Source of the DNA: Pyrinomonadaceae bacterium
GTDB taxonomy: Bacteria; Acidobacteriota; Blastocatellia; Pyrinomonadales; Pyrinomonadaceae
Assembly: GCA_035760365.1 (NCBI GenBank)
Contig: DASTTB010000015.1
Location: forward strand, 255,161 to 279,160
Reading direction: 5' to 3'
Length of the DNA stretch: 24,000 nucleotides
Shown here: in pieces, positions 1-24,000 of the stretch
Layout: each line of letters begins with the position of its first letter
Numbering within the stretch: the stretch's first letter is position 1
Notes under the pieces: model-generated
What the model saw: only the letters and a program-made list of their open reading frames with translations
The model's database searches: none
Told to the model about the DNA's origin: nothing
Translations under genes and position numbers: made by a program

Positions 1-744
1 GCGATCGATCTCGCGAGTCTCGGCGCTGCCGCCACCTCGCCCAACACAAATCAAGGACGACTCGCGTTTGCCACTGCCAACGTGCTCGCAGTGACCGCGC
101 TCGACGTGATCTGCGCGCGACAACTCAGCACTGGCAACCCGGGAATTCACGCGAGCGGAACATGCATCGTCAATCGCGAACCCGACGAGGTTTACAACTA
201 CTGGCGCGACTTTCAAAACCTCCCGCGCTTCATGAAACATCTCGAATCCGTCGAAGAATATGCCGACGGTTACTCGCACTGGGTCGCCAAAGGTCCCGCG
301 GGTATGAACGTCGAATGGGACGCGACGATCGTCGCCGACGATCCGGGTCGCGTGATCACGTGGCGCTCGCTCGAGAACGCTGACGTCGACAACGCCGGCG
401 CCGTTCGCTTTGAAGCTGCTCCAGGCGGACGCGGCACGATCGTCAAAGTGAACATTCAATACAACCCGCCAGGCGGCGTTCTCGGGAAAACCGTGGCGAG
501 GCTGTTTGGCGAAGAACCGGAGCAACAACTCGACGACGATCTCCGTCGCTTCAAACAGATGCTGGAAGTCGGCGAAGTGGTCGTATCCGATGCGACGTTA
601 TTCGGCACGGGTTACATGGATCAGCGTCCTGCCCGTCCCGCGGACAGAAGTGAACTGGAGAGTGTCGAACAGTTGCCGAGCCAGATGGCGACCAACTACG
701 AATCACTCGACGATGAGCGCGCGCGCGGGAGGATGCAACCATGA
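1..744 (+). CDS. SRPBCC (cyclase/dehydrase, START-like) family protein, probably 5'-truncated by the window edge
   Basis: The ORF track starts at GTG 82, but frame 1 has no stop back to position 1 ([27 protein letters not shown]...). The segment [29 protein letters not shown]...[19 protein letters not shown]...[32 protein letters not shown] reads like the SRPBCC/polyketide-cyclase-like fold. The stop overlaps the next start (ATGA at 741-744). Confidence 0.7.
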
Positions 745-1949
745 AAGCGAATTGTTGGTATGGAAAGACGATGGTACGCGTCGAAGAGGTTCCGGATCCG
801 CAAATCCTGAATCAACGCGACGCGATTGTAAAAATCTCGTCCACCGCGATCTGCGGTTCTGACCTGCACCTGTATAACCAGTTCATTCCGACGATGGTCG
901 CCGGCGACATTCTCGGTCATGAGTTTATGGGTGAAGTTGTCGAAGTCGGGCGCGAAGTGAAGAATCTGGCCGTCGGCGATCGGGTGGTTGTTCCATTCCC
1001 GATTGCCTGTGGCAACTGTTTCTTCTGCAAGGACGAGATGTTCTCGCTTTGTGAAAACTCGAATCCAAACGCGTGGATGGCGGAGAAGATGTTTGGTCAC
1101 GCTGCCGCCGGCATCTTTGGTTACTCACATCTGACGGGTGGCTACGCCGGCGGCCAGGCTGAGTATGCGCGCGTGCCTTTCGCCGATGTTGGGCCAATCA
1201 AAGTTCCGAGTCATCTCACGGACGAGCAAGTGCTCTTCCTGTCAGACATATTTCCGACGGGATGGATGGGAGCGGAAATGTGCGACATCAAACGCGGCGA
1301 CACGATCGCGATCTGGGGCTGTGGACCAGTGGGGCAGTTTTCGATTCGCAGTGCTTTCCTGCTGGGAGCGGAGCGAGTGATCGCGATCGATCAGTATCCC
1401 GAACGTTTGCGGATGGCCGAGCAGGGTGGTGCTGAAACCATCAACTTCATGGAACAGAACGTCTACGAGGCGTTGATGGAAATGACCGGCGGCCGTGGAC
1501 CGGATGCGTGTATCGACGACGTCGGTATGGAAGCACATGCGCCAGGCGTCATTAACGCCTACGACCGGATTAAGCAGGCGATGATGCTGGAAACGGATCG
1601 GCCGCACGCGTTGCGTGAAGCGATCATGTGTTGTCGCAACGGCGGGATTATTTCGGTGATCGGCGTGTACGGCGGGTTTATCGATAAGTTTCCAATGGGC
1701 TCGGTGATGAATCGATCGTTGACGATCAGGACAGGGCAGGCGCACGTGCAACGTTACATGCGTCCGCTGTTACAGAGGATCGAAAACGGCGACATCGATC
1801 CGAGTTTCGTCGTGACGCACAGGATGAGTCTCGACGATGCGCCGCGTGCTTACGACATGTTCAAGAACAAGCAAGACAACTGCATCAAGGTCGTGCTGAA
1901 ACCTGGTATGAATGGTTCAAACGGCACGAGCAGCATGAGCGTGCATTGA
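741..1949 (+). CDS. Zinc-dependent alcohol dehydrogenase family protein (MDR superfamily, formaldehyde-dehydrogenase-like)
   Basis: 402-aa ORF. Catalytic-Zn context ICGSDLH and [12 protein letters not shown]. Structural-Zn cysteine cluster [15 protein letters not shown]. Rossmann glycine motif IWGCGPVG. Translationally coupled to the upstream gene. Confidence 0.9.
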
Positions 1950-1969
1950 CGCGCGTAGTCATAGCGGAA

Positions 1970-2013
1970 AAACTACAAGCTGCCGGTTTTCACAAACTGG
2001 CAGCTTGTAGTTT
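1970..2013. terminator. Perfect 15-bp stem hairpin, candidate bidirectional intrinsic terminator
   Basis: aaactacaagctgcc (1970-1984) pairs with ggcagcttgtagttt (1999-2013). The loop can extend the stem by about 5 further pairs. It is flanked by aaaa on the left and ttta on the right. It sits 21 nt after the ADH stop, between convergent genes. Confidence 0.6.
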
Positions 2014-2031
2014 AGCTATCATCTGCAAGAA

Positions 2032-2139
2032 TTCTCTGCGTCCCTCTGCGCCTTTGCGGTATTTGGGCGTAACGTAAGCATAACCGCAGAGATGCAGAGA
2101 GACGCAGAGAGACGCAGAGAGACGCAGAGAGACGCAGAG
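2032..2139. repeat. Imperfect long inverted repeat whose right arm is a 10-bp tandem repeat (gacgcagaga)
   Basis: The motif gcagaga occurs 6 times between 2086 and 2139, including 3 exact gacgcagaga units at 2101-2130 plus flanking variants. The left arm ttctctgcgtccctctgcgcctttgcggt (2032-2060) is its approximate reverse complement, about 24/29 by eye. The repeat ends 5 nt from the stop of the minus-strand gene. Confidence 0.8.
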
Positions 2140-2144
2140 TTGTA

Positions 2145-3554
2145 TTAGACACCACCCGGCTTTTTGATCTTCAGCGCGTCTCTTTCATCGAAACTGTAAC
2201 CCTCTTTGTTGAGGACGAACTTTACAGGCTTCAGATTCTTATCGACGAGCACGTCGATCGGCTTTGCATAAAAATGTTTGCCGTTTCGCTCAGCCGTCGT
2301 ATGAATAATGTAGCGATGATTATCAAACAATCTGAGAACCACCGTGCCCTTCTCGTTAGTTTCTACTCGCTCACCCGGAGTGGACATCTCGGAGTTGATT
2401 TCATACCCCACGCCGACATTCACCGCAGGACTTCCATCGGGCCAAACAACAGTCACTTTCAACTCACGATCCGCCAAACGCGGAGGAAGCGTCAGATCAT
2501 AGCCTTTTAGCTTCTCTCCTTCGCCGACGGTAATCAGCGCCGCTTCCGAGCGAGTCTTCACGCCGGGATAATAAGTCTTGGGGTACGGATCATCCTTATC
2601 AGGCGCCCAACTGAGATTGAATCCCAGCAGGTAACTTCCCGGTTGGACGCGCGGAAACTCGTAACGTCCATCTTTGTCGGTCCAGGTGTACCAGTACTTC
2701 TCTTCGTCCTCGCCAAGCGCGAGATTCACCTGCACTTCCTTGGCAGGGTCACCGTTCGCCTGGACCACCTTGCCACTGACCATTCCGCTGAACTGCACGG
2801 TGAAACTTATCTCGTCGCAACCGCGATCGGTCAACTTAATGGGCCGGCGACCAGTGAAACGTCCGAACTCATCTTCCTCATCGCGACTCGAAGTCGCGGC
2901 AAGGTTGTCGGGCAACAGCGGGAAAGCGTCGTAGTCGCCCGGCGGTAACCCTGACACGCTGAATTCACCCGATTGATTCGTCACCGCTTCGATCTTCTGG
3001 CCGGGTCCGGTGATCATGACTTTAACGCCCGCCAGCTTTGGCCCTTCTTCAGATGGTCCATGTTCCGGATCGCCGATAATGCGTCGCAAGCTTCCGTGCA
3101 GCGTGGCGCCTGCCTTGGCCTTCGCGAGCCCGCGCAGGTATTCGAGATCTTCTTTCGCGTCGGCCTCCAGCTCCGTGCGCGTGCAGATGTTCGTGTAGAG
3201 CTTGTTGTCCTCCGTACTTCGATACGCGTAGACGACGTAGCTTTGGTTTCTCAAAAACCAGTAGCCGCAGTCTCCGCCGCCGGTGCCGCTATGAATCTCG
3301 ATTTCGTAACCGGGTGCGCCTTTGTAGTTTTCCTGGACCAGAAAGCGAATCGTGCCTACGTCGTAGGTGGTCTTCTCGCCGTTGGCATCGACGGTCCGTT
3401 GTTGAGCGCCGCCCACGACTCTACCGAGAAAAATCGCATCTGTTTTGCCGTAGTAACTGCACGGCGCGCCGGGTCTCATGCATGAGCAGGCGTAAGCGGC
3501 TTCGACCGCGAAAAGTATGAACAGGAGTGCCGCGAGGTGTTTGTAGATACGCAT
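2145..3554 (-). CDS. Secreted protein with an N-terminal TIMP/NTR-like Cys-x-Cys module followed by carboxypeptidase-regulatory-like beta-sandwich domains
   Basis: 469-aa ORF. Signal peptide MRIYKHLAALLFILFAVEAAYA followed by CSCMRPGAPC. Further Cys at mature positions 74 and 102. Repeats such as SGEFSVSGLPPGDYD and DGRYEFPRVQPGSYLL are typical of CarboxypepD_reg-like domains. AGGA lies about 9 nt upstream of the ATG. Confidence 0.85.
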   Translation of the reverse strand: MRIYKHLAALLFILFAVEAAYACSCMRPGAPCSYYGKTDAIFLGRVVGGAQQRTVDANGEKTTYDVGTIRFLVQENYKGAPGYEIEIHSGTGGGDCGYWFLRNQSYVVYAYRSTEDNKLYTNICTRTELEADAKEDLEYLRGLAKAKAGATLHGSLRRIIGDPEHGPSEEGPKLAGVKVMITGPGQKIEAVTNQSGEFSVSGLPPGDYDAFPLLPDNLAATSSRDEEDEFGRFTGRRPIKLTDRGCDEISFTVQFSGMVSGKVVQANGDPAKEVQVNLALGEDEEKYWYTWTDKDGRYEFPRVQPGSYLLGFNLSWAPDKDDPYPKTYYPGVKTRSEAALITVGEGEKLKGYDLTLPPRLADRELKVTVVWPDGSPAVNVGVGYEINSEMSTPGERVETNEKGTVVLRLFDNHRYIIHTTAERNGKHFYAKPIDVLVDKNLKPVKFVLNKEGYSFDERDALKIKKPGGV

Positions 3555-3573
3555 CAGGGGTTCCTATCGATTA

Positions 3574-5100
3574 TTACGACGACTCGCCACTCGGTTCGAG
3601 AAATAATCCTAATTCAGAGAACGCGGGACAAACCGGCGCTTGCGTTACACGCAGACGAATCTTCGTCGTTGTCACGGGTTTTCCCCGCAGCAGCCTGCAA
3701 TTCCCGACGCTGGTTCCGCGACCAGACTCCTGCCAGCCGTTGTCGTTCCAGACATCAAGCGCAAACGCTTCGACTCTTTGACCAAGCGGAAGATGTTCGC
3801 GCAGGCGAACGACGTTGAATGTTTGCTCGCGAGCGAGTTGCAGAATTAACTCGGGCGACTTCAGCTCATCATCCGTAGTCCAGTACGTATCGCGCCGGCG
3901 ATCGATGACGTTTCGCGCGGGGAAACCGCTGCGCGTGTTGCTCGCACTGACGCGCGCGCCCTGCGCGAGGTCTTGCGCAAACGTCGCGTCGAGAATACGA
4001 CGAAACTCACGCAGCGAATTCACGTCCGCGCCAGGAATTTGGCCGCGACGATCGGGCGCGAGGTTGAGCAAAAAAGAAGCGCCGCGACCGACGGACGAAT
4101 AGTAAAGATCGACGAGTGTCGCCGCGCTCTTGACCTTGTTGTCTTCACTAGCGTGATAGAACCAACCCGGCCTGATCGAAACGTCGCACTCGGCCGGCAC
4201 CCAATGCGTCCCCGGACGATCGCCGCGATTCAGCCGCGCTTCATCAGCTCGACCCGGCGCGAAGTCATCTTTATTCAGCGTGGACCAACACGGATCGCCC
4301 GCGATTCCTTTTTCGTTACCTACCCAGCGCACGTCCGGACCAGCGTCACTGAAAAGACAGGTGTCAGGTTGGAGCGTCCGCACGAGGTTCCACGTCGTGG
4401 GCCAATCGTAATAGGTGTCGCGATCGATCTTGCGCGTCTCGCGAGCGCCGCCGTAATAGCCGTCGCCGCCGTTCGCGCCGTCGAGAAAGATCTCGAACAC
4501 AGGACCACACGACGTCAGCAGTTCGCGCAGTTGATTGCGAAAGTAGATCAGGTATTCAGGACGGCCGTAATCTTTGTGGTTGCGATCCCACGGCGAAAGA
4601 TAGACGCCGAACTTCAGTCGATGCTTCCGGCAAGCGGCGGCAATCTCCTTCACGACGTCGCCGCGGCCGTTTCGCCACGGACTGTTCTTTACTGAATGCT
4701 CCGTGTATTTGGACGGCCAGAGACAGAACCCGTCGTGATGCTTGCAGGTCAGGATCAAACCTTTCATTCCCGCGGCGGCGGCCGTCGCCGCAATCTGATC
4801 GGCGTCAAAATCAGTCGGGTTGAAGAGCGACGGCGACTCGTCGCCGTAACCCCATTCCTTGTCAGTGAAGGTGTTGATCGTGAAATGGATGAATCCGTAA
4901 AACTCCATTTCATGCCAGCGAAGCTGTCGCTGTGAAGGTACGGGTCCGTACAGCGACGGTGGCCGAACCCTCGCGGCGCTCGCGATAGCTGAAGTGCCGA
5001 TCCAACCCGCCGCAACGGCGAACGACGACCGTTTCAGCAGTCTCAGAAACTCGCGGCGATCCTGATCGACGATTTTTCGACTCATTAAATCCCTAAACAT
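3574..5100 (-). CDS. Alpha-L-fucosidase (GH29) with a Tat-type signal and a C-terminal F5/8 type C (discoidin) domain
   Basis: 508-aa ORF. Twin-arginine motif DRREFLRLL. GH29 core HHDGFCLWPSKYTEHSVKNSPW, FGVYLSPWD and EIFLDGANGG. The C-terminal NVIDRRRDTYWTT...IRLRVTQ reads as discoidin-like. An alternative start ATG at 5085 (MSRKIV) is preceded by AGGGA and may be the true start. Confidence 0.9.
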   Translation of the reverse strand: MFRDLMSRKIVDQDRREFLRLLKRSSFAVAAGWIGTSAIASAARVRPPSLYGPVPSQRQLRWHEMEFYGFIHFTINTFTDKEWGYGDESPSLFNPTDFDADQIAATAAAAGMKGLILTCKHHDGFCLWPSKYTEHSVKNSPWRNGRGDVVKEIAAACRKHRLKFGVYLSPWDRNHKDYGRPEYLIYFRNQLRELLTSCGPVFEIFLDGANGGDGYYGGARETRKIDRDTYYDWPTTWNLVRTLQPDTCLFSDAGPDVRWVGNEKGIAGDPCWSTLNKDDFAPGRADEARLNRGDRPGTHWVPAECDVSIRPGWFYHASEDNKVKSAATLVDLYYSSVGRGASFLLNLAPDRRGQIPGADVNSLREFRRILDATFAQDLAQGARVSASNTRSGFPARNVIDRRRDTYWTTDDELKSPELILQLAREQTFNVVRLREHLPLGQRVEAFALDVWNDNGWQESGRGTSVGNCRLLRGKPVTTTKIRLRVTQAPVCPAFSELGLFLEPSGESS

Positions 5101-5109
5101 AAGCCATTC

Positions 5110-5136
5110 TCGAAAAACGGAGAAACGTTTTTTCGA
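5110..5136. promoter_or_regulatory. AT-rich near-perfect palindrome in the divergent intergenic region (possible operator or 5'-UTR hairpin)
   Basis: tcgaaaaacg-gagaaa-cgttttttcga has a one-base length difference between the A and T runs. It lies 10-36 nt upstream of the fucosidase start and about 90 nt upstream of the 5227 gene. Confidence 0.3.
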
Positions 5137-5180
5137 TTTCTATCATTTCTTAATGAGGGATAAGAGTAGTGTAGAGACAC

Positions 5181-5209
5181 TTGTATACTTGCGAGTTTCG
5201 CCATAGGAT
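5181..5209 (+). promoter_or_regulatory. Candidate sigma70-like promoter for the 5227-10714 cluster
   Basis: TTGTAT (5181-5186), a 17-nt spacer, then TAGGAT (5204-5209). This would leave only a ~10-nt leader before ATG 5227, which fits the absence of a well-spaced SD there. Motif match only. Confidence 0.25.
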
Positions 5210-5226
5210 CACGCGTAAATCAAGAG

Positions 5227-5526
5227 ATGTCGACGTTACGTGTAGATCTGCAAGAAGGGTTCAACGGCGATGAGGTAGATTTGCGCGTGAATGGTCAGGA
5301 GGCGTTTCAAAAAGGAGACGTTACGACTAAACAACTCCTTGGCCTCGCCTCGTCGGCGGAAATCGAAGTGCCGAACGGAACGGTAACGATCGAGATTAAA
5401 GTCCCAACGCAGAACCTCGCAAAAACGATATCGCTCGAGGCCTCGGGGTCGGAATACCTTGGAGTCTCAATCACGAACGGAAAAATCGAGCATATCGTGT
5501 CCCGCGAACCATTTGGTTACGCCTAA
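5227..5526 (+). CDS. Small hypothetical protein (99 aa), predicted beta-rich, no signal peptide
   Basis: Intact ORF with alternating-polarity strands (VTIEIKVPTQN, YLGVSITNGKIEHIV). It is co-directional with and 93 bp upstream of the metzincin-like gene. I recognise no family. The SD is weak or absent. Confidence 0.55.
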   Translation: MSTLRVDLQEGFNGDEVDLRVNGQEAFQKGDVTTKQLLGLASSAEIEVPNGTVTIEIKVPTQNLAKTISLEASGSEYLGVSITNGKIEHIVSREPFGYA

Positions 5527-5619
5527 GTAACCCTGGTTACGGTCTTGTAGACTCGCTCTACTTCCTCCTAACCGAGTAATCACAAGCTCTCTTAACCCTA
5601 ATAAGAGGTAAAAAAACGA

Positions 5620-7905
5620 ATGCATTCACCCCTAAATGTGCCGGTCGCTAATCCTTCCGGCGGAAATCCGTCACCAGCGAGTGTCGAGTTCATGGTCAGC
5701 GGAAGATACGAAGGCGAAATGTCCGCGCCGACAACCGGACTCGATCTTCTAGATCTGCGCATCGACGTAGATCGAAGTTACGCAAACTCGCCGATCATGA
5801 ATCGCGTGAGCGGCGACTTTTACCAGTTGAACAAGATCACTGTTCCCGGTTCCCCGCCGCTTGTTTCGAGAGTCTTTAGAGAGTCGTGGATCGTGAGCGC
5901 GCCCGAAGTTACGCGACACGCCGACCAGGTGACGATCACGGGCTCCGTCGAGTTCTGGAAAGGCATACATCCGCCAACCACTCTGCAACTCGTGATTAAG
6001 AGTCCCGAAGCAGGCGTGGCCCAGATCGCGGAGGTGTCGTTTATTTCAGACGGGGGTCAACCCGCGCTGTACAACTGTCTCCGGAAATCGGACGCGTTTC
6101 GTGACCTCGATCTCGAAATCGACGTCTGCGGGTCAGTCAATCACGCGCCGGTTCTGCCCGAAATCCTCACGACGGATCATCCGGTGCGTCCCGGCGGCAC
6201 GGCGCAGCGAGTGCTGACGATCGAAGAGTCGTATCGAGAAGCGGGTGTGCTCGTTTCAATCGCACCAACTCACGACGTCATCGACGATTCGCATCCGCAG
6301 TTTGATGCGTGGTCGGCGGCGGAACTGCACGACGTGATGGAGAAAAACTTCAGCAGGATCGGCGGCGTGTGGCCGCAGTGGTCCATGTGGGGGTTGTTAG
6401 CCGGTACCTACAATGAGCCGCTTGTAGGCGGCATCATGTTCGACGCGGCTGCCGCGTTTGGCGGAGCAGGTTCAGCGCCGGAACGACAAGGCTTCGCGAT
6501 CTTCAGAGAACACCAGTGGTTCGATTTCCTCACCACGCGTCCGCCCGCAAACAAGGATCAGGCTGCGGCTGCACGCCAGTATTTGTATACATGGCTGCAC
6601 GAGGCCGGTCACGCGTTCAACCTTCTTCACTCGTGGAACAAGAATCGGCCCGACGCGCTTTCATGGATGAACTACGCGTGGAAATACGACAACCTTCACG
6701 GCACCGACAGTTTCTGGTCCAACTTCAATTTCAGGTTTGACGACGAGGAGTTGATCCATCTTCGTCACGGCGATCGTGCCTCCGTGATCATGGGAGGAGA
6801 TCCGTGGGCGTCGGGCGGTCACATGGAAGCGCCGCCGGGAGCAGAGTATCTCGCCGTCCCTCCGAGCGCGCTCTCGACGATCGACGGCGACGTGCCGCTC
6901 GAGTTGTTGATTCGATCCAAAGGTTACTTCGAGTTCATGGAACCGGTCGCGATCGAGTTGAGACTAAGAAACCTGCTGCCGAACCTGCCGCTCAATCTCG
7001 ACACGCGACTGAGTCCAGAATACGGCGGCGTCGTGATCCACATTCGACGTCCCGATGGCCGCATCATCGAGTATGCGCCCATCATGTGCAAACTCGCGAT
7101 TCCCGACTATAGAACGTTGTATCCATTGAGTGGTGACTCCGAACGCGGCGATGATCGCTACAGCGAAGAGGTCGTTTTGAGTTACGGCCGCTACGGTTTT
7201 TACTTCGACGAACCCGGAGAATACCTGCTCCGCGCGCTTTACCAGGGTGCCGGCGACCTTCTCATTCCCTCGAACGTTCACCGCATCCGAGTCGGAACTC
7301 CGCTCACGAGAGACCTGGACATCACCGCTCAGGATTATTTCTCTTACGAGGTGGGAATGAACCTGTACCTCGAAGGCTCTCGCTCGGAGTACCTGAGAAA
7401 AGGATTCAACGTGATGAAGGACATGAGCGAGAAATACAGCGATTCGCTACTCGGAGCGAAGTTAGCAGCGACAGTGGCGAACAGTCTCACGAAGCCGTTC
7501 TTCAGCGTTGAGCCCACAGACGCGTATCCCGAGACACGCGAAAAGCTCTTAACAAAAACGCATGACGCCGATCCCCAAGCAGTTCTGGAAATGACGGCTT
7601 CCGCCGTTGACCTCATTCGAAAGCGCAACGAAAAAGCGCTCAACCTTTCGTACCGGCAGATTGTCGGCCAGCGTGTTCATTGCCTCGTGTCACTGGAGCG
7701 AAATGAAGACGCGCGATCCGAAATCAACCAACTGTACGAAGACCTTCAAAATACCGGCGCCAATCCACCAGTTCTCCGGCAGATCCGTGCCTTCGCCGAC
7801 GAAGTCGATACAGCAGGAACGACTCGCGCTCAAAAGCTTTGGGAACGGGTCCGCGCACAAGATCGCAAAGTTGAAAAAACCCAGAAACAACAACGGAACC
7901 AATAA
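5620..7905 (+). CDS. Metzincin-like zinc metalloprotease, large multidomain, no signal peptide
   Basis: 761-aa ORF. HEAGHAFNLLH (6598-6630) has metzincin HExxHxxGxxH spacing with Asn in place of Gly. SWMNY (6661-6675) resembles a Met-turn. A beta-sandwich-like middle region and a helical Lys/Arg/Gln-rich C-terminus follow. AAGAGG lies about 11 nt upstream of the ATG. Confidence 0.85.
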   Translation: MHSPLNVPVANPSGGNPSPASVEFMVSGRYEGEMSAPTTGLDLLDLRIDVDRSYANSPIMNRVSGDFYQLNKITVPGSPPLVSRVFRESWIVSAPEVTRHADQVTITGSVEFWKGIHPPTTLQLVIKSPEAGVAQIAEVSFISDGGQPALYNCLRKSDAFRDLDLEIDVCGSVNHAPVLPEILTTDHPVRPGGTAQRVLTIEESYREAGVLVSIAPTHDVIDDSHPQFDAWSAAELHDVMEKNFSRIGGVWPQWSMWGLLAGTYNEPLVGGIMFDAAAAFGGAGSAPERQGFAIFREHQWFDFLTTRPPANKDQAAAARQYLYTWLHEAGHAFNLLHSWNKNRPDALSWMNYAWKYDNLHGTDSFWSNFNFRFDDEELIHLRHGDRASVIMGGDPWASGGHMEAPPGAEYLAVPPSALSTIDGDVPLELLIRSKGYFEFMEPVAIELRLRNLLPNLPLNLDTRLSPEYGGVVIHIRRPDGRIIEYAPIMCKLAIPDYRTLYPLSGDSERGDDRYSEEVVLSYGRYGFYFDEPGEYLLRALYQGAGDLLIPSNVHRIRVGTPLTRDLDITAQDYFSYEVGMNLYLEGSRSEYLRKGFNVMKDMSEKYSDSLLGAKLAATVANSLTKPFFSVEPTDAYPETREKLLTKTHDADPQAVLEMTASAVDLIRKRNEKALNLSYRQIVGQRVHCLVSLERNEDARSEINQLYEDLQNTGANPPVLRQIRAFADEVDTAGTTRAQKLWERVRAQDRKVEKTQKQQRNQ

Positions 7906-7930
7906 GGGTCCCCACCTGAGGAGTAGAACG

Positions 7931-10714
7931 ATGCCCGATACGAACGACCAACTTGAAGACGTAATTAAAAAGTACAGCAAGAACGATCCCGAGCTTTACG
8001 AAGAATTGAAACGCAAAATGGCCGCGGTCGAACCTGTTGCCGCGGCTAAATCTCTCGACATAGGCGTTGCCGCCGCTCTGCCTCCCGTCAGCGAACCCGG
8101 CGGCGCCGAACTAGCAGAAGCCGTCGGCCTGGAGACGATCGTGCGTCGCCAGGCGCGGCCCGTACTCGTCATTCGCGACAACCAAACCACGATGGAGTTT
8201 CTTGGACCAGACAGTGAAGTCTGGCGATCGCGACTCAACGACGCGAAACCGATTCTGGATCAAATCATACCCGCCATCGGACGCGTGGAAGTAACAAATC
8301 ATCCGGACTTCGACTGGGTCGGAACCGGTTGGCTTGTTGCCGACGACATCATCGTCACGAATCGTCACGTCGCGCAGGAGTTCGCGCGCCGCGGTATGAA
8401 CGGTTTCACGTTTCGGCCCGGCATCAACGGCGGTCCGATGACTTCGCGCATCGACTTTCTCGAAGAAGACCAGCGGTCCGACAGTCTCGAGTATGCCGTG
8501 AGCTCGGTTCTGTTTATCGCTTCGCTAAACGAACCGGACGTCGCCTTCATGCGACTGACACGACCGCAGACCAGCCGGCCACTGCCGCCGCCGATCGTGC
8601 TTGCGGACTCGATAACGGGCGACGAGTTTATCGCGACGATAGGCTATCCCGCGCGCGATTCACGCGTGCCCGATCAGGATCTCGTGCTCAGAGTGTTTGG
8701 CGATGTGTACGAGAAGAAACGGTTAGCGCCCGGAACGATCATCAGTGTCACGGCCGACGAGCTGCAACACGATTGTTCAACGCTCGGCGGTAACTCCGGT
8801 TCGCCCGCGATCGATCTCAGTACCGGACGTGCCGTTGGTCTGCACTTCTCGGGCTTGTTCATGCAAGCGAATTTCGCGGTGCCTGCGCCGAGGGTGCGTG
8901 AGTTGCTCACTCGCGTTCAGCGTGGAGAAGCCGCGATCGCCTCCGTGGGCGCCAATGGACACAACGGAAACGCACACAAAGCGCCCGCAACGTCGACAGG
9001 ACCAGTCGTTTCGGCAGGAACCAACACGTTCACCATGCAACTCAATGTGCCGATCGAAGTGACGGTGAAAGTCGGCGCCGCGACGGCTGGACCATCTCCG
9101 CAGATCACCACCACCGCACCCGCGCTGAATGGCGATCAGTTTGAATCGGCATTGAAAGCGGCGCGCGAGGCGTTTGCCGGCGATCCCGACATCACCGAGA
9201 TCCGCTTGGGCTATCGATTCAAACGAGGCTGGATCACCGACGAACGTGTCGTGGTCGTCGAGACCCGAAACAAGATGACCGCAACCGAGTTGGCGGCGGC
9301 AGGAAAGCAAGCACTCCCGTCACAGATTCTCGGCGTCGGCGTTGACGTTCGCACCGCGGCGTTAAGAGATCAACTCGAGTCGATGGGCGTGGACATGTCG
9401 TTTTTGGAAGCGCCCGCGCGTCCCGGCCGTTATCGTGAGCCGTCCAACGTGACTCTCGATCGGGTAAACGAACAGATGCGTGTTGTGTTTCACGTCAGCC
9501 CCGATTCCGGTTTCCCAAATCTGCGGAAGTTCCTGGGCCGCGTGCGCCAACACATGACCGCGACGATGTATGAATGGGAACCGAATCACATCAGCGACGC
9601 GATCGAAGCGGCGATGTCAGGCGCAGGTAAGTCGCTGCGCATGGTGACGCAGCGCCAGGGAACCCGCGAAGCTGTTGAAGATATGCAGCAACGTCTCGGT
9701 GCGAAGTTCAAACATGTGTGGGCGTCTGTCGGCGCGGGTAAACTCATCCCGTCCGCGTATCACATCAAGGTCGCGTCGCGCGACGGTGAAGAGATCTGGC
9801 TGTCGAGTGGAAACTGGAAAGACTCGAACCAGGCCGACATCGATCCCGCCGGTACGAACTCAACCAATATCGCGCCTCTTCGCGAACATAATCGCGAATG
9901 GCACGCCGTGATCGAGAATCGAAAACTTGCGACTATCTTTCAGAAGTTCATTGAATTCGATTTTCGCGAAGCTGAACGTGTGCCCGCTGACGAAGGTCTC
10001 GAGTTGACGCTACCGGACGTGTTCGTTCCCGAAGCGGCATTCATGGAAGACGTCGAACGAAGAACGCCGATCGATTTCTTCGACCCACTCGAACGCGATC
10101 GCGTGTTCGACATCCAACCGCTGTTGACGCCGGATCGCAACTCACAGGGCCAGCGCCTGTACCTCGAACATGCCATCGACATGATCAGGCGCGCGGAGAG
10201 ACGCATCTATGTCGAGAACCAGTCGTTCAACTTGCTTGACGAAGAGAACAACAACGAAGAGTTCGTTGAATTCTTCCAGGCGCTGCGCGAAAAACAGGAA
10301 GACGGTCTTGATGTTCGCATCATCTTCCGCGACGCGCGCGAGTTTGGCGCCAGCAATGGTCCAAAACAGCAGAAGCTGCTCGAGCGGTTGAAAGAGTTCG
10401 GCATCGACACTGACTCCATCAAGGTCCAGAGACGGTGTCACACGAAAGGCATCATCATCGACGGCGAGGAAGTGATGCTCGGAAGTCACAACCTGACTAA
10501 CCAGGGCAGCTTGTTCAATCGCGATGCAAGTCTTCTCGTGCGTGACGCTGAGGTCGCCAGGTACTTCGAAAAGATCTTCCTGTTCGACTGGAATAATCTG
10601 GCGACTCAGGAGACCGACGAGTTGGTAGGTGGAATGCGTGTCGCGTTGCCGACAGAAGCAACACCCGCCGGTTTCCGTCGGGTGTCGCTTTCGGAGTTGC
10701 TGGGCGAAAGCTGA
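7931..10714 (+). CDS. Fusion protein: N-terminal trypsin-like serine protease plus C-terminal phospholipase D superfamily domain with two HKD motifs
   Basis: The ORF-track frame opens at 7607 but overlaps the upstream gene. ATG 7931 is preceded by GAGGAG 8-9 nt upstream and lies 25 bp after the upstream stop, giving 927 aa. Protease triad: TNRHVA (His 8366-8368), EPDVAF (Asp 8537-8539), GGNSGSP (Ser 8795-8797). HKD1 is YHIKVASRDGEEIWLSSGNW (His 9761-9763). HKD2 is CHTKGIIIDGEEVMLGSHNLTN (His 10439-10441). No signal peptide or TM segment is seen. Confidence 0.9.
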   Translation: MPDTNDQLEDVIKKYSKNDPELYEELKRKMAAVEPVAAAKSLDIGVAAALPPVSEPGGAELAEAVGLETIVRRQARPVLVIRDNQTTMEFLGPDSEVWRSRLNDAKPILDQIIPAIGRVEVTNHPDFDWVGTGWLVADDIIVTNRHVAQEFARRGMNGFTFRPGINGGPMTSRIDFLEEDQRSDSLEYAVSSVLFIASLNEPDVAFMRLTRPQTSRPLPPPIVLADSITGDEFIATIGYPARDSRVPDQDLVLRVFGDVYEKKRLAPGTIISVTADELQHDCSTLGGNSGSPAIDLSTGRAVGLHFSGLFMQANFAVPAPRVRELLTRVQRGEAAIASVGANGHNGNAHKAPATSTGPVVSAGTNTFTMQLNVPIEVTVKVGAATAGPSPQITTTAPALNGDQFESALKAAREAFAGDPDITEIRLGYRFKRGWITDERVVVVETRNKMTATELAAAGKQALPSQILGVGVDVRTAALRDQLESMGVDMSFLEAPARPGRYREPSNVTLDRVNEQMRVVFHVSPDSGFPNLRKFLGRVRQHMTATMYEWEPNHISDAIEAAMSGAGKSLRMVTQRQGTREAVEDMQQRLGAKFKHVWASVGAGKLIPSAYHIKVASRDGEEIWLSSGNWKDSNQADIDPAGTNSTNIAPLREHNREWHAVIENRKLATIFQKFIEFDFREAERVPADEGLELTLPDVFVPEAAFMEDVERRTPIDFFDPLERDRVFDIQPLLTPDRNSQGQRLYLEHAIDMIRRAERRIYVENQSFNLLDEENNNEEFVEFFQALREKQEDGLDVRIIFRDAREFGASNGPKQQKLLERLKEFGIDTDSIKVQRRCHTKGIIIDGEEVMLGSHNLTNQGSLFNRDASLLVRDAEVARYFEKIFLFDWNNLATQETDELVGGMRVALPTEATPAGFRRVSLSELLGES

Positions 10715-10773
10715 TAGCTAACAGCCGAGAGTTGATCGCCTGAACAGGCGAGAGCTGATTACCCGGCGATTCG

Positions 10774-10914
10774 CACATCAAGACCGCCATCACAGCGGCT
10801 ATGCCGCCGGATGTGAGGCGAGGCTACGCCTCGCCGTTGGTTTTGTTGGATTAGGGGCTACGCCCCTTAGCGGGAACAGGAGGGCATAGCCCAAGTTTGA
10901 TTAGGGACCTACCG
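10774..10914. repeat. Copy 1 of a ~141-bp structured direct repeat (chain of GGC-NNN-GCC hairpins)
   Basis: It differs from 11075-11217 by two 1-nt indels and one substitution. It contains local hairpins ggcgaggc-tac-gcctcgcc (10817-10835), aggggc-tac-gcccct and gcggc-tat-gccgc. The segment 10804-10819 is a perfect 16-bp inverted repeat of 10930-10945. Confidence 0.85.
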
Positions 10915-10929
10915 GCAGGGCTGAGCCCT

Positions 10930-10953
10930 GCCTCACATCCGGCGGCGGAGCCG
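10930..10953. repeat. Right-hand inverted-repeat arm closing the copy-1 element
   Basis: gcctcacatccggcgg (10930-10945) is the exact reverse complement of 10804-10819. The match extends imperfectly to 24 nt. It is preceded by the hairpin ggcagggc-tga-gccctgcc (10914-10932). Confidence 0.75.
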
Positions 10954-11001
10954 CGGTGAGTTATGTGACTGTCACCAAACGAAATTTAGGAAGTTCGCGG
11001 C

Positions 11002-11098
11002 GGCTTCGCCCATCGATACCCGATCATTCCCAGCGGCTTCGCACATCGATACCCGGTCATTCGCACCGGCTACACACATCAAGACCGCCCATCACAGC
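11002..11098. repeat. Three tandem ~33-bp units leading into repeat copy 2
   Basis: ggcttcgcccatcgatacccgatcattcccagc (11002-11034), ggcttcgcacatcgatacccggtcattcgcacc (11035-11067) and ggctacacacatcaagaccgcccatcacagc (11068-11098). Copy 1 carries only one hybrid unit, around 10755-10798. Confidence 0.75.
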
Positions 11099-11217
11099 GG
11101 CTATGCCGCCGGATGTGAGGCGAGGCTACGCCTCGCCGTTGGTTTTGTTGGATTAGGGGGCTACGCCCCTTAGAGGGAACAGGAGGGCATAGCCCAAGTT
11201 TGATTAGGGACCTACCG
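11075..11217. repeat. Copy 2 of the ~141-bp structured direct repeat, lacking the right inverted arm
   Basis: 143 nt, near-identical to 10774-10914. It ends 22 nt before the stop codon of the TonB-dependent receptor gene. No counterpart of 10930-10945 follows it. Confidence 0.85.
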
Positions 11218-11239
11218 CTTGGTGTTCGCGCGGCAAAGC

Positions 11240-14200
11240 TCAGAACGAAAGGCGGACACCAAGCTGAATCTCGCGACCGGGAGTTGCAGCTTCCGTGATC
11301 GTGCCGAACTGCGGCGTGTTCACGAAGCGATTCGGTATTCCGAGGTTTGTGTGATTCAGTGCGTTGAATGCCTCGGCGCGGAACTGCAACTTCACCGTTT
11401 CCGTCATCGAAAATTCCCGCTGTAAAGCCAGATCCAGCGTCTGCCGTCCCGGACCATAAACGGTGTTGCGGCCGACGTTGCCAAACGTGAACGCCGCCGG
11501 CGTACTGAACGCCGCGGTGTTGAACCACCTGTCTGCCGTTCTACTGTTACCGTCAAATATCGGCTGGCCCGTGTAGTTTGCGCGGATCGGGTTCTCACCG
11601 AGCAACGTGCCGGCGTTAGCGGTATCGCCGAAGACGGAAATCGTCAACGGGAACCCGGACTGTGCCTGGTAGATCGCTGACAGCCGCCAATCCTTCGTGA
11701 GCGTATGAACGAAACCGCTCTTGCTCACCGACGGAAGACTGTAAACCGCGCTGAACGCGAAACGATGACGGACGTCGCAGGCGAGTCCTCTTTCGTGTCG
11801 CAGATCGAAACTGTTCTGCGGTATCGCCGATTCGAACATTGGCGAACGGAAATCAGGAGCGTCGCTGAGGTTCTTTGAATAAGTGTAGTTGGCGAGGAAC
11901 GTCAAACCCTGGGCAAATCGCCGGCGCACATTCACGTAACCAGCGTGATACGAACTGGTCGCGGAGTTCTCCAGCAGATTGATGCCGCTCACCGGGAACG
12001 TCGTATTCACAACGTTGATGTTATCAGGCAGGACCATGCCCGGCAGAAAACTCAGAGTCGTAAACGGCCGGCGCGGTCCAATCGCGCCCGGTCCCGGAGG
12101 CGCGTTGTTGATGAGACGAGACCGTTGCAGGTGCAGACCACGAGATCCGAGATAACCGAGTTCGAGCGTTGTTTCCGCGCCGAGACTTTTTTCAACCGAA
12201 CCGCTCCACTGTTCGATGTATTGCGGCGGCGCGTTGAGTTCGAAAGCTGCAAAACTCACAGTCGTGACGCCCAGCACGGCTGGTCCAAAATTAAAGTGAC
12301 TGGCAACAATGCCGGGGGCGGGTGTGAAATTGTCACTCTGTTGTGTTTCCGGAAAAACGAATGGCACGTTGTGACGTTGATTGCACCACGTATTCATGTC
12401 AACGGGTGTGAAGAAGATGCCAAACGCCGCATGAAACACGAGACCGTGCTGGTGAAGGTTATGTGAAATACCAAAGCGCGGCGCGAACCTCAGCTTGTTC
12501 GAGTGGTTCAAGCCTTCCGGGTATCCCTGTTGTCCGCCGATAAATACGAATGGACGGCCATTCTGAAAATCGAGGTTTGTATTTGCGTAACGAATGTCGC
12601 GCAGCGGACTCATGTATTCGTAGCGGAGTCCGAGCTGAATCGTCGTGTTGCGAGTGATTTGAAAACTGTCGTGTACGAAAGCGTCGGCGTACCATTGCCG
12701 TAACTGCATCTGCGGAATGCCCGCTTGCCTTTGTTTCACCGCGGGCAGTCCTAACAGGAAACTCGCAAGCGCCGAACCCGTCCCGTCGTTCGTCGCGGTT
12801 TGAGTAGTGAAGCCGTTGGTGAACTGGTAATAACCCCGGTTCTGGAAGAAGCCCCACATGGGCCAGATGAAATGGCGATAGGCGGCGCCAAATTTCAAAC
12901 TGTGCCTTCCCTTTTGCCAACTCAGTGAATCACGAGCTTCAATCACCGTGTTCCACGCGTGCATCGGTGTGGCGATGAAAGTGTCGCCCATTCCCGAATA
13001 ACCCTGCACGTTGAACCACGGCGCGCCCCACGCGCCTTCGCCTCCGAAACCAACGCCCGTGATTCCGAGTTCGGAAACGATGTCGTTGGTAAAACTGTTT
13101 TCCGAAGTGCGATGCATCGCGAGCCGCGAGATCGTGACGGTCGCGATGTTCACGACATTTGGACTGATGATGCGAGTCCAACCAAGCATACCGTGTTGTG
13201 ACAGATTGTCGTGGAGAGCACCAAAGCCGGGTAGGTTTTGCGGAGTGAAGCCTCGTTCACTGTTGAACGAATAACGGAAAAAGAGACTGTCGCCGCCGCT
13301 CAGATTGTGATCGTAGCGAATCGTGGCTTGATCAGTTTCGTGATGGGCATTTCGTACGTCGAGATAGTTGTTGCAGTCCATGCCGGCGCCTACAACTGTG
13401 GGAGCGCCCATCATCGTCATTCCACAGCCCATCATTCCCATTTCGAGATTCGGCCGTGGAACGTATTTACGCAGAAACAACTGCGCCTTCGGATCGATCA
13501 GGTTCTGAGGAATCACGCCTCCCGCAAACTCATCGCGAATGACCTGCGGGTTGCTTGGGCTGACGGGCCTGGTCGGATCGAAGTTCGGGTTGGGGTGAGA
13601 ACTAAAAGGGTTGTAAATCCTTGCGCCGCTCATCTCGAAGTTGCCGTTGATCTCATCCTCGGTTGGGACTGTCGAGACCATCGTTTGCGACCTCGTATGC
13701 CGCAGACCTTCATAATTGAAGAAGAAAAAACCTTTGTTGCGCACGATTGGTCCACTCAACGAACCGCCGAAGTTGTTGCGCACAAGATGATTTCCCTCGT
13801 CCATCTCGTTGAAGGTGCGAGCATCGAGCACGTCGTTGCGCAGGAACTCGTACGCTGTTCCGTGAAACTCATTTCCTCCGGTGCGCGTGACGATGTTGAT
13901 CTGGCCACCGCCCGCGCCACCGATTTCAGCCGTGTAGCTTCCGGTCTGGACTTTGAACTCCTGAACGACGTCAGGTGACGGGCTGAGGTTGAGCGTATTG
14001 AACGTCGGATCGGTGTTTGTCGCGCCGTCGAGTAAGAAGTAGTTTGCGTTGGGACGATTGCCGCCGATGCTTACGGCAGAGCGTTGGCCCGGACGCCAGT
14101 AAAGCGGACTCATGTCGCCGGCCTGCGCTCCGTGTGACTCGTGCGCGCCGGGCACGGTCAACACGAGATCGATCAGCATTCGTCCGTTCAACGGAAGATT

Positions 14201-14632
14201 CTGCACCGCTGTCGGTTCGACGACTTCGCCGACGGACGCATCAGTCGTCTTGAGCAGGTTGACGGAATCAGTCCTGACATCGACAACCGTGCTGACGGCG
14301 GCGACCTTCAGAGCGACGTCAATCATGCGCGCCTCGCCGACTTCGAGCTTTATCTCCTGGCTCACCGATGCAAATCCGGAGGCCTGGACCGACAAGACAT
14401 AATTGCCGGGAAGCAAGCCGCTGATCTGAAATATACCGAGATCGTTTGTCGTCGCGTGTCGCGCAGCGTTAGTGCTCGCGGAGCTGAGTTGGACCGTGCA
14501 ACCTGGCACGACTTGCTGTTGAGGATCGACAACAGTGCCGGTCAAGGTTGCGTAGTTGCTTTGTGCGTCAGCCGTAGTGCTTGCCAACAGCAGGATCAGA
14601 AAGAACGAGAGTTGAACGGTCGTACGCATCAT
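11240..14632 (-). CDS. TonB-dependent outer-membrane receptor with an N-terminal carboxypeptidase-regulatory-like domain
   Basis: 1130-aa ORF. Signal peptide ...LLLASTTADAQ. N-terminal TLTGTVVDPQQQVVPGCTVQL...GNYVLSVQASGF. Long Gly/Asn/Tyr-rich beta-barrel sequence. C-terminal ...GVRLSF ends in an aromatic residue as in OMPs. GGAGG lies 7 nt upstream of the ATG. Confidence 0.9.
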   Translation of the reverse strand: MMRTTVQLSFFLILLLASTTADAQSNYATLTGTVVDPQQQVVPGCTVQLSSASTNAARHATTNDLGIFQISGLLPGNYVLSVQASGFASVSQEIKLEVGEARMIDVALKVAAVSTVVDVRTDSVNLLKTTDASVGEVVEPTAVQNLPLNGRMLIDLVLTVPGAHESHGAQAGDMSPLYWRPGQRSAVSIGGNRPNANYFLLDGATNTDPTFNTLNLSPSPDVVQEFKVQTGSYTAEIGGAGGGQINIVTRTGGNEFHGTAYEFLRNDVLDARTFNEMDEGNHLVRNNFGGSLSGPIVRNKGFFFFNYEGLRHTRSQTMVSTVPTEDEINGNFEMSGARIYNPFSSHPNPNFDPTRPVSPSNPQVIRDEFAGGVIPQNLIDPKAQLFLRKYVPRPNLEMGMMGCGMTMMGAPTVVGAGMDCNNYLDVRNAHHETDQATIRYDHNLSGGDSLFFRYSFNSERGFTPQNLPGFGALHDNLSQHGMLGWTRIISPNVVNIATVTISRLAMHRTSENSFTNDIVSELGITGVGFGGEGAWGAPWFNVQGYSGMGDTFIATPMHAWNTVIEARDSLSWQKGRHSLKFGAAYRHFIWPMWGFFQNRGYYQFTNGFTTQTATNDGTGSALASFLLGLPAVKQRQAGIPQMQLRQWYADAFVHDSFQITRNTTIQLGLRYEYMSPLRDIRYANTNLDFQNGRPFVFIGGQQGYPEGLNHSNKLRFAPRFGISHNLHQHGLVFHAAFGIFFTPVDMNTWCNQRHNVPFVFPETQQSDNFTPAPGIVASHFNFGPAVLGVTTVSFAAFELNAPPQYIEQWSGSVEKSLGAETTLELGYLGSRGLHLQRSRLINNAPPGPGAIGPRRPFTTLSFLPGMVLPDNINVVNTTFPVSGINLLENSATSSYHAGYVNVRRRFAQGLTFLANYTYSKNLSDAPDFRSPMFESAIPQNSFDLRHERGLACDVRHRFAFSAVYSLPSVSKSGFVHTLTKDWRLSAIYQAQSGFPLTISVFGDTANAGTLLGENPIRANYTGQPIFDGNSRTADRWFNTAAFSTPAAFTFGNVGRNTVYGPGRQTLDLALQREFSMTETVKLQFRAEAFNALNHTNLGIPNRFVNTPQFGTITEAATPGREIQLGVRLSF

Positions 14633-14791
14633 TCAACAACCTCCGACACTACTTACTGAGTTAAGAAATGAGATCCGTGTTAACTAAAAGCGAAGACTGC
14701 TGGGAGGGACGTGAGTCTAACGAGAGTTGCCGAGACTGTCATCGGCCAAAAGTTTGAATTGGTGATAAACGCTTGGGTGGATTCTTACTGC

Positions 14792-14962
14792 TCAAAGAAA
14801 CTCGGATACTCGCGTTTGATGAGCGTATTTCTTGATGACGTCGGCGGCGGCGAGCGCATTCTCAAATCGACCTGCCTGTAACTCACTTAGTACCCGCTCG
14901 AGCGGATCCGTTGTTTGCGCGTTCGCAAACTGACAAACGAACAGCAGGAGAGACGCAACCAT
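14792..14962 (-). CDS. Possible 56-aa ORF with a signal-peptide-like N-terminus (below the ORF-track cutoff); may be a gene remnant
   Basis: Hand translation gives MVASLLLFVCQFANAQTTDPLERVLSELQAGRFENALAAADVIKKYAHQTRVSEFL*. It lies in the 382-bp gap upstream of the TonB receptor gene. I saw no clear SD. Confidence 0.25.
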   Translation of the reverse strand: MVASLLLFVCQFANAQTTDPLERVLSELQAGRFENALAAADVIKKYAHQTRVSEFL

Positions 14963-15014
14963 GACAAGTCGGGTTTACCATGATGCTCTCTCCCGTTCGC
15001 TGAGATTCGGTTAG

Positions 15015-15752
15015 CTATCGTCTCGCTATCTGGACCTTCGTGCCGTAGTCCAACGAAGTGTAAAACGTCCCTCGACCCTGCGGCGTAAGGTCCATGATGT
15101 TCCAGATCGGGTTGTACTCGTCGATACCGCGCTCCGGGATGTCAGGGCCCAACTGTGCATGAACACTGTAAAAGTTGCGCAACGTGCCGTCGCTGTCTCG
15201 AGTGATAACTGAGATCATCGGGTCTTGTTCGCCTTCACGATTTTCGCTGCCGAAATCGTATTTGAAGGTGCTTTCGCCCGCACTCAGGAGACGCAATTTG
15301 TTCCACCCGCGACTCCGACCAAACGCCCGCAACGCGGGCACGTCGGCGGCAGCAACAACGGCAACATCAAGGTTTTGAGCGAGATGCTGAGCGATGCCGT
15401 TGAAGGTATCGATCCACGCCGTACACATCCCACAGGCCGGGACCTGTTTCTTTCCAAACATGAGGTGATAGATCACGAGCGAACGATCGGGCGCGGTAAA
15501 CAGTTCGCTCAAACGAACTCTCGTGATCGGTTCGTCGCCGTCATCAAGCGAAGCTGGACCTTCGAGAAACTCGTAATCCTGAATCGTCGCCCCTCGCGGA
15601 AGATTGCGGCGCAACTCCGCAACGCGCTCACGCTGTCGCATCAGTTCGATTTCCGCCAGGCGCAATTCTTCGCGCTTCGCCAGATATTCGGCCGACTCGT
15701 TGGGTAGATTAGTCTGACGATACGTGCCGTCGATCATTTCAAAAACCATCAC
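15015..15752 (-). CDS. DUF899 family thioredoxin-like protein
   Basis: 245-aa ORF. The pattern AELRRNLP...YEFLEG...VRLSELF...LVIYHLMFG...CGMCTAWIDTFNG...VAVVAAA...GW..LRLLS is typical of DUF899. GTG at 15752 is followed directly by ATG at 15749, and AGGAAG upstream favours the ATG. Confidence 0.85.
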   Translation of the reverse strand: MMVFEMIDGTYRQTNLPNESAEYLAKREELRLAEIELMRQRERVAELRRNLPRGATIQDYEFLEGPASLDDGDEPITRVRLSELFTAPDRSLVIYHLMFGKKQVPACGMCTAWIDTFNGIAQHLAQNLDVAVVAAADVPALRAFGRSRGWNKLRLLSAGESTFKYDFGSENREGEQDPMISVITRDSDGTLRNFYSVHAQLGPDIPERGIDEYNPIWNIMDLTPQGRGTFYTSLDYGTKVQIARR

Positions 15753-15826
15753 GCTTCCTGCCTTTCACTTTCACTAAGAACATTCTTGAGAGTTGCGAAA
15801 ATTCTACCATCGTCGCGCGCAACGCG

Positions 15827-17011
15827 TTATGCAATTCGACTGCATTTGTTAAGGTCGTCTTGCAGCGGTACCCCATTGAGGCATAACAGTCGGTAGGTTC
15901 GTTCGATAGTGTCTCGGTCCGCGTGCCACACGGTAGACGGGATCTTGAGCACGTTACAGACCTCCGCTACTGCTCGCATTCCCTTTTGCCACGAATCGTC
16001 GAACTCGGAAACCGCTGCGCGCGAGAACAATCCCGCTATCTTCCATGCCTCCAAGTGCGCGTTTTCCAGACGAATGCTGGGGTGTGGATGTGATTGCAGC
16101 ATTCCGGGATGCGGATTCACGCCAACGGATGGAATCTCGCGACTTCTTTCCTGCCCGAAAAGCACAAACGTGAACGCCATCGCAATGGACCACACGCGAA
16201 GCGCCTCACCAGCGGATTTGAAAATACTTTGCGGACCATACAAAGCTGAGAACCACTCGTTTACAGTGAATACCACAGCGAAAGAGTCCGCCTGAAGTTC
16301 GATCACCTGGCTTGGAATTGCAGGAAGCTGGCATGGTCCAGTCTCATCGACAAACGGTCCGAAGTCTTTTCGAATCTTTCTTGCGAACTTGTCGTGCCCC
16401 AGACACCAATGTCCGATCTCGTGAAAGAACACGAAGTCGAGGGCGAACATCGTGAGGTATCCGGCAAAGACGGCGCGTTCGCCTTTCGCCAATGTCGCGC
16501 CACTGCCTTTCGGCAAAGACTGAAGCGCGGCGCCGACAGACAAGTTCCAGTTCCACGCTGAAAGATCGTCAAACCACTTGACCTGCTTGTTCGGTTCTCC
16601 GACGTCCGGAAGTACCTCGGGATGCGACAACAGAACCTGGAAAAAGTATCCCAGGTCCCAAACGGCCCCCGTAAAGACGCCGATGAACGCCGATTTCCGT
16701 ATTCCCGTAACCGCTGCGTTTAAATGCGGATTGTCTACCAAATCAACGTACGCTGAACGAAGCGCGCGTGAGTAAAGACCGCCGCGCTGCATCTTTCGCA
16801 GGTAGTCCCAGTAACGTCGCTTGAACCAACCGGGAAGAAGCGCCGCGTTATCCTCCGGTTTGATGTTGTACCTGCCGCCAAAGGGTTCGAAGAACTTTTT
16901 GAATAGAGCCCCGCGGAGTGGCATTCGCGGAACGGCGGAAGCGTCGTAGGCCGGGAACCACGGATCAAAAACAAATTGTGAGGTCACTTCGTTTGCCGGC
17001 ATTTCATTCAC
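15827..17011 (-). CDS. Hypothetical protein with an ImmA/IrrE (M78)-like HExxH metalloprotease motif
   Basis: 394-aa ORF. FFHEIGHWCLGH (His197 codon at 16421-16423) is followed about 37 residues later by IELQADSFAV, resembling the HExGH...E.xA[ND].FA pattern of COG2856/M78 peptidases. GTG start at 17011; alternative ATG at 17002. Confidence 0.75.
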   Translation of the reverse strand: MNEMPANEVTSQFVFDPWFPAYDASAVPRMPLRGALFKKFFEPFGGRYNIKPEDNAALLPGWFKRRYWDYLRKMQRGGLYSRALRSAYVDLVDNPHLNAAVTGIRKSAFIGVFTGAVWDLGYFFQVLLSHPEVLPDVGEPNKQVKWFDDLSAWNWNLSVGAALQSLPKGSGATLAKGERAVFAGYLTMFALDFVFFHEIGHWCLGHDKFARKIRKDFGPFVDETGPCQLPAIPSQVIELQADSFAVVFTVNEWFSALYGPQSIFKSAGEALRVWSIAMAFTFVLFGQERSREIPSVGVNPHPGMLQSHPHPSIRLENAHLEAWKIAGLFSRAAVSEFDDSWQKGMRAVAEVCNVLKIPSTVWHADRDTIERTYRLLCLNGVPLQDDLNKCSRIA

Positions 17012-17035
17012 ACTGACAGCGGCAGAAACTATAAT
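17007..17035 (+). promoter_or_regulatory. Near-consensus sigma70-type promoter (TTCACA-N17-TATAAT) for the isocitrate-lyase-like gene
   Basis: -35 ttcaca at 17007-17012, a 17-nt spacer, -10 tataat at 17030-17035. ATG 17045 begins 9 nt after the -10 box, implying a leaderless or near-leaderless mRNA. The -35 overlaps the start codon of the divergent gene. Confidence 0.45.
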
Positions 17036-17044
17036 TCACATGAA

Positions 17045-17848
17045 ATGAACGACCTGGACCAAAAACAACTCTCACTCGAATCGGAGCCGGAAGAAATAAA
17101 AGCCCTGTTCGCGAAGCTGGTTGTTTTTCTGCAAGGTGCAAACCGGAAATGGATCGACACAACAGCTCGTAGGCTTTCCGAAGAAGACATTCGCGAGTAC
17201 TTGCTCAGCTATACCGAGTTCGGAGGACAGTCCGACATCTCTCGACTGCTTCACGCGTATGTCGTCACAAAAGCGCTGCTCGACGCCGGTTCGTCCATCA
17301 TCGAATTCGGCGATGACTTACCGCGAACGGATGATGACGGCCGAGTGCTTGGTCCAACACGTTACCTGCTGGAAAAGATCAATGCCGCCCGCTTTGCGGC
17401 CGACGTTTGCGGCACATCGACGATACTGATGGCCACGACGTTCGCGAGGGTCGCGCAATACGTGAGCTCTGACATCGATCCGCGCGATCGTGAATTTATA
17501 TGCGGTCAGCGCACGGCGGCGGGAGTGTTTCCCTACCGAGCCAGCTTGAGGGCTGCTATCGCACGAGGCCTCGCTTACGCTCCGTACGCTGATCTCGTCT
17601 GCTTTGAGTGCCCGACCGTCGACTTGTCCGAAGCCCAGGAATTCGCCAAAAGTGTTCACGCGGAGATTCCACAGCGCTTCCTCGCTTACAACTGTTCAGC
17701 CCTGCACAAAGAGAACAAACTCGAACGTAAAGATATCGAAGAGATCCAACGCAAACTGGGACGCATGGGTTATGTTTTGCTGTTCAGTTCGCTTGGCGGC
17801 TTCGGAACGCTGGTCCGAACTGCAAACTCCGCCGGAGCTTTCAGGTGA
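17045..17848 (+). CDS. Truncated isocitrate lyase homologue lacking the catalytic KKCGH loop (pseudoenzyme or gene remnant)
   Basis: 267-aa intact ORF. RGLAYAPYADLV (17564-17599) is identical to the segment I recall from E. coli AceA. FLAYNCS, INAARFAADV, DIDPRDREFICGQRT and MGY align with ICL. The position of KKCGH reads LPRTD (about 17318-17332). Roughly the first 150 and last 90 residues of a canonical ICL are absent. Confidence 0.75.
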   Translation: MNDLDQKQLSLESEPEEIKALFAKLVVFLQGANRKWIDTTARRLSEEDIREYLLSYTEFGGQSDISRLLHAYVVTKALLDAGSSIIEFGDDLPRTDDDGRVLGPTRYLLEKINAARFAADVCGTSTILMATTFARVAQYVSSDIDPRDREFICGQRTAAGVFPYRASLRAAIARGLAYAPYADLVCFECPTVDLSEAQEFAKSVHAEIPQRFLAYNCSALHKENKLERKDIEEIQRKLGRMGYVLLFSSLGGFGTLVRTANSAGAFR

Positions 17849-18317
17849 ACGGATAAAACCCAATCGCTTGAGCGCCGATCACGTAGAGTAAAAACACAAA
17901 ACTCGCCAGAAACAATACGAGGCCGGCTTTACCCCATCTCCTCTTAGTCGTTCGTAATCTCTTTACCGCAACGCTCTTTTCGTAATCGGTGTTTGCTTTA
18001 TAGCTCCTCGGAAAAACTCCGACCACCGTACAAACGATCGTAGCAACCAGCAAAACGACCGGAACGAAGACCAATATTCTCGCCGGTCGATGACTCGCGA
18101 TAAACGGATCCTTCACATACTCACGAACGGCGGCTGAGTACATTGCAATAACGATTCCGCTCGTCGTCGCTATGTACTTCAGGATCTCGGTTAAGTTATC
18201 GACACTCTTTTTGTATAACTCGTCGAACTCGACGACGGCCACGGGAGGTTCTTCGGGCGCAGCACCGATAACTACAGGCGTTGTCTTTAGGTCAGGACTA
18301 CTTTTCATCGCTGACAT
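17841..18317 (-). CDS. Small integral membrane protein (about 3 predicted TM segments)
   Basis: 158-aa ORF. Hydrophobic stretches YIATTSGIVIAMYSAAV, ILVFVPVVLLVATIVCTVVGVF and AGLVLFLASFVFLLYVIGAQAIGF. Its start overlaps the upstream gene by 20 nt. Its stop overlaps the convergent ICL-like stop within tcaggtga (17841-17848). Confidence 0.7.
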   Translation of the reverse strand: MSAMKSSPDLKTTPVVIGAAPEEPPVAVVEFDELYKKSVDNLTEILKYIATTSGIVIAMYSAAVREYVKDPFIASHRPARILVFVPVVLLVATIVCTVVGVFPRSYKANTDYEKSVAVKRLRTTKRRWGKAGLVLFLASFVFLLYVIGAQAIGFYPFT

Positions 18318-18519
18318 CCAGGACCATCAGGAGATTGAACGTTTCCGGACTTATCGAGATCGAGTTTGCGGTTCCACAATGTTCACAGTAGAAGTTGACG
18401 CGTCTGGGTTGCATCAGATTGAGGACTTGCAGACCGAACAGTTCTCGCCTCTCGTCGGCCGGCAACTTCATTCCACTGACCTCGCTGCACTTGCGACATA
18501 TAAAATGTAGGGCTTCCAT
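18298..18519 (-). CDS. Small zinc-ribbon protein (CxxC...CxxC)
   Basis: MEALHFICRKCSEV...NFYCEHCGTAN has two CxxC pairs. ATG 18519 is preceded by GAGGA about 7 nt upstream. The ORF track extends to a TTG start at 18627, adding a 36-residue low-complexity N-extension with AGGAAG upstream, so the start is uncertain. Confidence 0.5.
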   Translation of the reverse strand: MEALHFICRKCSEVSGMKLPADERRELFGLQVLNLMQPRRVNFYCEHCGTANSISISPETFNLLMVLDVSDEK

Positions 18520-18711
18520 AATCGATCCTCTGAGCGGCAAGTTGTCCCTGGATTGCGCGGCAGTTCGACTGTTCGCGAGCACGTGAGGGTCATATTTTGA
18601 CTTGCGGGAGAGAGATTGGTCAACCAAATCCGTGTTCTTCCTGTGTACGCAACATCAGCTAAGGCAGCGCTCATAGGGAACACGGATAAAAACGAATTTC
18701 AAATTAGGATA

Positions 18712-20913
18712 CTACCAACGCTTCGCGGCAATGATGTATAACCGGCTGGCGGTCGCGACGTAAAGTGAATCGCCGTTCACGGTCGGACGCGAATAGAGCG
18801 GCGCATCCATCTGAATCTCACCCAGCAATTCCTTTTTGCGTCCCGCACGAAGAACGGTCATAAGTCCTTCAGCGTTTCCAACGTAAAGGCGATCGCCCGC
18901 GAGCAGGAAACATCCCCAGATCGCATCGTTCGTCTCGTGCTTCCATAGATGCGCGCCGGTGACAGCGTCAAGACAATGAACGGTTCCGCTCAAGTCGCCA
19001 ACATACAGCAGACCATCCTTTACGATCGGCGTTCCCACCACGCGGCCGACTTGGGATGAACGCCACAAGAGCCCGCTCTTCGTAACGTCGCCCTGGCCGT
19101 TGGGACTGACGGCGTAAACAAACGACGGCGCATTGCCGTGCCCCGGAGATTGGCCCATCGCGATGAAGACACGGCCGTCGGCGAAGACGGGCGAAGCGAT
19201 GATCGAACTACGCGAAAACACACCCGGACGTGGAAGAAAGCGCGCGTCTTTCGGATTGCCGTCAAAGCGCCATACTTCCTGCCCCGACACACCATCGAAA
19301 GCGCGCAGCACACCGTCTCCACCGCCGTAGAACACCTGAATACGCCCGTTGACGTTGCCCGCCGCGGGACTGGCCCAGTCGCCGTGCAGCACACGATCTC
19401 CGGCTCCGATCGCACGCCAGACGACTTCGCCCGAGTGCTTGTTCACCGCGATCAGGTTTGGAGCGCGTGGCGATGGAACGCGCGTGTGGCCTTCATTCTG
19501 TCCGTTTGAAGTACCGACGACGAGCAGATCACCCAGCGGCAACACTTCACTGTTGCACGCTTCGTGAGGAAAGACTCCGAGCGCGGGCATGTCGACTTGC
19601 CAGATGATGTCGGCGGCTGCGTTGTCTTTGAAGACCTCGTCGCGATATGGACCATCGTTTTCGCCGTCGCCGAAACCTTTCGTGTCGAGAGAACGGAGTT
19701 GACACTCGGCGTTGACGTAGTACAGGCGATCGCCTTCGACGTAAGGAACGCTTGTCGTCGAAGGCAAAAGGAACTCTCTCAGGCCGCGTCGCGCGACTCG
19801 CGGGGCCACGTCCTGCCAAAGGAACGCGCCGTCCGTCACGCGAAACGCCATGAGCACGCCTGCGTCATCCTGAAACGCGGGATTCATTTGCCGCGTGTTG
19901 TCAGTGCCGACATAAACCACAGCGCCGGCGACGACCGGACTGCCATACACTTCGTTTCCCAACTCGACGCTCCAGACGATGTTTCGCCCCGTGTTTGTAT
20001 CCCAGTCAACGGGAGGATTGCCGGTTTGCGTGACGATCGTCTGGAGTTGGATCGAAGGCACTGGCGCGTTGGTTGGGGCGACAGAGTTTGCGGATTCGAT
20101 TCCGGCGATGCGGTTCAACGCCCACTCGACTTCGTGACGCAGTACGGGATCCTTTGCGGCTGCTTTCAGTGGTTCCTGGGCTGAGCGAGCCTTCGGCCCG
20201 ATGCTTCCAAGCGCCCCGGCCGCGCAGATGCGAACATACAGAAACTCATCCTTCAGCGCTTCGATCAGTTGAGGCACCGCCGGCGCCGCGCCTGGGCCAA
20301 TGGTTCCGAGAGCTTCACCTGCGGCCCAGCGGACGCCGGGCGTCGGATCGCTCAACGCTCTAGCGAGATCCTTAGTCGCCGCGACTGCTTTCGGACCGAT
20401 GGATGCCAACGCCTCCGCCGCGTAAATGCGAACGTGTGGTTCCTCATGCGAGAGCGCATGGACCAGGGCGCGTACCGAAGGACTCGCCTTGTCACGCAAC
20501 GCGCCGAGTGCACGTGCGGCATCGGCTGCAACCATCGAATCTTCGTCTCTGAGCGCGCGTCTCAACGCCGGTTGAACTGAAACCGAATCGGGCGCGAGAT
20601 CGATAAAAGCATCAGCGGCAAAGCGCCGGAAAGAGACCTGCTGATGACGAAGGAGTTCCAGCAGCAACGGAATTGCGGGTGGACCGATCTGGCGAATGAT
20701 TTCAAACGTCTCCTCGTGAAGCGCGTCGTCGTCGGTGTTGAGGAATCGTCTGAGTAAAGGCAACGAACGCACGCCGTCATGGACGAGCGCGGCTTCGGCG
20801 GTTGTGCGGATCTTCGCGTCGTTGGACATCAGACGATCTGCCCAACGTTTGGTTTGCGCGACTGATTGGATCGGAAGAATAAGCAGCAGCGTGAAGATAA
20901 AGACGTGTCGCAT
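18712..20913 (-). CDS. Secreted HEAT-repeat plus PQQ-like (BamB-like) beta-propeller protein
   Basis: 733-aa ORF. Signal peptide MRHVFIFTLLLILPIQSVAQ. HEAT/PBS-lyase-type repeats (VRIYAAEALASIGPKAV, VRWAAGEALGTIGPGAAPAVPQLIEAL, VRICAAGALGSIGPKA). Repeated propeller blades follow (VVYVGTDN, GEVVWRA, LYVGDLSGTVHCLDAVTGAHLWKH). It starts 6 nt after the upstream stop. Confidence 0.85.
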   Translation of the reverse strand: MRHVFIFTLLLILPIQSVAQTKRWADRLMSNDAKIRTTAEAALVHDGVRSLPLLRRFLNTDDDALHEETFEIIRQIGPPAIPLLLELLRHQQVSFRRFAADAFIDLAPDSVSVQPALRRALRDEDSMVAADAARALGALRDKASPSVRALVHALSHEEPHVRIYAAEALASIGPKAVAATKDLARALSDPTPGVRWAAGEALGTIGPGAAPAVPQLIEALKDEFLYVRICAAGALGSIGPKARSAQEPLKAAAKDPVLRHEVEWALNRIAGIESANSVAPTNAPVPSIQLQTIVTQTGNPPVDWDTNTGRNIVWSVELGNEVYGSPVVAGAVVYVGTDNTRQMNPAFQDDAGVLMAFRVTDGAFLWQDVAPRVARRGLREFLLPSTTSVPYVEGDRLYYVNAECQLRSLDTKGFGDGENDGPYRDEVFKDNAAADIIWQVDMPALGVFPHEACNSEVLPLGDLLVVGTSNGQNEGHTRVPSPRAPNLIAVNKHSGEVVWRAIGAGDRVLHGDWASPAAGNVNGRIQVFYGGGDGVLRAFDGVSGQEVWRFDGNPKDARFLPRPGVFSRSSIIASPVFADGRVFIAMGQSPGHGNAPSFVYAVSPNGQGDVTKSGLLWRSSQVGRVVGTPIVKDGLLYVGDLSGTVHCLDAVTGAHLWKHETNDAIWGCFLLAGDRLYVGNAEGLMTVLRAGRKKELLGEIQMDAPLYSRPTVNGDSLYVATASRLYIIAAKRW

Positions 20914-20919
20914 TGTTCA

Positions 20920-23900
20920 TTAGCGTGCGTCGCCGATCAGCGCAAAGCCGGCCCAATAATATGGATGTTGAGTCTCGGCTAATCGCCGAACCGACAAAAC
21001 GCTTTGATGTAAAGCGCGACCTTTGGACACCGGACTCTTGATAGAAGAATAAAATTCATTGAAAAGCGTCGATTGTGTTCGCGATTCAACCTGCCAACGA
21101 CTCACCAACGTCGCACGCGTGCCCGCCACAAACCATCCCCACGAAAAACCAACCGCAGCCTCGCCGCTGATGCCGGGTTTCGACTGCGCCGTCGATAAAA
21201 CAACGAGCTCGGCACTCGATGGCAGATTCATGATTTCACGAATCTGGAGAAACCCGTCTTGCCCGTCTCGTTCGCCTGTCGCAGACGAGAGCCCGATAAA
21301 CGACGACATCGGACTGGCGTCATCCAAAATGGCAGGCCCAGCGAAATGCATGATCTTTGCTCGCGAAATATCAGATTTCACCTGCTCTTCGTTTGCTTTC
21401 GGACCGACAGACAGGTGGGTTGTCGTTGGACCATAGGCCGTCGCGATACGCCTGAGCTCTTCTTCCTGCGCGGGAGACGATTCCAGCTTTACCCCGGCGT
21501 GAGCGAGCTCGGATCGAGTCGTAAACTCTTTCGACAACTCCGGATTTCCATACGCGAACAAATTGAGCCGCCCAACCGGCCCTGGAAGCGCCGGCTTTCT
21601 CATCTCACGCAGCGCCGAAAGCGATGGCGCGTACGAGACCTGCCTGTGGTCCACTACATACTGCTCCTCATCAGGTTGCAACGCTTCGAATGGCAAATGC
21701 CAAAGCATACCGTCGGGCACAAAGATCAGTTTCGACTTGAGCGCGATCTGGTCCTCCGCCGGCTTTACCAGCAACTCGTAGAGTTCGCGCGCGAGTTCAT
21801 CAAAGTTATCGGCGCGTGAGCTGAGTAATTGCTGAAACTGTCGCACTCTTGAGGCGAGTTGATTGTGTCTGATTTCCAGCGGATAAACTTTCAGATTGAT
21901 CTCGAACTGCCGTTTTCTTTGCGGGTTCTTTCCGGCAGCCTTGTCGGCGGTTAAGACGAACAGGTACGTGTTGTTCTCAGTGATCGTATATTCGAGAAGC
22001 GCCGTTGACGTGTCCGTGATCAGTAAACGCAGGTCGTCCAGTTTGAGTGGCGGCAGCTCACCGCGAATGATTTTCAAACCCGGATTGACGGTGAACACTT
22101 TCTGGCGAAACTCAGCGTACGACGCGCGAGCCCTTCGCAACTTGTCGCGCAGTTCGAGCCTTCGTGTTTCATTCGATAACCGTCGTTCTTCTTCACGATC
22201 GAGTTGAATTTGAAGCGAAGCAACCTCACCCGATAAACGTTGCTCCTGGCGACGCTGTTCGACGGAGAGCCCTTTCTGAGGAGTGACGTTGTTGTTCTTC
22301 AGTAGATCGATCAGCGATTGCGTCTTCGCACGTTCTGCATATTGAAACGCCTCGCTGGGACGATGCTGGTCCATCAAAAAGTCGATTGCGGCCAGATACG
22401 GCAACGTTCGGTTGTGATCGCCGATCCCTACGGCGGGCGATTCCGACCGGAGCGATTCCACCGTTGCGATCGCACCGGTCAACGCGCTGTACGCCTGCGG
22501 TCCATTTTCCAACTTTGCATGGGCCTTGCCCGCCAGCATCCGCGCGTACCATTGAAGTTCGCTGTTACCGAGACCTGTCGCGATCGTTACCGCGCTCTCG
22601 GCAGCGTTAAGCGCCTTTGTAAAATCCTTCTGAAGTAGAAACGCCTCAGAGACTCGCGTCAAAACTTCCGCCATTCTTTCCTGTTTACCAACAGACTTGA
22701 ACAAGCCGAGTGCTTTTTCGAAACTGTCTAACGCGTCGGAGTAATTCTTCTGGCGCAGGAGCGTAGAACCGATGCCGGCGAGCACGTCGCCCTGCCCCGA
22801 CTGGTCGTCCATCGCTTCACGTAACGCGAGGGCTTGACGGTACGAACTGAGCGAGGAGTCGTACGAAGCCTGTCGATAATAAACATTGCCTATCAGGGTC
22901 AGGACGCGCGCCATCTCGATCTTGTTTGATGTGGCTTCAAACTCTTTCAGCGCCTTGTCGTAGTAGATAAGCGCCTGGGCGTAGTCGCCCTGCAAAGCTC
23001 TGACGAAACCGATGCTGGCAAGAGTGGTGCCGATAGGAGCTTTGATCGTCTCGGCGATACTCAGGCTGTTGAGGTAATTCTCGAGCGCCGCGCCATAATC
23101 ACCGCGAGCGCGATGCACGTTGCCGATTCCCTTGAGCGCTGTGGCGAGACCGAGTTTGTCAGGTTGGGTTTTCTGAACTTCGAAACTGCGTTGATAGTTT
23201 TCGAGCGCCTCGTCGTAATTGCCCATGTAGTAGGCCGAATTTGCGGCGCCGTTCAGGGCTGCGATGGTCGCGCCGATTTCAGATCTGCCGGCTTGATCGA
23301 GCGACTTCTTGTAGAAACTCAATGCTTGCGTGTAGTCGCCCTGCATGTATAGAGCGTCGGCCAGGCGCACGACCGAATCGGAGTTGCTGTTTGCTTCAGC
23401 GCTCTTACGGAAAGCTGCGGCGGCGGCTGAATAGTTTCCCTGTCCATAATGGATCGTGCCGATCATGTTCAGGGTGTTGGCTACTTCGCGGTCGTCGCCG
23501 AGTGAGGTGAACTCCTGCAACACCTGCTGCAAAGCGGCGAGTGCTTCTGTGTCACGACGTTGCTCTTTGTAAATCAAAGCGAGGCCGGAGAGTGCTTTTG
23601 CTGATTCGTAAGGATTAGTAACCTCGGTGAAGAGGTCGCGCGCTTTTTGGTAGTGCTCCAACGCGGCCGGATAGTTCGCTTGAAAATAGAAGACAGTGCC
23701 GATGTCGAGGGACGCTGTCGCAACGCCTTCTTTATCGCCGATTTGCTCGGAGATATTTTGGGCGACTCCGTAGATATCGAACGCCGTTGAGTATCGCCCG
23801 GCCATCAATTGAGAGTGGCCTTGCCTGATCAGGGCTTTACGCAAATCAGGCGTCATCAGAGATTGATGTCTAGCAAGTAGCTGCTCGCGCTCTTCGGGAG

Positions 23901-24000
23901 ATTTGAGCTTGATGAGCGTGGTGGCTAGATCTTCAAACTCCGATAACGAAGGCGGCGTCTGCGCATGGATATGAACGCCAATGACAAGGGCAATAAGAAC
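20920..24000 (-). CDS. TPR-repeat plus CHAT-domain protein, 5' end beyond the window; catalytic dyad apparently degenerate
   Basis: The ORF track starts at ATG 23856, but the frame is open to position 24000 and reads VLIALVIGVHIHAQTPPSLSEFEDL..., a signal-peptide-like tail. More than 10 TPR units of the form Y..A...Y.KAL follow, then a coiled-coil stretch. The C-terminal CHAT domain shows LIFVPDGMLWHLPFEAL, MHFAGPAILDD, LVVLSTAQSKPG and YYWAGFALIGD. Confidence 0.9.
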   Translation of the reverse strand, partial: VLIALVIGVHIHAQTPPSLSEFEDLATTLIKLKSPEEREQLLARHQSLMTPDLRKALIRQGHSQLMAGRYSTAFDIYGVAQNISEQIGDKEGVATASLDIGTVFYFQANYPAALEHYQKARDLFTEVTNPYESAKALSGLALIYKEQRRDTEALAALQQVLQEFTSLGDDREVANTLNMIGTIHYGQGNYSAAAAAFRKSAEANSNSDSVVRLADALYMQGDYTQALSFYKKSLDQAGRSEIGATIAALNGAANSAYYMGNYDEALENYQRSFEVQKTQPDKLGLATALKGIGNVHRARGDYGAALENYLNSLSIAETIKAPIGTTLASIGFVRALQGDYAQALIYYDKALKEFEATSNKIEMARVLTLIGNVYYRQASYDSSLSSYRQALALREAMDDQSGQGDVLAGIGSTLLRQKNYSDALDSFEKALGLFKSVGKQERMAEVLTRVSEAFLLQKDFTKALNAAESAVTIATGLGNSELQWYARMLAGKAHAKLENGPQAYSALTGAIATVESLRSESPAVGIGDHNRTLPYLAAIDFLMDQHRPSEAFQYAERAKTQSLIDLLKNNNVTPQKGLSVEQRRQEQRLSGEVASLQIQLDREEERRLSNETRRLELRDKLRRARASYAEFRQKVFTVNPGLKIIRGELPPLKLDDLRLLITDTSTALLEYTITENNTYLFVLTADKAAGKNPQRKRQFEINLKVYPLEIRHNQLASRVRQFQQLLSSRADNFDELARELYELLVKPAEDQIALKSKLIFVPDGMLWHLPFEALQPDEEQYVVDHRQVSYAPSLSALREMRKPALPGPVGRLNLFAYGNPELSKEFTTRSELAHAGVKLESSPAQEEELRRIATAYGPTTTHLSVGPKANEEQVKSDISRAKIMHFAGPAILDDASPMSSFIGLSSATGERDGQDGFLQIREIMNLPSSAELVVLSTAQSKPGISGEAAVGFSWGWFVAGTRATLVSRWQVESRTQSTLFNEFYSSIKSPVSKGRALHQSVLSVRRLAETQHPYYWAGFALIGDAR

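Follow-up and report, generated by a model that had tools for sequence, protein, structure and literature searches.

The locus lies within a 24,000-nt window of the genome of a Pyrinomonadaceae bacterium, a soil member of the Acidobacteriota (assembly GCA_035760365.1, contig DASTTB010000015.1, positions 255,161 to 279,160 of the forward strand). A gene on the minus strand encodes a 469-aa protein, P0001, whose features are listed in Table 1. The translation of the ORF given in the first-pass annotation, MRIYKHLAALLFILFAVEAAYA, then CSCMRPGAPCSYYGKTDAIFLGRVVG...IRFLVQENYKGAP...GGGDCGYWF...YTNICTRT, was reproduced from the sequence. About 100 homologues are full-length (460-480 aa) and share the same start region. 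Only 19 bp separate the gene from the stop codon of its upstream neighbour, which encodes an exported alpha-L-fucosidase; no promoter-like site was found in this gap. The nearest metzincin-like gene lies at positions 5620-7905 of the window and carries the atypical motif HEAGHAFNLLH. Since its product lacks a signal peptide, and is apparently cytoplasmic, it was set aside as a target.

Table 1. Features of the gene for the TIMP-like protein P0001 (window positions; mature residues are counted from the Cys after AYA).
Feature	Positions	Strand	Basis
Ribosome-binding site AGGAA, 4 nt 5' of ATG	3559..3563	-	Read from sequence
Whole gene with its stop codon, encoding the predicted exported TIMP-like protein P0001 (469 aa)	2145..3554	-	ORF list and translation
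Predicted Sec signal peptide, precursor residues 1-22 (MRIYKH / LAALLFILFAV / EAAYA), SPase I site between AYA and C	3489..3554	-	-3,-1 rule
Codons TGC TCA TGC, mature Cys1-Ser2-Cys3, predicted free N-terminal tip	3480..3488	-	Sequence and conservation
Predicted TIMP/NTR-type OB-fold domain, mature 1-107	3168..3488	-	Pfam TIMP, family profile against PDB, Foldseek
Cys10 codon, putative partner of Cys224	3459..3461	-	Covariation
Cys74 codon, in GGGDCG	3267-3269	-	Sequence
Cys102 codon, in ICTRT	3183-3185	-	Sequence
Predicted alpha-helix following the barrel, conserved (mature 112-123)	3120..3155	-	DSSP on both AlphaFold2 models, and conservation
Beta-sandwich 1, mature ~128-222, transthyretin/Cna-B-like	2823..3107	-	Pfam SpaA and CarbopepD_reg_2, residues 169-208; AlphaFold2 strands 128-219; boundaries approximate
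Cys224 codon (DRGC), boundary of beta-sandwich domains 1/2	2817..2819	-	Covariation
Beta-sandwich 2, mature ~224-335, CarboxypepD_reg	2484..2819	-	Pfam PF13620, best stretch 259-310; AlphaFold2 strands 224-321; boundaries approximate
Beta-sandwich 3, mature ~340-430, MG4/transthyretin-like	2199..2471	-	Pfam MG4 at 365-407; AlphaFold2 strands 340-425

The first-pass annotation had predicted that signal cleavage exposes an N-terminal Cys-Ser-Cys. Application of sequence rules across the family bore this out: in 227 of 228 relatives a motif [AV]-x-[AG], fitting the -3,-1 rule, lies directly before the CxC, which occupies the +1 position of the SPase I site with no spacer. Ten gene calls with unusually long leaders were inspected, and every one contained an internal Met with a signal peptide. 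As SPase I is predicted to cut P0001 after Ala22, the mature chain would start with Cys1-Ser2-Cys3. At residue 2, where P0001 has Ser, 94 of 100 close relatives and 119 of 138 distant ones carry Ser or Thr.

A Cys placed after a signal peptide that ends in a small residue could also be the acylation site of a lipoprotein, an alternative raised in the earlier annotation. The N-terminus would then be blocked and the protein anchored in the membrane, as is the case for Tim of Listeria, a lipoprotein with the lipobox LTAC (PMC8235301). A loose, PROSITE-like lipobox pattern fits 38 of the 228 relatives and a strict pattern, [LVI][ASTVI][GAS]C, 14 of them; however, P0001, whose signal peptide ends in AAYA immediately before the Cys and carries a Glu at -5, matches neither. 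Position -2 is occupied by a polar or charged residue (D, E, K, R, N, Q or H) in 86 of the 228 relatives, which makes a conserved lipobox incompatible with the family. Moreover, the alignment pairs Cys1 with the Cys1 of TIMP-2, which is disulfide-bonded. Acylation thus appears highly improbable.

For P0001 itself, the sequence signal for kinship with TIMPs is borderline. The Pfam TIMP model (PF00965) aligned with residues 22-125 over profile positions 2-108 of 183 (E = 1.9e-4), scoring 18.0 bits with the full-length protein and 21.7 bits with residues 20-160; the gathering cut-off of 23.1 was not reached. Three relatives with the same architecture (P0069, P0090 and P0079) score above this cut-off, at 25.1-29.0 bits, and 59 of 143 relatives match the model at E <= 0.01, the best at E = 3.5e-9. 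When the family profile was searched against the PDB, TIMP-2 ranked first (E = 5.8e-4), with positions 1-103 aligned on 1-101 and the four core Cys of the family in register with Cys1, Cys3, Cys72 and Cys101 of TIMP-2. In the HMMER alignment, the family stretch 'aFrGvegk' falls on 'mFKGpekd' of TIMP-2, confirming the FKG strand proposed at the outset. A PDB search with P0001 as single sequence returned beta-sandwich matches only; its N-domain is covered by no NCBIfam model, and the Pfam NTR model (PF01759) gave no match in P0001 even at E <= 10.

Structure prediction pointed in the same direction as the profile. Two AlphaFold2 models were obtained, with pLDDT values of 95.7 and 93.8. The OB/NTR fold anticipated by the first-pass annotation, a five-stranded barrel with helices, was recovered in the N-domain model (pLDDT 93.8), for which the best 19 Foldseek matches in the PDB were TIMP-1, -2 and -3 (E = 1.4e-5 to 1.2e-3; TM <= 0.67, normalised by N-TIMP length; identity 15-20%). 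Next in the list came the NTR module of PCOLCE (1uap) and agrin NtA (1jc7, 3i70), with E values of 3e-3 to 2e-2. The helix that follows the barrel is conserved, A111, D114 and L115 being close to invariant in the family. Could the resemblance to TIMPs have arisen by convergence or chance among Cys-rich OB folds, in the absence of common ancestry? The low identity and the position of P0001 under the Pfam cut-off would allow it, the more so as the four aligned Cys supply much of the 20-bit score. Against this, several traits coincide: the fold, the register of the four Cys, a location just behind the signal peptide, Ser or Thr as residue 2, and the FxG strand. In addition, relatives exceed the curated cut-off with matches that span the N-domain. 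We consider convergence or chance improbable.

The profile search against the PDB also gave weak matches to norovirus 3C-like proteases around the GDCG motif (E = 0.008-0.03); these lie about 3.5 bits below TIMP-2 and look spurious. Taken at face value, they would make GGGDCG a cysteine-protease-like or N-terminal-nucleophile active site and the protein an enzyme. Kinship with the viral proteases was rejected on account of the fold and of the lack of a conserved His: the prediction shows one OB barrel of the TIMP type, and neither the double barrel of chymotrypsin nor the alpha-beta-beta-alpha sandwich of Ntn enzymes, and the residues at invariant or near-invariant positions comprise Cys, Gly, Phe, Tyr, Ala, Arg, Thr, Asp and Leu. 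In addition, Cys74 of the motif aligns with the disulfide-bonded Cys72 of TIMP-2. We give almost no credence to an enzymatic role. P0001 is very probably a TIMP-fold homologue with a free N-terminal Cys.

Mature Cys residues were found at positions 1, 3, 10, 74 and 102, exactly as counted in the first-pass annotation, and a sixth, absent from that account, at 224. Two alignments, of 109 and 143 relatives, show Cys1, Cys3, Cys74 and Cys102 to be invariant, indicating that the pattern is not due to chance; by analogy with TIMP-2 these residues would form the disulfides Cys1-Cys74 and Cys3-Cys102. Cys10 and a Cys at about 205-225 are kept or lost together (168/2/1/4 in relatives; 42/3/3/30 in genome loci), and from this covariation we infer an inter-domain disulfide, Cys10-Cys224. 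Both residues are missing from short members of the family in Bacillota and Chloroflexota. Since Cys224 is the next Cys of P0001 after Cys102, the third N-domain disulfide of TIMPs (Cys13 to Cys~124-126) is absent.

Downstream of the N-domain, the CarboxypepD_reg-like domains reported initially were readily detected (Pfam PF13620, E = 2.8e-18) and belong to a set of three predicted beta-sandwiches. Foldseek matches of the full-length model were pilin/Cna-B stalk domains. The C-terminal domain of TIMPs, with its three further disulfides, is lacking in P0001, the Pfam TIMP match stopping at profile position 108, and the sequence beyond the third beta-sandwich showed no recognisable C-terminal anchor or sorting signal. 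The three domains probably constitute a stalk or an exosite module.

In animals, the endogenous regulation of matrix metalloproteases is the textbook role of TIMPs, which are usually treated as metazoan proteins. P0001 shares with TIMP-1 to TIMP-4 (PF00965; MEROPS I35) the OB barrel, the Cys-Ser/Thr-Cys start directly after the signal peptide, the FxG strand, a helix after the N-terminal segment and the four core Cys that in TIMP-2 form the Cys1-Cys72 and Cys3-Cys101 pairs. It differs in its bacterial host, in having three transthyretin-like domains instead of the TIMP C-domain, and in the loop before Cys74, which is Gly-rich (GGGD) in P0001 and Ser/Ala-Val in TIMP. Furthermore, whereas the Cys13-Cys124/126 bond of TIMPs lies inside the N-domain, the putative partner of Cys10 in P0001 is located some 120 residues later, in the beta-sandwich region. 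The NTR modules of netrins, complement C3/C4/C5, sFRPs, PCOLCE and agrin (NtA) are of the same fold class, with weaker matches than TIMPs.

Three bacterial systems invite comparison. The serralysin inhibitors AprI, Inh and SmaPI (MEROPS I38) are exported, periplasmic proteins whose N-terminal residues enter the metzincin active site towards the zinc. They contact their metzincin in a TIMP-like manner (PMC8235301) and offer a functional precedent for a periplasmic inhibitor that acts N-terminus first; unlike P0001, they lack the CxC, are usually encoded beside the protease, and have an unrelated fold and sequence. Potempin A of Tannerella forsythia is an OB-fold-based inhibitor of the MMP-like karilysin and of MMP-12 (PMC9890683). 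It differs from P0001 in being an outer-membrane lipoprotein co-transcribed with its protease; it acts by a 'bilobal' mechanism with no N-terminal zinc chelation, and is described as otherwise unrelated to TIMPs (PMC9890683). The third, Tim of Listeria monocytogenes (LMRG_00714), is paired with the metzincin Mtz (PMC8235301). Like P0001 it is bacterial, and it has a predicted TIMP-like structure and ties to metzincin biology (PMC8235301). In contrast to this lipoprotein, P0001 combines an SPase I site with a similarity to TIMPs that is detectable in sequence, and is without an adjacent canonical HExxHxxGxx[HD] metzincin gene. The authors of the Listeria study found no record of bacterial TIMP-like structures (PMC8235301). 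In our literature search, Tim was the sole bacterial protein termed 'TIMP-like', and no bacterial TIMP homologue of the P0001 kind was described.

An exhaustive search at E <= 0.001 yielded 5070 clusters (50% identity). Culturable Paenibacillus species are among the carriers of the family. To look for a partner protease, flanks of +/-6 kb were scanned at 35 family loci, drawn from 28 further genomes of the phylum, and at 80 loci from many phyla. The metzincin pattern HExxHxxGxx[HD], which misses the atypical HEAGHAFNLLH protein, was found in none of the genes within the 1.29 Mb flanking these 115 loci; about 2 were expected from the background rate in the genome of the bacterium (10 matches per 6.56 Mb). 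An all-against-all BLAST of flanking ORFs revealed no conserved neighbour at the 115 loci, the matches reflecting only synteny local to a lineage and families that are abundant, among them FtsX-like permeases and short-chain dehydrogenases. Five loci inspected singly had no common neighbour and did not keep the fucosidase gene. Because no protease gene is linked to the family, the gene for a target would lie elsewhere in the genome or in other organisms. The genome of the bacterium carries approximately 8 candidate metzincin genes by motif, two of them matrixin-like, and some of its products, with scores above the Pfam M10 cut-off, are possible targets. Next to one of the matrixins, P0249, lies an upstream gene for a small secreted protein, P0250; this was considered as a Cys-poor relative of P0001 and rejected (hhalign probability 1%, no Pfam match).

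The kinship with TIMPs and the free Cys-Ser-Cys tip make blocking of a zinc protease probable. The most likely function, to which we assign a slightly better than even chance, is tight-binding, TIMP-like inhibition of metzincin-type zinc proteases. The protein would be exported and cleaved after Ala22; in a diderm cell it would be periplasmic unless secreted further. With Cys1 and Cys3 tied to Cys74 and Cys102, the N-terminal strand would sit on a ridge together with loops 70-74 and 100-103. Cys1 would chelate the catalytic zinc through its free alpha-amino and carbonyl groups, and Ser2 would point into the S1' pocket. The three transthyretin-like domains, standing in place of the TIMP C-domain, would be tethered to the N-terminal helix via the Cys10-Cys224 bond.

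Docking was carried out with the catalytic domain of a matrixin from the same genome (P0248) in the presence of Zn. The isolated N-domain gave a median ipSAE of 0.34 and three controls all gave 0.00, a result that weakly supports a TIMP-style mode of docking. Pairs similar to complexes of known structure may score well through memorisation by the docking tool, and TIMP-MMP complexes have been solved. Residues 1-5, 70-74 and 100-103 of the inhibitor share one surface in the docked model and face His179, Glu180, His183 and His189 of the HEIGHLLGLDH motif. These predicted interface residues were no more conserved than the rest of the N-domain (p = 0.29), and mature positions 4-8 are highly variable in the family. 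The full-length mature protein did not dock confidently onto the P0248 matrixin (ipSAE 0.00), a score that by itself is neither support nor counter-evidence; it raises the possibility that the beta-sandwich domains occlude or alter the ridge.

These data also bear on the alternative that P0001 is a TIMP/NTR-fold binder with no inhibitory role, recognising another ligand (a polysaccharide, a cell-envelope component or a protein) at the end of an adhesin-like stalk of three domains. Its fold is common to non-inhibitory NTR modules, those of PCOLCE and agrin having been matched as well, and its C-terminal domains resemble pilin/Cna-B stalk domains. The absence of any genetic link to metalloproteases and the failure of the full-length protein to dock fit this alternative, and the exported fucosidase encoded just upstream hints at a glycan-related setting. 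This neighbour, however, is not conserved in the five other loci, and the best matches by both sequence and fold are TIMPs rather than other NTR modules. Non-inhibitory NTR modules are mostly internal or C-terminal and devoid of a free Cys1, whereas the TIMP-like domain of P0001 is strictly N-terminal; a CxC set exactly at the signal-peptidase site in nearly all members is a restriction for which a generic binder would have no use. We hold a purely binding role to be unlikely, albeit of appreciable weight, and favour metzincin inhibition.

A broader proposal, which we advance tentatively and rate at a little under even, is that the inhibitory module of TIMPs did not originate in animals but forms one branch of this very large prokaryotic family, made of exported proteins with a free N-terminal Cys-x-Cys ridge that blocks zinc proteases. 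At least two bacterial formats would exist: a soluble one with three beta-sandwiches and an extra inter-domain disulfide, exemplified by P0001, and a short one with a C-terminal membrane helix, in Paenibacillus and Chloroflexota. Because family genes are unlinked to protease genes, these proteins would serve in soil communities as broad-acting shields, directed at metalloproteases of foreign or self origin. With fold, N-terminal Cys-x-Cys and core Cys register shared across the family, the origin of the fold would move back to prokaryotes. The family would supply a new class of candidate metalloprotease inhibitors from soil and rhizosphere bacteria, including culturable Paenibacillus amenable to genetics, and natural scaffold variation for inhibitor engineering at residues 4-8, in the Gly-rich ridge loop and at the inter-domain disulfide.

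This large bacterial family is largely without annotation, some members being already tagged as TIMP by Pfam. As a separate observation, and a lead only, a search of the ESM Atlas yielded only bacterial clusters without names, along with one in which 19% of the members carry the Pfam TIMP domain.

The N-terminus of P0001, the TIMP-like protein of the window, reads MRIYKHLAALLFILFAVEAAYA in translation. Its leader combines a basic n-region, a hydrophobic core of 11 residues and an AxA c-region, and is followed by CSCMRPGAPCSYYG. Numbered from the Cys after AYA, the mature protein has Cys residues at positions 1, 3, 10, 74, 102 and 224; the first five had been correctly listed in the first-pass annotation, which overlooked Cys224. 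The CarboxypepD_reg-like domains it had also described were recovered by Pfam as two to three CarboxypepD_reg/transthyretin-like beta-sandwiches (PF13620, E = 2.8e-18). The N-domain is not covered by any NCBIfam model, and homologues are annotated in their sources as "hypothetical protein" or "carboxypeptidase regulatory-like domain-containing protein".

Positions of the P0001 gene, its modelled domains, neighbouring genes and related loci elsewhere
Feature	Position	Strand	Description
P0001 ORF	window 2145-3554	-	1410 bp, 469 aa; TIMP-like part at 5' end
Ribosome-binding site	4 nt 5' of P0001 ATG	-	AGGAA, from sequence
Conserved helix	mature 112-123		after barrel, AlphaFold2 model
Beta-sandwich domain 1	mature about 128-222		AlphaFold2 model
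Beta-sandwich domain 2	mature about 224-335		AlphaFold2 model
Beta-sandwich domain 3	mature about 340-430		AlphaFold2 model
Alpha-L-fucosidase	window 3574-5100	-	PF01120, 508 aa, C-terminal F5/8 type C domain
HEAGHAFNLLH protein	window 5620-7905	+	761 aa
Peptidase/PLD-like ORF	window 7607-10714	+	PF13365 and PF13091
P0248, matrixin-like protease	L009:85-2190 (G000:C14)	-	701 aa, secreted
P0249, matrixin-like protein	L010:295-2244 (G000:C12)	-	649 aa, secreted
P0250	L010:2328-2942	-	204 aa, secreted
TIMP-family-clustered gene	L008:5232-6059	+	
CarboxypepD_reg protein	L008:1066-1998	+	
Short-format member	L091:5872-6486	+	about 25 similar among L092-L131
Short-format member	L115:5917-6522	+	

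Leaders were judged by sequence rules in the 228 family sequences in which they are complete. By the -3,-1 rule, an SPase I-type site lies immediately before the CxC motif in 227 of them; Ala or Gly fills position -1 in 227/228, and Ala, Val, Thr and Ser predominate at -3. Since 86 sequences have D, E, K, R, N, Q or H at position -2, a conserved lipobox is incompatible with the family. A PROSITE-like lipobox pattern fits 38 of the 228 and a strict one 14, with P0001 matching neither. Ten gene calls in which CxC seemed to lie 37-128 residues in were inspected, and all ten contained an internal Met and, after it, a normal signal peptide. In the family, Cys1 always follows the cleavage site directly, with no spacer. 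Ser or Thr occupies position 2 in 94 of 100 close and 119 of 138 distant relatives, as in TIMPs. The zinc ligand of TIMPs is the free alpha-amine of Cys1, and inhibition is abolished by N-terminal extension. Because CxC is held at the cleavage site as strictly as in TIMPs, the free N-terminus probably matters in the P0001 family, the strict position of Cys1 being the strongest argument.

The Pfam TIMP profile (PF00965) matched residues 22-125 of P0001 over profile positions 2-108. With the N-terminal part scanned alone the match scored 21.7 bits (E = 1.9e-4), narrowly below the curated cut-off of 23.1 bits; for P0001 taken alone, the sequence signal is borderline. The profile was matched at E <= 0.01 by 59 of 143 relatives (best 3.5e-9), and three relatives of the same architecture as P0001 cleared the cut-off with 25.1-29.0 bits over the entire N-domain. 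When a family profile was compared to all PDB sequences, the TIMP-2 N-domain ranked first (2tmp, E = 5.8e-4; 1br9, E = 1.3e-3). Profile positions 1-103 aligned on TIMP-2 1-101, placing the four invariant Cys on Cys1, Cys3, Cys72 and Cys101 and the family's "FrG" on the "FKG" of TIMP-2, a strand likeness already pointed out in the first-pass annotation. Hits to norovirus/calicivirus 3C-like proteases were weak (E = 0.008-0.03), those to norovirus following only about 3.5 bits under TIMP-2; they arise where the GGGDCG columns of the family profile (A2; mature 70-75) meet the GDCG active-site motif of these proteases. Kinship with them was rejected as a motif coincidence: the folds differ and the family conserves no His.

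AlphaFold2 models built without templates reached a pLDDT of 95.7 and a pTM of 0.85 for full mature P0001, and a pLDDT of 93.8 for the N-domain. In a Foldseek search of the PDB, the best 19 entries for the N-domain model were TIMP-1, -2 and -3 (E = 1.4e-5 to 1.2e-3; highest TM 0.67 with N-TIMP normalisation), with the PCOLCE NTR and agrin NtA domains beneath them and generic OB folds last. Kinship with TIMPs is drawn from the agreement of these independent features (Pfam, PDB profile, AlphaFold2 and Foldseek), not from any single E-value. Together with the leader rules, they give good support to the TIMP/NTR-like module with an N-terminal Cys-Ser-Cys that had been proposed, and we consider it very likely that P0001 is exported and that its mature chain opens with the Cys-Ser-Cys of a genuine OB domain of the TIMP type. 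P0001 shares with TIMP N-domains the fold, the position of Cys1, the register of the core Cys and Ser2; apart from the narrow shortfall against the Pfam cut-off, it differs in lacking the C-domain and the third intradomain disulfide (Cys13 to Cys~125 in TIMPs). The only bacterial TIMP-like protein found in the literature searched was the Listeria lipoprotein Tim (PMC8235301). Potempin A, an OB-fold inhibitor, works by a different mechanism (PMC9890683).

In structure, the sandwich domains of P0001 best match stalk domains of the Cna-B/pilin type and the TIE protein of B. anthracis, and P0001 shows neither a C-terminal anchor nor a sorting signal. Of the long database sequences, 168 have both Cys10 and a second Cys at about 205-225, 4 lack both and 3 are mixed (Fisher p = 2e-6); the corresponding figures for genome loci are 42, 30 and 6 (p = 7e-15). 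These p-values overstate the case, since kinship of the sequences was not controlled, yet the pattern is clear. As the two Cys co-occur or are jointly missing, short members included, an inter-domain Cys10-Cys224 disulfide is inferred, which would pin the N-terminal helix to the stalk.

A word-indexed search returned about 100 homologues of full length (460-480 aa), the named ones from Pyrinomonadaceae (Acidobacteriota). An exhaustive HMMER search with the N-domain only, against 1.84 billion cluster representatives, gave 5070 clusters at E <= 0.001, of which 946 reached E <= 1e-10. No sequence in the two alignments (109 full-length, 143 N-domain) departs from C1, C3, C74 and C102, and conservation exceeds 90% at C10, C224, G71, G75, F78, Y84, Y87, R104, T105 and D114. 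Family matches occur in 29 of 201 sampled genomes of the phylum, among them 7 of the 10 from Pyrinomonadaceae; the genome of P0001 carries a single copy. A pattern scan in which each species was represented by one genome extended the family to Acidobacteriota classes, many culturable Paenibacillus species, Sporosarcina, Psychrobacillus, Chloroflexota, Dormibacterota, Verrucomicrobiota, Ignavibacteria and others. Members from Bacillota (Paenibacillus, Sporosarcina, Psychrobacillus) and Chloroflexota are short (about 160-190 mature residues): a signal peptide, a four-Cys TIMP-like domain and a linker, ending in most of them with a predicted transmembrane helix, with neither beta-sandwiches, Cys10 nor Cys~205-225. 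Their culturable hosts are suited to experiments. Another sampled genome (G034) has four copies of the family. At locus L008, which encodes the homologue P0102, the gene immediately upstream of the TIMP-like gene joins the TIMP-like family in BLAST clustering and an additional CarboxypepD_reg protein is encoded 4 kb upstream, which suggests a local paralogue expansion.

The best single explanation of these features, and the one towards which we lean, is that the free Cys1 ridge of P0001 would block zinc proteases. Its own genome contains ten HExxHxxGxx[HD] motifs, about eight plausible as metzincin; P0248 (HEIGHLLGLDH) and P0249 (HEFGHSIGLSH) score above the Pfam matrixin cut-off (PF00413). 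When the P0001 N-domain was docked to the catalytic domain of P0248 (residues 36-240) together with Zn, ipSAE values were 0.45, 0.34 and 0.31, and three controls gave 0.00 each. Of 80 solved complexes 58 reach the mark used, and of 110 mismatched pairs 2 do so, but a pass no higher than 0.60 is wrong in most cases if the pairing was not likely from the start; resemblance to solved complexes can also yield such scores through memorisation by the predictor. The docked interface is of the canonical TIMP type, with inhibitor residues 1-5, 70-74 and 100-103 set against His179, Glu180, His183, His189 and strand 123-132 of P0248, and the models weakly support TIMP-style binding. Full-length mature P0001 docked to P0248 with an ipSAE of 0.00, giving no support and raising the possibility that the stalk domains may restrict access to the ridge. 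The main rival, which we hold to be rather unlikely, is that P0001 is an NTR-type binder carried on a stalk and inhibits no protease. Conservation is no higher in the predicted interface than elsewhere in the N-domain (p = 0.29): positions 4-8 belong to the most variable ones, and Ser2, GGGD (70-73) and I101-T105 are conserved. As to the matrixin-like proteins themselves, P0248 (HEIGHLLGLDHS...STM) contains a CarboxypepD_reg-like domain of its own, a beta-sandwich type that it has in common with P0001, and a C-terminal DUF4214. Directly upstream of P0249 on the same strand lies P0250, which has no Pfam family and aligned to the CxC family with a probability of 1% (hhalign).

Gene context provided no support for zinc-protease inhibition. 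The P0001 gene lies 19 bp downstream of the alpha-L-fucosidase gene, whose product has a twin-arginine-type (Tat) leader (RREFLRLL...). No promoter-like site was found in the gap and thus the two genes are likely co-transcribed. The pairing was not seen in five other family loci, where the neighbours are YkuD/SurA, DUF6603, HEAT and others. In the 1.29 Mb that flank 115 family loci there was no broadly conserved neighbour and no canonical HExxHxxGxx[HD] motif, the scan requiring the Gly and so missing relatives of the HEAGHAFNLLH type. With no linked exported metzincin, any target of P0001 would therefore be encoded elsewhere or be foreign; target genes of animal TIMPs likewise are not linked. 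The HEAGHAFNLLH motif itself, atypical and metzincin-like, occurs in a protein encoded 2 kb from the P0001 gene. This protein has no Pfam match and no N-terminal signal peptide and is probably cytoplasmic; it was rejected as a target, as it would not meet an exported inhibitor. A further single ORF of the window joins a trypsin-like peptidase domain to a PLD-like domain, an unusual fusion.

What the first reader, a model, noticed from the sequence alone, without database searches (positions are those of the whole stretch)
5227..10714. Candidate undescribed three-gene cytoplasmic module: small beta-rich protein, metzincin-like protease, and a trypsin-like protease fused to a two-HKD PLD-family domain
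Three co-directional ORFs are separated by 93 and 25 bp, each with its own SD-like sequence or a short leader. An AT-rich divergent intergenic region with a palindrome bounds the cluster upstream; a 525-bp repeat-filled region bounds it downstream. The flanking genes (fucosidase, TonB receptor) are functionally unrelated. None of the three products shows a signal peptide or TM helix, so two different protease classes and a PLD-type phosphodiesterase would act inside the cell. Protease-gated or protease-coupled effectors are a recurring logic in bacterial conflict systems, for example caspase-like CHAT effectors, the Lit metalloprotease and IetAS. PLD-family domains serve as nuclease or lipase effectors, for example DISARM DrmC and type II Mokosh. 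I cannot match this gene combination to any named defence or toxin system from memory. The defence reading is inference. A proteolytic maturation pathway for a PLD enzyme is an alternative.
Basis: partly seen in the sequence, partly recalled or inferred. Interest (0 to 1): 0.85.

Follow-up and report, generated by a model that had tools for sequence, protein, structure and literature searches.

The report
Two separable protease modules, one operon
The three genes are real and probably co-transcribed here, but across genomes they split into a widespread, unannotated intracellular zinc-protease-plus-small-partner pair and a self-contained protease-fused PLD enzyme that resembles predicted protease-triggered nuclease "suicide" effectors.

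Summary
There are three co-directional ORFs: A (5227-5526, 99 aa), B (5620-7905, 761 aa) and C (7931-10714, 927 aa). No terminator-like hairpin lies between them and none has an export signal. [quoted passage not shown] B has an invariant HExxHxxNxxH motif and belongs to a large family with no Pfam model. A is a confidently modelled eight-strand beta-sandwich.

The three-gene-system reading is only partly supported. A sits next to B in 41 of 46 loci across about seven phyla. C follows B in only 3 of those 46, all Pyrinomonadaceae. Nine C loci with 8-kb flanks on both sides lack A-B. One of them, L080, is syntenic with the window but lacks exactly the A-B cassette.

C's protease half is about 40% identical to trypsin-NucA fusions of a predicted "NucA-trypsin" conflict system. 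Homologues of its PLD half recur fused or adjacent to trypsin, subtilisin, caspase and astacin-like proteases on rhizobial plasmids.

Best reading: C is a protease-coupled PLD effector, a new variant of a known kind. A-B is an independent protease module recruited upstream in this lineage. All functions are inferred, not tested.

The parts
5110..5136 (.). Palindrome (TCGAAAAACGGAGAAACGTTTTTTCGA) in the 36-40% GC divergent intergenic region. It is a candidate promoter or operator shared with the fucosidase gene.
   Evidence: The same sequence lies directly upstream of C in the syntenic locus L080.
5204..7915 (+). The A-B cassette. This 2.7-kb block is present here and absent, with clean junctions, from the syntenic locus L080.
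   Evidence: blastn of the window against L080 and reading of the junction sequences.
5227..5526 (+). Gene A: a 99-aa standalone beta-sandwich and the dedicated partner of B.
   Evidence: AlphaFold pLDDT 91.3 with eight strands. Foldseek returns only generic beta-sandwich matches. A is adjacent to B in 41 of 46 loci.
5620..7905 (+). Gene B: a 761-aa intracellular multi-domain zincin. It has an N-terminal beta domain (about residues 28-157), a catalytic region (about 160-415), a beta-sandwich (about 420-560) and a helical C-terminal region (about 564-760).
   Evidence: No Pfam, NCBIfam, PADLOC or PHROG family matches the window protein.
6598..6630 (+). Zinc-binding motif HEAGHAFNLLH in B (His327, Glu328, His331, Asn334, His337).
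   Evidence: Invariant in 51 sequences that go down to 21% identity. hhalign aligns it to HEFGHAIGMIH of astacin-like M12 proteins.
7931..10714 (+). Gene C: a 927-aa fusion of a trypsin-like protease and a two-HKD PLD domain. Module 1 spans about residues 1-403 and module 2 about 403-927.
8300..8854 (+). Trypsin-like (S1) domain of C. The catalytic triad is His146 (8366), Asp203 (8537) and Ser289 (8795).
   Evidence: Pfam Trypsin_2 and Trypsin. The triad is invariant. The nearest solved relatives are V8-type Glu-endopeptidases, E 1e-6.
9473..10600 (+). PLD-superfamily domain of C with two HKD motifs: His611/Lys613/Asp618 (from 9761) and His837/Lys839/Asp844 (from 10439).
   Evidence: Pfam PLDc_2 in two stretches. 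The motifs are invariant. The best profile matches are DrmC, DpdK, NucT and MitoPLD/Zucchini rather than cardiolipin synthase.

Best explanation
The locus holds two separable units that were joined into one operon in a Pyrinomonadaceae lineage.

Unit 1 is gene C, a self-contained cytoplasmic protein. An N-terminal trypsin-like serine protease module is fused to a two-HKD PLD-superfamily module of the Nuc/DrmC/Zucchini type. I read it as the PLD-bearing counterpart of the predicted 'NucA-trypsin' conflict systems and of the experimentally shown trypsin-nuclease pairs. On this reading it is a latent phosphodiesterase, most likely a nuclease, whose activity is released or controlled by proteolysis, either by its own protease domain or in trans. 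It would act as a cell-suicide or anti-invader effector.

Unit 2 is the A-B pair: a zinc protease of about 750 aa from a large unannotated family with a metzincin-like active-site motif, plus its dedicated 99-aa beta-sandwich partner. The partner is probably a regulatory or inhibitory subunit. This pair usually lives without C.

In this lineage the A-B cassette sits exactly between C's promoter/operator and C's ribosome-binding site. B may therefore act as an extra upstream protease on C here, but C does not require it.

Shown: the gene structures, the invariant catalytic residues, the linkage statistics, the modular homologies and the indel. Inferred: proteolytic activation, nuclease substrate, the defence role and the role of A.
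For: **Separability**
- A accompanies B in 41 of 46 loci with a close B homologue, across about seven phyla. C accompanies B in 3 of those 46.
- Nine C-anchored loci with 8-kb flanks on both sides have no A or B.
- L083, whose B is 77% identical, has A-B without C.
- L080, whose C is 91% identical, matches the window on both flanks at 89-93% nucleotide identity and lacks exactly 5204-7915.
- In a neighbour-joining tree of C, loci with C alone are nested among loci with the trio at three places.

**C as a protease-coupled effector**
- The catalytic triad and both HKD motifs are invariant.
- Residues 18-403 are 40-44% identical to plasmid-borne Trypsin_2 + Endonuclease_NS fusions. That architecture is System 3 of Kaur et al. 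2020 (PMC7159879).
- PLD-half homologues occur as separate proteins next to S8 peptidase and CHAT genes (L091, L092) and next to a PDC-S45 trypsin on an integrative element (L079).
- Full-length C-like modules sit in clusters with caspase and astacin-like M12 genes (L085, L086, L088).
- L081 has an EAD1-trypsin gene and a further EAD1 protein within 3-7 kb downstream of C.
- The PLD half scores best against DrmC (3e-12) and DpdK, not cardiolipin synthase.
- Trypsin-activated pro-nucleases are experimentally established (PMC12799240).

**B as a zincin**
- HExxHxxNxxH is invariant.
- Divergent family members give weak hits to Reprolysin_3/4/5, M10, M66 and M43.
- hhalign against an astacin-like M12 alignment gives E 4e-4.
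Against: - No experiment exists on any member of either family. No named defence system matches beyond single-domain level.
- The window's neighbours are ordinary metabolic and transport genes, and several C loci also sit in metabolic contexts.
- C has no recognisable sensor domain, so the trigger is unknown.
- The trio persists as a tight block in at least four different flanking contexts (window, L004, L073, L082). A metzincin also sits upstream of C-like genes on two plasmids. A real B-C functional link in this lineage therefore cannot be dismissed.
- The catalytic region of B was not modelled with confidence (pLDDT below 50), and a Met-turn was not established.
- Nuclease versus lipase activity of the PLD half cannot be decided from sequence.
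Confidence: 0.55

Rival explanations
1. A, B and C form one functional cascade. A holds B inactive. On a trigger, B cleaves C or C's protease domain, and this unleashes the PLD effector. Loci with C alone or A-B alone would be degenerate forms or would work with partners encoded elsewhere.
For: - The genes are spaced 93 and 25 bp apart with no strong intervening terminator-like hairpin.
- The block is kept in at least four different flanking contexts in Pyrinomonadaceae, and five more metagenome contigs are inferred from matching contig lengths.
- Non-orthologous M12 metzincin genes lie upstream of C-like genes on Bradyrhizobium and Pararhizobium plasmids.
- The PLD module is generally associated with proteases.
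Against: - 43 of 46 A-B loci lack C, and nine well-flanked C loci lack A-B.
- The syntenic locus L080 keeps an intact 927-aa C without A-B.
- The tree indicates at least three independent decouplings.
- A-B has other recurrent neighbours, such as tyrosinase.
Confidence: 0.2
2. These are ordinary cellular enzymes with no conflict role. C would be a phospholipid- or polyphosphate-type PLD enzyme with a maturation or quality-control protease domain. A-B would be an intracellular peptidase with a chaperone, used for protein turnover or nutrient peptide processing.
For: - The window context is metabolic: fucosidase, an outer-membrane receptor, ADH.
- In Micrococcaceae, A-B lies in a conserved chromosomal context next to a Tex-like gene (my reading of the translation) and an SF1 helicase.
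- Several C loci are in metabolic neighbourhoods.
Against: - The PLD half scores far below the cardiolipin-synthase cut-off (13.7 bits against 290) and scores better against DrmC, DpdK and Nuc-type models.
- The distribution is patchy, yet identities across phyla are 53-65% for C and 44-55% for B.
- C's protease module is shared with NucA-endonuclease fusions on conjugative plasmids.
- Some C loci carry integrase, toxin-antitoxin and EAD1 neighbours.
Confidence: 0.15
3. The proteins are exported toxins or effectors that use a non-classical route, for example contractile-injection or type VI cargo, or polymorphic-toxin-like delivery. They would act on competitors rather than inside the producer.
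For: - PLD-type enzymes are known type VI effectors (general knowledge).
- L081 has a phage-sheath gene about 6 kb from C, and L074 has an RHS/Ntox28 gene near A-B.
- The tyrosinase and 728-aa neighbours of A-B carry Tat or Sec signals.
Against: - No signal peptide or recognisable delivery domain was found in 120 homologues each of B and C.
- No immunity-like gene is conserved next to C.
- Secretion-system genes are absent from most loci.
Confidence: 0.08

Closest known systems
'NucA-trypsin' conflict system (System 3 of Kaur, Burroughs, Iyer and Aravind 2020, eLife, PMC7159879). It is predicted computationally and has not been tested.
   Same: A trypsin-like peptidase is fused to or paired with a nuclease-type effector. 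C residues 18-403 are 40-44% identical to the protease half of Trypsin_2 + Endonuclease_NS fusions on Agrobacterium and Rhizobium plasmids. Extra proteases (S8, CHAT) and EAD1-trypsin genes occur nearby in related loci. The proposed logic is a proteolytic cascade that deploys the effector.
   Different: The effector here is a two-HKD PLD domain, not NucA. The terms PLD and phospholipase D do not occur in that paper. In the window there is no S8, EAD1 or STAND gene. The host is an acidobacterium rather than an alphaproteobacterium. An unrelated zincin + beta-sandwich pair lies upstream.
Trypsin-MBL nuclease-protease pairs in Hachiman, AVAST, Lamassu and DRT (Science 2025, PMC12799240; bioRxiv 10.1101/2025.09.03.673762 and 10.1101/2025.11.14.688446).
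   Same: A trypsin-like protease is coupled to a latent nuclease-superfamily effector that is activated by cleavage. PADLOC protease-containing models ('nacht' PDLC03010 at 3e-11, RT-Protease_XI) match C's protease domain.
   Different: In those systems the nuclease is MBL-fold and is always a separate upstream gene, and the protease is fused to a sensor such as HamA, Avs or LmuA. C fuses the protease directly to a PLD domain and has no known sensor. PLD is not mentioned in those papers.
PLD-family defence nucleases: DISARM DrmC, Dpd DpdK, Mokosh MkoB/MkoC, and Nuc/NucT.
   Same: All have an HKD phosphodiesterase domain. The best profile matches of C's second HKD half are DrmC (3e-12), DISARM_DrmC_I (4.5e-10) and DpdK (2.4e-6).
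   Different: Scores are far below the family cut-offs (39.5 against 133; 27.2 against 100). C has two HKD motifs in one chain plus a protease. None of the partner genes of those systems is in the window.
Metzincin clan peptidases (astacin M12A, reprolysin M12B, matrixin M10, StcE M66, M43), compared with B.
   Same: The zinc motif HExxHxxxxxH with the third histidine is invariant. Weak hits to these families occur in up to 9 of 48 divergent members. hhalign against an astacin-like M12 alignment gives E 4e-4.
   Different: Asn replaces the clan's conserved Gly in the motif. No Met-turn was established. The window protein reaches no Pfam threshold. B is about 750 aa with flanking beta-sandwich and helical domains, is intracellular, and has a dedicated 99-aa partner.

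Membership tests
S1 (trypsin/chymotrypsin-fold) serine peptidases - C, N-terminal half | Profile match above threshold and a His/Asp/Ser catalytic triad | tested here: met
   Trypsin_2 scores 59.7 bits against a cut-off of 27.6, and Trypsin 23.1 against 20.6. His146, Asp203 and Ser289 are invariant in 15 homologues. PDB V8-type Glu-endopeptidases match at 1e-6.
PLD superfamily - C, C-terminal half | Two HxKxxxxD (HKD) motifs forming one active site | tested here: met
   PLDc_2 scores 84.3 bits in two stretches. H611/K613/D618 and H837/K839/D844 are invariant.
Cardiolipin / phosphatidylserine synthase (housekeeping PLD) | Match to the equivalog model at its cut-off | tested here: not met
   TIGR04265 scores 13.7 bits against a cut-off of 290.
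NucA-trypsin system (Kaur et al. 2020, System 3) | Trypsin-like peptidase as a core component | tested here: met
   C's protease module is 40% identical over 398 aa (E 3e-78) to the protease half of a Trypsin_2 + Endonuclease_NS fusion from pTiCFBP5877.
NucA-trypsin system (Kaur et al. 2020, System 3) | NucA (Endonuclease_NS) endonuclease domain as the second core component | tested here: not met
   C has no Endonuclease_NS match. A PLD domain occupies that position.
NucA-trypsin system (Kaur et al. 2020, System 3) | Additional peptidase paralogues (trypsin, S8), EAD1 or STAND genes in the operon (in a subset of these systems) | tested here: not met
   None is present among the window ORFs. 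They are present near homologues: EAD1-trypsin in L081, and S8/CHAT in L084 and L091.
Trypsin-MBL nuclease-protease pair | A separate MBL-fold pro-nuclease gene upstream, and a protease fused to a defence sensor (HamA, Avs, LmuA, DRT) | tested here: not met
   No MBL domain or sensor domain is present in A, B or C. The definition is taken from PMC12799240.
DISARM (DrmC) / Dpd (DpdK) / Mokosh | Equivalog-level match plus the system's partner genes | tested here: not met
   DISARM_DrmC_I scores 39.5 against 133, and DpdK 27.2 against 100. MkoB and MkoC match only over the PLD part. No helicase or methylase partners are in the window.
Metzincin clan - B | Extended zinc motif HExxHxxGxxH/D | tested here: inconclusive
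   HExxHxxNxxH is invariant in 51 sequences, but Asn replaces Gly. Only divergent relatives reach weak Pfam hits to metzincin families.
Metzincin clan - B | Met-turn beneath the zinc site and the metzincin fold | tested here: inconclusive
   hhalign places astacin's SIMHY opposite B's HLRHG, so there is no Met at that position (probability 34%). Conserved Met350 and Met391 are alternative candidates. The catalytic region was modelled at pLDDT below 50.
Protease plus proteinaceous inhibitor pair (serralysin-Inh type) - A-B | The small partner adopts the inhibitor fold and binds the active site | tested here: not met
   A is a generic beta-sandwich. The best matches are the HGSNAT luminal domain and PepT2 extracellular domain (TM about 0.6, E about 1e-3), and no protease inhibitor appears in the top 50. 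Binding is not testable with these tools.

The most novel reading that the evidence does not exclude
A-B is a portable, intracellular zymogen-activating protease module: a zincin held in check by its beta-sandwich partner. Different lineages have wired it to different latent enzymes. In Pyrinomonadaceae it would be the top tier of a two-step cascade (zincin, then trypsin domain, then PLD nuclease) that kills the infected cell. In other Acidobacteriota it sits beside Tat-exported tyrosinases that carry a C-terminal DUF7868 domain where polyphenol oxidases carry their shielding domain. In one protein it is fused to a hemocyanin-type copper domain. That would make it a bacterial analogue of the arthropod prophenoloxidase cascade.
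Probability: 0.12. Interest if true: 0.85.

Novelty: new variant of a known kind. Interest (0 to 1): 0.58.

Why it matters
Protease-gated effectors are an active topic in bacterial immunity, and a PLD-type effector fused directly to the trypsin module has not been described in the literature I could search. If C works as proposed, it adds a third nuclease superfamily (PLD, after MBL and NucA) to protease-coupled effectors. It would also do so in a single polypeptide that is easy to test.

Separately, B and A define a large family with no Pfam model: about 1,000 clusters at 50% identity with E below 1e-10. The pair is strictly linked across about seven phyla. This intracellular metzincin-like protease has unknown substrates, and the census here gives it a defined partner and candidate clients (tyrosinase, trypsin-PLD).

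The natural indel between the window and L080 offers a ready comparison of C with and without A-B.

Tried and rejected
- **Direct family searches of A and B** against Pfam, NCBIfam, PADLOC and PHROGs returned nothing.
- **A profile of B against PDB sequences** returned only chance helical matches.
- **Structure of B** from 15 sequences left the catalytic region below pLDDT 50. Foldseek then returned only generic Ig- and macroglobulin-like beta-sandwich hits with TM about 0.1.
- **Is A a paralogue of a domain of B?** hhalign gave probability 0.1%, so I rejected this.
- **Is A related to the N-terminal extensions of the plasmid C-like proteins?** hmmsearch gave E about 1, so I rejected this too.
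- **Viral contigs**: no B homologue, and only a PLD-only relative of C.
- **Metagenome scan with C** returned only 8 loci, because the patterns came from a single sequence.
- **Conserved partner next to C**: none is general. Only two lineage-specific recurrences appeared.
- **Rfam** found nothing in the window.
- **Literature searches** for a trypsin-PLD fusion found nothing.
- **Artefacts set aside**: the ORF 'L014_626' was an antisense artefact of the tyrosinase gene. The ferritin-like and peroxidase neighbours of B were singletons.


Full report
**1. What is in the sequence.**
- Three co-directional ORFs lie at 5227-5526 (A, 99 aa), 5620-7905 (B, 761 aa) and 7931-10714 (C, 927 aa), separated by 93 and 25 bp.
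- The mechanical ORF for C starts at TTG 7607 and overlaps B. The ATG at 7931 follows GAGGAG and matches the N-termini of homologues.
- No + strand terminator-like hairpin separates the genes except a weak 5-pair match inside B at 7186-7198. The first strong ones lie at 10817-10835 and 11119-11137, inside a repeated element.
- Upstream is a 36-40% GC divergent region with a palindrome at 5110-5136.
- Downstream are two 99-100% identical copies of about 130 nt and three 33-nt tandem units.
- The flanking genes are an alpha-L-fucosidase and an outer-membrane beta-barrel protein with a CarboxypepD_reg domain. The rest of the window holds ordinary metabolic and transport genes plus a TPR-CHAT protein.

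**2. The three proteins.**
- *C* matches Trypsin_2 (E 7e-16) and PLDc_2 in two stretches (E 9e-24). In 15 homologues from four phyla, the triad His146/Asp203/Ser289 and both HKD motifs (H611/K613/D618 and H837/K839/D844) are invariant, and identity is 53-73%.
- *B* matches no family in Pfam, NCBIfam, PADLOC or PHROGs. It does carry an invariant HExxHxxNxxH, kept in 51 sequences down to 21% identity. Among 48 divergent relatives, weak hits go to Reprolysin_3 (9 members), Reprolysin_4 (8), Reprolysin_5 (7), M10 (7), M66 (6) and M43 (2). hhalign against an astacin-like M12 alignment aligns the zinc motif at E 4e-4 with probability 34%. A Met-turn was not established, and the catalytic region was not modelled with confidence. 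"Metzincin-like" is therefore fair, but membership is not shown.
- *A* is modelled with high confidence (pLDDT 91.3) as an eight-strand beta-sandwich. Its structural matches are generic only.
- A hydropathy test with positive controls found no Sec-type signal or transmembrane segment in the window proteins. It flagged at most 1 of 120 homologues each of B and C.

**3. Is the trio a conserved system?**
- A B-anchored scan of one genome per species gave 62 loci. I added loci found by exact-protein look-ups and plasmid searches.
- In a profile-based census of 46 loci with a close B homologue, A is adjacent in 41. A is usually 4-130 nt upstream, sometimes downstream (L005, L033, L089), and in Micrococcaceae 0.5-1 kb upstream across an opposite-strand gene that looks like a CBS-domain protein.
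- These loci span Acidobacteriota, Chloroflexota, Actinomycetota, Alpha- and Gammaproteobacteria, Gemmatimonadota and Desulfobacterota. A Myxococcota locus has B only.
- C follows B in only 3 of the 46 loci (L004, L073, L082), all Pyrinomonadaceae with B at 71-75% identity. Five further metagenome contigs are inferred from matching contig lengths.
- L083, whose B is 77% identical, has A-B without C.
- Conversely, nine C-anchored loci with 8-kb flanks on both sides have neither A nor B. They include Larkinella terrae, Sphingomonas sp. HMP6 and three Pyrinomonadaceae-type loci with C at 71-91% identity.
- No other gene is generally conserved next to C.

**4. A natural experiment.**
- L080 carries a C that is 91% identical and matches the window on both sides at 89-93% nucleotide identity. 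The shared genes are the polyketide cyclase, ADH, the CarboxypepD_reg protein, C, the outer-membrane protein, DUF899 and an M48-like protein.
- L080 lacks window 5204-7915 with clean junctions. The AT-rich region with the palindrome runs straight into C's GAGGAG and ATG.
- The cassette therefore sits exactly between C's promoter/operator and C's ribosome-binding site, and an intact C is kept without it.
- In a neighbour-joining tree of C (no bootstrap), the C-alone loci L080, L065 and L081 are each sister to trio loci. This implies at least three decouplings within the clade that has the trio.
- The trio is nevertheless found in at least four different flanking contexts, so it behaves as a tightly linked block in that clade.

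**5. What C is related to.**
- A tblastn search of plasmids shows that C is modular.
- Residues 18-403 are 40-44% identical to proteins annotated as DNA/RNA non-specific endonucleases on Agrobacterium and Rhizobium plasmids. The pTiCFBP5877 protein is Trypsin_2 + Endonuclease_NS, flanked by S8 peptidases and a CHAT protein.
- That architecture is the "NucA-trypsin" System 3 predicted by Kaur et al. 2020. They propose a proteolytic cascade that deploys the nuclease (PMC7159879).
- Residues from about 403 to 927 occur as separate proteins in three settings. One lies next to an S8 peptidase and a CHAT gene (L091). One lies near another S8 peptidase (L092). One lies next to a PDC-S45 trypsin on an integrative element with a serine recombinase, DUF932 and SSB (L079).
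- Full-length C-like modules (30-33% identity) form the C-terminal parts of 1374-1788-aa proteins in co-directional clusters. The clusters hold an astacin-like M12 metzincin and a caspase-like protein (L085, L088), an alpha/beta-hydrolase, a caspase and a trypsin (L086), or an amidase, a trypsin and a patatin (L087).
- L081 has an EAD1-trypsin gene and a further EAD1 protein within 3-7 kb downstream of C, in an island with a Gp49/HTH pair, a phage sheath gene and an integrase. L077 has an integrase and PIN toxin-antitoxin pairs.
- The PLD half scores best against DrmC (3e-12), DISARM_DrmC_I, DpdK, NucT and MitoPLD/Zucchini, and only 13.7 bits against the cardiolipin synthase cut-off of 290.
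- Experimental work shows that trypsin-like proteases activate latent MBL nucleases by cleavage in several defence systems. Neither of the two papers I searched by term mentions PLD.

**6. What A-B is.**
- The B profile finds 1459 clusters at 50% identity with E up to 1e-3, 995 up to 1e-10, and 509 up to 1e-30. Nearly all have the same 660-750-aa architecture.
- A accompanies only the core subfamily: it is found in 0 of 23 loci with a divergent B.
- The neighbours of A-B vary. In Micrococcaceae the context is conserved and chromosomal: a Tex-like gene (my reading of the translation) and an SF1 helicase with an RNase H-like domain. That pattern is not typical of a defence island.
- In seven acidobacterial loci, in two different arrangements, a Tat-signal tyrosinase lies beside A-B. 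Its architecture is Tyrosinase + PPO1_DWL + DUF7868. One family member, P0338, is fused to hemocyanin-type copper domains.
- Polyphenol oxidases are commonly latent until a C-terminal domain is removed by proteolysis (general knowledge; papers listed).
- This hints that B processes latent enzymes. However, B is cytoplasmic and those tyrosinases are exported, so I keep this as a lead only.

**7. Mechanism and verdict.**
- *Shown:* the gene structures, the invariant catalytic residues, the near-obligate A-B linkage, the lineage-restricted B-C linkage, the cassette indel, and the modular homologies of C.
- *Inferred:* C is a protease-coupled PLD effector, most likely a nuclease, activated or controlled by cleavage in its variable 330-405 linker. 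It would act in a conflict or defence role. A would be a regulatory partner of the B protease. In this lineage B may add an upstream proteolytic step.
- Against known systems, C is a new variant (PLD in place of NucA or MBL, and fused) of predicted or established protease-nuclease modules. A-B is an unannotated protease family of unknown role.

Noticed in passing
window 10771-11216: The repeat-filled region is absent from the syntenic locus L080, so it is an insertion or deletion of about 445 bp. It holds two copies of about 130 nt at 99-100% identity, each with a GC-rich terminator-like hairpin (10817-10835 and 11119-11137), three 33-nt tandem units, and a 47-nt inverted repeat. It looks like a MITE- or REP-type element. 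Rfam has no match.
   Followed up: partly
window 3574-5100 compared with L080 7782-7954: The fucosidase gene is intact in the window. In L080 it is reduced to remnants: only window 3574-3710, 4324-4393 and 5062-5165 still align. The region around C is therefore rich in indels between close relatives.
   Followed up: partly
window 14820-14826 compared with L080 14450-16422: L080 carries about 2 kb (a 359-aa protein and a 362-aa TPR protein) that the window lacks at this point.
   Followed up: no
L001, L002, L074 (upstream of A); L010, L011, L014, L031 (downstream of B, opposite strand): A Tat-signal tyrosinase with Tyrosinase + PPO1_DWL + C-terminal DUF7868 lies next to A-B in seven acidobacterial loci, in two arrangements. 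P0338 (1481 aa) is a B-family protein fused to Hemocyanin_M, Hemocyanin_C and Tyrosinase domains.
   Followed up: partly
L001 3970-6153, L002 8009-10330, L074 9343-11529: A conserved protein of about 728 aa with a Sec-type signal peptide and no Pfam or PADLOC match follows B in the 64-65% identity clade, in the position C occupies in the window.
   Followed up: no
L073 9343-12100: In this trio locus C is called as two genes (a 366-aa Trypsin_2 protein and a 570-aa PLDc_2 protein). The frame changes in the low-complexity linker near residue 351. This is either a sequencing frameshift or a genuine split of the two modules.
   Followed up: no
L085 246-8745, L088 3167-9793, L086 2974-10908, L087 1447-12974 (rhizobial plasmids): These are operon-like multi-protease clusters around C-like trypsin-PLD proteins of 944-1788 aa. 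They contain signal-less astacin-like M12 metzincins (with the SIMHY motif), caspase-like proteins, extra trypsins, an alpha/beta-hydrolase and a patatin. The terms PLD and phospholipase D do not occur in the four papers I searched by term.
   Followed up: partly
L079 5826-8318 (IMG/VR contig): A PLD-only homologue of C (531 aa) lies convergent to a 279-aa trypsin that matches the PADLOC candidate PDC-S45 at 1e-99. The element also carries a serine recombinase, DUF932 and SSB.
   Followed up: partly
L064 6529-7914 and L071 6456-7916: A homologous protein of about 460-490 aa with no Pfam match lies immediately upstream of C, on the same strand, in two loci (Sphingomonas sp. HMP6 and a metagenome contig). 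It may be a lineage-specific partner of C.
   Followed up: no
window 20920-23856 and 18712-20913 (- strand): A 978-aa TPR + CHAT (caspase-like) protein lies next to a HEAT + PQQ beta-propeller protein. A TPR-CHAT gene also lies near the trio in L073.
   Followed up: no
window 15827-17011 (- strand): This 394-aa protein has only a weak Peptidase_M48 match (E 7e-5). Its L080 orthologue is recorded in precomputed annotations as Peptidase_U49, which I recall to be the Lit family (not checked here). Neither the current Pfam copy nor PADLOC confirmed that.
   Followed up: partly
L015 9231-9665 and the other Arthrobacter / Paenarthrobacter loci: In Micrococcaceae, A and B are separated by an opposite-strand gene whose translation looks like a CBS-domain pair (not scanned), and a 1200-1300-aa RNase_H_2 + SF1 helicase gene follows B in a conserved chromosomal context.
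   Followed up: no

What the first reader, a model, noticed from the sequence alone, without database searches (positions are those of the whole stretch)
7931..10714. Single polypeptide combining an apparently active trypsin-fold protease with an apparently active double-HKD PLD domain
All three serine-protease catalytic residues sit in canonical contexts: TNRHV, DVAF, GNSGSP. Both HKD motifs are also intact: HIKVASRD...SSGNW and HTKGIIID...GSHNL. About 290 residues separate the two halves. This linker includes a Thr/Ala/Pro/Gly-rich low-complexity stretch (9000-9130) and a compact region (DITEIRLGYRFKRGWITDERVVVVETRNKMTATELAAAG). The N-terminal ~60 residues are helical and charged (DQLEDVIKKYSKNDPELYEELKRKM), followed by LETIVRRQARPVLVI. 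This might be an adaptor or prodomain. The architecture suggests autoprocessing or protease-controlled release of the PLD moiety. I do not recall it as a characterised architecture.
Basis: partly seen in the sequence, partly recalled or inferred. Interest (0 to 1): 0.75.

Follow-up and report, generated by a model that had tools for sequence, protein, structure and literature searches.

The report
Trypsin protease fused to PLD effector
This is a real, strongly conserved bacterial gene that joins an intact serine protease to an intact phospholipase-D-type enzyme; it looks like an uncharacterised PLD-carrying relative of the protease-plus-nuclease "cell-suicide" proteins of bacterial immune systems, here found without the usual sensor genes.

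Summary
Window 7931-10714 (+) encodes one 927-aa protein with a Trypsin_2 domain and a double-HKD PLDc_2 domain.

The fusion is not an artefact:
- More than 117 full-length homologues (53-91% identity) from at least six phyla keep the triad and both HKD motifs without exception.
- dN/dS against a 91% orthologue is 0.16.

The key result is modularity. The N-terminal part (short helical head, V8-like protease, conserved strand in the linker) is 41-47% identical to proteins that carry a NucA endonuclease in place of PLD. That is the published "NucA-trypsin" / CARD-NLR class, which includes Caulobacter LypC. The same protease part is also found joined to lipase, Metallophos or STAND domains.

A paralogous trypsin-PLD subfamily (30-33% identity) lies in operons with one or two more trypsin proteases and a STAND NTPase.

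The window's own subfamily is nearly always a solo gene. Its immediate neighbours are not enriched in known defence genes. The upstream 761-aa HExxH protein is a lineage-specific neighbour.

Best reading: a latent protease-plus-PLD effector controlled by proteolysis. Cleavage, trigger and substrate are all inferred. Verdict: new variant of a known kind, moderate interest.

The parts
7918..7923 (+). Shine-Dalgarno GAGGAG, 7 nt before ATG 7931. The upstream gene's TAA stop is at 7903-7905.
7931..10714 (+). Trypsin-PLD gene, 927 aa plus TGA stop.
7931..8029 (+). N-terminal helical head (aa 1-33), with the conserved motif RDPxLYxELxxK.
   Evidence: AF2 helices at aa 5-31. Conserved in the family and weakly in NucA fusions.
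8030..8152 (+). Variable, disordered linker 1 (aa 34-74). It ends in the conserved L-E68-T-I-V...RPV motif.
   Evidence: pLDDT below 50. E68 is identical in 117/117, 24/26 and 21/21 of the three sets examined. The motif is shared with paralogous proteases.
8153..8929 (+). S1 serine protease domain (aa 75-333), V8/glutamyl-endopeptidase-like. Catalytic codons: His146 (8366-8368), Asp203 (8537-8539), Ser289 (8795-8797). His305 in GLHFSG is also invariant.
   Evidence: Pfam. PDB profile hits to glutamyl endopeptidases, E=5.5e-7. Invariance.
8930..9130 (+). Disordered Thr/Ala/Pro/Gly-rich linker 2 (aa 334-400). This is the point where relatives carry a different C-terminal domain.
   Evidence: pLDDT 26-35. 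Matches to N-terminal-only relatives end at aa 383-428 and matches to PLD-only relatives start at aa 403-407.
9026..9076 (+). Conserved strand-like island TFTMQLNVPIEVTVKVG (aa 366-382) inside linker 2. It travels with the protease part.
   Evidence: P374 is identical in 117/117. The island is also present in trypsin-NucA proteins.
9131..9385 (+). Small alpha/beta domain (aa 401-485). It travels with the PLD part.
   Evidence: AF2 pLDDT 73-85. Retained in PLD-only proteins L036/L037.
9386..10615 (+). Two-lobed PLD-superfamily domain (aa 486-895). HKD motif 1 is at 9761-9817 and HKD motif 2 at 10439-10495.
   Evidence: Pfam. Foldseek E=1e-14 to PLD structures. Invariance.
10616..10711 (+). Conserved C-terminal tail (aa 896-927) with TPxGFRRVS. 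P912, G914, R916 and R917 are invariant in the close family.
   Evidence: Less conserved in distant representatives.
5620..7905 (+). Upstream 761-aa protein with HEAGHAFNLLH (HExxHxxxxxH). It ends 25 nt before the trypsin-PLD start. It is a lineage-specific neighbour and only possibly part of the same system.
5227..5526 (+). 99-aa gene that accompanies the 761-aa gene in unrelated genomes.

Best explanation
The gene encodes a cytoplasmic, latent protein made of two enzymes. A V8-like (probably acid-specific) serine protease is tethered by a disordered linker to a double-HKD PLD-superfamily phosphodiesterase.

It is the PLD-carrying counterpart of the trypsin-endonuclease proteins of the 'NucA-trypsin' / CARD-NLR conflict systems (the class of Caulobacter LypC).

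Most likely mechanism, all of it inferred:
1. The protein is held inactive.
2. A proteolytic event activates it. Candidate sites are the flexible linkers (aa 34-74 and 334-400). One candidate is directly after the invariant Glu68, which would expose a new protease N-terminus as in V8 protease.
3. The cut is made by the protein's own protease domain or by another protease.
4. This turns on the protease and/or frees the PLD part.
5. The PLD part then degrades nucleic acid (somewhat favoured) or phospholipid, causing growth arrest or death of the cell.

In a paralogous subfamily the trigger is supplied by linked trypsin proteases and a STAND NTPase. In the window's subfamily the gene stands alone. 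Activation there must be autonomous, or depend on unlinked partners, or, in Pyrinomonadaceae, possibly depend on the adjacent HExxH protein.

Shown: architecture, conservation, intact active sites, homology of the two parts, and gene contexts.
Inferred: latency, cleavage, substrate and biological role.
For: 1. The fusion is real and selected.
- More than 117 full-length homologues.
- 169 relatives among the 185,579 species genomes scanned, spread over many phyla.
- Triad and both HKD motifs are invariant.
- dN/dS is 0.16 overall, 0.12 for the protease and 0.16 for PLD.

2. The C-terminal domain is exchangeable.
- Residues 1 to about 400 are 41-47% identical to proteins that end in Endonuclease_NS.
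- Among the top 150 representatives (50%-identity clusters) found with residues 1-400: 35 carry PLD, 34 NucA, 57 the protease alone, and 24 something else.
- Eight long or unclassified ones were scanned with Pfam. They carry Lipase_3, Metallophos, a fused STAND NTPase, S8 + TPR-S, or caspase + NucA.
- A neighbouring gene in L030 is Trypsin_2 + Endonuclease_1.

3. Operon context of paralogues.
- 19 of 35 loci with under 40% identity have further trypsin ORFs, and 7 have a STAND NTPase.
- Example: L055 has four tightly packed genes of 968, 399, 679 and 1145 aa.
- Rhizobial plasmids carry clusters with M12 metallopeptidase, caspase, S8 peptidase, amidase and patatin genes.

4. Literature.
- Kaur et al. 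[quoted passage not shown]
- Wein et al. [quoted passage not shown]
- LypC: trypsin, linker, endonuclease; the protease serine is essential.
- Protease-gated pro-nucleases have been shown experimentally for trypsin-MBL pairs.

5. PLD affinities.
- The best named sequence matches are the defence PLDs DrmC, DpdK and MkoC.
- The fold matches two-HKD enzymes, including the PLD3/4 exonucleases.

6. No N-terminal hydrophobic segment is visible by eye in the sequence, and the N-terminus is a conserved charged helix.
Against: - No cleavage, toxicity or defence was tested.
- In the window's own subfamily (40% identity or more, 30 loci), only 2 loci have another trypsin gene nearby and only 1 has a STAND NTPase.
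- The four nearest ORFs of 29 such loci (114 proteins) show no recurrent PADLOC family. Every listed family matched a single protein.
- The window itself has neither a second trypsin nor a STAND gene.
- No adaptor-type second copy of the N-terminal head was found in neighbours.
- The whole protein is unusually well conserved across phyla (mean column identity 57%), which is not typical of fast-evolving immune sensors.
- In LypC the nuclease activity was dispensable, so the fused enzyme need not be the killing activity.
- The AF2 interdomain geometry is uncertain (pTM 0.54), and I could not inspect coordinates to test whether an active site is occluded.
- Nuclease versus lipase is undecided. 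A Lipase_3 variant of the same protease part exists.
Confidence: 0.55

Rival explanations
1. The protease is the real output and the PLD domain is structural or regulatory. The protein would act as a signalling or executioner protease that cleaves other cellular targets, as reported for LypC, where the fused nuclease's catalytic residues were dispensable for lysis.
For: For LypC, S296A abolishes lysis while the endonuclease mutants have no effect. Many relatives consist of the protease part alone (57 of 150).
Against: Both HKD motifs are identical in 117 of 117 close homologues and nearly so in distant ones. The PLD part has dN/dS 0.16. An inert scaffold would not be expected to keep nine catalytic residues.
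Confidence: 0.15
2. The solo subfamily has a cellular function unrelated to defence. Examples are regulated lysis for release of gene transfer agents or phage, developmental cell death, or protease-controlled lipid or nucleic-acid turnover.
For: Solo genes show no recurrent defence neighbours. Neighbours in the window and other loci are metabolic. Conservation across phyla is very high. LypABC itself serves GTA release and is not in a defence island.
Against: Distribution is sporadic (169 relatives among the 185,579 species genomes scanned). Related forms sit on conjugative plasmids. Homology is to conflict-system components. None of this fits a core housekeeping role.
Confidence: 0.15
3. It is an exported toxin or digestive enzyme (protease plus phospholipase or nuclease) used against competitors or prey.
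For: The hosts are soil bacteria, including predatory or competitive groups (Myxococcota, Bacteroidota). Two hydrolytic activities sit in one protein.
Against: No N-terminal hydrophobic segment or membrane segment is apparent by eye, and the N-terminus is a conserved acidic helix. No conserved immunity gene or secretion-system neighbour was found. The family spans phyla with different secretion systems.
Confidence: 0.07
4. It is an assembly or frameshift artefact that joins two separate genes.
For: None found.
Against: The same single ORF occurs in isolate genomes (Larkinella terrae, Sphingomonas sp. HMP6, Dyadobacter, Flavobacterium, Erythrobacter) and in many independent assemblies. Codon-level purifying selection runs across the junction.
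Confidence: 0.01

Closest known systems
LypC-type trypsin-endonuclease component of CARD-NLR-like systems (Caulobacter LypABC, PMC13236601; three-gene CARD operons of Wein et al., PMC10312443)
   Same: Same plan: an N-terminal trypsin-like protease of about 335 aa, a flexible linker, then a C-terminal hydrolase. Trypsin-NucA proteins of that design (L078, L079, L082) share 41-47% identity with residues 1-400 of the window protein, including the head motif, E68, the triad and the linker island. Paralogous trypsin-PLD genes lie beside one or two further trypsin proteases and a STAND NTPase of about 1000-1145 aa.
   Different: The effector is a double-HKD PLD, not a NucA endonuclease. The window has no CARD-protease and no NLR-like gene. 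I could not compare directly with the LypC sequence. The CARD fold of the operon neighbours could not be confirmed by sequence.
'NucA-trypsin' conflict system (System 3 of Kaur, Burroughs, Iyer and Aravind 2020, PMC7159879)
   Same: A trypsin-like peptidase fused to, or encoded with, a nuclease effector. Multiple peptidase paralogues, an S8 peptidase, EAD1-trypsin and an occasional STAND NTPase. All of these occur around relatives found here.
   Different: That paper defines the system by NucA. Its main text never mentions PLD or HKD, and the one supplementary file held as text has no occurrence either. The window gene is solo.
Protease-gated pro-effectors: trypsin-MBL nuclease pairs and related modules (Tuck et al. 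2025, PMC12799240; Evans et al. 2025, PMC12642450)
   Same: The logic is a latent hydrolase released by site-specific cleavage by a trypsin-like protease, with modules recombined with many sensors.
   Different: There the effector is a separate gene and the protease is fused to the sensor. Here protease and effector are one chain. PLD and NucA are not mentioned in Evans et al..
Defence-associated PLD proteins DrmC (DISARM), DpdK and MkoC (Mokosh)
   Same: These are the best named sequence matches of the second PLD lobe: PADLOC DrmC E=3e-12, NCBIfam DrmC E=4.5e-10, DpdK E=2.4e-6.
   Different: Scores are far below the family cut-offs (39.5 against 133 bits; 27.2 against 100). Those proteins have no protease and belong to other systems.
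Staphylococcal V8 / glutamyl endopeptidases (peptidase subfamily S1B)
   Same: The region around the catalytic serine, xHDCSTLGGNSGSP...GLHFSG, gives the best PDB sequence matches, E=5.5e-7. JGI names several homologues 'V8-like Glu-specific endopeptidase'. From my own knowledge, the His in G-x-H helps to bind the P1 glutamate in these enzymes.
   Different: Identity is low and confined to the C-terminal barrel. Substrate specificity was not tested. There is an extra beta-hairpin and helices (aa 78-115) before the catalytic His.
Two-HKD PLD-superfamily enzymes with solved structures (7e0m PLD, human PLD1/2, vaccinia F13, PLD3/PLD4 5' exonucleases, E. coli PssA)
   Same: Bilobed fold, Foldseek E=1e-14 to 1e-11 with target-normalised TM 0.55-0.69 for the smaller enzymes (7e0m, F13, PLD3/4, PssA) and about 0.40-0.45 for the larger human PLD1/2 catalytic domains.
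   Different: Identity is 11-16%. The set includes both lipid and nucleic-acid enzymes, so it does not fix the substrate.

Membership tests
Peptidase S1 (Pfam Trypsin_2) | Profile match above the curated cut-off | tested here: met
   59.7 bits against 27.6, aa 131-304
Peptidase S1 (Pfam Trypsin_2) | His/Asp/Ser triad in order and conserved | tested here: met
   H146, D203 and S289 are identical in 117/117, 26/26 and 21/21 relatives
PLD superfamily (Pfam PLDc_2) | Profile match above the cut-off and two HxK(x)4D(x)6[GS]SxN motifs | tested here: met
   84.3 bits against 27, two stretches. H611/K613/D618/N628 and H837/K839/D844/N854 are invariant.
PLD superfamily (Pfam PLDc_2) | Bilobed PLD fold | tested here: met
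   Foldseek against PDB, E=1.3e-14 to 7e0m, PLD2, F13 and PLD3/4. Model pLDDT is mostly 70-95 in this region.
NucA-trypsin system (Kaur et al. 2020, System 3) | Trypsin-like peptidase homologous to that of the NucA fusions | tested here: met
   41-47% identity over aa 1-400 with Trypsin_2 + Endonuclease_NS proteins
NucA-trypsin system (Kaur et al. 2020, System 3) | NucA (Endonuclease_NS) effector domain | tested here: not met
   The C-terminal half is PLDc_2, with no Endonuclease_NS hit
NucA-trypsin system (Kaur et al. 2020, System 3) | Several peptidase genes in the same operon | tested here: not met
   No second trypsin in the window. Met in 19 of 35 loci of the distant subfamily.
CARD-NLR-like defence system | Effector fused to a trypsin-like protease | tested here: met
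   Architecture, against the description
CARD-NLR-like defence system | Adjacent CARD-containing protease | tested here: not met
   None in the window. In paralogous operons the candidate proteins give no sequence match to the solved CARD domains 8SRZ/8SS1. The paper says sequence similarity is poor, so a fold test would be needed.
CARD-NLR-like defence system | Adjacent NLR-like/STAND ATPase | tested here: not met
   None in the 24-kb window. Present in 7 distant-subfamily loci and in L008.
DISARM DrmC / DpdK | NCBIfam equivalog score above the cut-off | tested here: not met
   39.5 against 133 bits; 27.2 against 100 bits
Protease-gated zymogen (functional class) | The effector is inactive until a specific cleavage | not testable with these tools
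   Needs biochemistry.
Glutamyl endopeptidase (S1B) | P1 Glu/Asp specificity | not testable with these tools
   Only motif-level and profile similarity

The most novel reading that the evidence does not exclude
The solo subfamily is a self-contained, single-polypeptide death or immune device. With no separate sensor or NTPase, the V8-like protease activates itself, for example by cutting after the invariant Glu68. It then severs the conserved linker to release a PLD-family nuclease or lipase. The trigger would be a conserved cellular cue rather than a phage protein. Alternatively the device has been co-opted, like LypABC, for programmed lysis rather than defence.
Probability: 0.2. Interest if true: 0.7.

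Novelty: new variant of a known kind. Interest (0 to 1): 0.5.

Why it matters
Proteolysis-gated effectors are emerging as a major logic of bacterial immunity, with parallels to caspase and gasdermin pathways. The trypsin-effector fusion class (LypC, NucA-trypsin) has almost no biochemistry behind it.

This family offers a compact test case. It has two clearly active enzymes in one chain, sharp domain boundaries and a candidate activation site. It also has natural variants in which the same protease carries PLD, NucA, lipase or Metallophos.

The subfamily is solo, highly conserved across phyla and lacks any visible sensor. That raises the question of how such a potentially lethal protein is kept silent and what switches it on.

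It would also add PLD-type enzymes to the list of protease-linked effectors. No paper in the searched library holds both the terms 'CARD-NLR' and 'phospholipase D', or both 'PLDc_2' and 'Trypsin_2'.

Tried and rejected
1. The upstream 761-aa HExxH protein as an obligate partner: rejected.
- It is adjacent only in some Pyrinomonadaceae (L004, L005, L007).
- It is precisely absent, together with its 99-aa companion, from the 91%-identical syntenic locus L003.
- The 99-aa + ~750-aa pair occurs without trypsin-PLD in other genomes.

2. The 'EAD principle' (a second copy of the N-terminal head in a neighbour): an HMM of aa 1-34 found only the orthologues themselves.

3. Defence-island context for the solo subfamily: PADLOC on the 114 nearest ORFs of 29 loci gave no recurrent family. 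Every listed family matched a single protein.

4. nSTAND3 gene next to a PLD-only relative (L036): it is not conserved in L037, L040 or L088, so I gave it little weight.

5. Phage origin: only one weak, PLD-only hit in IMG/VR.

6. CARD identity of operon neighbours by sequence: no match to solved CARD-like domains. Inconclusive.

7. Substrate assignment from structure: Foldseek hits mix lipid and nucleic-acid PLDs. Undecided.

8. Fold of the 761-aa neighbour: the model is good (pLDDT 79, pTM 0.77), but no PDB match has E below 1e-3.

9. Promoter scan: none found between the upstream gene and 7931, and the only terminator-like hairpin there is on the minus strand. This fits co-transcription but proves nothing.

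10. Rfam: nothing in the window.
Full report
OBSERVATION

The + strand ORF 7607-10714 has its real start at ATG 7931, giving 927 aa and a TGA stop. A GAGGAG ribosome-binding site lies 7 nt upstream. The N-termini of 37 aligned homologues begin at the same place.

Pfam gives Trypsin_2 (aa 131-304, E=7e-16, 59.7 bits against a cut-off of 27.6) and PLDc_2 (two stretches, E=9e-24, 84.3 bits against 27).

IS THE FUSION REAL?

Yes.
- A search of 5.8 billion proteins returned 1311 hits. Nearly all of the best 120 are full length (about 917-990 aa), carry both Pfam domains and are 53-91% identical. They come from Pyrinomonadaceae, Larkinella, Sphingomonas, Erythrobacter, Novosphingobium, Phycisphaerae and Thermoanaerobaculia, among others.
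- A scan of one genome per species found 169 relatives among 185,579 species. They include isolate genomes of Bacteroidota and Alphaproteobacteria, and MAGs of Gemmatimonadota, Myxococcota, Chloroflexota, Planctomycetota, Nitrospira and Obscuribacterales.
- In 117 full-length close homologues, H146, D203, S289, H611, K613, D618, N628, H837, K839, D844 and N854 are all identical. In 26 more distant representatives the triad is 26/26 and the HKD residues are 24-26/26.
- Against the 91%-identical orthologue L003, dN/dS is 0.156 overall, 0.12 for the protease and 0.16 for the PLD part.

A frameshift or assembly artefact is excluded.

ANATOMY

An AF2 model built on 38 sequences (mean pLDDT 71, pTM 0.54) together with the alignment gives:
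- aa 5-31: short helical head, with the conserved motif RDPxLYxELxxK.
- aa 34-74: variable and disordered. It ends in the motif L-E68-T-I-V...RPV.
- aa 75-333: protease.
- aa 334-400: disordered Thr/Ala/Pro/Gly-rich linker, containing a conserved strand-like island (aa 366-382; P374 identical in 117/117).
- aa 401-485: compact alpha/beta domain.
- aa ~512-890: bilobed PLD.
- aa 896-927: conserved tail, TPxGFRRVS.

The protease is most like V8/glutamyl endopeptidases (PDB profile search E=5.5e-7). It has HDCSTLGGNSGSP...GLHFSG, and His305 is invariant.

The PLD fold matches 7e0m, human PLD1/2, vaccinia F13, the PLD3/4 exonucleases and PssA (E=1e-14 to 1e-11). The nearest named sequence families are the defence PLDs DrmC, DpdK and MkoC, but the scores are far below their cut-offs. 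The substrate therefore stays open.

No N-terminal hydrophobic segment is visible by eye in the sequence.

CONTEXT IN THE WINDOW

The gene follows, by 25 nt and on the same strand, a 761-aa protein with HEAGHAFNLLH and no Pfam family. That gene is itself preceded by a 99-aa gene.

This trio is conserved in some Pyrinomonadaceae (L004, L005, L007; the partner is 71-74% identical). Several metagenome contigs also hold both genes, judged by matching contig lengths.

However, in the syntenic 91% orthologue L003 the segment 5166-7907 (both upstream genes) is cleanly missing while trypsin-PLD stays intact. The 99-aa + ~750-aa pair also occurs without trypsin-PLD elsewhere. The HExxH protein is therefore a facultative neighbour.

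The rest of the window is mostly metabolic or transport genes: a fucosidase, a TonB-type barrel protein, an ADH, a polyketide cyclase, DUF899 and ICL. A TPR-CHAT / HEAT-PQQ gene pair lies 8-13 kb away.

THE KEY COMPARATIVE RESULT: MODULARITY

Matches in other genomes break exactly at the linker. Some relatives match only aa 1 to about 400. Others match only from aa ~403 onward.

The N-terminal-only relatives (L078, L079, L082; 41-47% identity, including the head motif, E68, the triad and the linker island) end in Endonuclease_NS (NucA).

An exhaustive HMMER search of 1.84 billion cluster representatives with aa 1-400 gave 3191 hits, 697 of them at E<=1e-30. The best 150 split as follows:
- 57 with the protease alone
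- 35 with the PLD part
- 34 with NucA
- 24 others

Eight long or unclassified representatives were scanned with Pfam. They carry Lipase_3, Metallophos, a directly fused STAND NTPase, TPR-S + S8, or TPR-S + a second trypsin. Two of the NucA carriers also have a caspase domain or a STAND NTPase. A divergent neighbour in L030 is Trypsin_2 + Endonuclease_1.

The alpha/beta + PLD part also exists alone in Flavobacterium.

The window protein is thus one combination in a family where a fixed protease part carries interchangeable hydrolase domains.

OPERON CONTEXT OF PARALOGUES

A second trypsin-PLD subfamily (30-33% identity, full length) commonly lies in tight operons. L055, itself a Pyrinomonadaceae MAG, has trypsin-PLD (968 aa), then a 399-aa trypsin of the same clade with the same ALE-[TA]-[IV] motif, then a 679-aa trypsin protein, then a 1145-aa AAA_16/NB-ARC STAND NTPase.

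Counting 65 full-length loci:
- Under 40% identity (35 loci): 19 have extra trypsin ORFs and 7 have this STAND NTPase.
- 40% identity or more (30 loci, the window's subfamily): 2 have extra trypsin ORFs and 1 has a STAND NTPase.

EAD1-trypsin genes flank L008 and L032.

On rhizobial plasmids, mostly conjugative, relatives lie in protease-rich clusters:
- M12 metallopeptidase + caspase + a 1788-aa double-trypsin-PLD protein.
- Amidase / trypsin / trypsin-PLD / patatin.
- S8 peptidase + an 80-aa gene + trypsin-NucA.

COMPARISON WITH WHAT IS KNOWN

- Kaur et al. 2020 described 'System 3'. [quoted passage not shown] PLD and HKD are not mentioned in the main text or in the one supplementary file held as text.
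[quoted passage not shown] They showed that CARD-NLR systems with phospholipase or endonuclease effectors defend against phage.
- In Caulobacter LypABC, LypC is trypsin (aa 1-335), then a linker, then an endonuclease (aa 354-662). Its protease serine is essential for lysis but its nuclease residues are dispensable. The operon is not in a defence island.
- Tuck et al. and Evans et al. showed biochemically that trypsin-linked MBL nucleases and other modules are zymogens released by site-specific cleavage. Evans et al. mention neither NucA, phospholipase nor HKD.
- No paper in the library holds both 'PLDc_2' and 'Trypsin_2', or both 'CARD-NLR' and 'phospholipase D'.

MECHANISM (INFERRED)

The best reading is a latent protease-plus-PLD effector whose activity is licensed by cleavage in its flexible linkers.

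One specific, testable idea concerns Glu68. It is invariant in all three subfamilies (117/117, 24/26, 21/21). It sits at the start of the protease domain of an enzyme with a glutamyl-endopeptidase-like pocket. Cleavage after it would create a new N-terminus. From my own knowledge, V8 protease needs exactly this for activity.

Displacement by NucA and Endonuclease_1, and the DrmC/DpdK affinity, lean towards a nucleic-acid target. The Lipase_3 variant and the PLD1/2-like fold keep lipid possible.

CAVEATS

- The window's subfamily is solo.
- Its nearest neighbours show no recurrent PADLOC family (114 ORFs from 29 loci; every listed family matched one protein).
- No second copy of the head domain exists nearby.
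- The protein is unusually conserved for an immune component.
- LypC warns that the fused enzyme may not be the killer.
- I could not inspect model coordinates, so occlusion of an active site is untested.
- I did not align directly with LypC.

VERDICT

- The protein is a new (PLD, mostly solo) variant of the known trypsin-effector fusion class.
- Interest is moderate (0.5). A specialist would not be astonished, but the family is a clean and tractable entry point to an almost unstudied effector class. The sensor-less, highly conserved solo form is a real puzzle.

Noticed in passing
window 5227-5526 and 5620-7905 (+): A 99-aa gene plus a 761-aa gene with HEAGHAFNLLH (a metzincin-like HExxHxxxxxH motif). 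The larger protein belongs to a big family (928 hits) of ~750-aa 'hypothetical' proteins with no Pfam, NCBIfam or PADLOC match. The pair recurs in unrelated genomes (L086, L087). The AF2 model is confident (pLDDT 79, pTM 0.77): an N-terminal beta-sandwich, a helical HExxH core, a second beta-sandwich and a helical repeat tail. No PDB fold match has E below 1e-3. It may be an uncharacterised metallopeptidase family.
   Followed up: partly
window 5166-7907 compared with L003 7954-7978: The two-gene module above is a clean indel relative to the 91% orthologous locus L003. The fucosidase gene (window 3574-5100) survives in L003 only as two short remnants of 70 and 104 nt.
   Followed up: yes
window 10771-11216: A repeat-rich insertion of about 445 nt just downstream of the gene, absent from L003. 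It has two near-identical copies of a ~130-nt unit 302-303 nt apart (71 nt exact plus 61 nt at 98%). Each copy carries a GC-rich terminator-like hairpin (10817-10835 and 11119-11137). There are also three 33-nt tandem repeats and 47-nt inverted arms. No Rfam match. It may be a MITE/REP-like element.
   Followed up: partly
window 18712-20913 and 20920-23856 (-): An adjacent gene pair: a HEAT-repeat + PQQ beta-propeller protein (732 aa) and a TPR + CHAT (caspase-like) protein (977 aa). Proteins of this type are common in conflict systems. The pair lies 8-13 kb from the trypsin-PLD gene, and a link was not examined.
   Followed up: no
window 15827-17011 (-): The 394-aa ORF gives only a weak M48 hit here. 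Its orthologue in L003 carries a precomputed Peptidase_U49 (Lit-like) Pfam hit. It lies next to a DUF899 gene.
   Followed up: no
window ~14820-14826 compared with L003 14450-16422: L003 carries about 2 kb with two extra genes (359 aa of unknown function and a 362-aa TPR protein) between the TonB-type barrel gene and DUF899. They are missing from the window.
   Followed up: no
L091 5163-9085; L092 5112-9073 (Agrobacterium and Rhizobium plasmids): A conserved three-gene cassette: S8 serine peptidase, an 80-aa hypothetical gene, then trypsin-NucA (~700 aa). On the Agrobacterium Ti plasmid (L091) it lies next to a CHAT protein and a second S8 peptidase.
   Followed up: partly
L089 4159-11745 (Bradyrhizobium barranii plasmid pBb1S5b): M12 metallopeptidase, caspase-family protein and a 1788-aa protein with two Trypsin_2 domains plus PLD, in a row. 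A further trypsin/S8 pair and IS1380 copies are nearby. This parallels the window, where a metallopeptidase-like gene sits upstream of trypsin-PLD.
   Followed up: partly
L002 (Sphingomonas sp. HMP6) 6529-14747: The solo trypsin-PLD gene is flanked by three Pfam-less genes (461, 530 and 706 aa). Nearby are umuDC-like genes, a transposase-like HTH gene and a 2042-aa DUF4011/AAA_11/AAA_12/SLFN_AlbA_2 helicase-type protein. This looks like a mobile or defence-like island.
   Followed up: no

Follow-up and report, generated by a model that had tools for sequence, protein, structure and literature searches.

A short gene in the analyzed stretch of DNA (24,000 nt, hereafter the window) encodes a remnant of isocitrate lyase (ICL) from which all the catalytic determinants tested have been lost. 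Judged from its sequence and those of its relatives, the remnant is most likely a pseudoenzyme, as it combines homology to an enzyme and absence of the catalytic residues with purifying selection and conservation in another lineage. With moderate confidence, we propose that this dead ICL remnant has been kept by selection as a noncatalytic partner, a regulator or an adaptor, of the HExxH peptidase that is encoded divergently beside it. The coordinates of the features are listed in Table 1.

Table 1. The ICL remnant, its neighboring peptidase gene, and the block that contains them (window positions)
Feature	Position	Strand	Remarks
CDS of the short ICL-derived protein	17045..17848	+	267 aa plus stop; based on the ORF list, PF00463, orthologs of 260-276 aa, and dN/dS
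N-terminal segment, ~37 residues, origin undetectable	17045..17155	+	Predicted helical with low confidence (AF2 pLDDT 35-54); under purifying selection
ICL-derived part, residues 38-260 (about ICL 118-361)	17156..17824	+	Contains what is left of the helix preceding strand 3, β4-β8, and the small inserted domain
Degenerate active-site segment IEFGDDLPRTDDDGR	17300..17344	+	Stands where ICL has VHFEDQL..KKCGH..GK; aligned to solved ICLs and 38 full-length ICLs
ATTF in place of ICL ARTD	17432..17443	+	From alignments; ASTF in the deep ortholog
Promoter-like TTCACA-17-TATAAT	17007..17035	+	11/12 matches; the -10 box ends 9 nt before the ATG
Partner gene, 391-aa HExxH metallopeptidase (Lit/U49- or M48-like)	15827..17002	-	The ATG at 17002 is the start common to the orthologs
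Peptidase zinc-binding motif HEIGHWCLGH	16394..16423	-	H194, E195, H198, G202, and H203 invariant in 11 homologs
158-aa membrane protein	17841..18317	-	Convergent, overlaps the remnant stop by 8 nt; weak PycTM match (E 5.9e-5)
Accessory block, 2.9 kb (peptidase, ICL remnant, membrane protein, Zn-ribbon protein)	15771..18715	.	Missing from the same-genus genome G454

Descent of the short protein from ICL

An earlier reading of the DNA, made from the sequence alone, had described an intact frame of 267 aa that retains the ICL blocks RGLAYAPYADLV, FLAYNCS, DPRDREFICGQRT, and AARFAADV and lacks the terminal parts of ICL. These observations were borne out: no internal stop lies among the 267 codons of 17045-17848 (+), all of the blocks were found in the translation and in alignments to solved ICLs, and ICL positions 1-117 and those beyond 361 are absent. 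Ahead of the ATG, only about 20 further codons are open, giving 288 aa from stop to stop. The protein matches PF00463 of Pfam with an E-value of 3.5e-28 and 98.8 bits, which passes the gathering cut-off of 26. Every solved bacterial ICL was matched at an E-value of ~1e-43, with residues 62-256 corresponding to AceA 160-358, and hhalign against a profile of 38 full-length ICLs gave a probability of 100 (remnant 60-260 to ICL 155-360). The scores for NF011645 (176 bits) and TIGR01346 (142 bits) were below the equivalog cut-offs of 562 and 275.9, respectively. Identity to ICL is 42-49% for the remnant and 55% for its deep ortholog, P0007.

Loss of the catalytic determinants

The KKCGH loop of ICL is gone, and its place is 4 residues shorter in the window protein: EDQLaavKKCGHmgGKV of ICL aligns with GDDLPRTDD, a gap, and DGRV of the remnant. 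LPRTD had already been read as the substitute for the loop, and the alignment agrees, with LPRTDD followed by the 4-residue gap; the equivalent in the deep ortholog is QQEPG. In addition, HFEDQ of ICL has changed to EFGDD and NCSPSF to NCSALH, and the change of ARTD to ATTF means that the substrate-binding arginine (R228) is lost. As for the Mg-binding motifs, the sequence-only reading was right that HFEDQ is altered, but it had also set YTEFGG opposite DAEAGFGG of ICL, where HMMER and hhalign place GGQSDISR (residues 60-67). The acidic Mg ligands are gone in the window's clade under either alignment of DAEAGFGG. The corresponding sites read GGQ and EFGDD in the window protein, whereas the deep ortholog still has DGE and EFEDQ, so these ligands differ between the two short-form lineages. 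The possibility that realignment would bring the catalytic residues back was also considered, and HMMER, hhalign, and Foldseek all confirmed their absence.

Sixty-two positions are invariant in the short forms and also in at least 90% of ICLs, including D90, E188, and N/D216-C217-S218. Together with the D-x-E and EFEDQ acidic motifs retained in the deep ortholog, they would suit a protein that is still an enzyme and performs a new chemistry with its remaining barrel residues, either alone or complemented by the peptidase. We regard such an activity as very unlikely, since only five of the eight barrel strands are confidently modeled, neither lineage has the Cys/His/Lys loop, the arginine, or the N-terminal third that binds the substrate, the two lineages differ in the acidic metal ligands, and both NCBIfam equivalog cut-offs are missed by far (176 vs 562 and 142 vs 276 bits).

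Promoter and metabolic context

The near-consensus promoter noticed in the sequence-only reading was found again, with 11 of 12 positions matching. As its -10 box lies 9 nt from the ATG, the predicted transcript would be leaderless or nearly so. None of the six close orthologous loci departs from TATAAT or from its 9-nt spacing to the ATG, and the -35 box varies in two of them. A promoter scan of the 1.9-kb region gave 3 promoter-like matches, compared with 1.1 expected from shuffles.

The genome that contains the window (6.56 Mb, 97% complete) was searched for a separate full-length aceA, and none was found; there was no second PF00463 match elsewhere in the genome, and malate synthase (PF01274) was not found in it either. 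With no other ICL and no malate synthase, the remnant cannot serve the glyoxylate shunt, and with no other PF00463 match, there is no resident ICL of which it could be a subunit, a regulator, or a dominant-negative partner. The whole-genome PF00463 search also ruled out a split gene with the N-terminal half of ICL encoded elsewhere. One unrelated gene of the PEP-mutase family is located on another contig of this genome.

Fold, N-terminus, and evolutionary origin

The structure of the remnant was predicted by AF2 using a 45-sequence alignment, which gave pLDDT values of 80-97 for residues ~70-250 and left the N-terminal helices uncertain; an earlier model from only 7 sequences was poor (pLDDT 55). 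The model contains five β-strands (residues 85-89, 127-132, 184-188, 212-216, and 243-248), which we take to be ICL barrel strands 4-8 from the alignment and published ICL structures. Foldseek matched ICL structures over about 190 residues with an rmsd of about 2-2.7 Å. Absent from the remnant are ~117 N-terminal and ~90 C-terminal ICL residues, with barrel strands 1-2(3) and the C-terminal (tetramerization) helices, so that about 45% of the ICL fold is lost. A homodimer of the remnant received no support in the prediction (0.00), which fits the loss of the ICL tetramer helices and is not evidence that a homodimer is absent. An Atlas search with the ICL families excluded suggested a likeness to ALAD, which was rejected because the matches at 0.70 were all below the noise level.

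The N-terminal 59 residues of the window protein showed no match to the ICL profile by hhalign. Residues 33-275 of the deep ortholog align with full-length ICL 118-361 at 55% identity and with zero gaps, so by transitivity residues ~38-59 of the window protein are also derived from ICL, and the ICL correspondence probably begins as early as residue 38. It also follows from this gap-free alignment that the family consists of ICL 118-361 preceded by a new segment of about 32-37 residues. The "non-ICL N-terminus" of the sequence-only reading therefore exists, but it is shorter than claimed, with only ~37 residues lacking a detectable origin. A hint from MAFFT that residues ~18-36 come from the ICL helix LARLGAERLW is unsupported, as hhalign finds no N-terminal match. 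Within the new segment, E14, E16, L25, F28, L29, K35, and W36 are invariant even in the deep ortholog. The window's clade additionally lacks 17 residues ahead of the strand-3 relic, and the 4-residue loss in the former catalytic loop belongs to the window's own subclade. The C-terminal limit is identical in both lineages and falls at the ICL position just past strand 8.

In the phylogenetic tree, the short forms make up a single clade (SH-aLRT 99) with a very long stem. They branch outside the clade of same-genus ICLs, at a position that the tree does not fix and that is flagged for long-branch effects; descent from the genus's own ICL is thus not supported by the tree. These observations fit one old truncation, after which the sequence changed rapidly before coming under constraint again.

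Orthologs and purifying selection

A search of 5.8 billion proteins recovered five full-length close relatives (85-93% identity, 260-271 aa), one of them from a Pyrinomonadaceae MAG, together with one 171-aa fragment and the deep ortholog (276 aa, 45-48% amino acid identity). The six close orthologs and the deep one have the same N- and C-terminal limits as the window protein. In a profile search of 1.84 billion cluster representatives, the N-terminal region was covered by three clusters only (the window's clade, P0007, and one fragment), and the remaining matches were ordinary ICLs aligned from ~60 onward. Two scans of the GTDB genome contigs, with the protein and with the N-terminal alignment, gave nothing beyond the window's own genome. 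Among 24 same-genus genomes, none had the short form and 10 had an ICL-family match, of which 7 were ordinary full-length ICLs (43-47% identity to the remnant). At least 10 soil metagenome runs contain DNA of the locus; a look-up of RNA runs for the gene listed none. The remnant family is very rare and known from uncultured soil bacteria only.

Orthologous DNA from seven loci besides the window was compared. By the Nei-Gojobori method, dN/dS in the close set was 0.15-0.33 at dS of 0.1-0.47, with bootstrap 95% upper bounds of at most 0.61. By region, dN/dS was about 0.2-0.4 for residues 1-61 and 0.13-0.20 for the ICL core, and the last 11 residues evolve about neutrally. The neighboring peptidase gave 0.09-0.17 by the same method.

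The sequence-only reading had preferred a repurposed pseudoenzyme to a decaying fragment, and it had named a short form unique to this genome and neutral substitution as the marks of a pseudogene. Neither was found: six close orthologs and one deep ortholog share the architecture, and the dN/dS values and their upper bounds given above are not neutral. That preference is supported by the orthologs, the selection, and the realignment. A plain aceA pseudogene fragment still open by chance would account for the lost catalytic residues, both missing ends, the long branch, and the nearly neutral last 11 residues. It is hardly credible given a dN/dS far below 1 in all 15 pairwise comparisons, a frame intact in 8/8 sequences, truncation points identical in an ortholog of 45% identity, and the conserved -10 box.

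The adjacent HExxH peptidase

The divergent peptidase, of about 391 aa, adjoins the remnant in 8/8 loci, with 42 nt from ATG to ATG in the window, and among the loci found the remnant was never seen without it. This pairing, which the sequence-only reading of the gene leaves unmentioned, gives the best hint of the present role of the protein. Because of their synteny, the six close loci amount to one observation, and the pairing thus represents two independent lineages and not eight. The second lineage is the P0007 locus, for which L015 and L027 are taken as one locus because they overlap by 150 nt at 99.3% identity. Its peptidase is 58-63% identical to that of the window. The organism is distant, as its IF3 is 49-59% identical to those of the window's genus and of other families of the class alike. 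The pair is flanked there by GreA, IF3, L35, and L20 on one side and by AHSA1 and an HTH gene on the other, while the flanks of the pair's block in the window are DUF899 and HEAT-PQQ.

The peptidase family is rare, with nine proteins found. No remnant was present in the 506 nt upstream of the homolog in L026 (47% identity), upstream of the homolog in L029 (56% identity), which is cut by an IS element, or with the homologs in L019 and L030 (about 30% identity). Since homologs without the remnant exist, the peptidase does not need it. Searching 400 genomes of the phylum yielded only one ~31-33%-identical peptidase homolog and one marginal match (E 6.2e-4), and in viral contigs relatives of neither the remnant nor the peptidase were found.

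A weak M48 match surrounds the HExxH of the peptidase (E 6.4e-5). Its orthologs carry precomputed matches to PF10463.16 (Peptidase_U49, Lit); the local PF10463.15 model and the Lit model of PADLOC gave no match. The nearest Atlas clusters are Peptidase_U49/M48. As all the homologs retain HEIGHWCLGH and a downstream ELxAD, the peptidase is probably catalytically active. Using PADLOC and other defense models, we obtained no match for the remnant and a weak capP match for the peptidase (E 0.0017).

An accessory block

The block of four genes that holds the pair is accessory in the window's genus. In G454 (L036), DUF899 and HEAT-PQQ are separated by 262 nt, and the corresponding interval of the window comprises 2,945 nt and four genes; the homology of G454 to the window ends at 15770 and resumes at 18716. 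In all, 11 same-genus genomes, G454 included, have an orthologous HEAT-PQQ (74-81% identity), and the four genes were absent from the flank on that side of it, over up to 1.5 kb (less at contig ends). No convincing direct repeats were found flanking the 2.9-kb block. A TPR-CHAT protein is also encoded in the wider window.

The gene for the 158-aa membrane protein is present in the window, L016, L017, L022, L024, and L025 and absent in L023 and L015. Neither this gene nor the Zn-ribbon gene occurs in L023 or at the deep locus, so both are optional neighbors of the pair.

Predicted complex of remnant and peptidase

The pair was analyzed by ESMFold2 with shallow user-made alignments, and it scored an ipSAE of 0.66 (0.64-0.68 in three runs), compared with 0.00 for all three controls. 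According to the calibration of the tool, such a score is attained by 58 of 80 solved complexes and by 2 of 110 mismatched pairs, counts that are only rough with user alignments. The prediction suggests that the remnant and the peptidase bind each other. On the remnant, the predicted contacts involve R42-E46, the helix H70-D80 (helix 66-80 region), β4 (S83-G89) with the loop stump to P93, S218, and β8 (L245-G254). On the peptidase, they involve P227-S240 (beside the ELQAD helix), the PSVGVNPHPGML loop (291-302), N314-K321, and E367-P379. In a full barrel, strands 4 and 8 pair with strands 3 and 1. With the contacts on β4 and β8, the first and last modeled strands, the peptidase would dock on the side where strands 1-3 of the remnant are missing.

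The 31 interface positions of the peptidase were 81% identical (25/31) in the remnant-associated deep ortholog, compared with 61% elsewhere in the protein. In P0271, P0272, and P0273, the same positions were 35-42% identical, compared with about 49% elsewhere; a remnant-free upstream region is established for P0273. This is a single comparison, and the sequences compared were also part of the prediction alignment. The remnant side of the interface showed no clear enrichment (55% vs 48% for the rest). Of 10 family-specific substitutions, 3 are at predicted interface positions (about 1.2 expected), which is too few to count.

The pairing could also be explained without an interaction. The remnant may be a selected noncatalytic protein with a function unrelated to the peptidase, for instance a dicarboxylate-binding protein or another regulator, and the adjacency may reflect co-transfer in one accessory cassette. 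The purifying selection on the remnant would be equally expected in this case, and the NCS motif, E188, and other pocket-lining residues of β6-β8 are kept; moreover, the peptidase occurs without the remnant in L026, L029, L019, and L030, and the two genes are divergent and form no operon. We nevertheless consider an unrelated function unlikely. The pair persists in two distant organisms with differing other neighbors, the complex prediction is positive with clean controls, and the interface residues of the peptidase follow the presence of the remnant. Most of the ICL ligand residues are also lost, including R228, those of the KKCGH loop and the Mg ligands, and all of the N-terminal part that binds glyoxylate.

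Proposed role of the remnant

In the partnership that we favor, an old truncation would have left ICL ~118-361, to which a new N-terminus of ~37 residues was added, and catalysis would have been lost. The remnant would then act as a noncatalytic subunit of the peptidase encoded back to back with it, and the peptidase would cover β4, β8, and helix 66-80 on the side that lacks strands 1-3. Bound in this way, the remnant may regulate the peptidase as an inhibitor or keeper, or lend it specificity as a substrate adaptor; either would give it a regulatory or directing role. Divergent orientation is an unusual layout for the subunits of one complex.

A more specific version of such a keeper would be an undescribed conflict or defense module, in which the ICL fossil serves as the bait or keeper of a Lit-like suicide protease. 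The protease would be unleashed when an invader's factor, whose usual targets or binding partners are ICL-like proteins, displaces the remnant or changes it. The wider window suits a defense or conflict island without proving one. We regard this module as distinctly improbable. If it were true, the remnant would be a naturally occurring partial TIM barrel with five strands, whose stability depends on a heterologous partner covering the side of the missing strands 1-3.

Comparison with known systems

Compared with ICL (AceA/Icl1, PF00463; PDB 1IGW, 3LG3, and 1F8I), the remnant shares the β4-β8 fold and the inserted domain. The differences are the absence of the KKCGH loop, ARTD arginine, and Mg ligands from the remnant, the lack of support for a homo-oligomer, and a genome without malate synthase. 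In Mycobacterium tuberculosis H37Rv, a single recent disruption split ICL2 into two complementary halves (Rv1915/Rv1916, aceAa/aceAb), of which the N-terminal one has kept the catalytic motif. Both cases involve an ICL-family product much below the full ICL length. However, the remnant has no second half in its genome, it has lost the motif, and the short form is of old origin and under selection.

Lit, a Peptidase U49 encoded by the e14 element of E. coli, cleaves EF-Tu once the T4 Gol peptide is bound to EF-Tu. The partner peptidase is likewise an HExxH protein, and Lit too acts only together with a housekeeping protein. In contrast, we know of no dedicated partner gene for Lit, and no phage link was found for the remnant or the peptidase in the viral contigs searched. 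Lit/U49-like proteases are a large and mostly uncharacterized group. In the ImmA-ImmR, IrrE-DdrO, and CapP-CapH pairs, the partner is an HTH repressor that is cleaved by the protease. A small HExxH protease adjoins a dedicated partner in those pairs as it does here, but the partner here is an enzyme remnant with ICL as its only Pfam domain and no DNA-binding domain, and the peptidase had no Pfam M78 match.

Pseudoenzymes are known to regulate active partners, as the pseudo-caspase cFLIP does with caspase-8, and the dead paralog usually pairs with an active relative. In both situations a dead, selected homolog is predicted to work by binding, whereas here a dead metabolic lyase would be combined with an unrelated protease. 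No description of an ICL-derived pseudoenzyme was found in the literature search. If the proposed partnership is true, the remnant would be the first one described. It would also be a natural broken TIM barrel, with five of eight strands, that is kept by selection, apparently through docking onto an unrelated protease. The finding would therefore bear on how partial barrels survive and evolve and on how Lit/U49-like proteases are controlled.

Insertion site of the four-gene block

The 2.9-kb block lies between the DUF899 gene and the HEAT-PQQ gene (coordinates in the table). In the same-genus genome G454, a 262-nt spacer (L036, 1237-1498) occupies this position instead of the block, and a small ORF of about 50 codons was detected inside it. 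In two loci that carry both the isocitrate lyase (ICL) remnant and the peptidase (L016 and L017), an additional glyoxalase gene is present at the site of the block. The site between DUF899 and HEAT-PQQ thus looks like a variable hotspot. The HEAT-PQQ gene is kept in at least 17 other genomes of the genus, with an identity of at least 72%.

Features of the window and of the loci encoding peptidase homologues
Feature	Location	Strand	Remarks
2.9-kb block	window 15771-18715		genes for peptidase, ICL remnant, 158-aa membrane protein and 109-aa Zn-ribbon protein
Membrane protein gene	window 17841-18317	-	8-nt overlap with the stop of the ICL remnant
HEAT-repeat and PQQ-type β-propeller protein (733 aa) and TPR-CHAT protein (978 aa)	window 18712-23856	-	HEAT-PQQ gene directly downstream of the TPR-CHAT gene
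Conserved 248-257-aa protein	L027 773-1519; L028 1264-2037		weak SIS (sugar-isomerase) domain match

Intergenic region and membrane protein gene

The start codons of the peptidase and the ICL remnant are separated by 42 nt (window 17003-17044), and this gap contains a TATAAT box on the + strand. Its complement reads as TATAGT and lies 25 nt before the start codon of the peptidase gene. Judged from the sequence only, a single AT-rich box may therefore serve both divergent promoters and make their use mutually exclusive. The membrane protein of the window matches PycTM, the transmembrane effector of Pycsar, weakly (E 5.9e-5), and a weak match to TctB was also obtained. This protein is missing from L023, a further locus with remnant and peptidase, and from the deep locus (overlapping contigs L015 and L027).

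ICL-family genes and peptidase homologues in other loci

ICL is patchy within the genus, with a match in 10 of the 24 genomes. In one of the same-genus genomes (G007:C3:359619-360201), the match is spread over two adjoining frames, one open for 370 aa and the other for 177 aa, suggesting that aceA is frameshifted there. The representative library contains a nearly full-length ICL-like protein (P0212, 377 aa) with CARTG and a degenerate loop, SEARGLGHGGG, unlike that of the ICL remnant; P0212 may be an independent ICL pseudoenzyme.

The peptidase homologue on the metagenome contig L028 (1-1197) has an in-frame stop (FSKE*QVLL); the gene is either a pseudogene or was misread in sequencing. In both L027 and L028, the gene for the conserved 248-257-aa protein with the weak SIS match immediately follows that of the peptidase homologue, and the two proteins share 68% identity. 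No counterpart of this protein was found in the window's genome. It might serve this peptidase family as a second enzyme-like partner.
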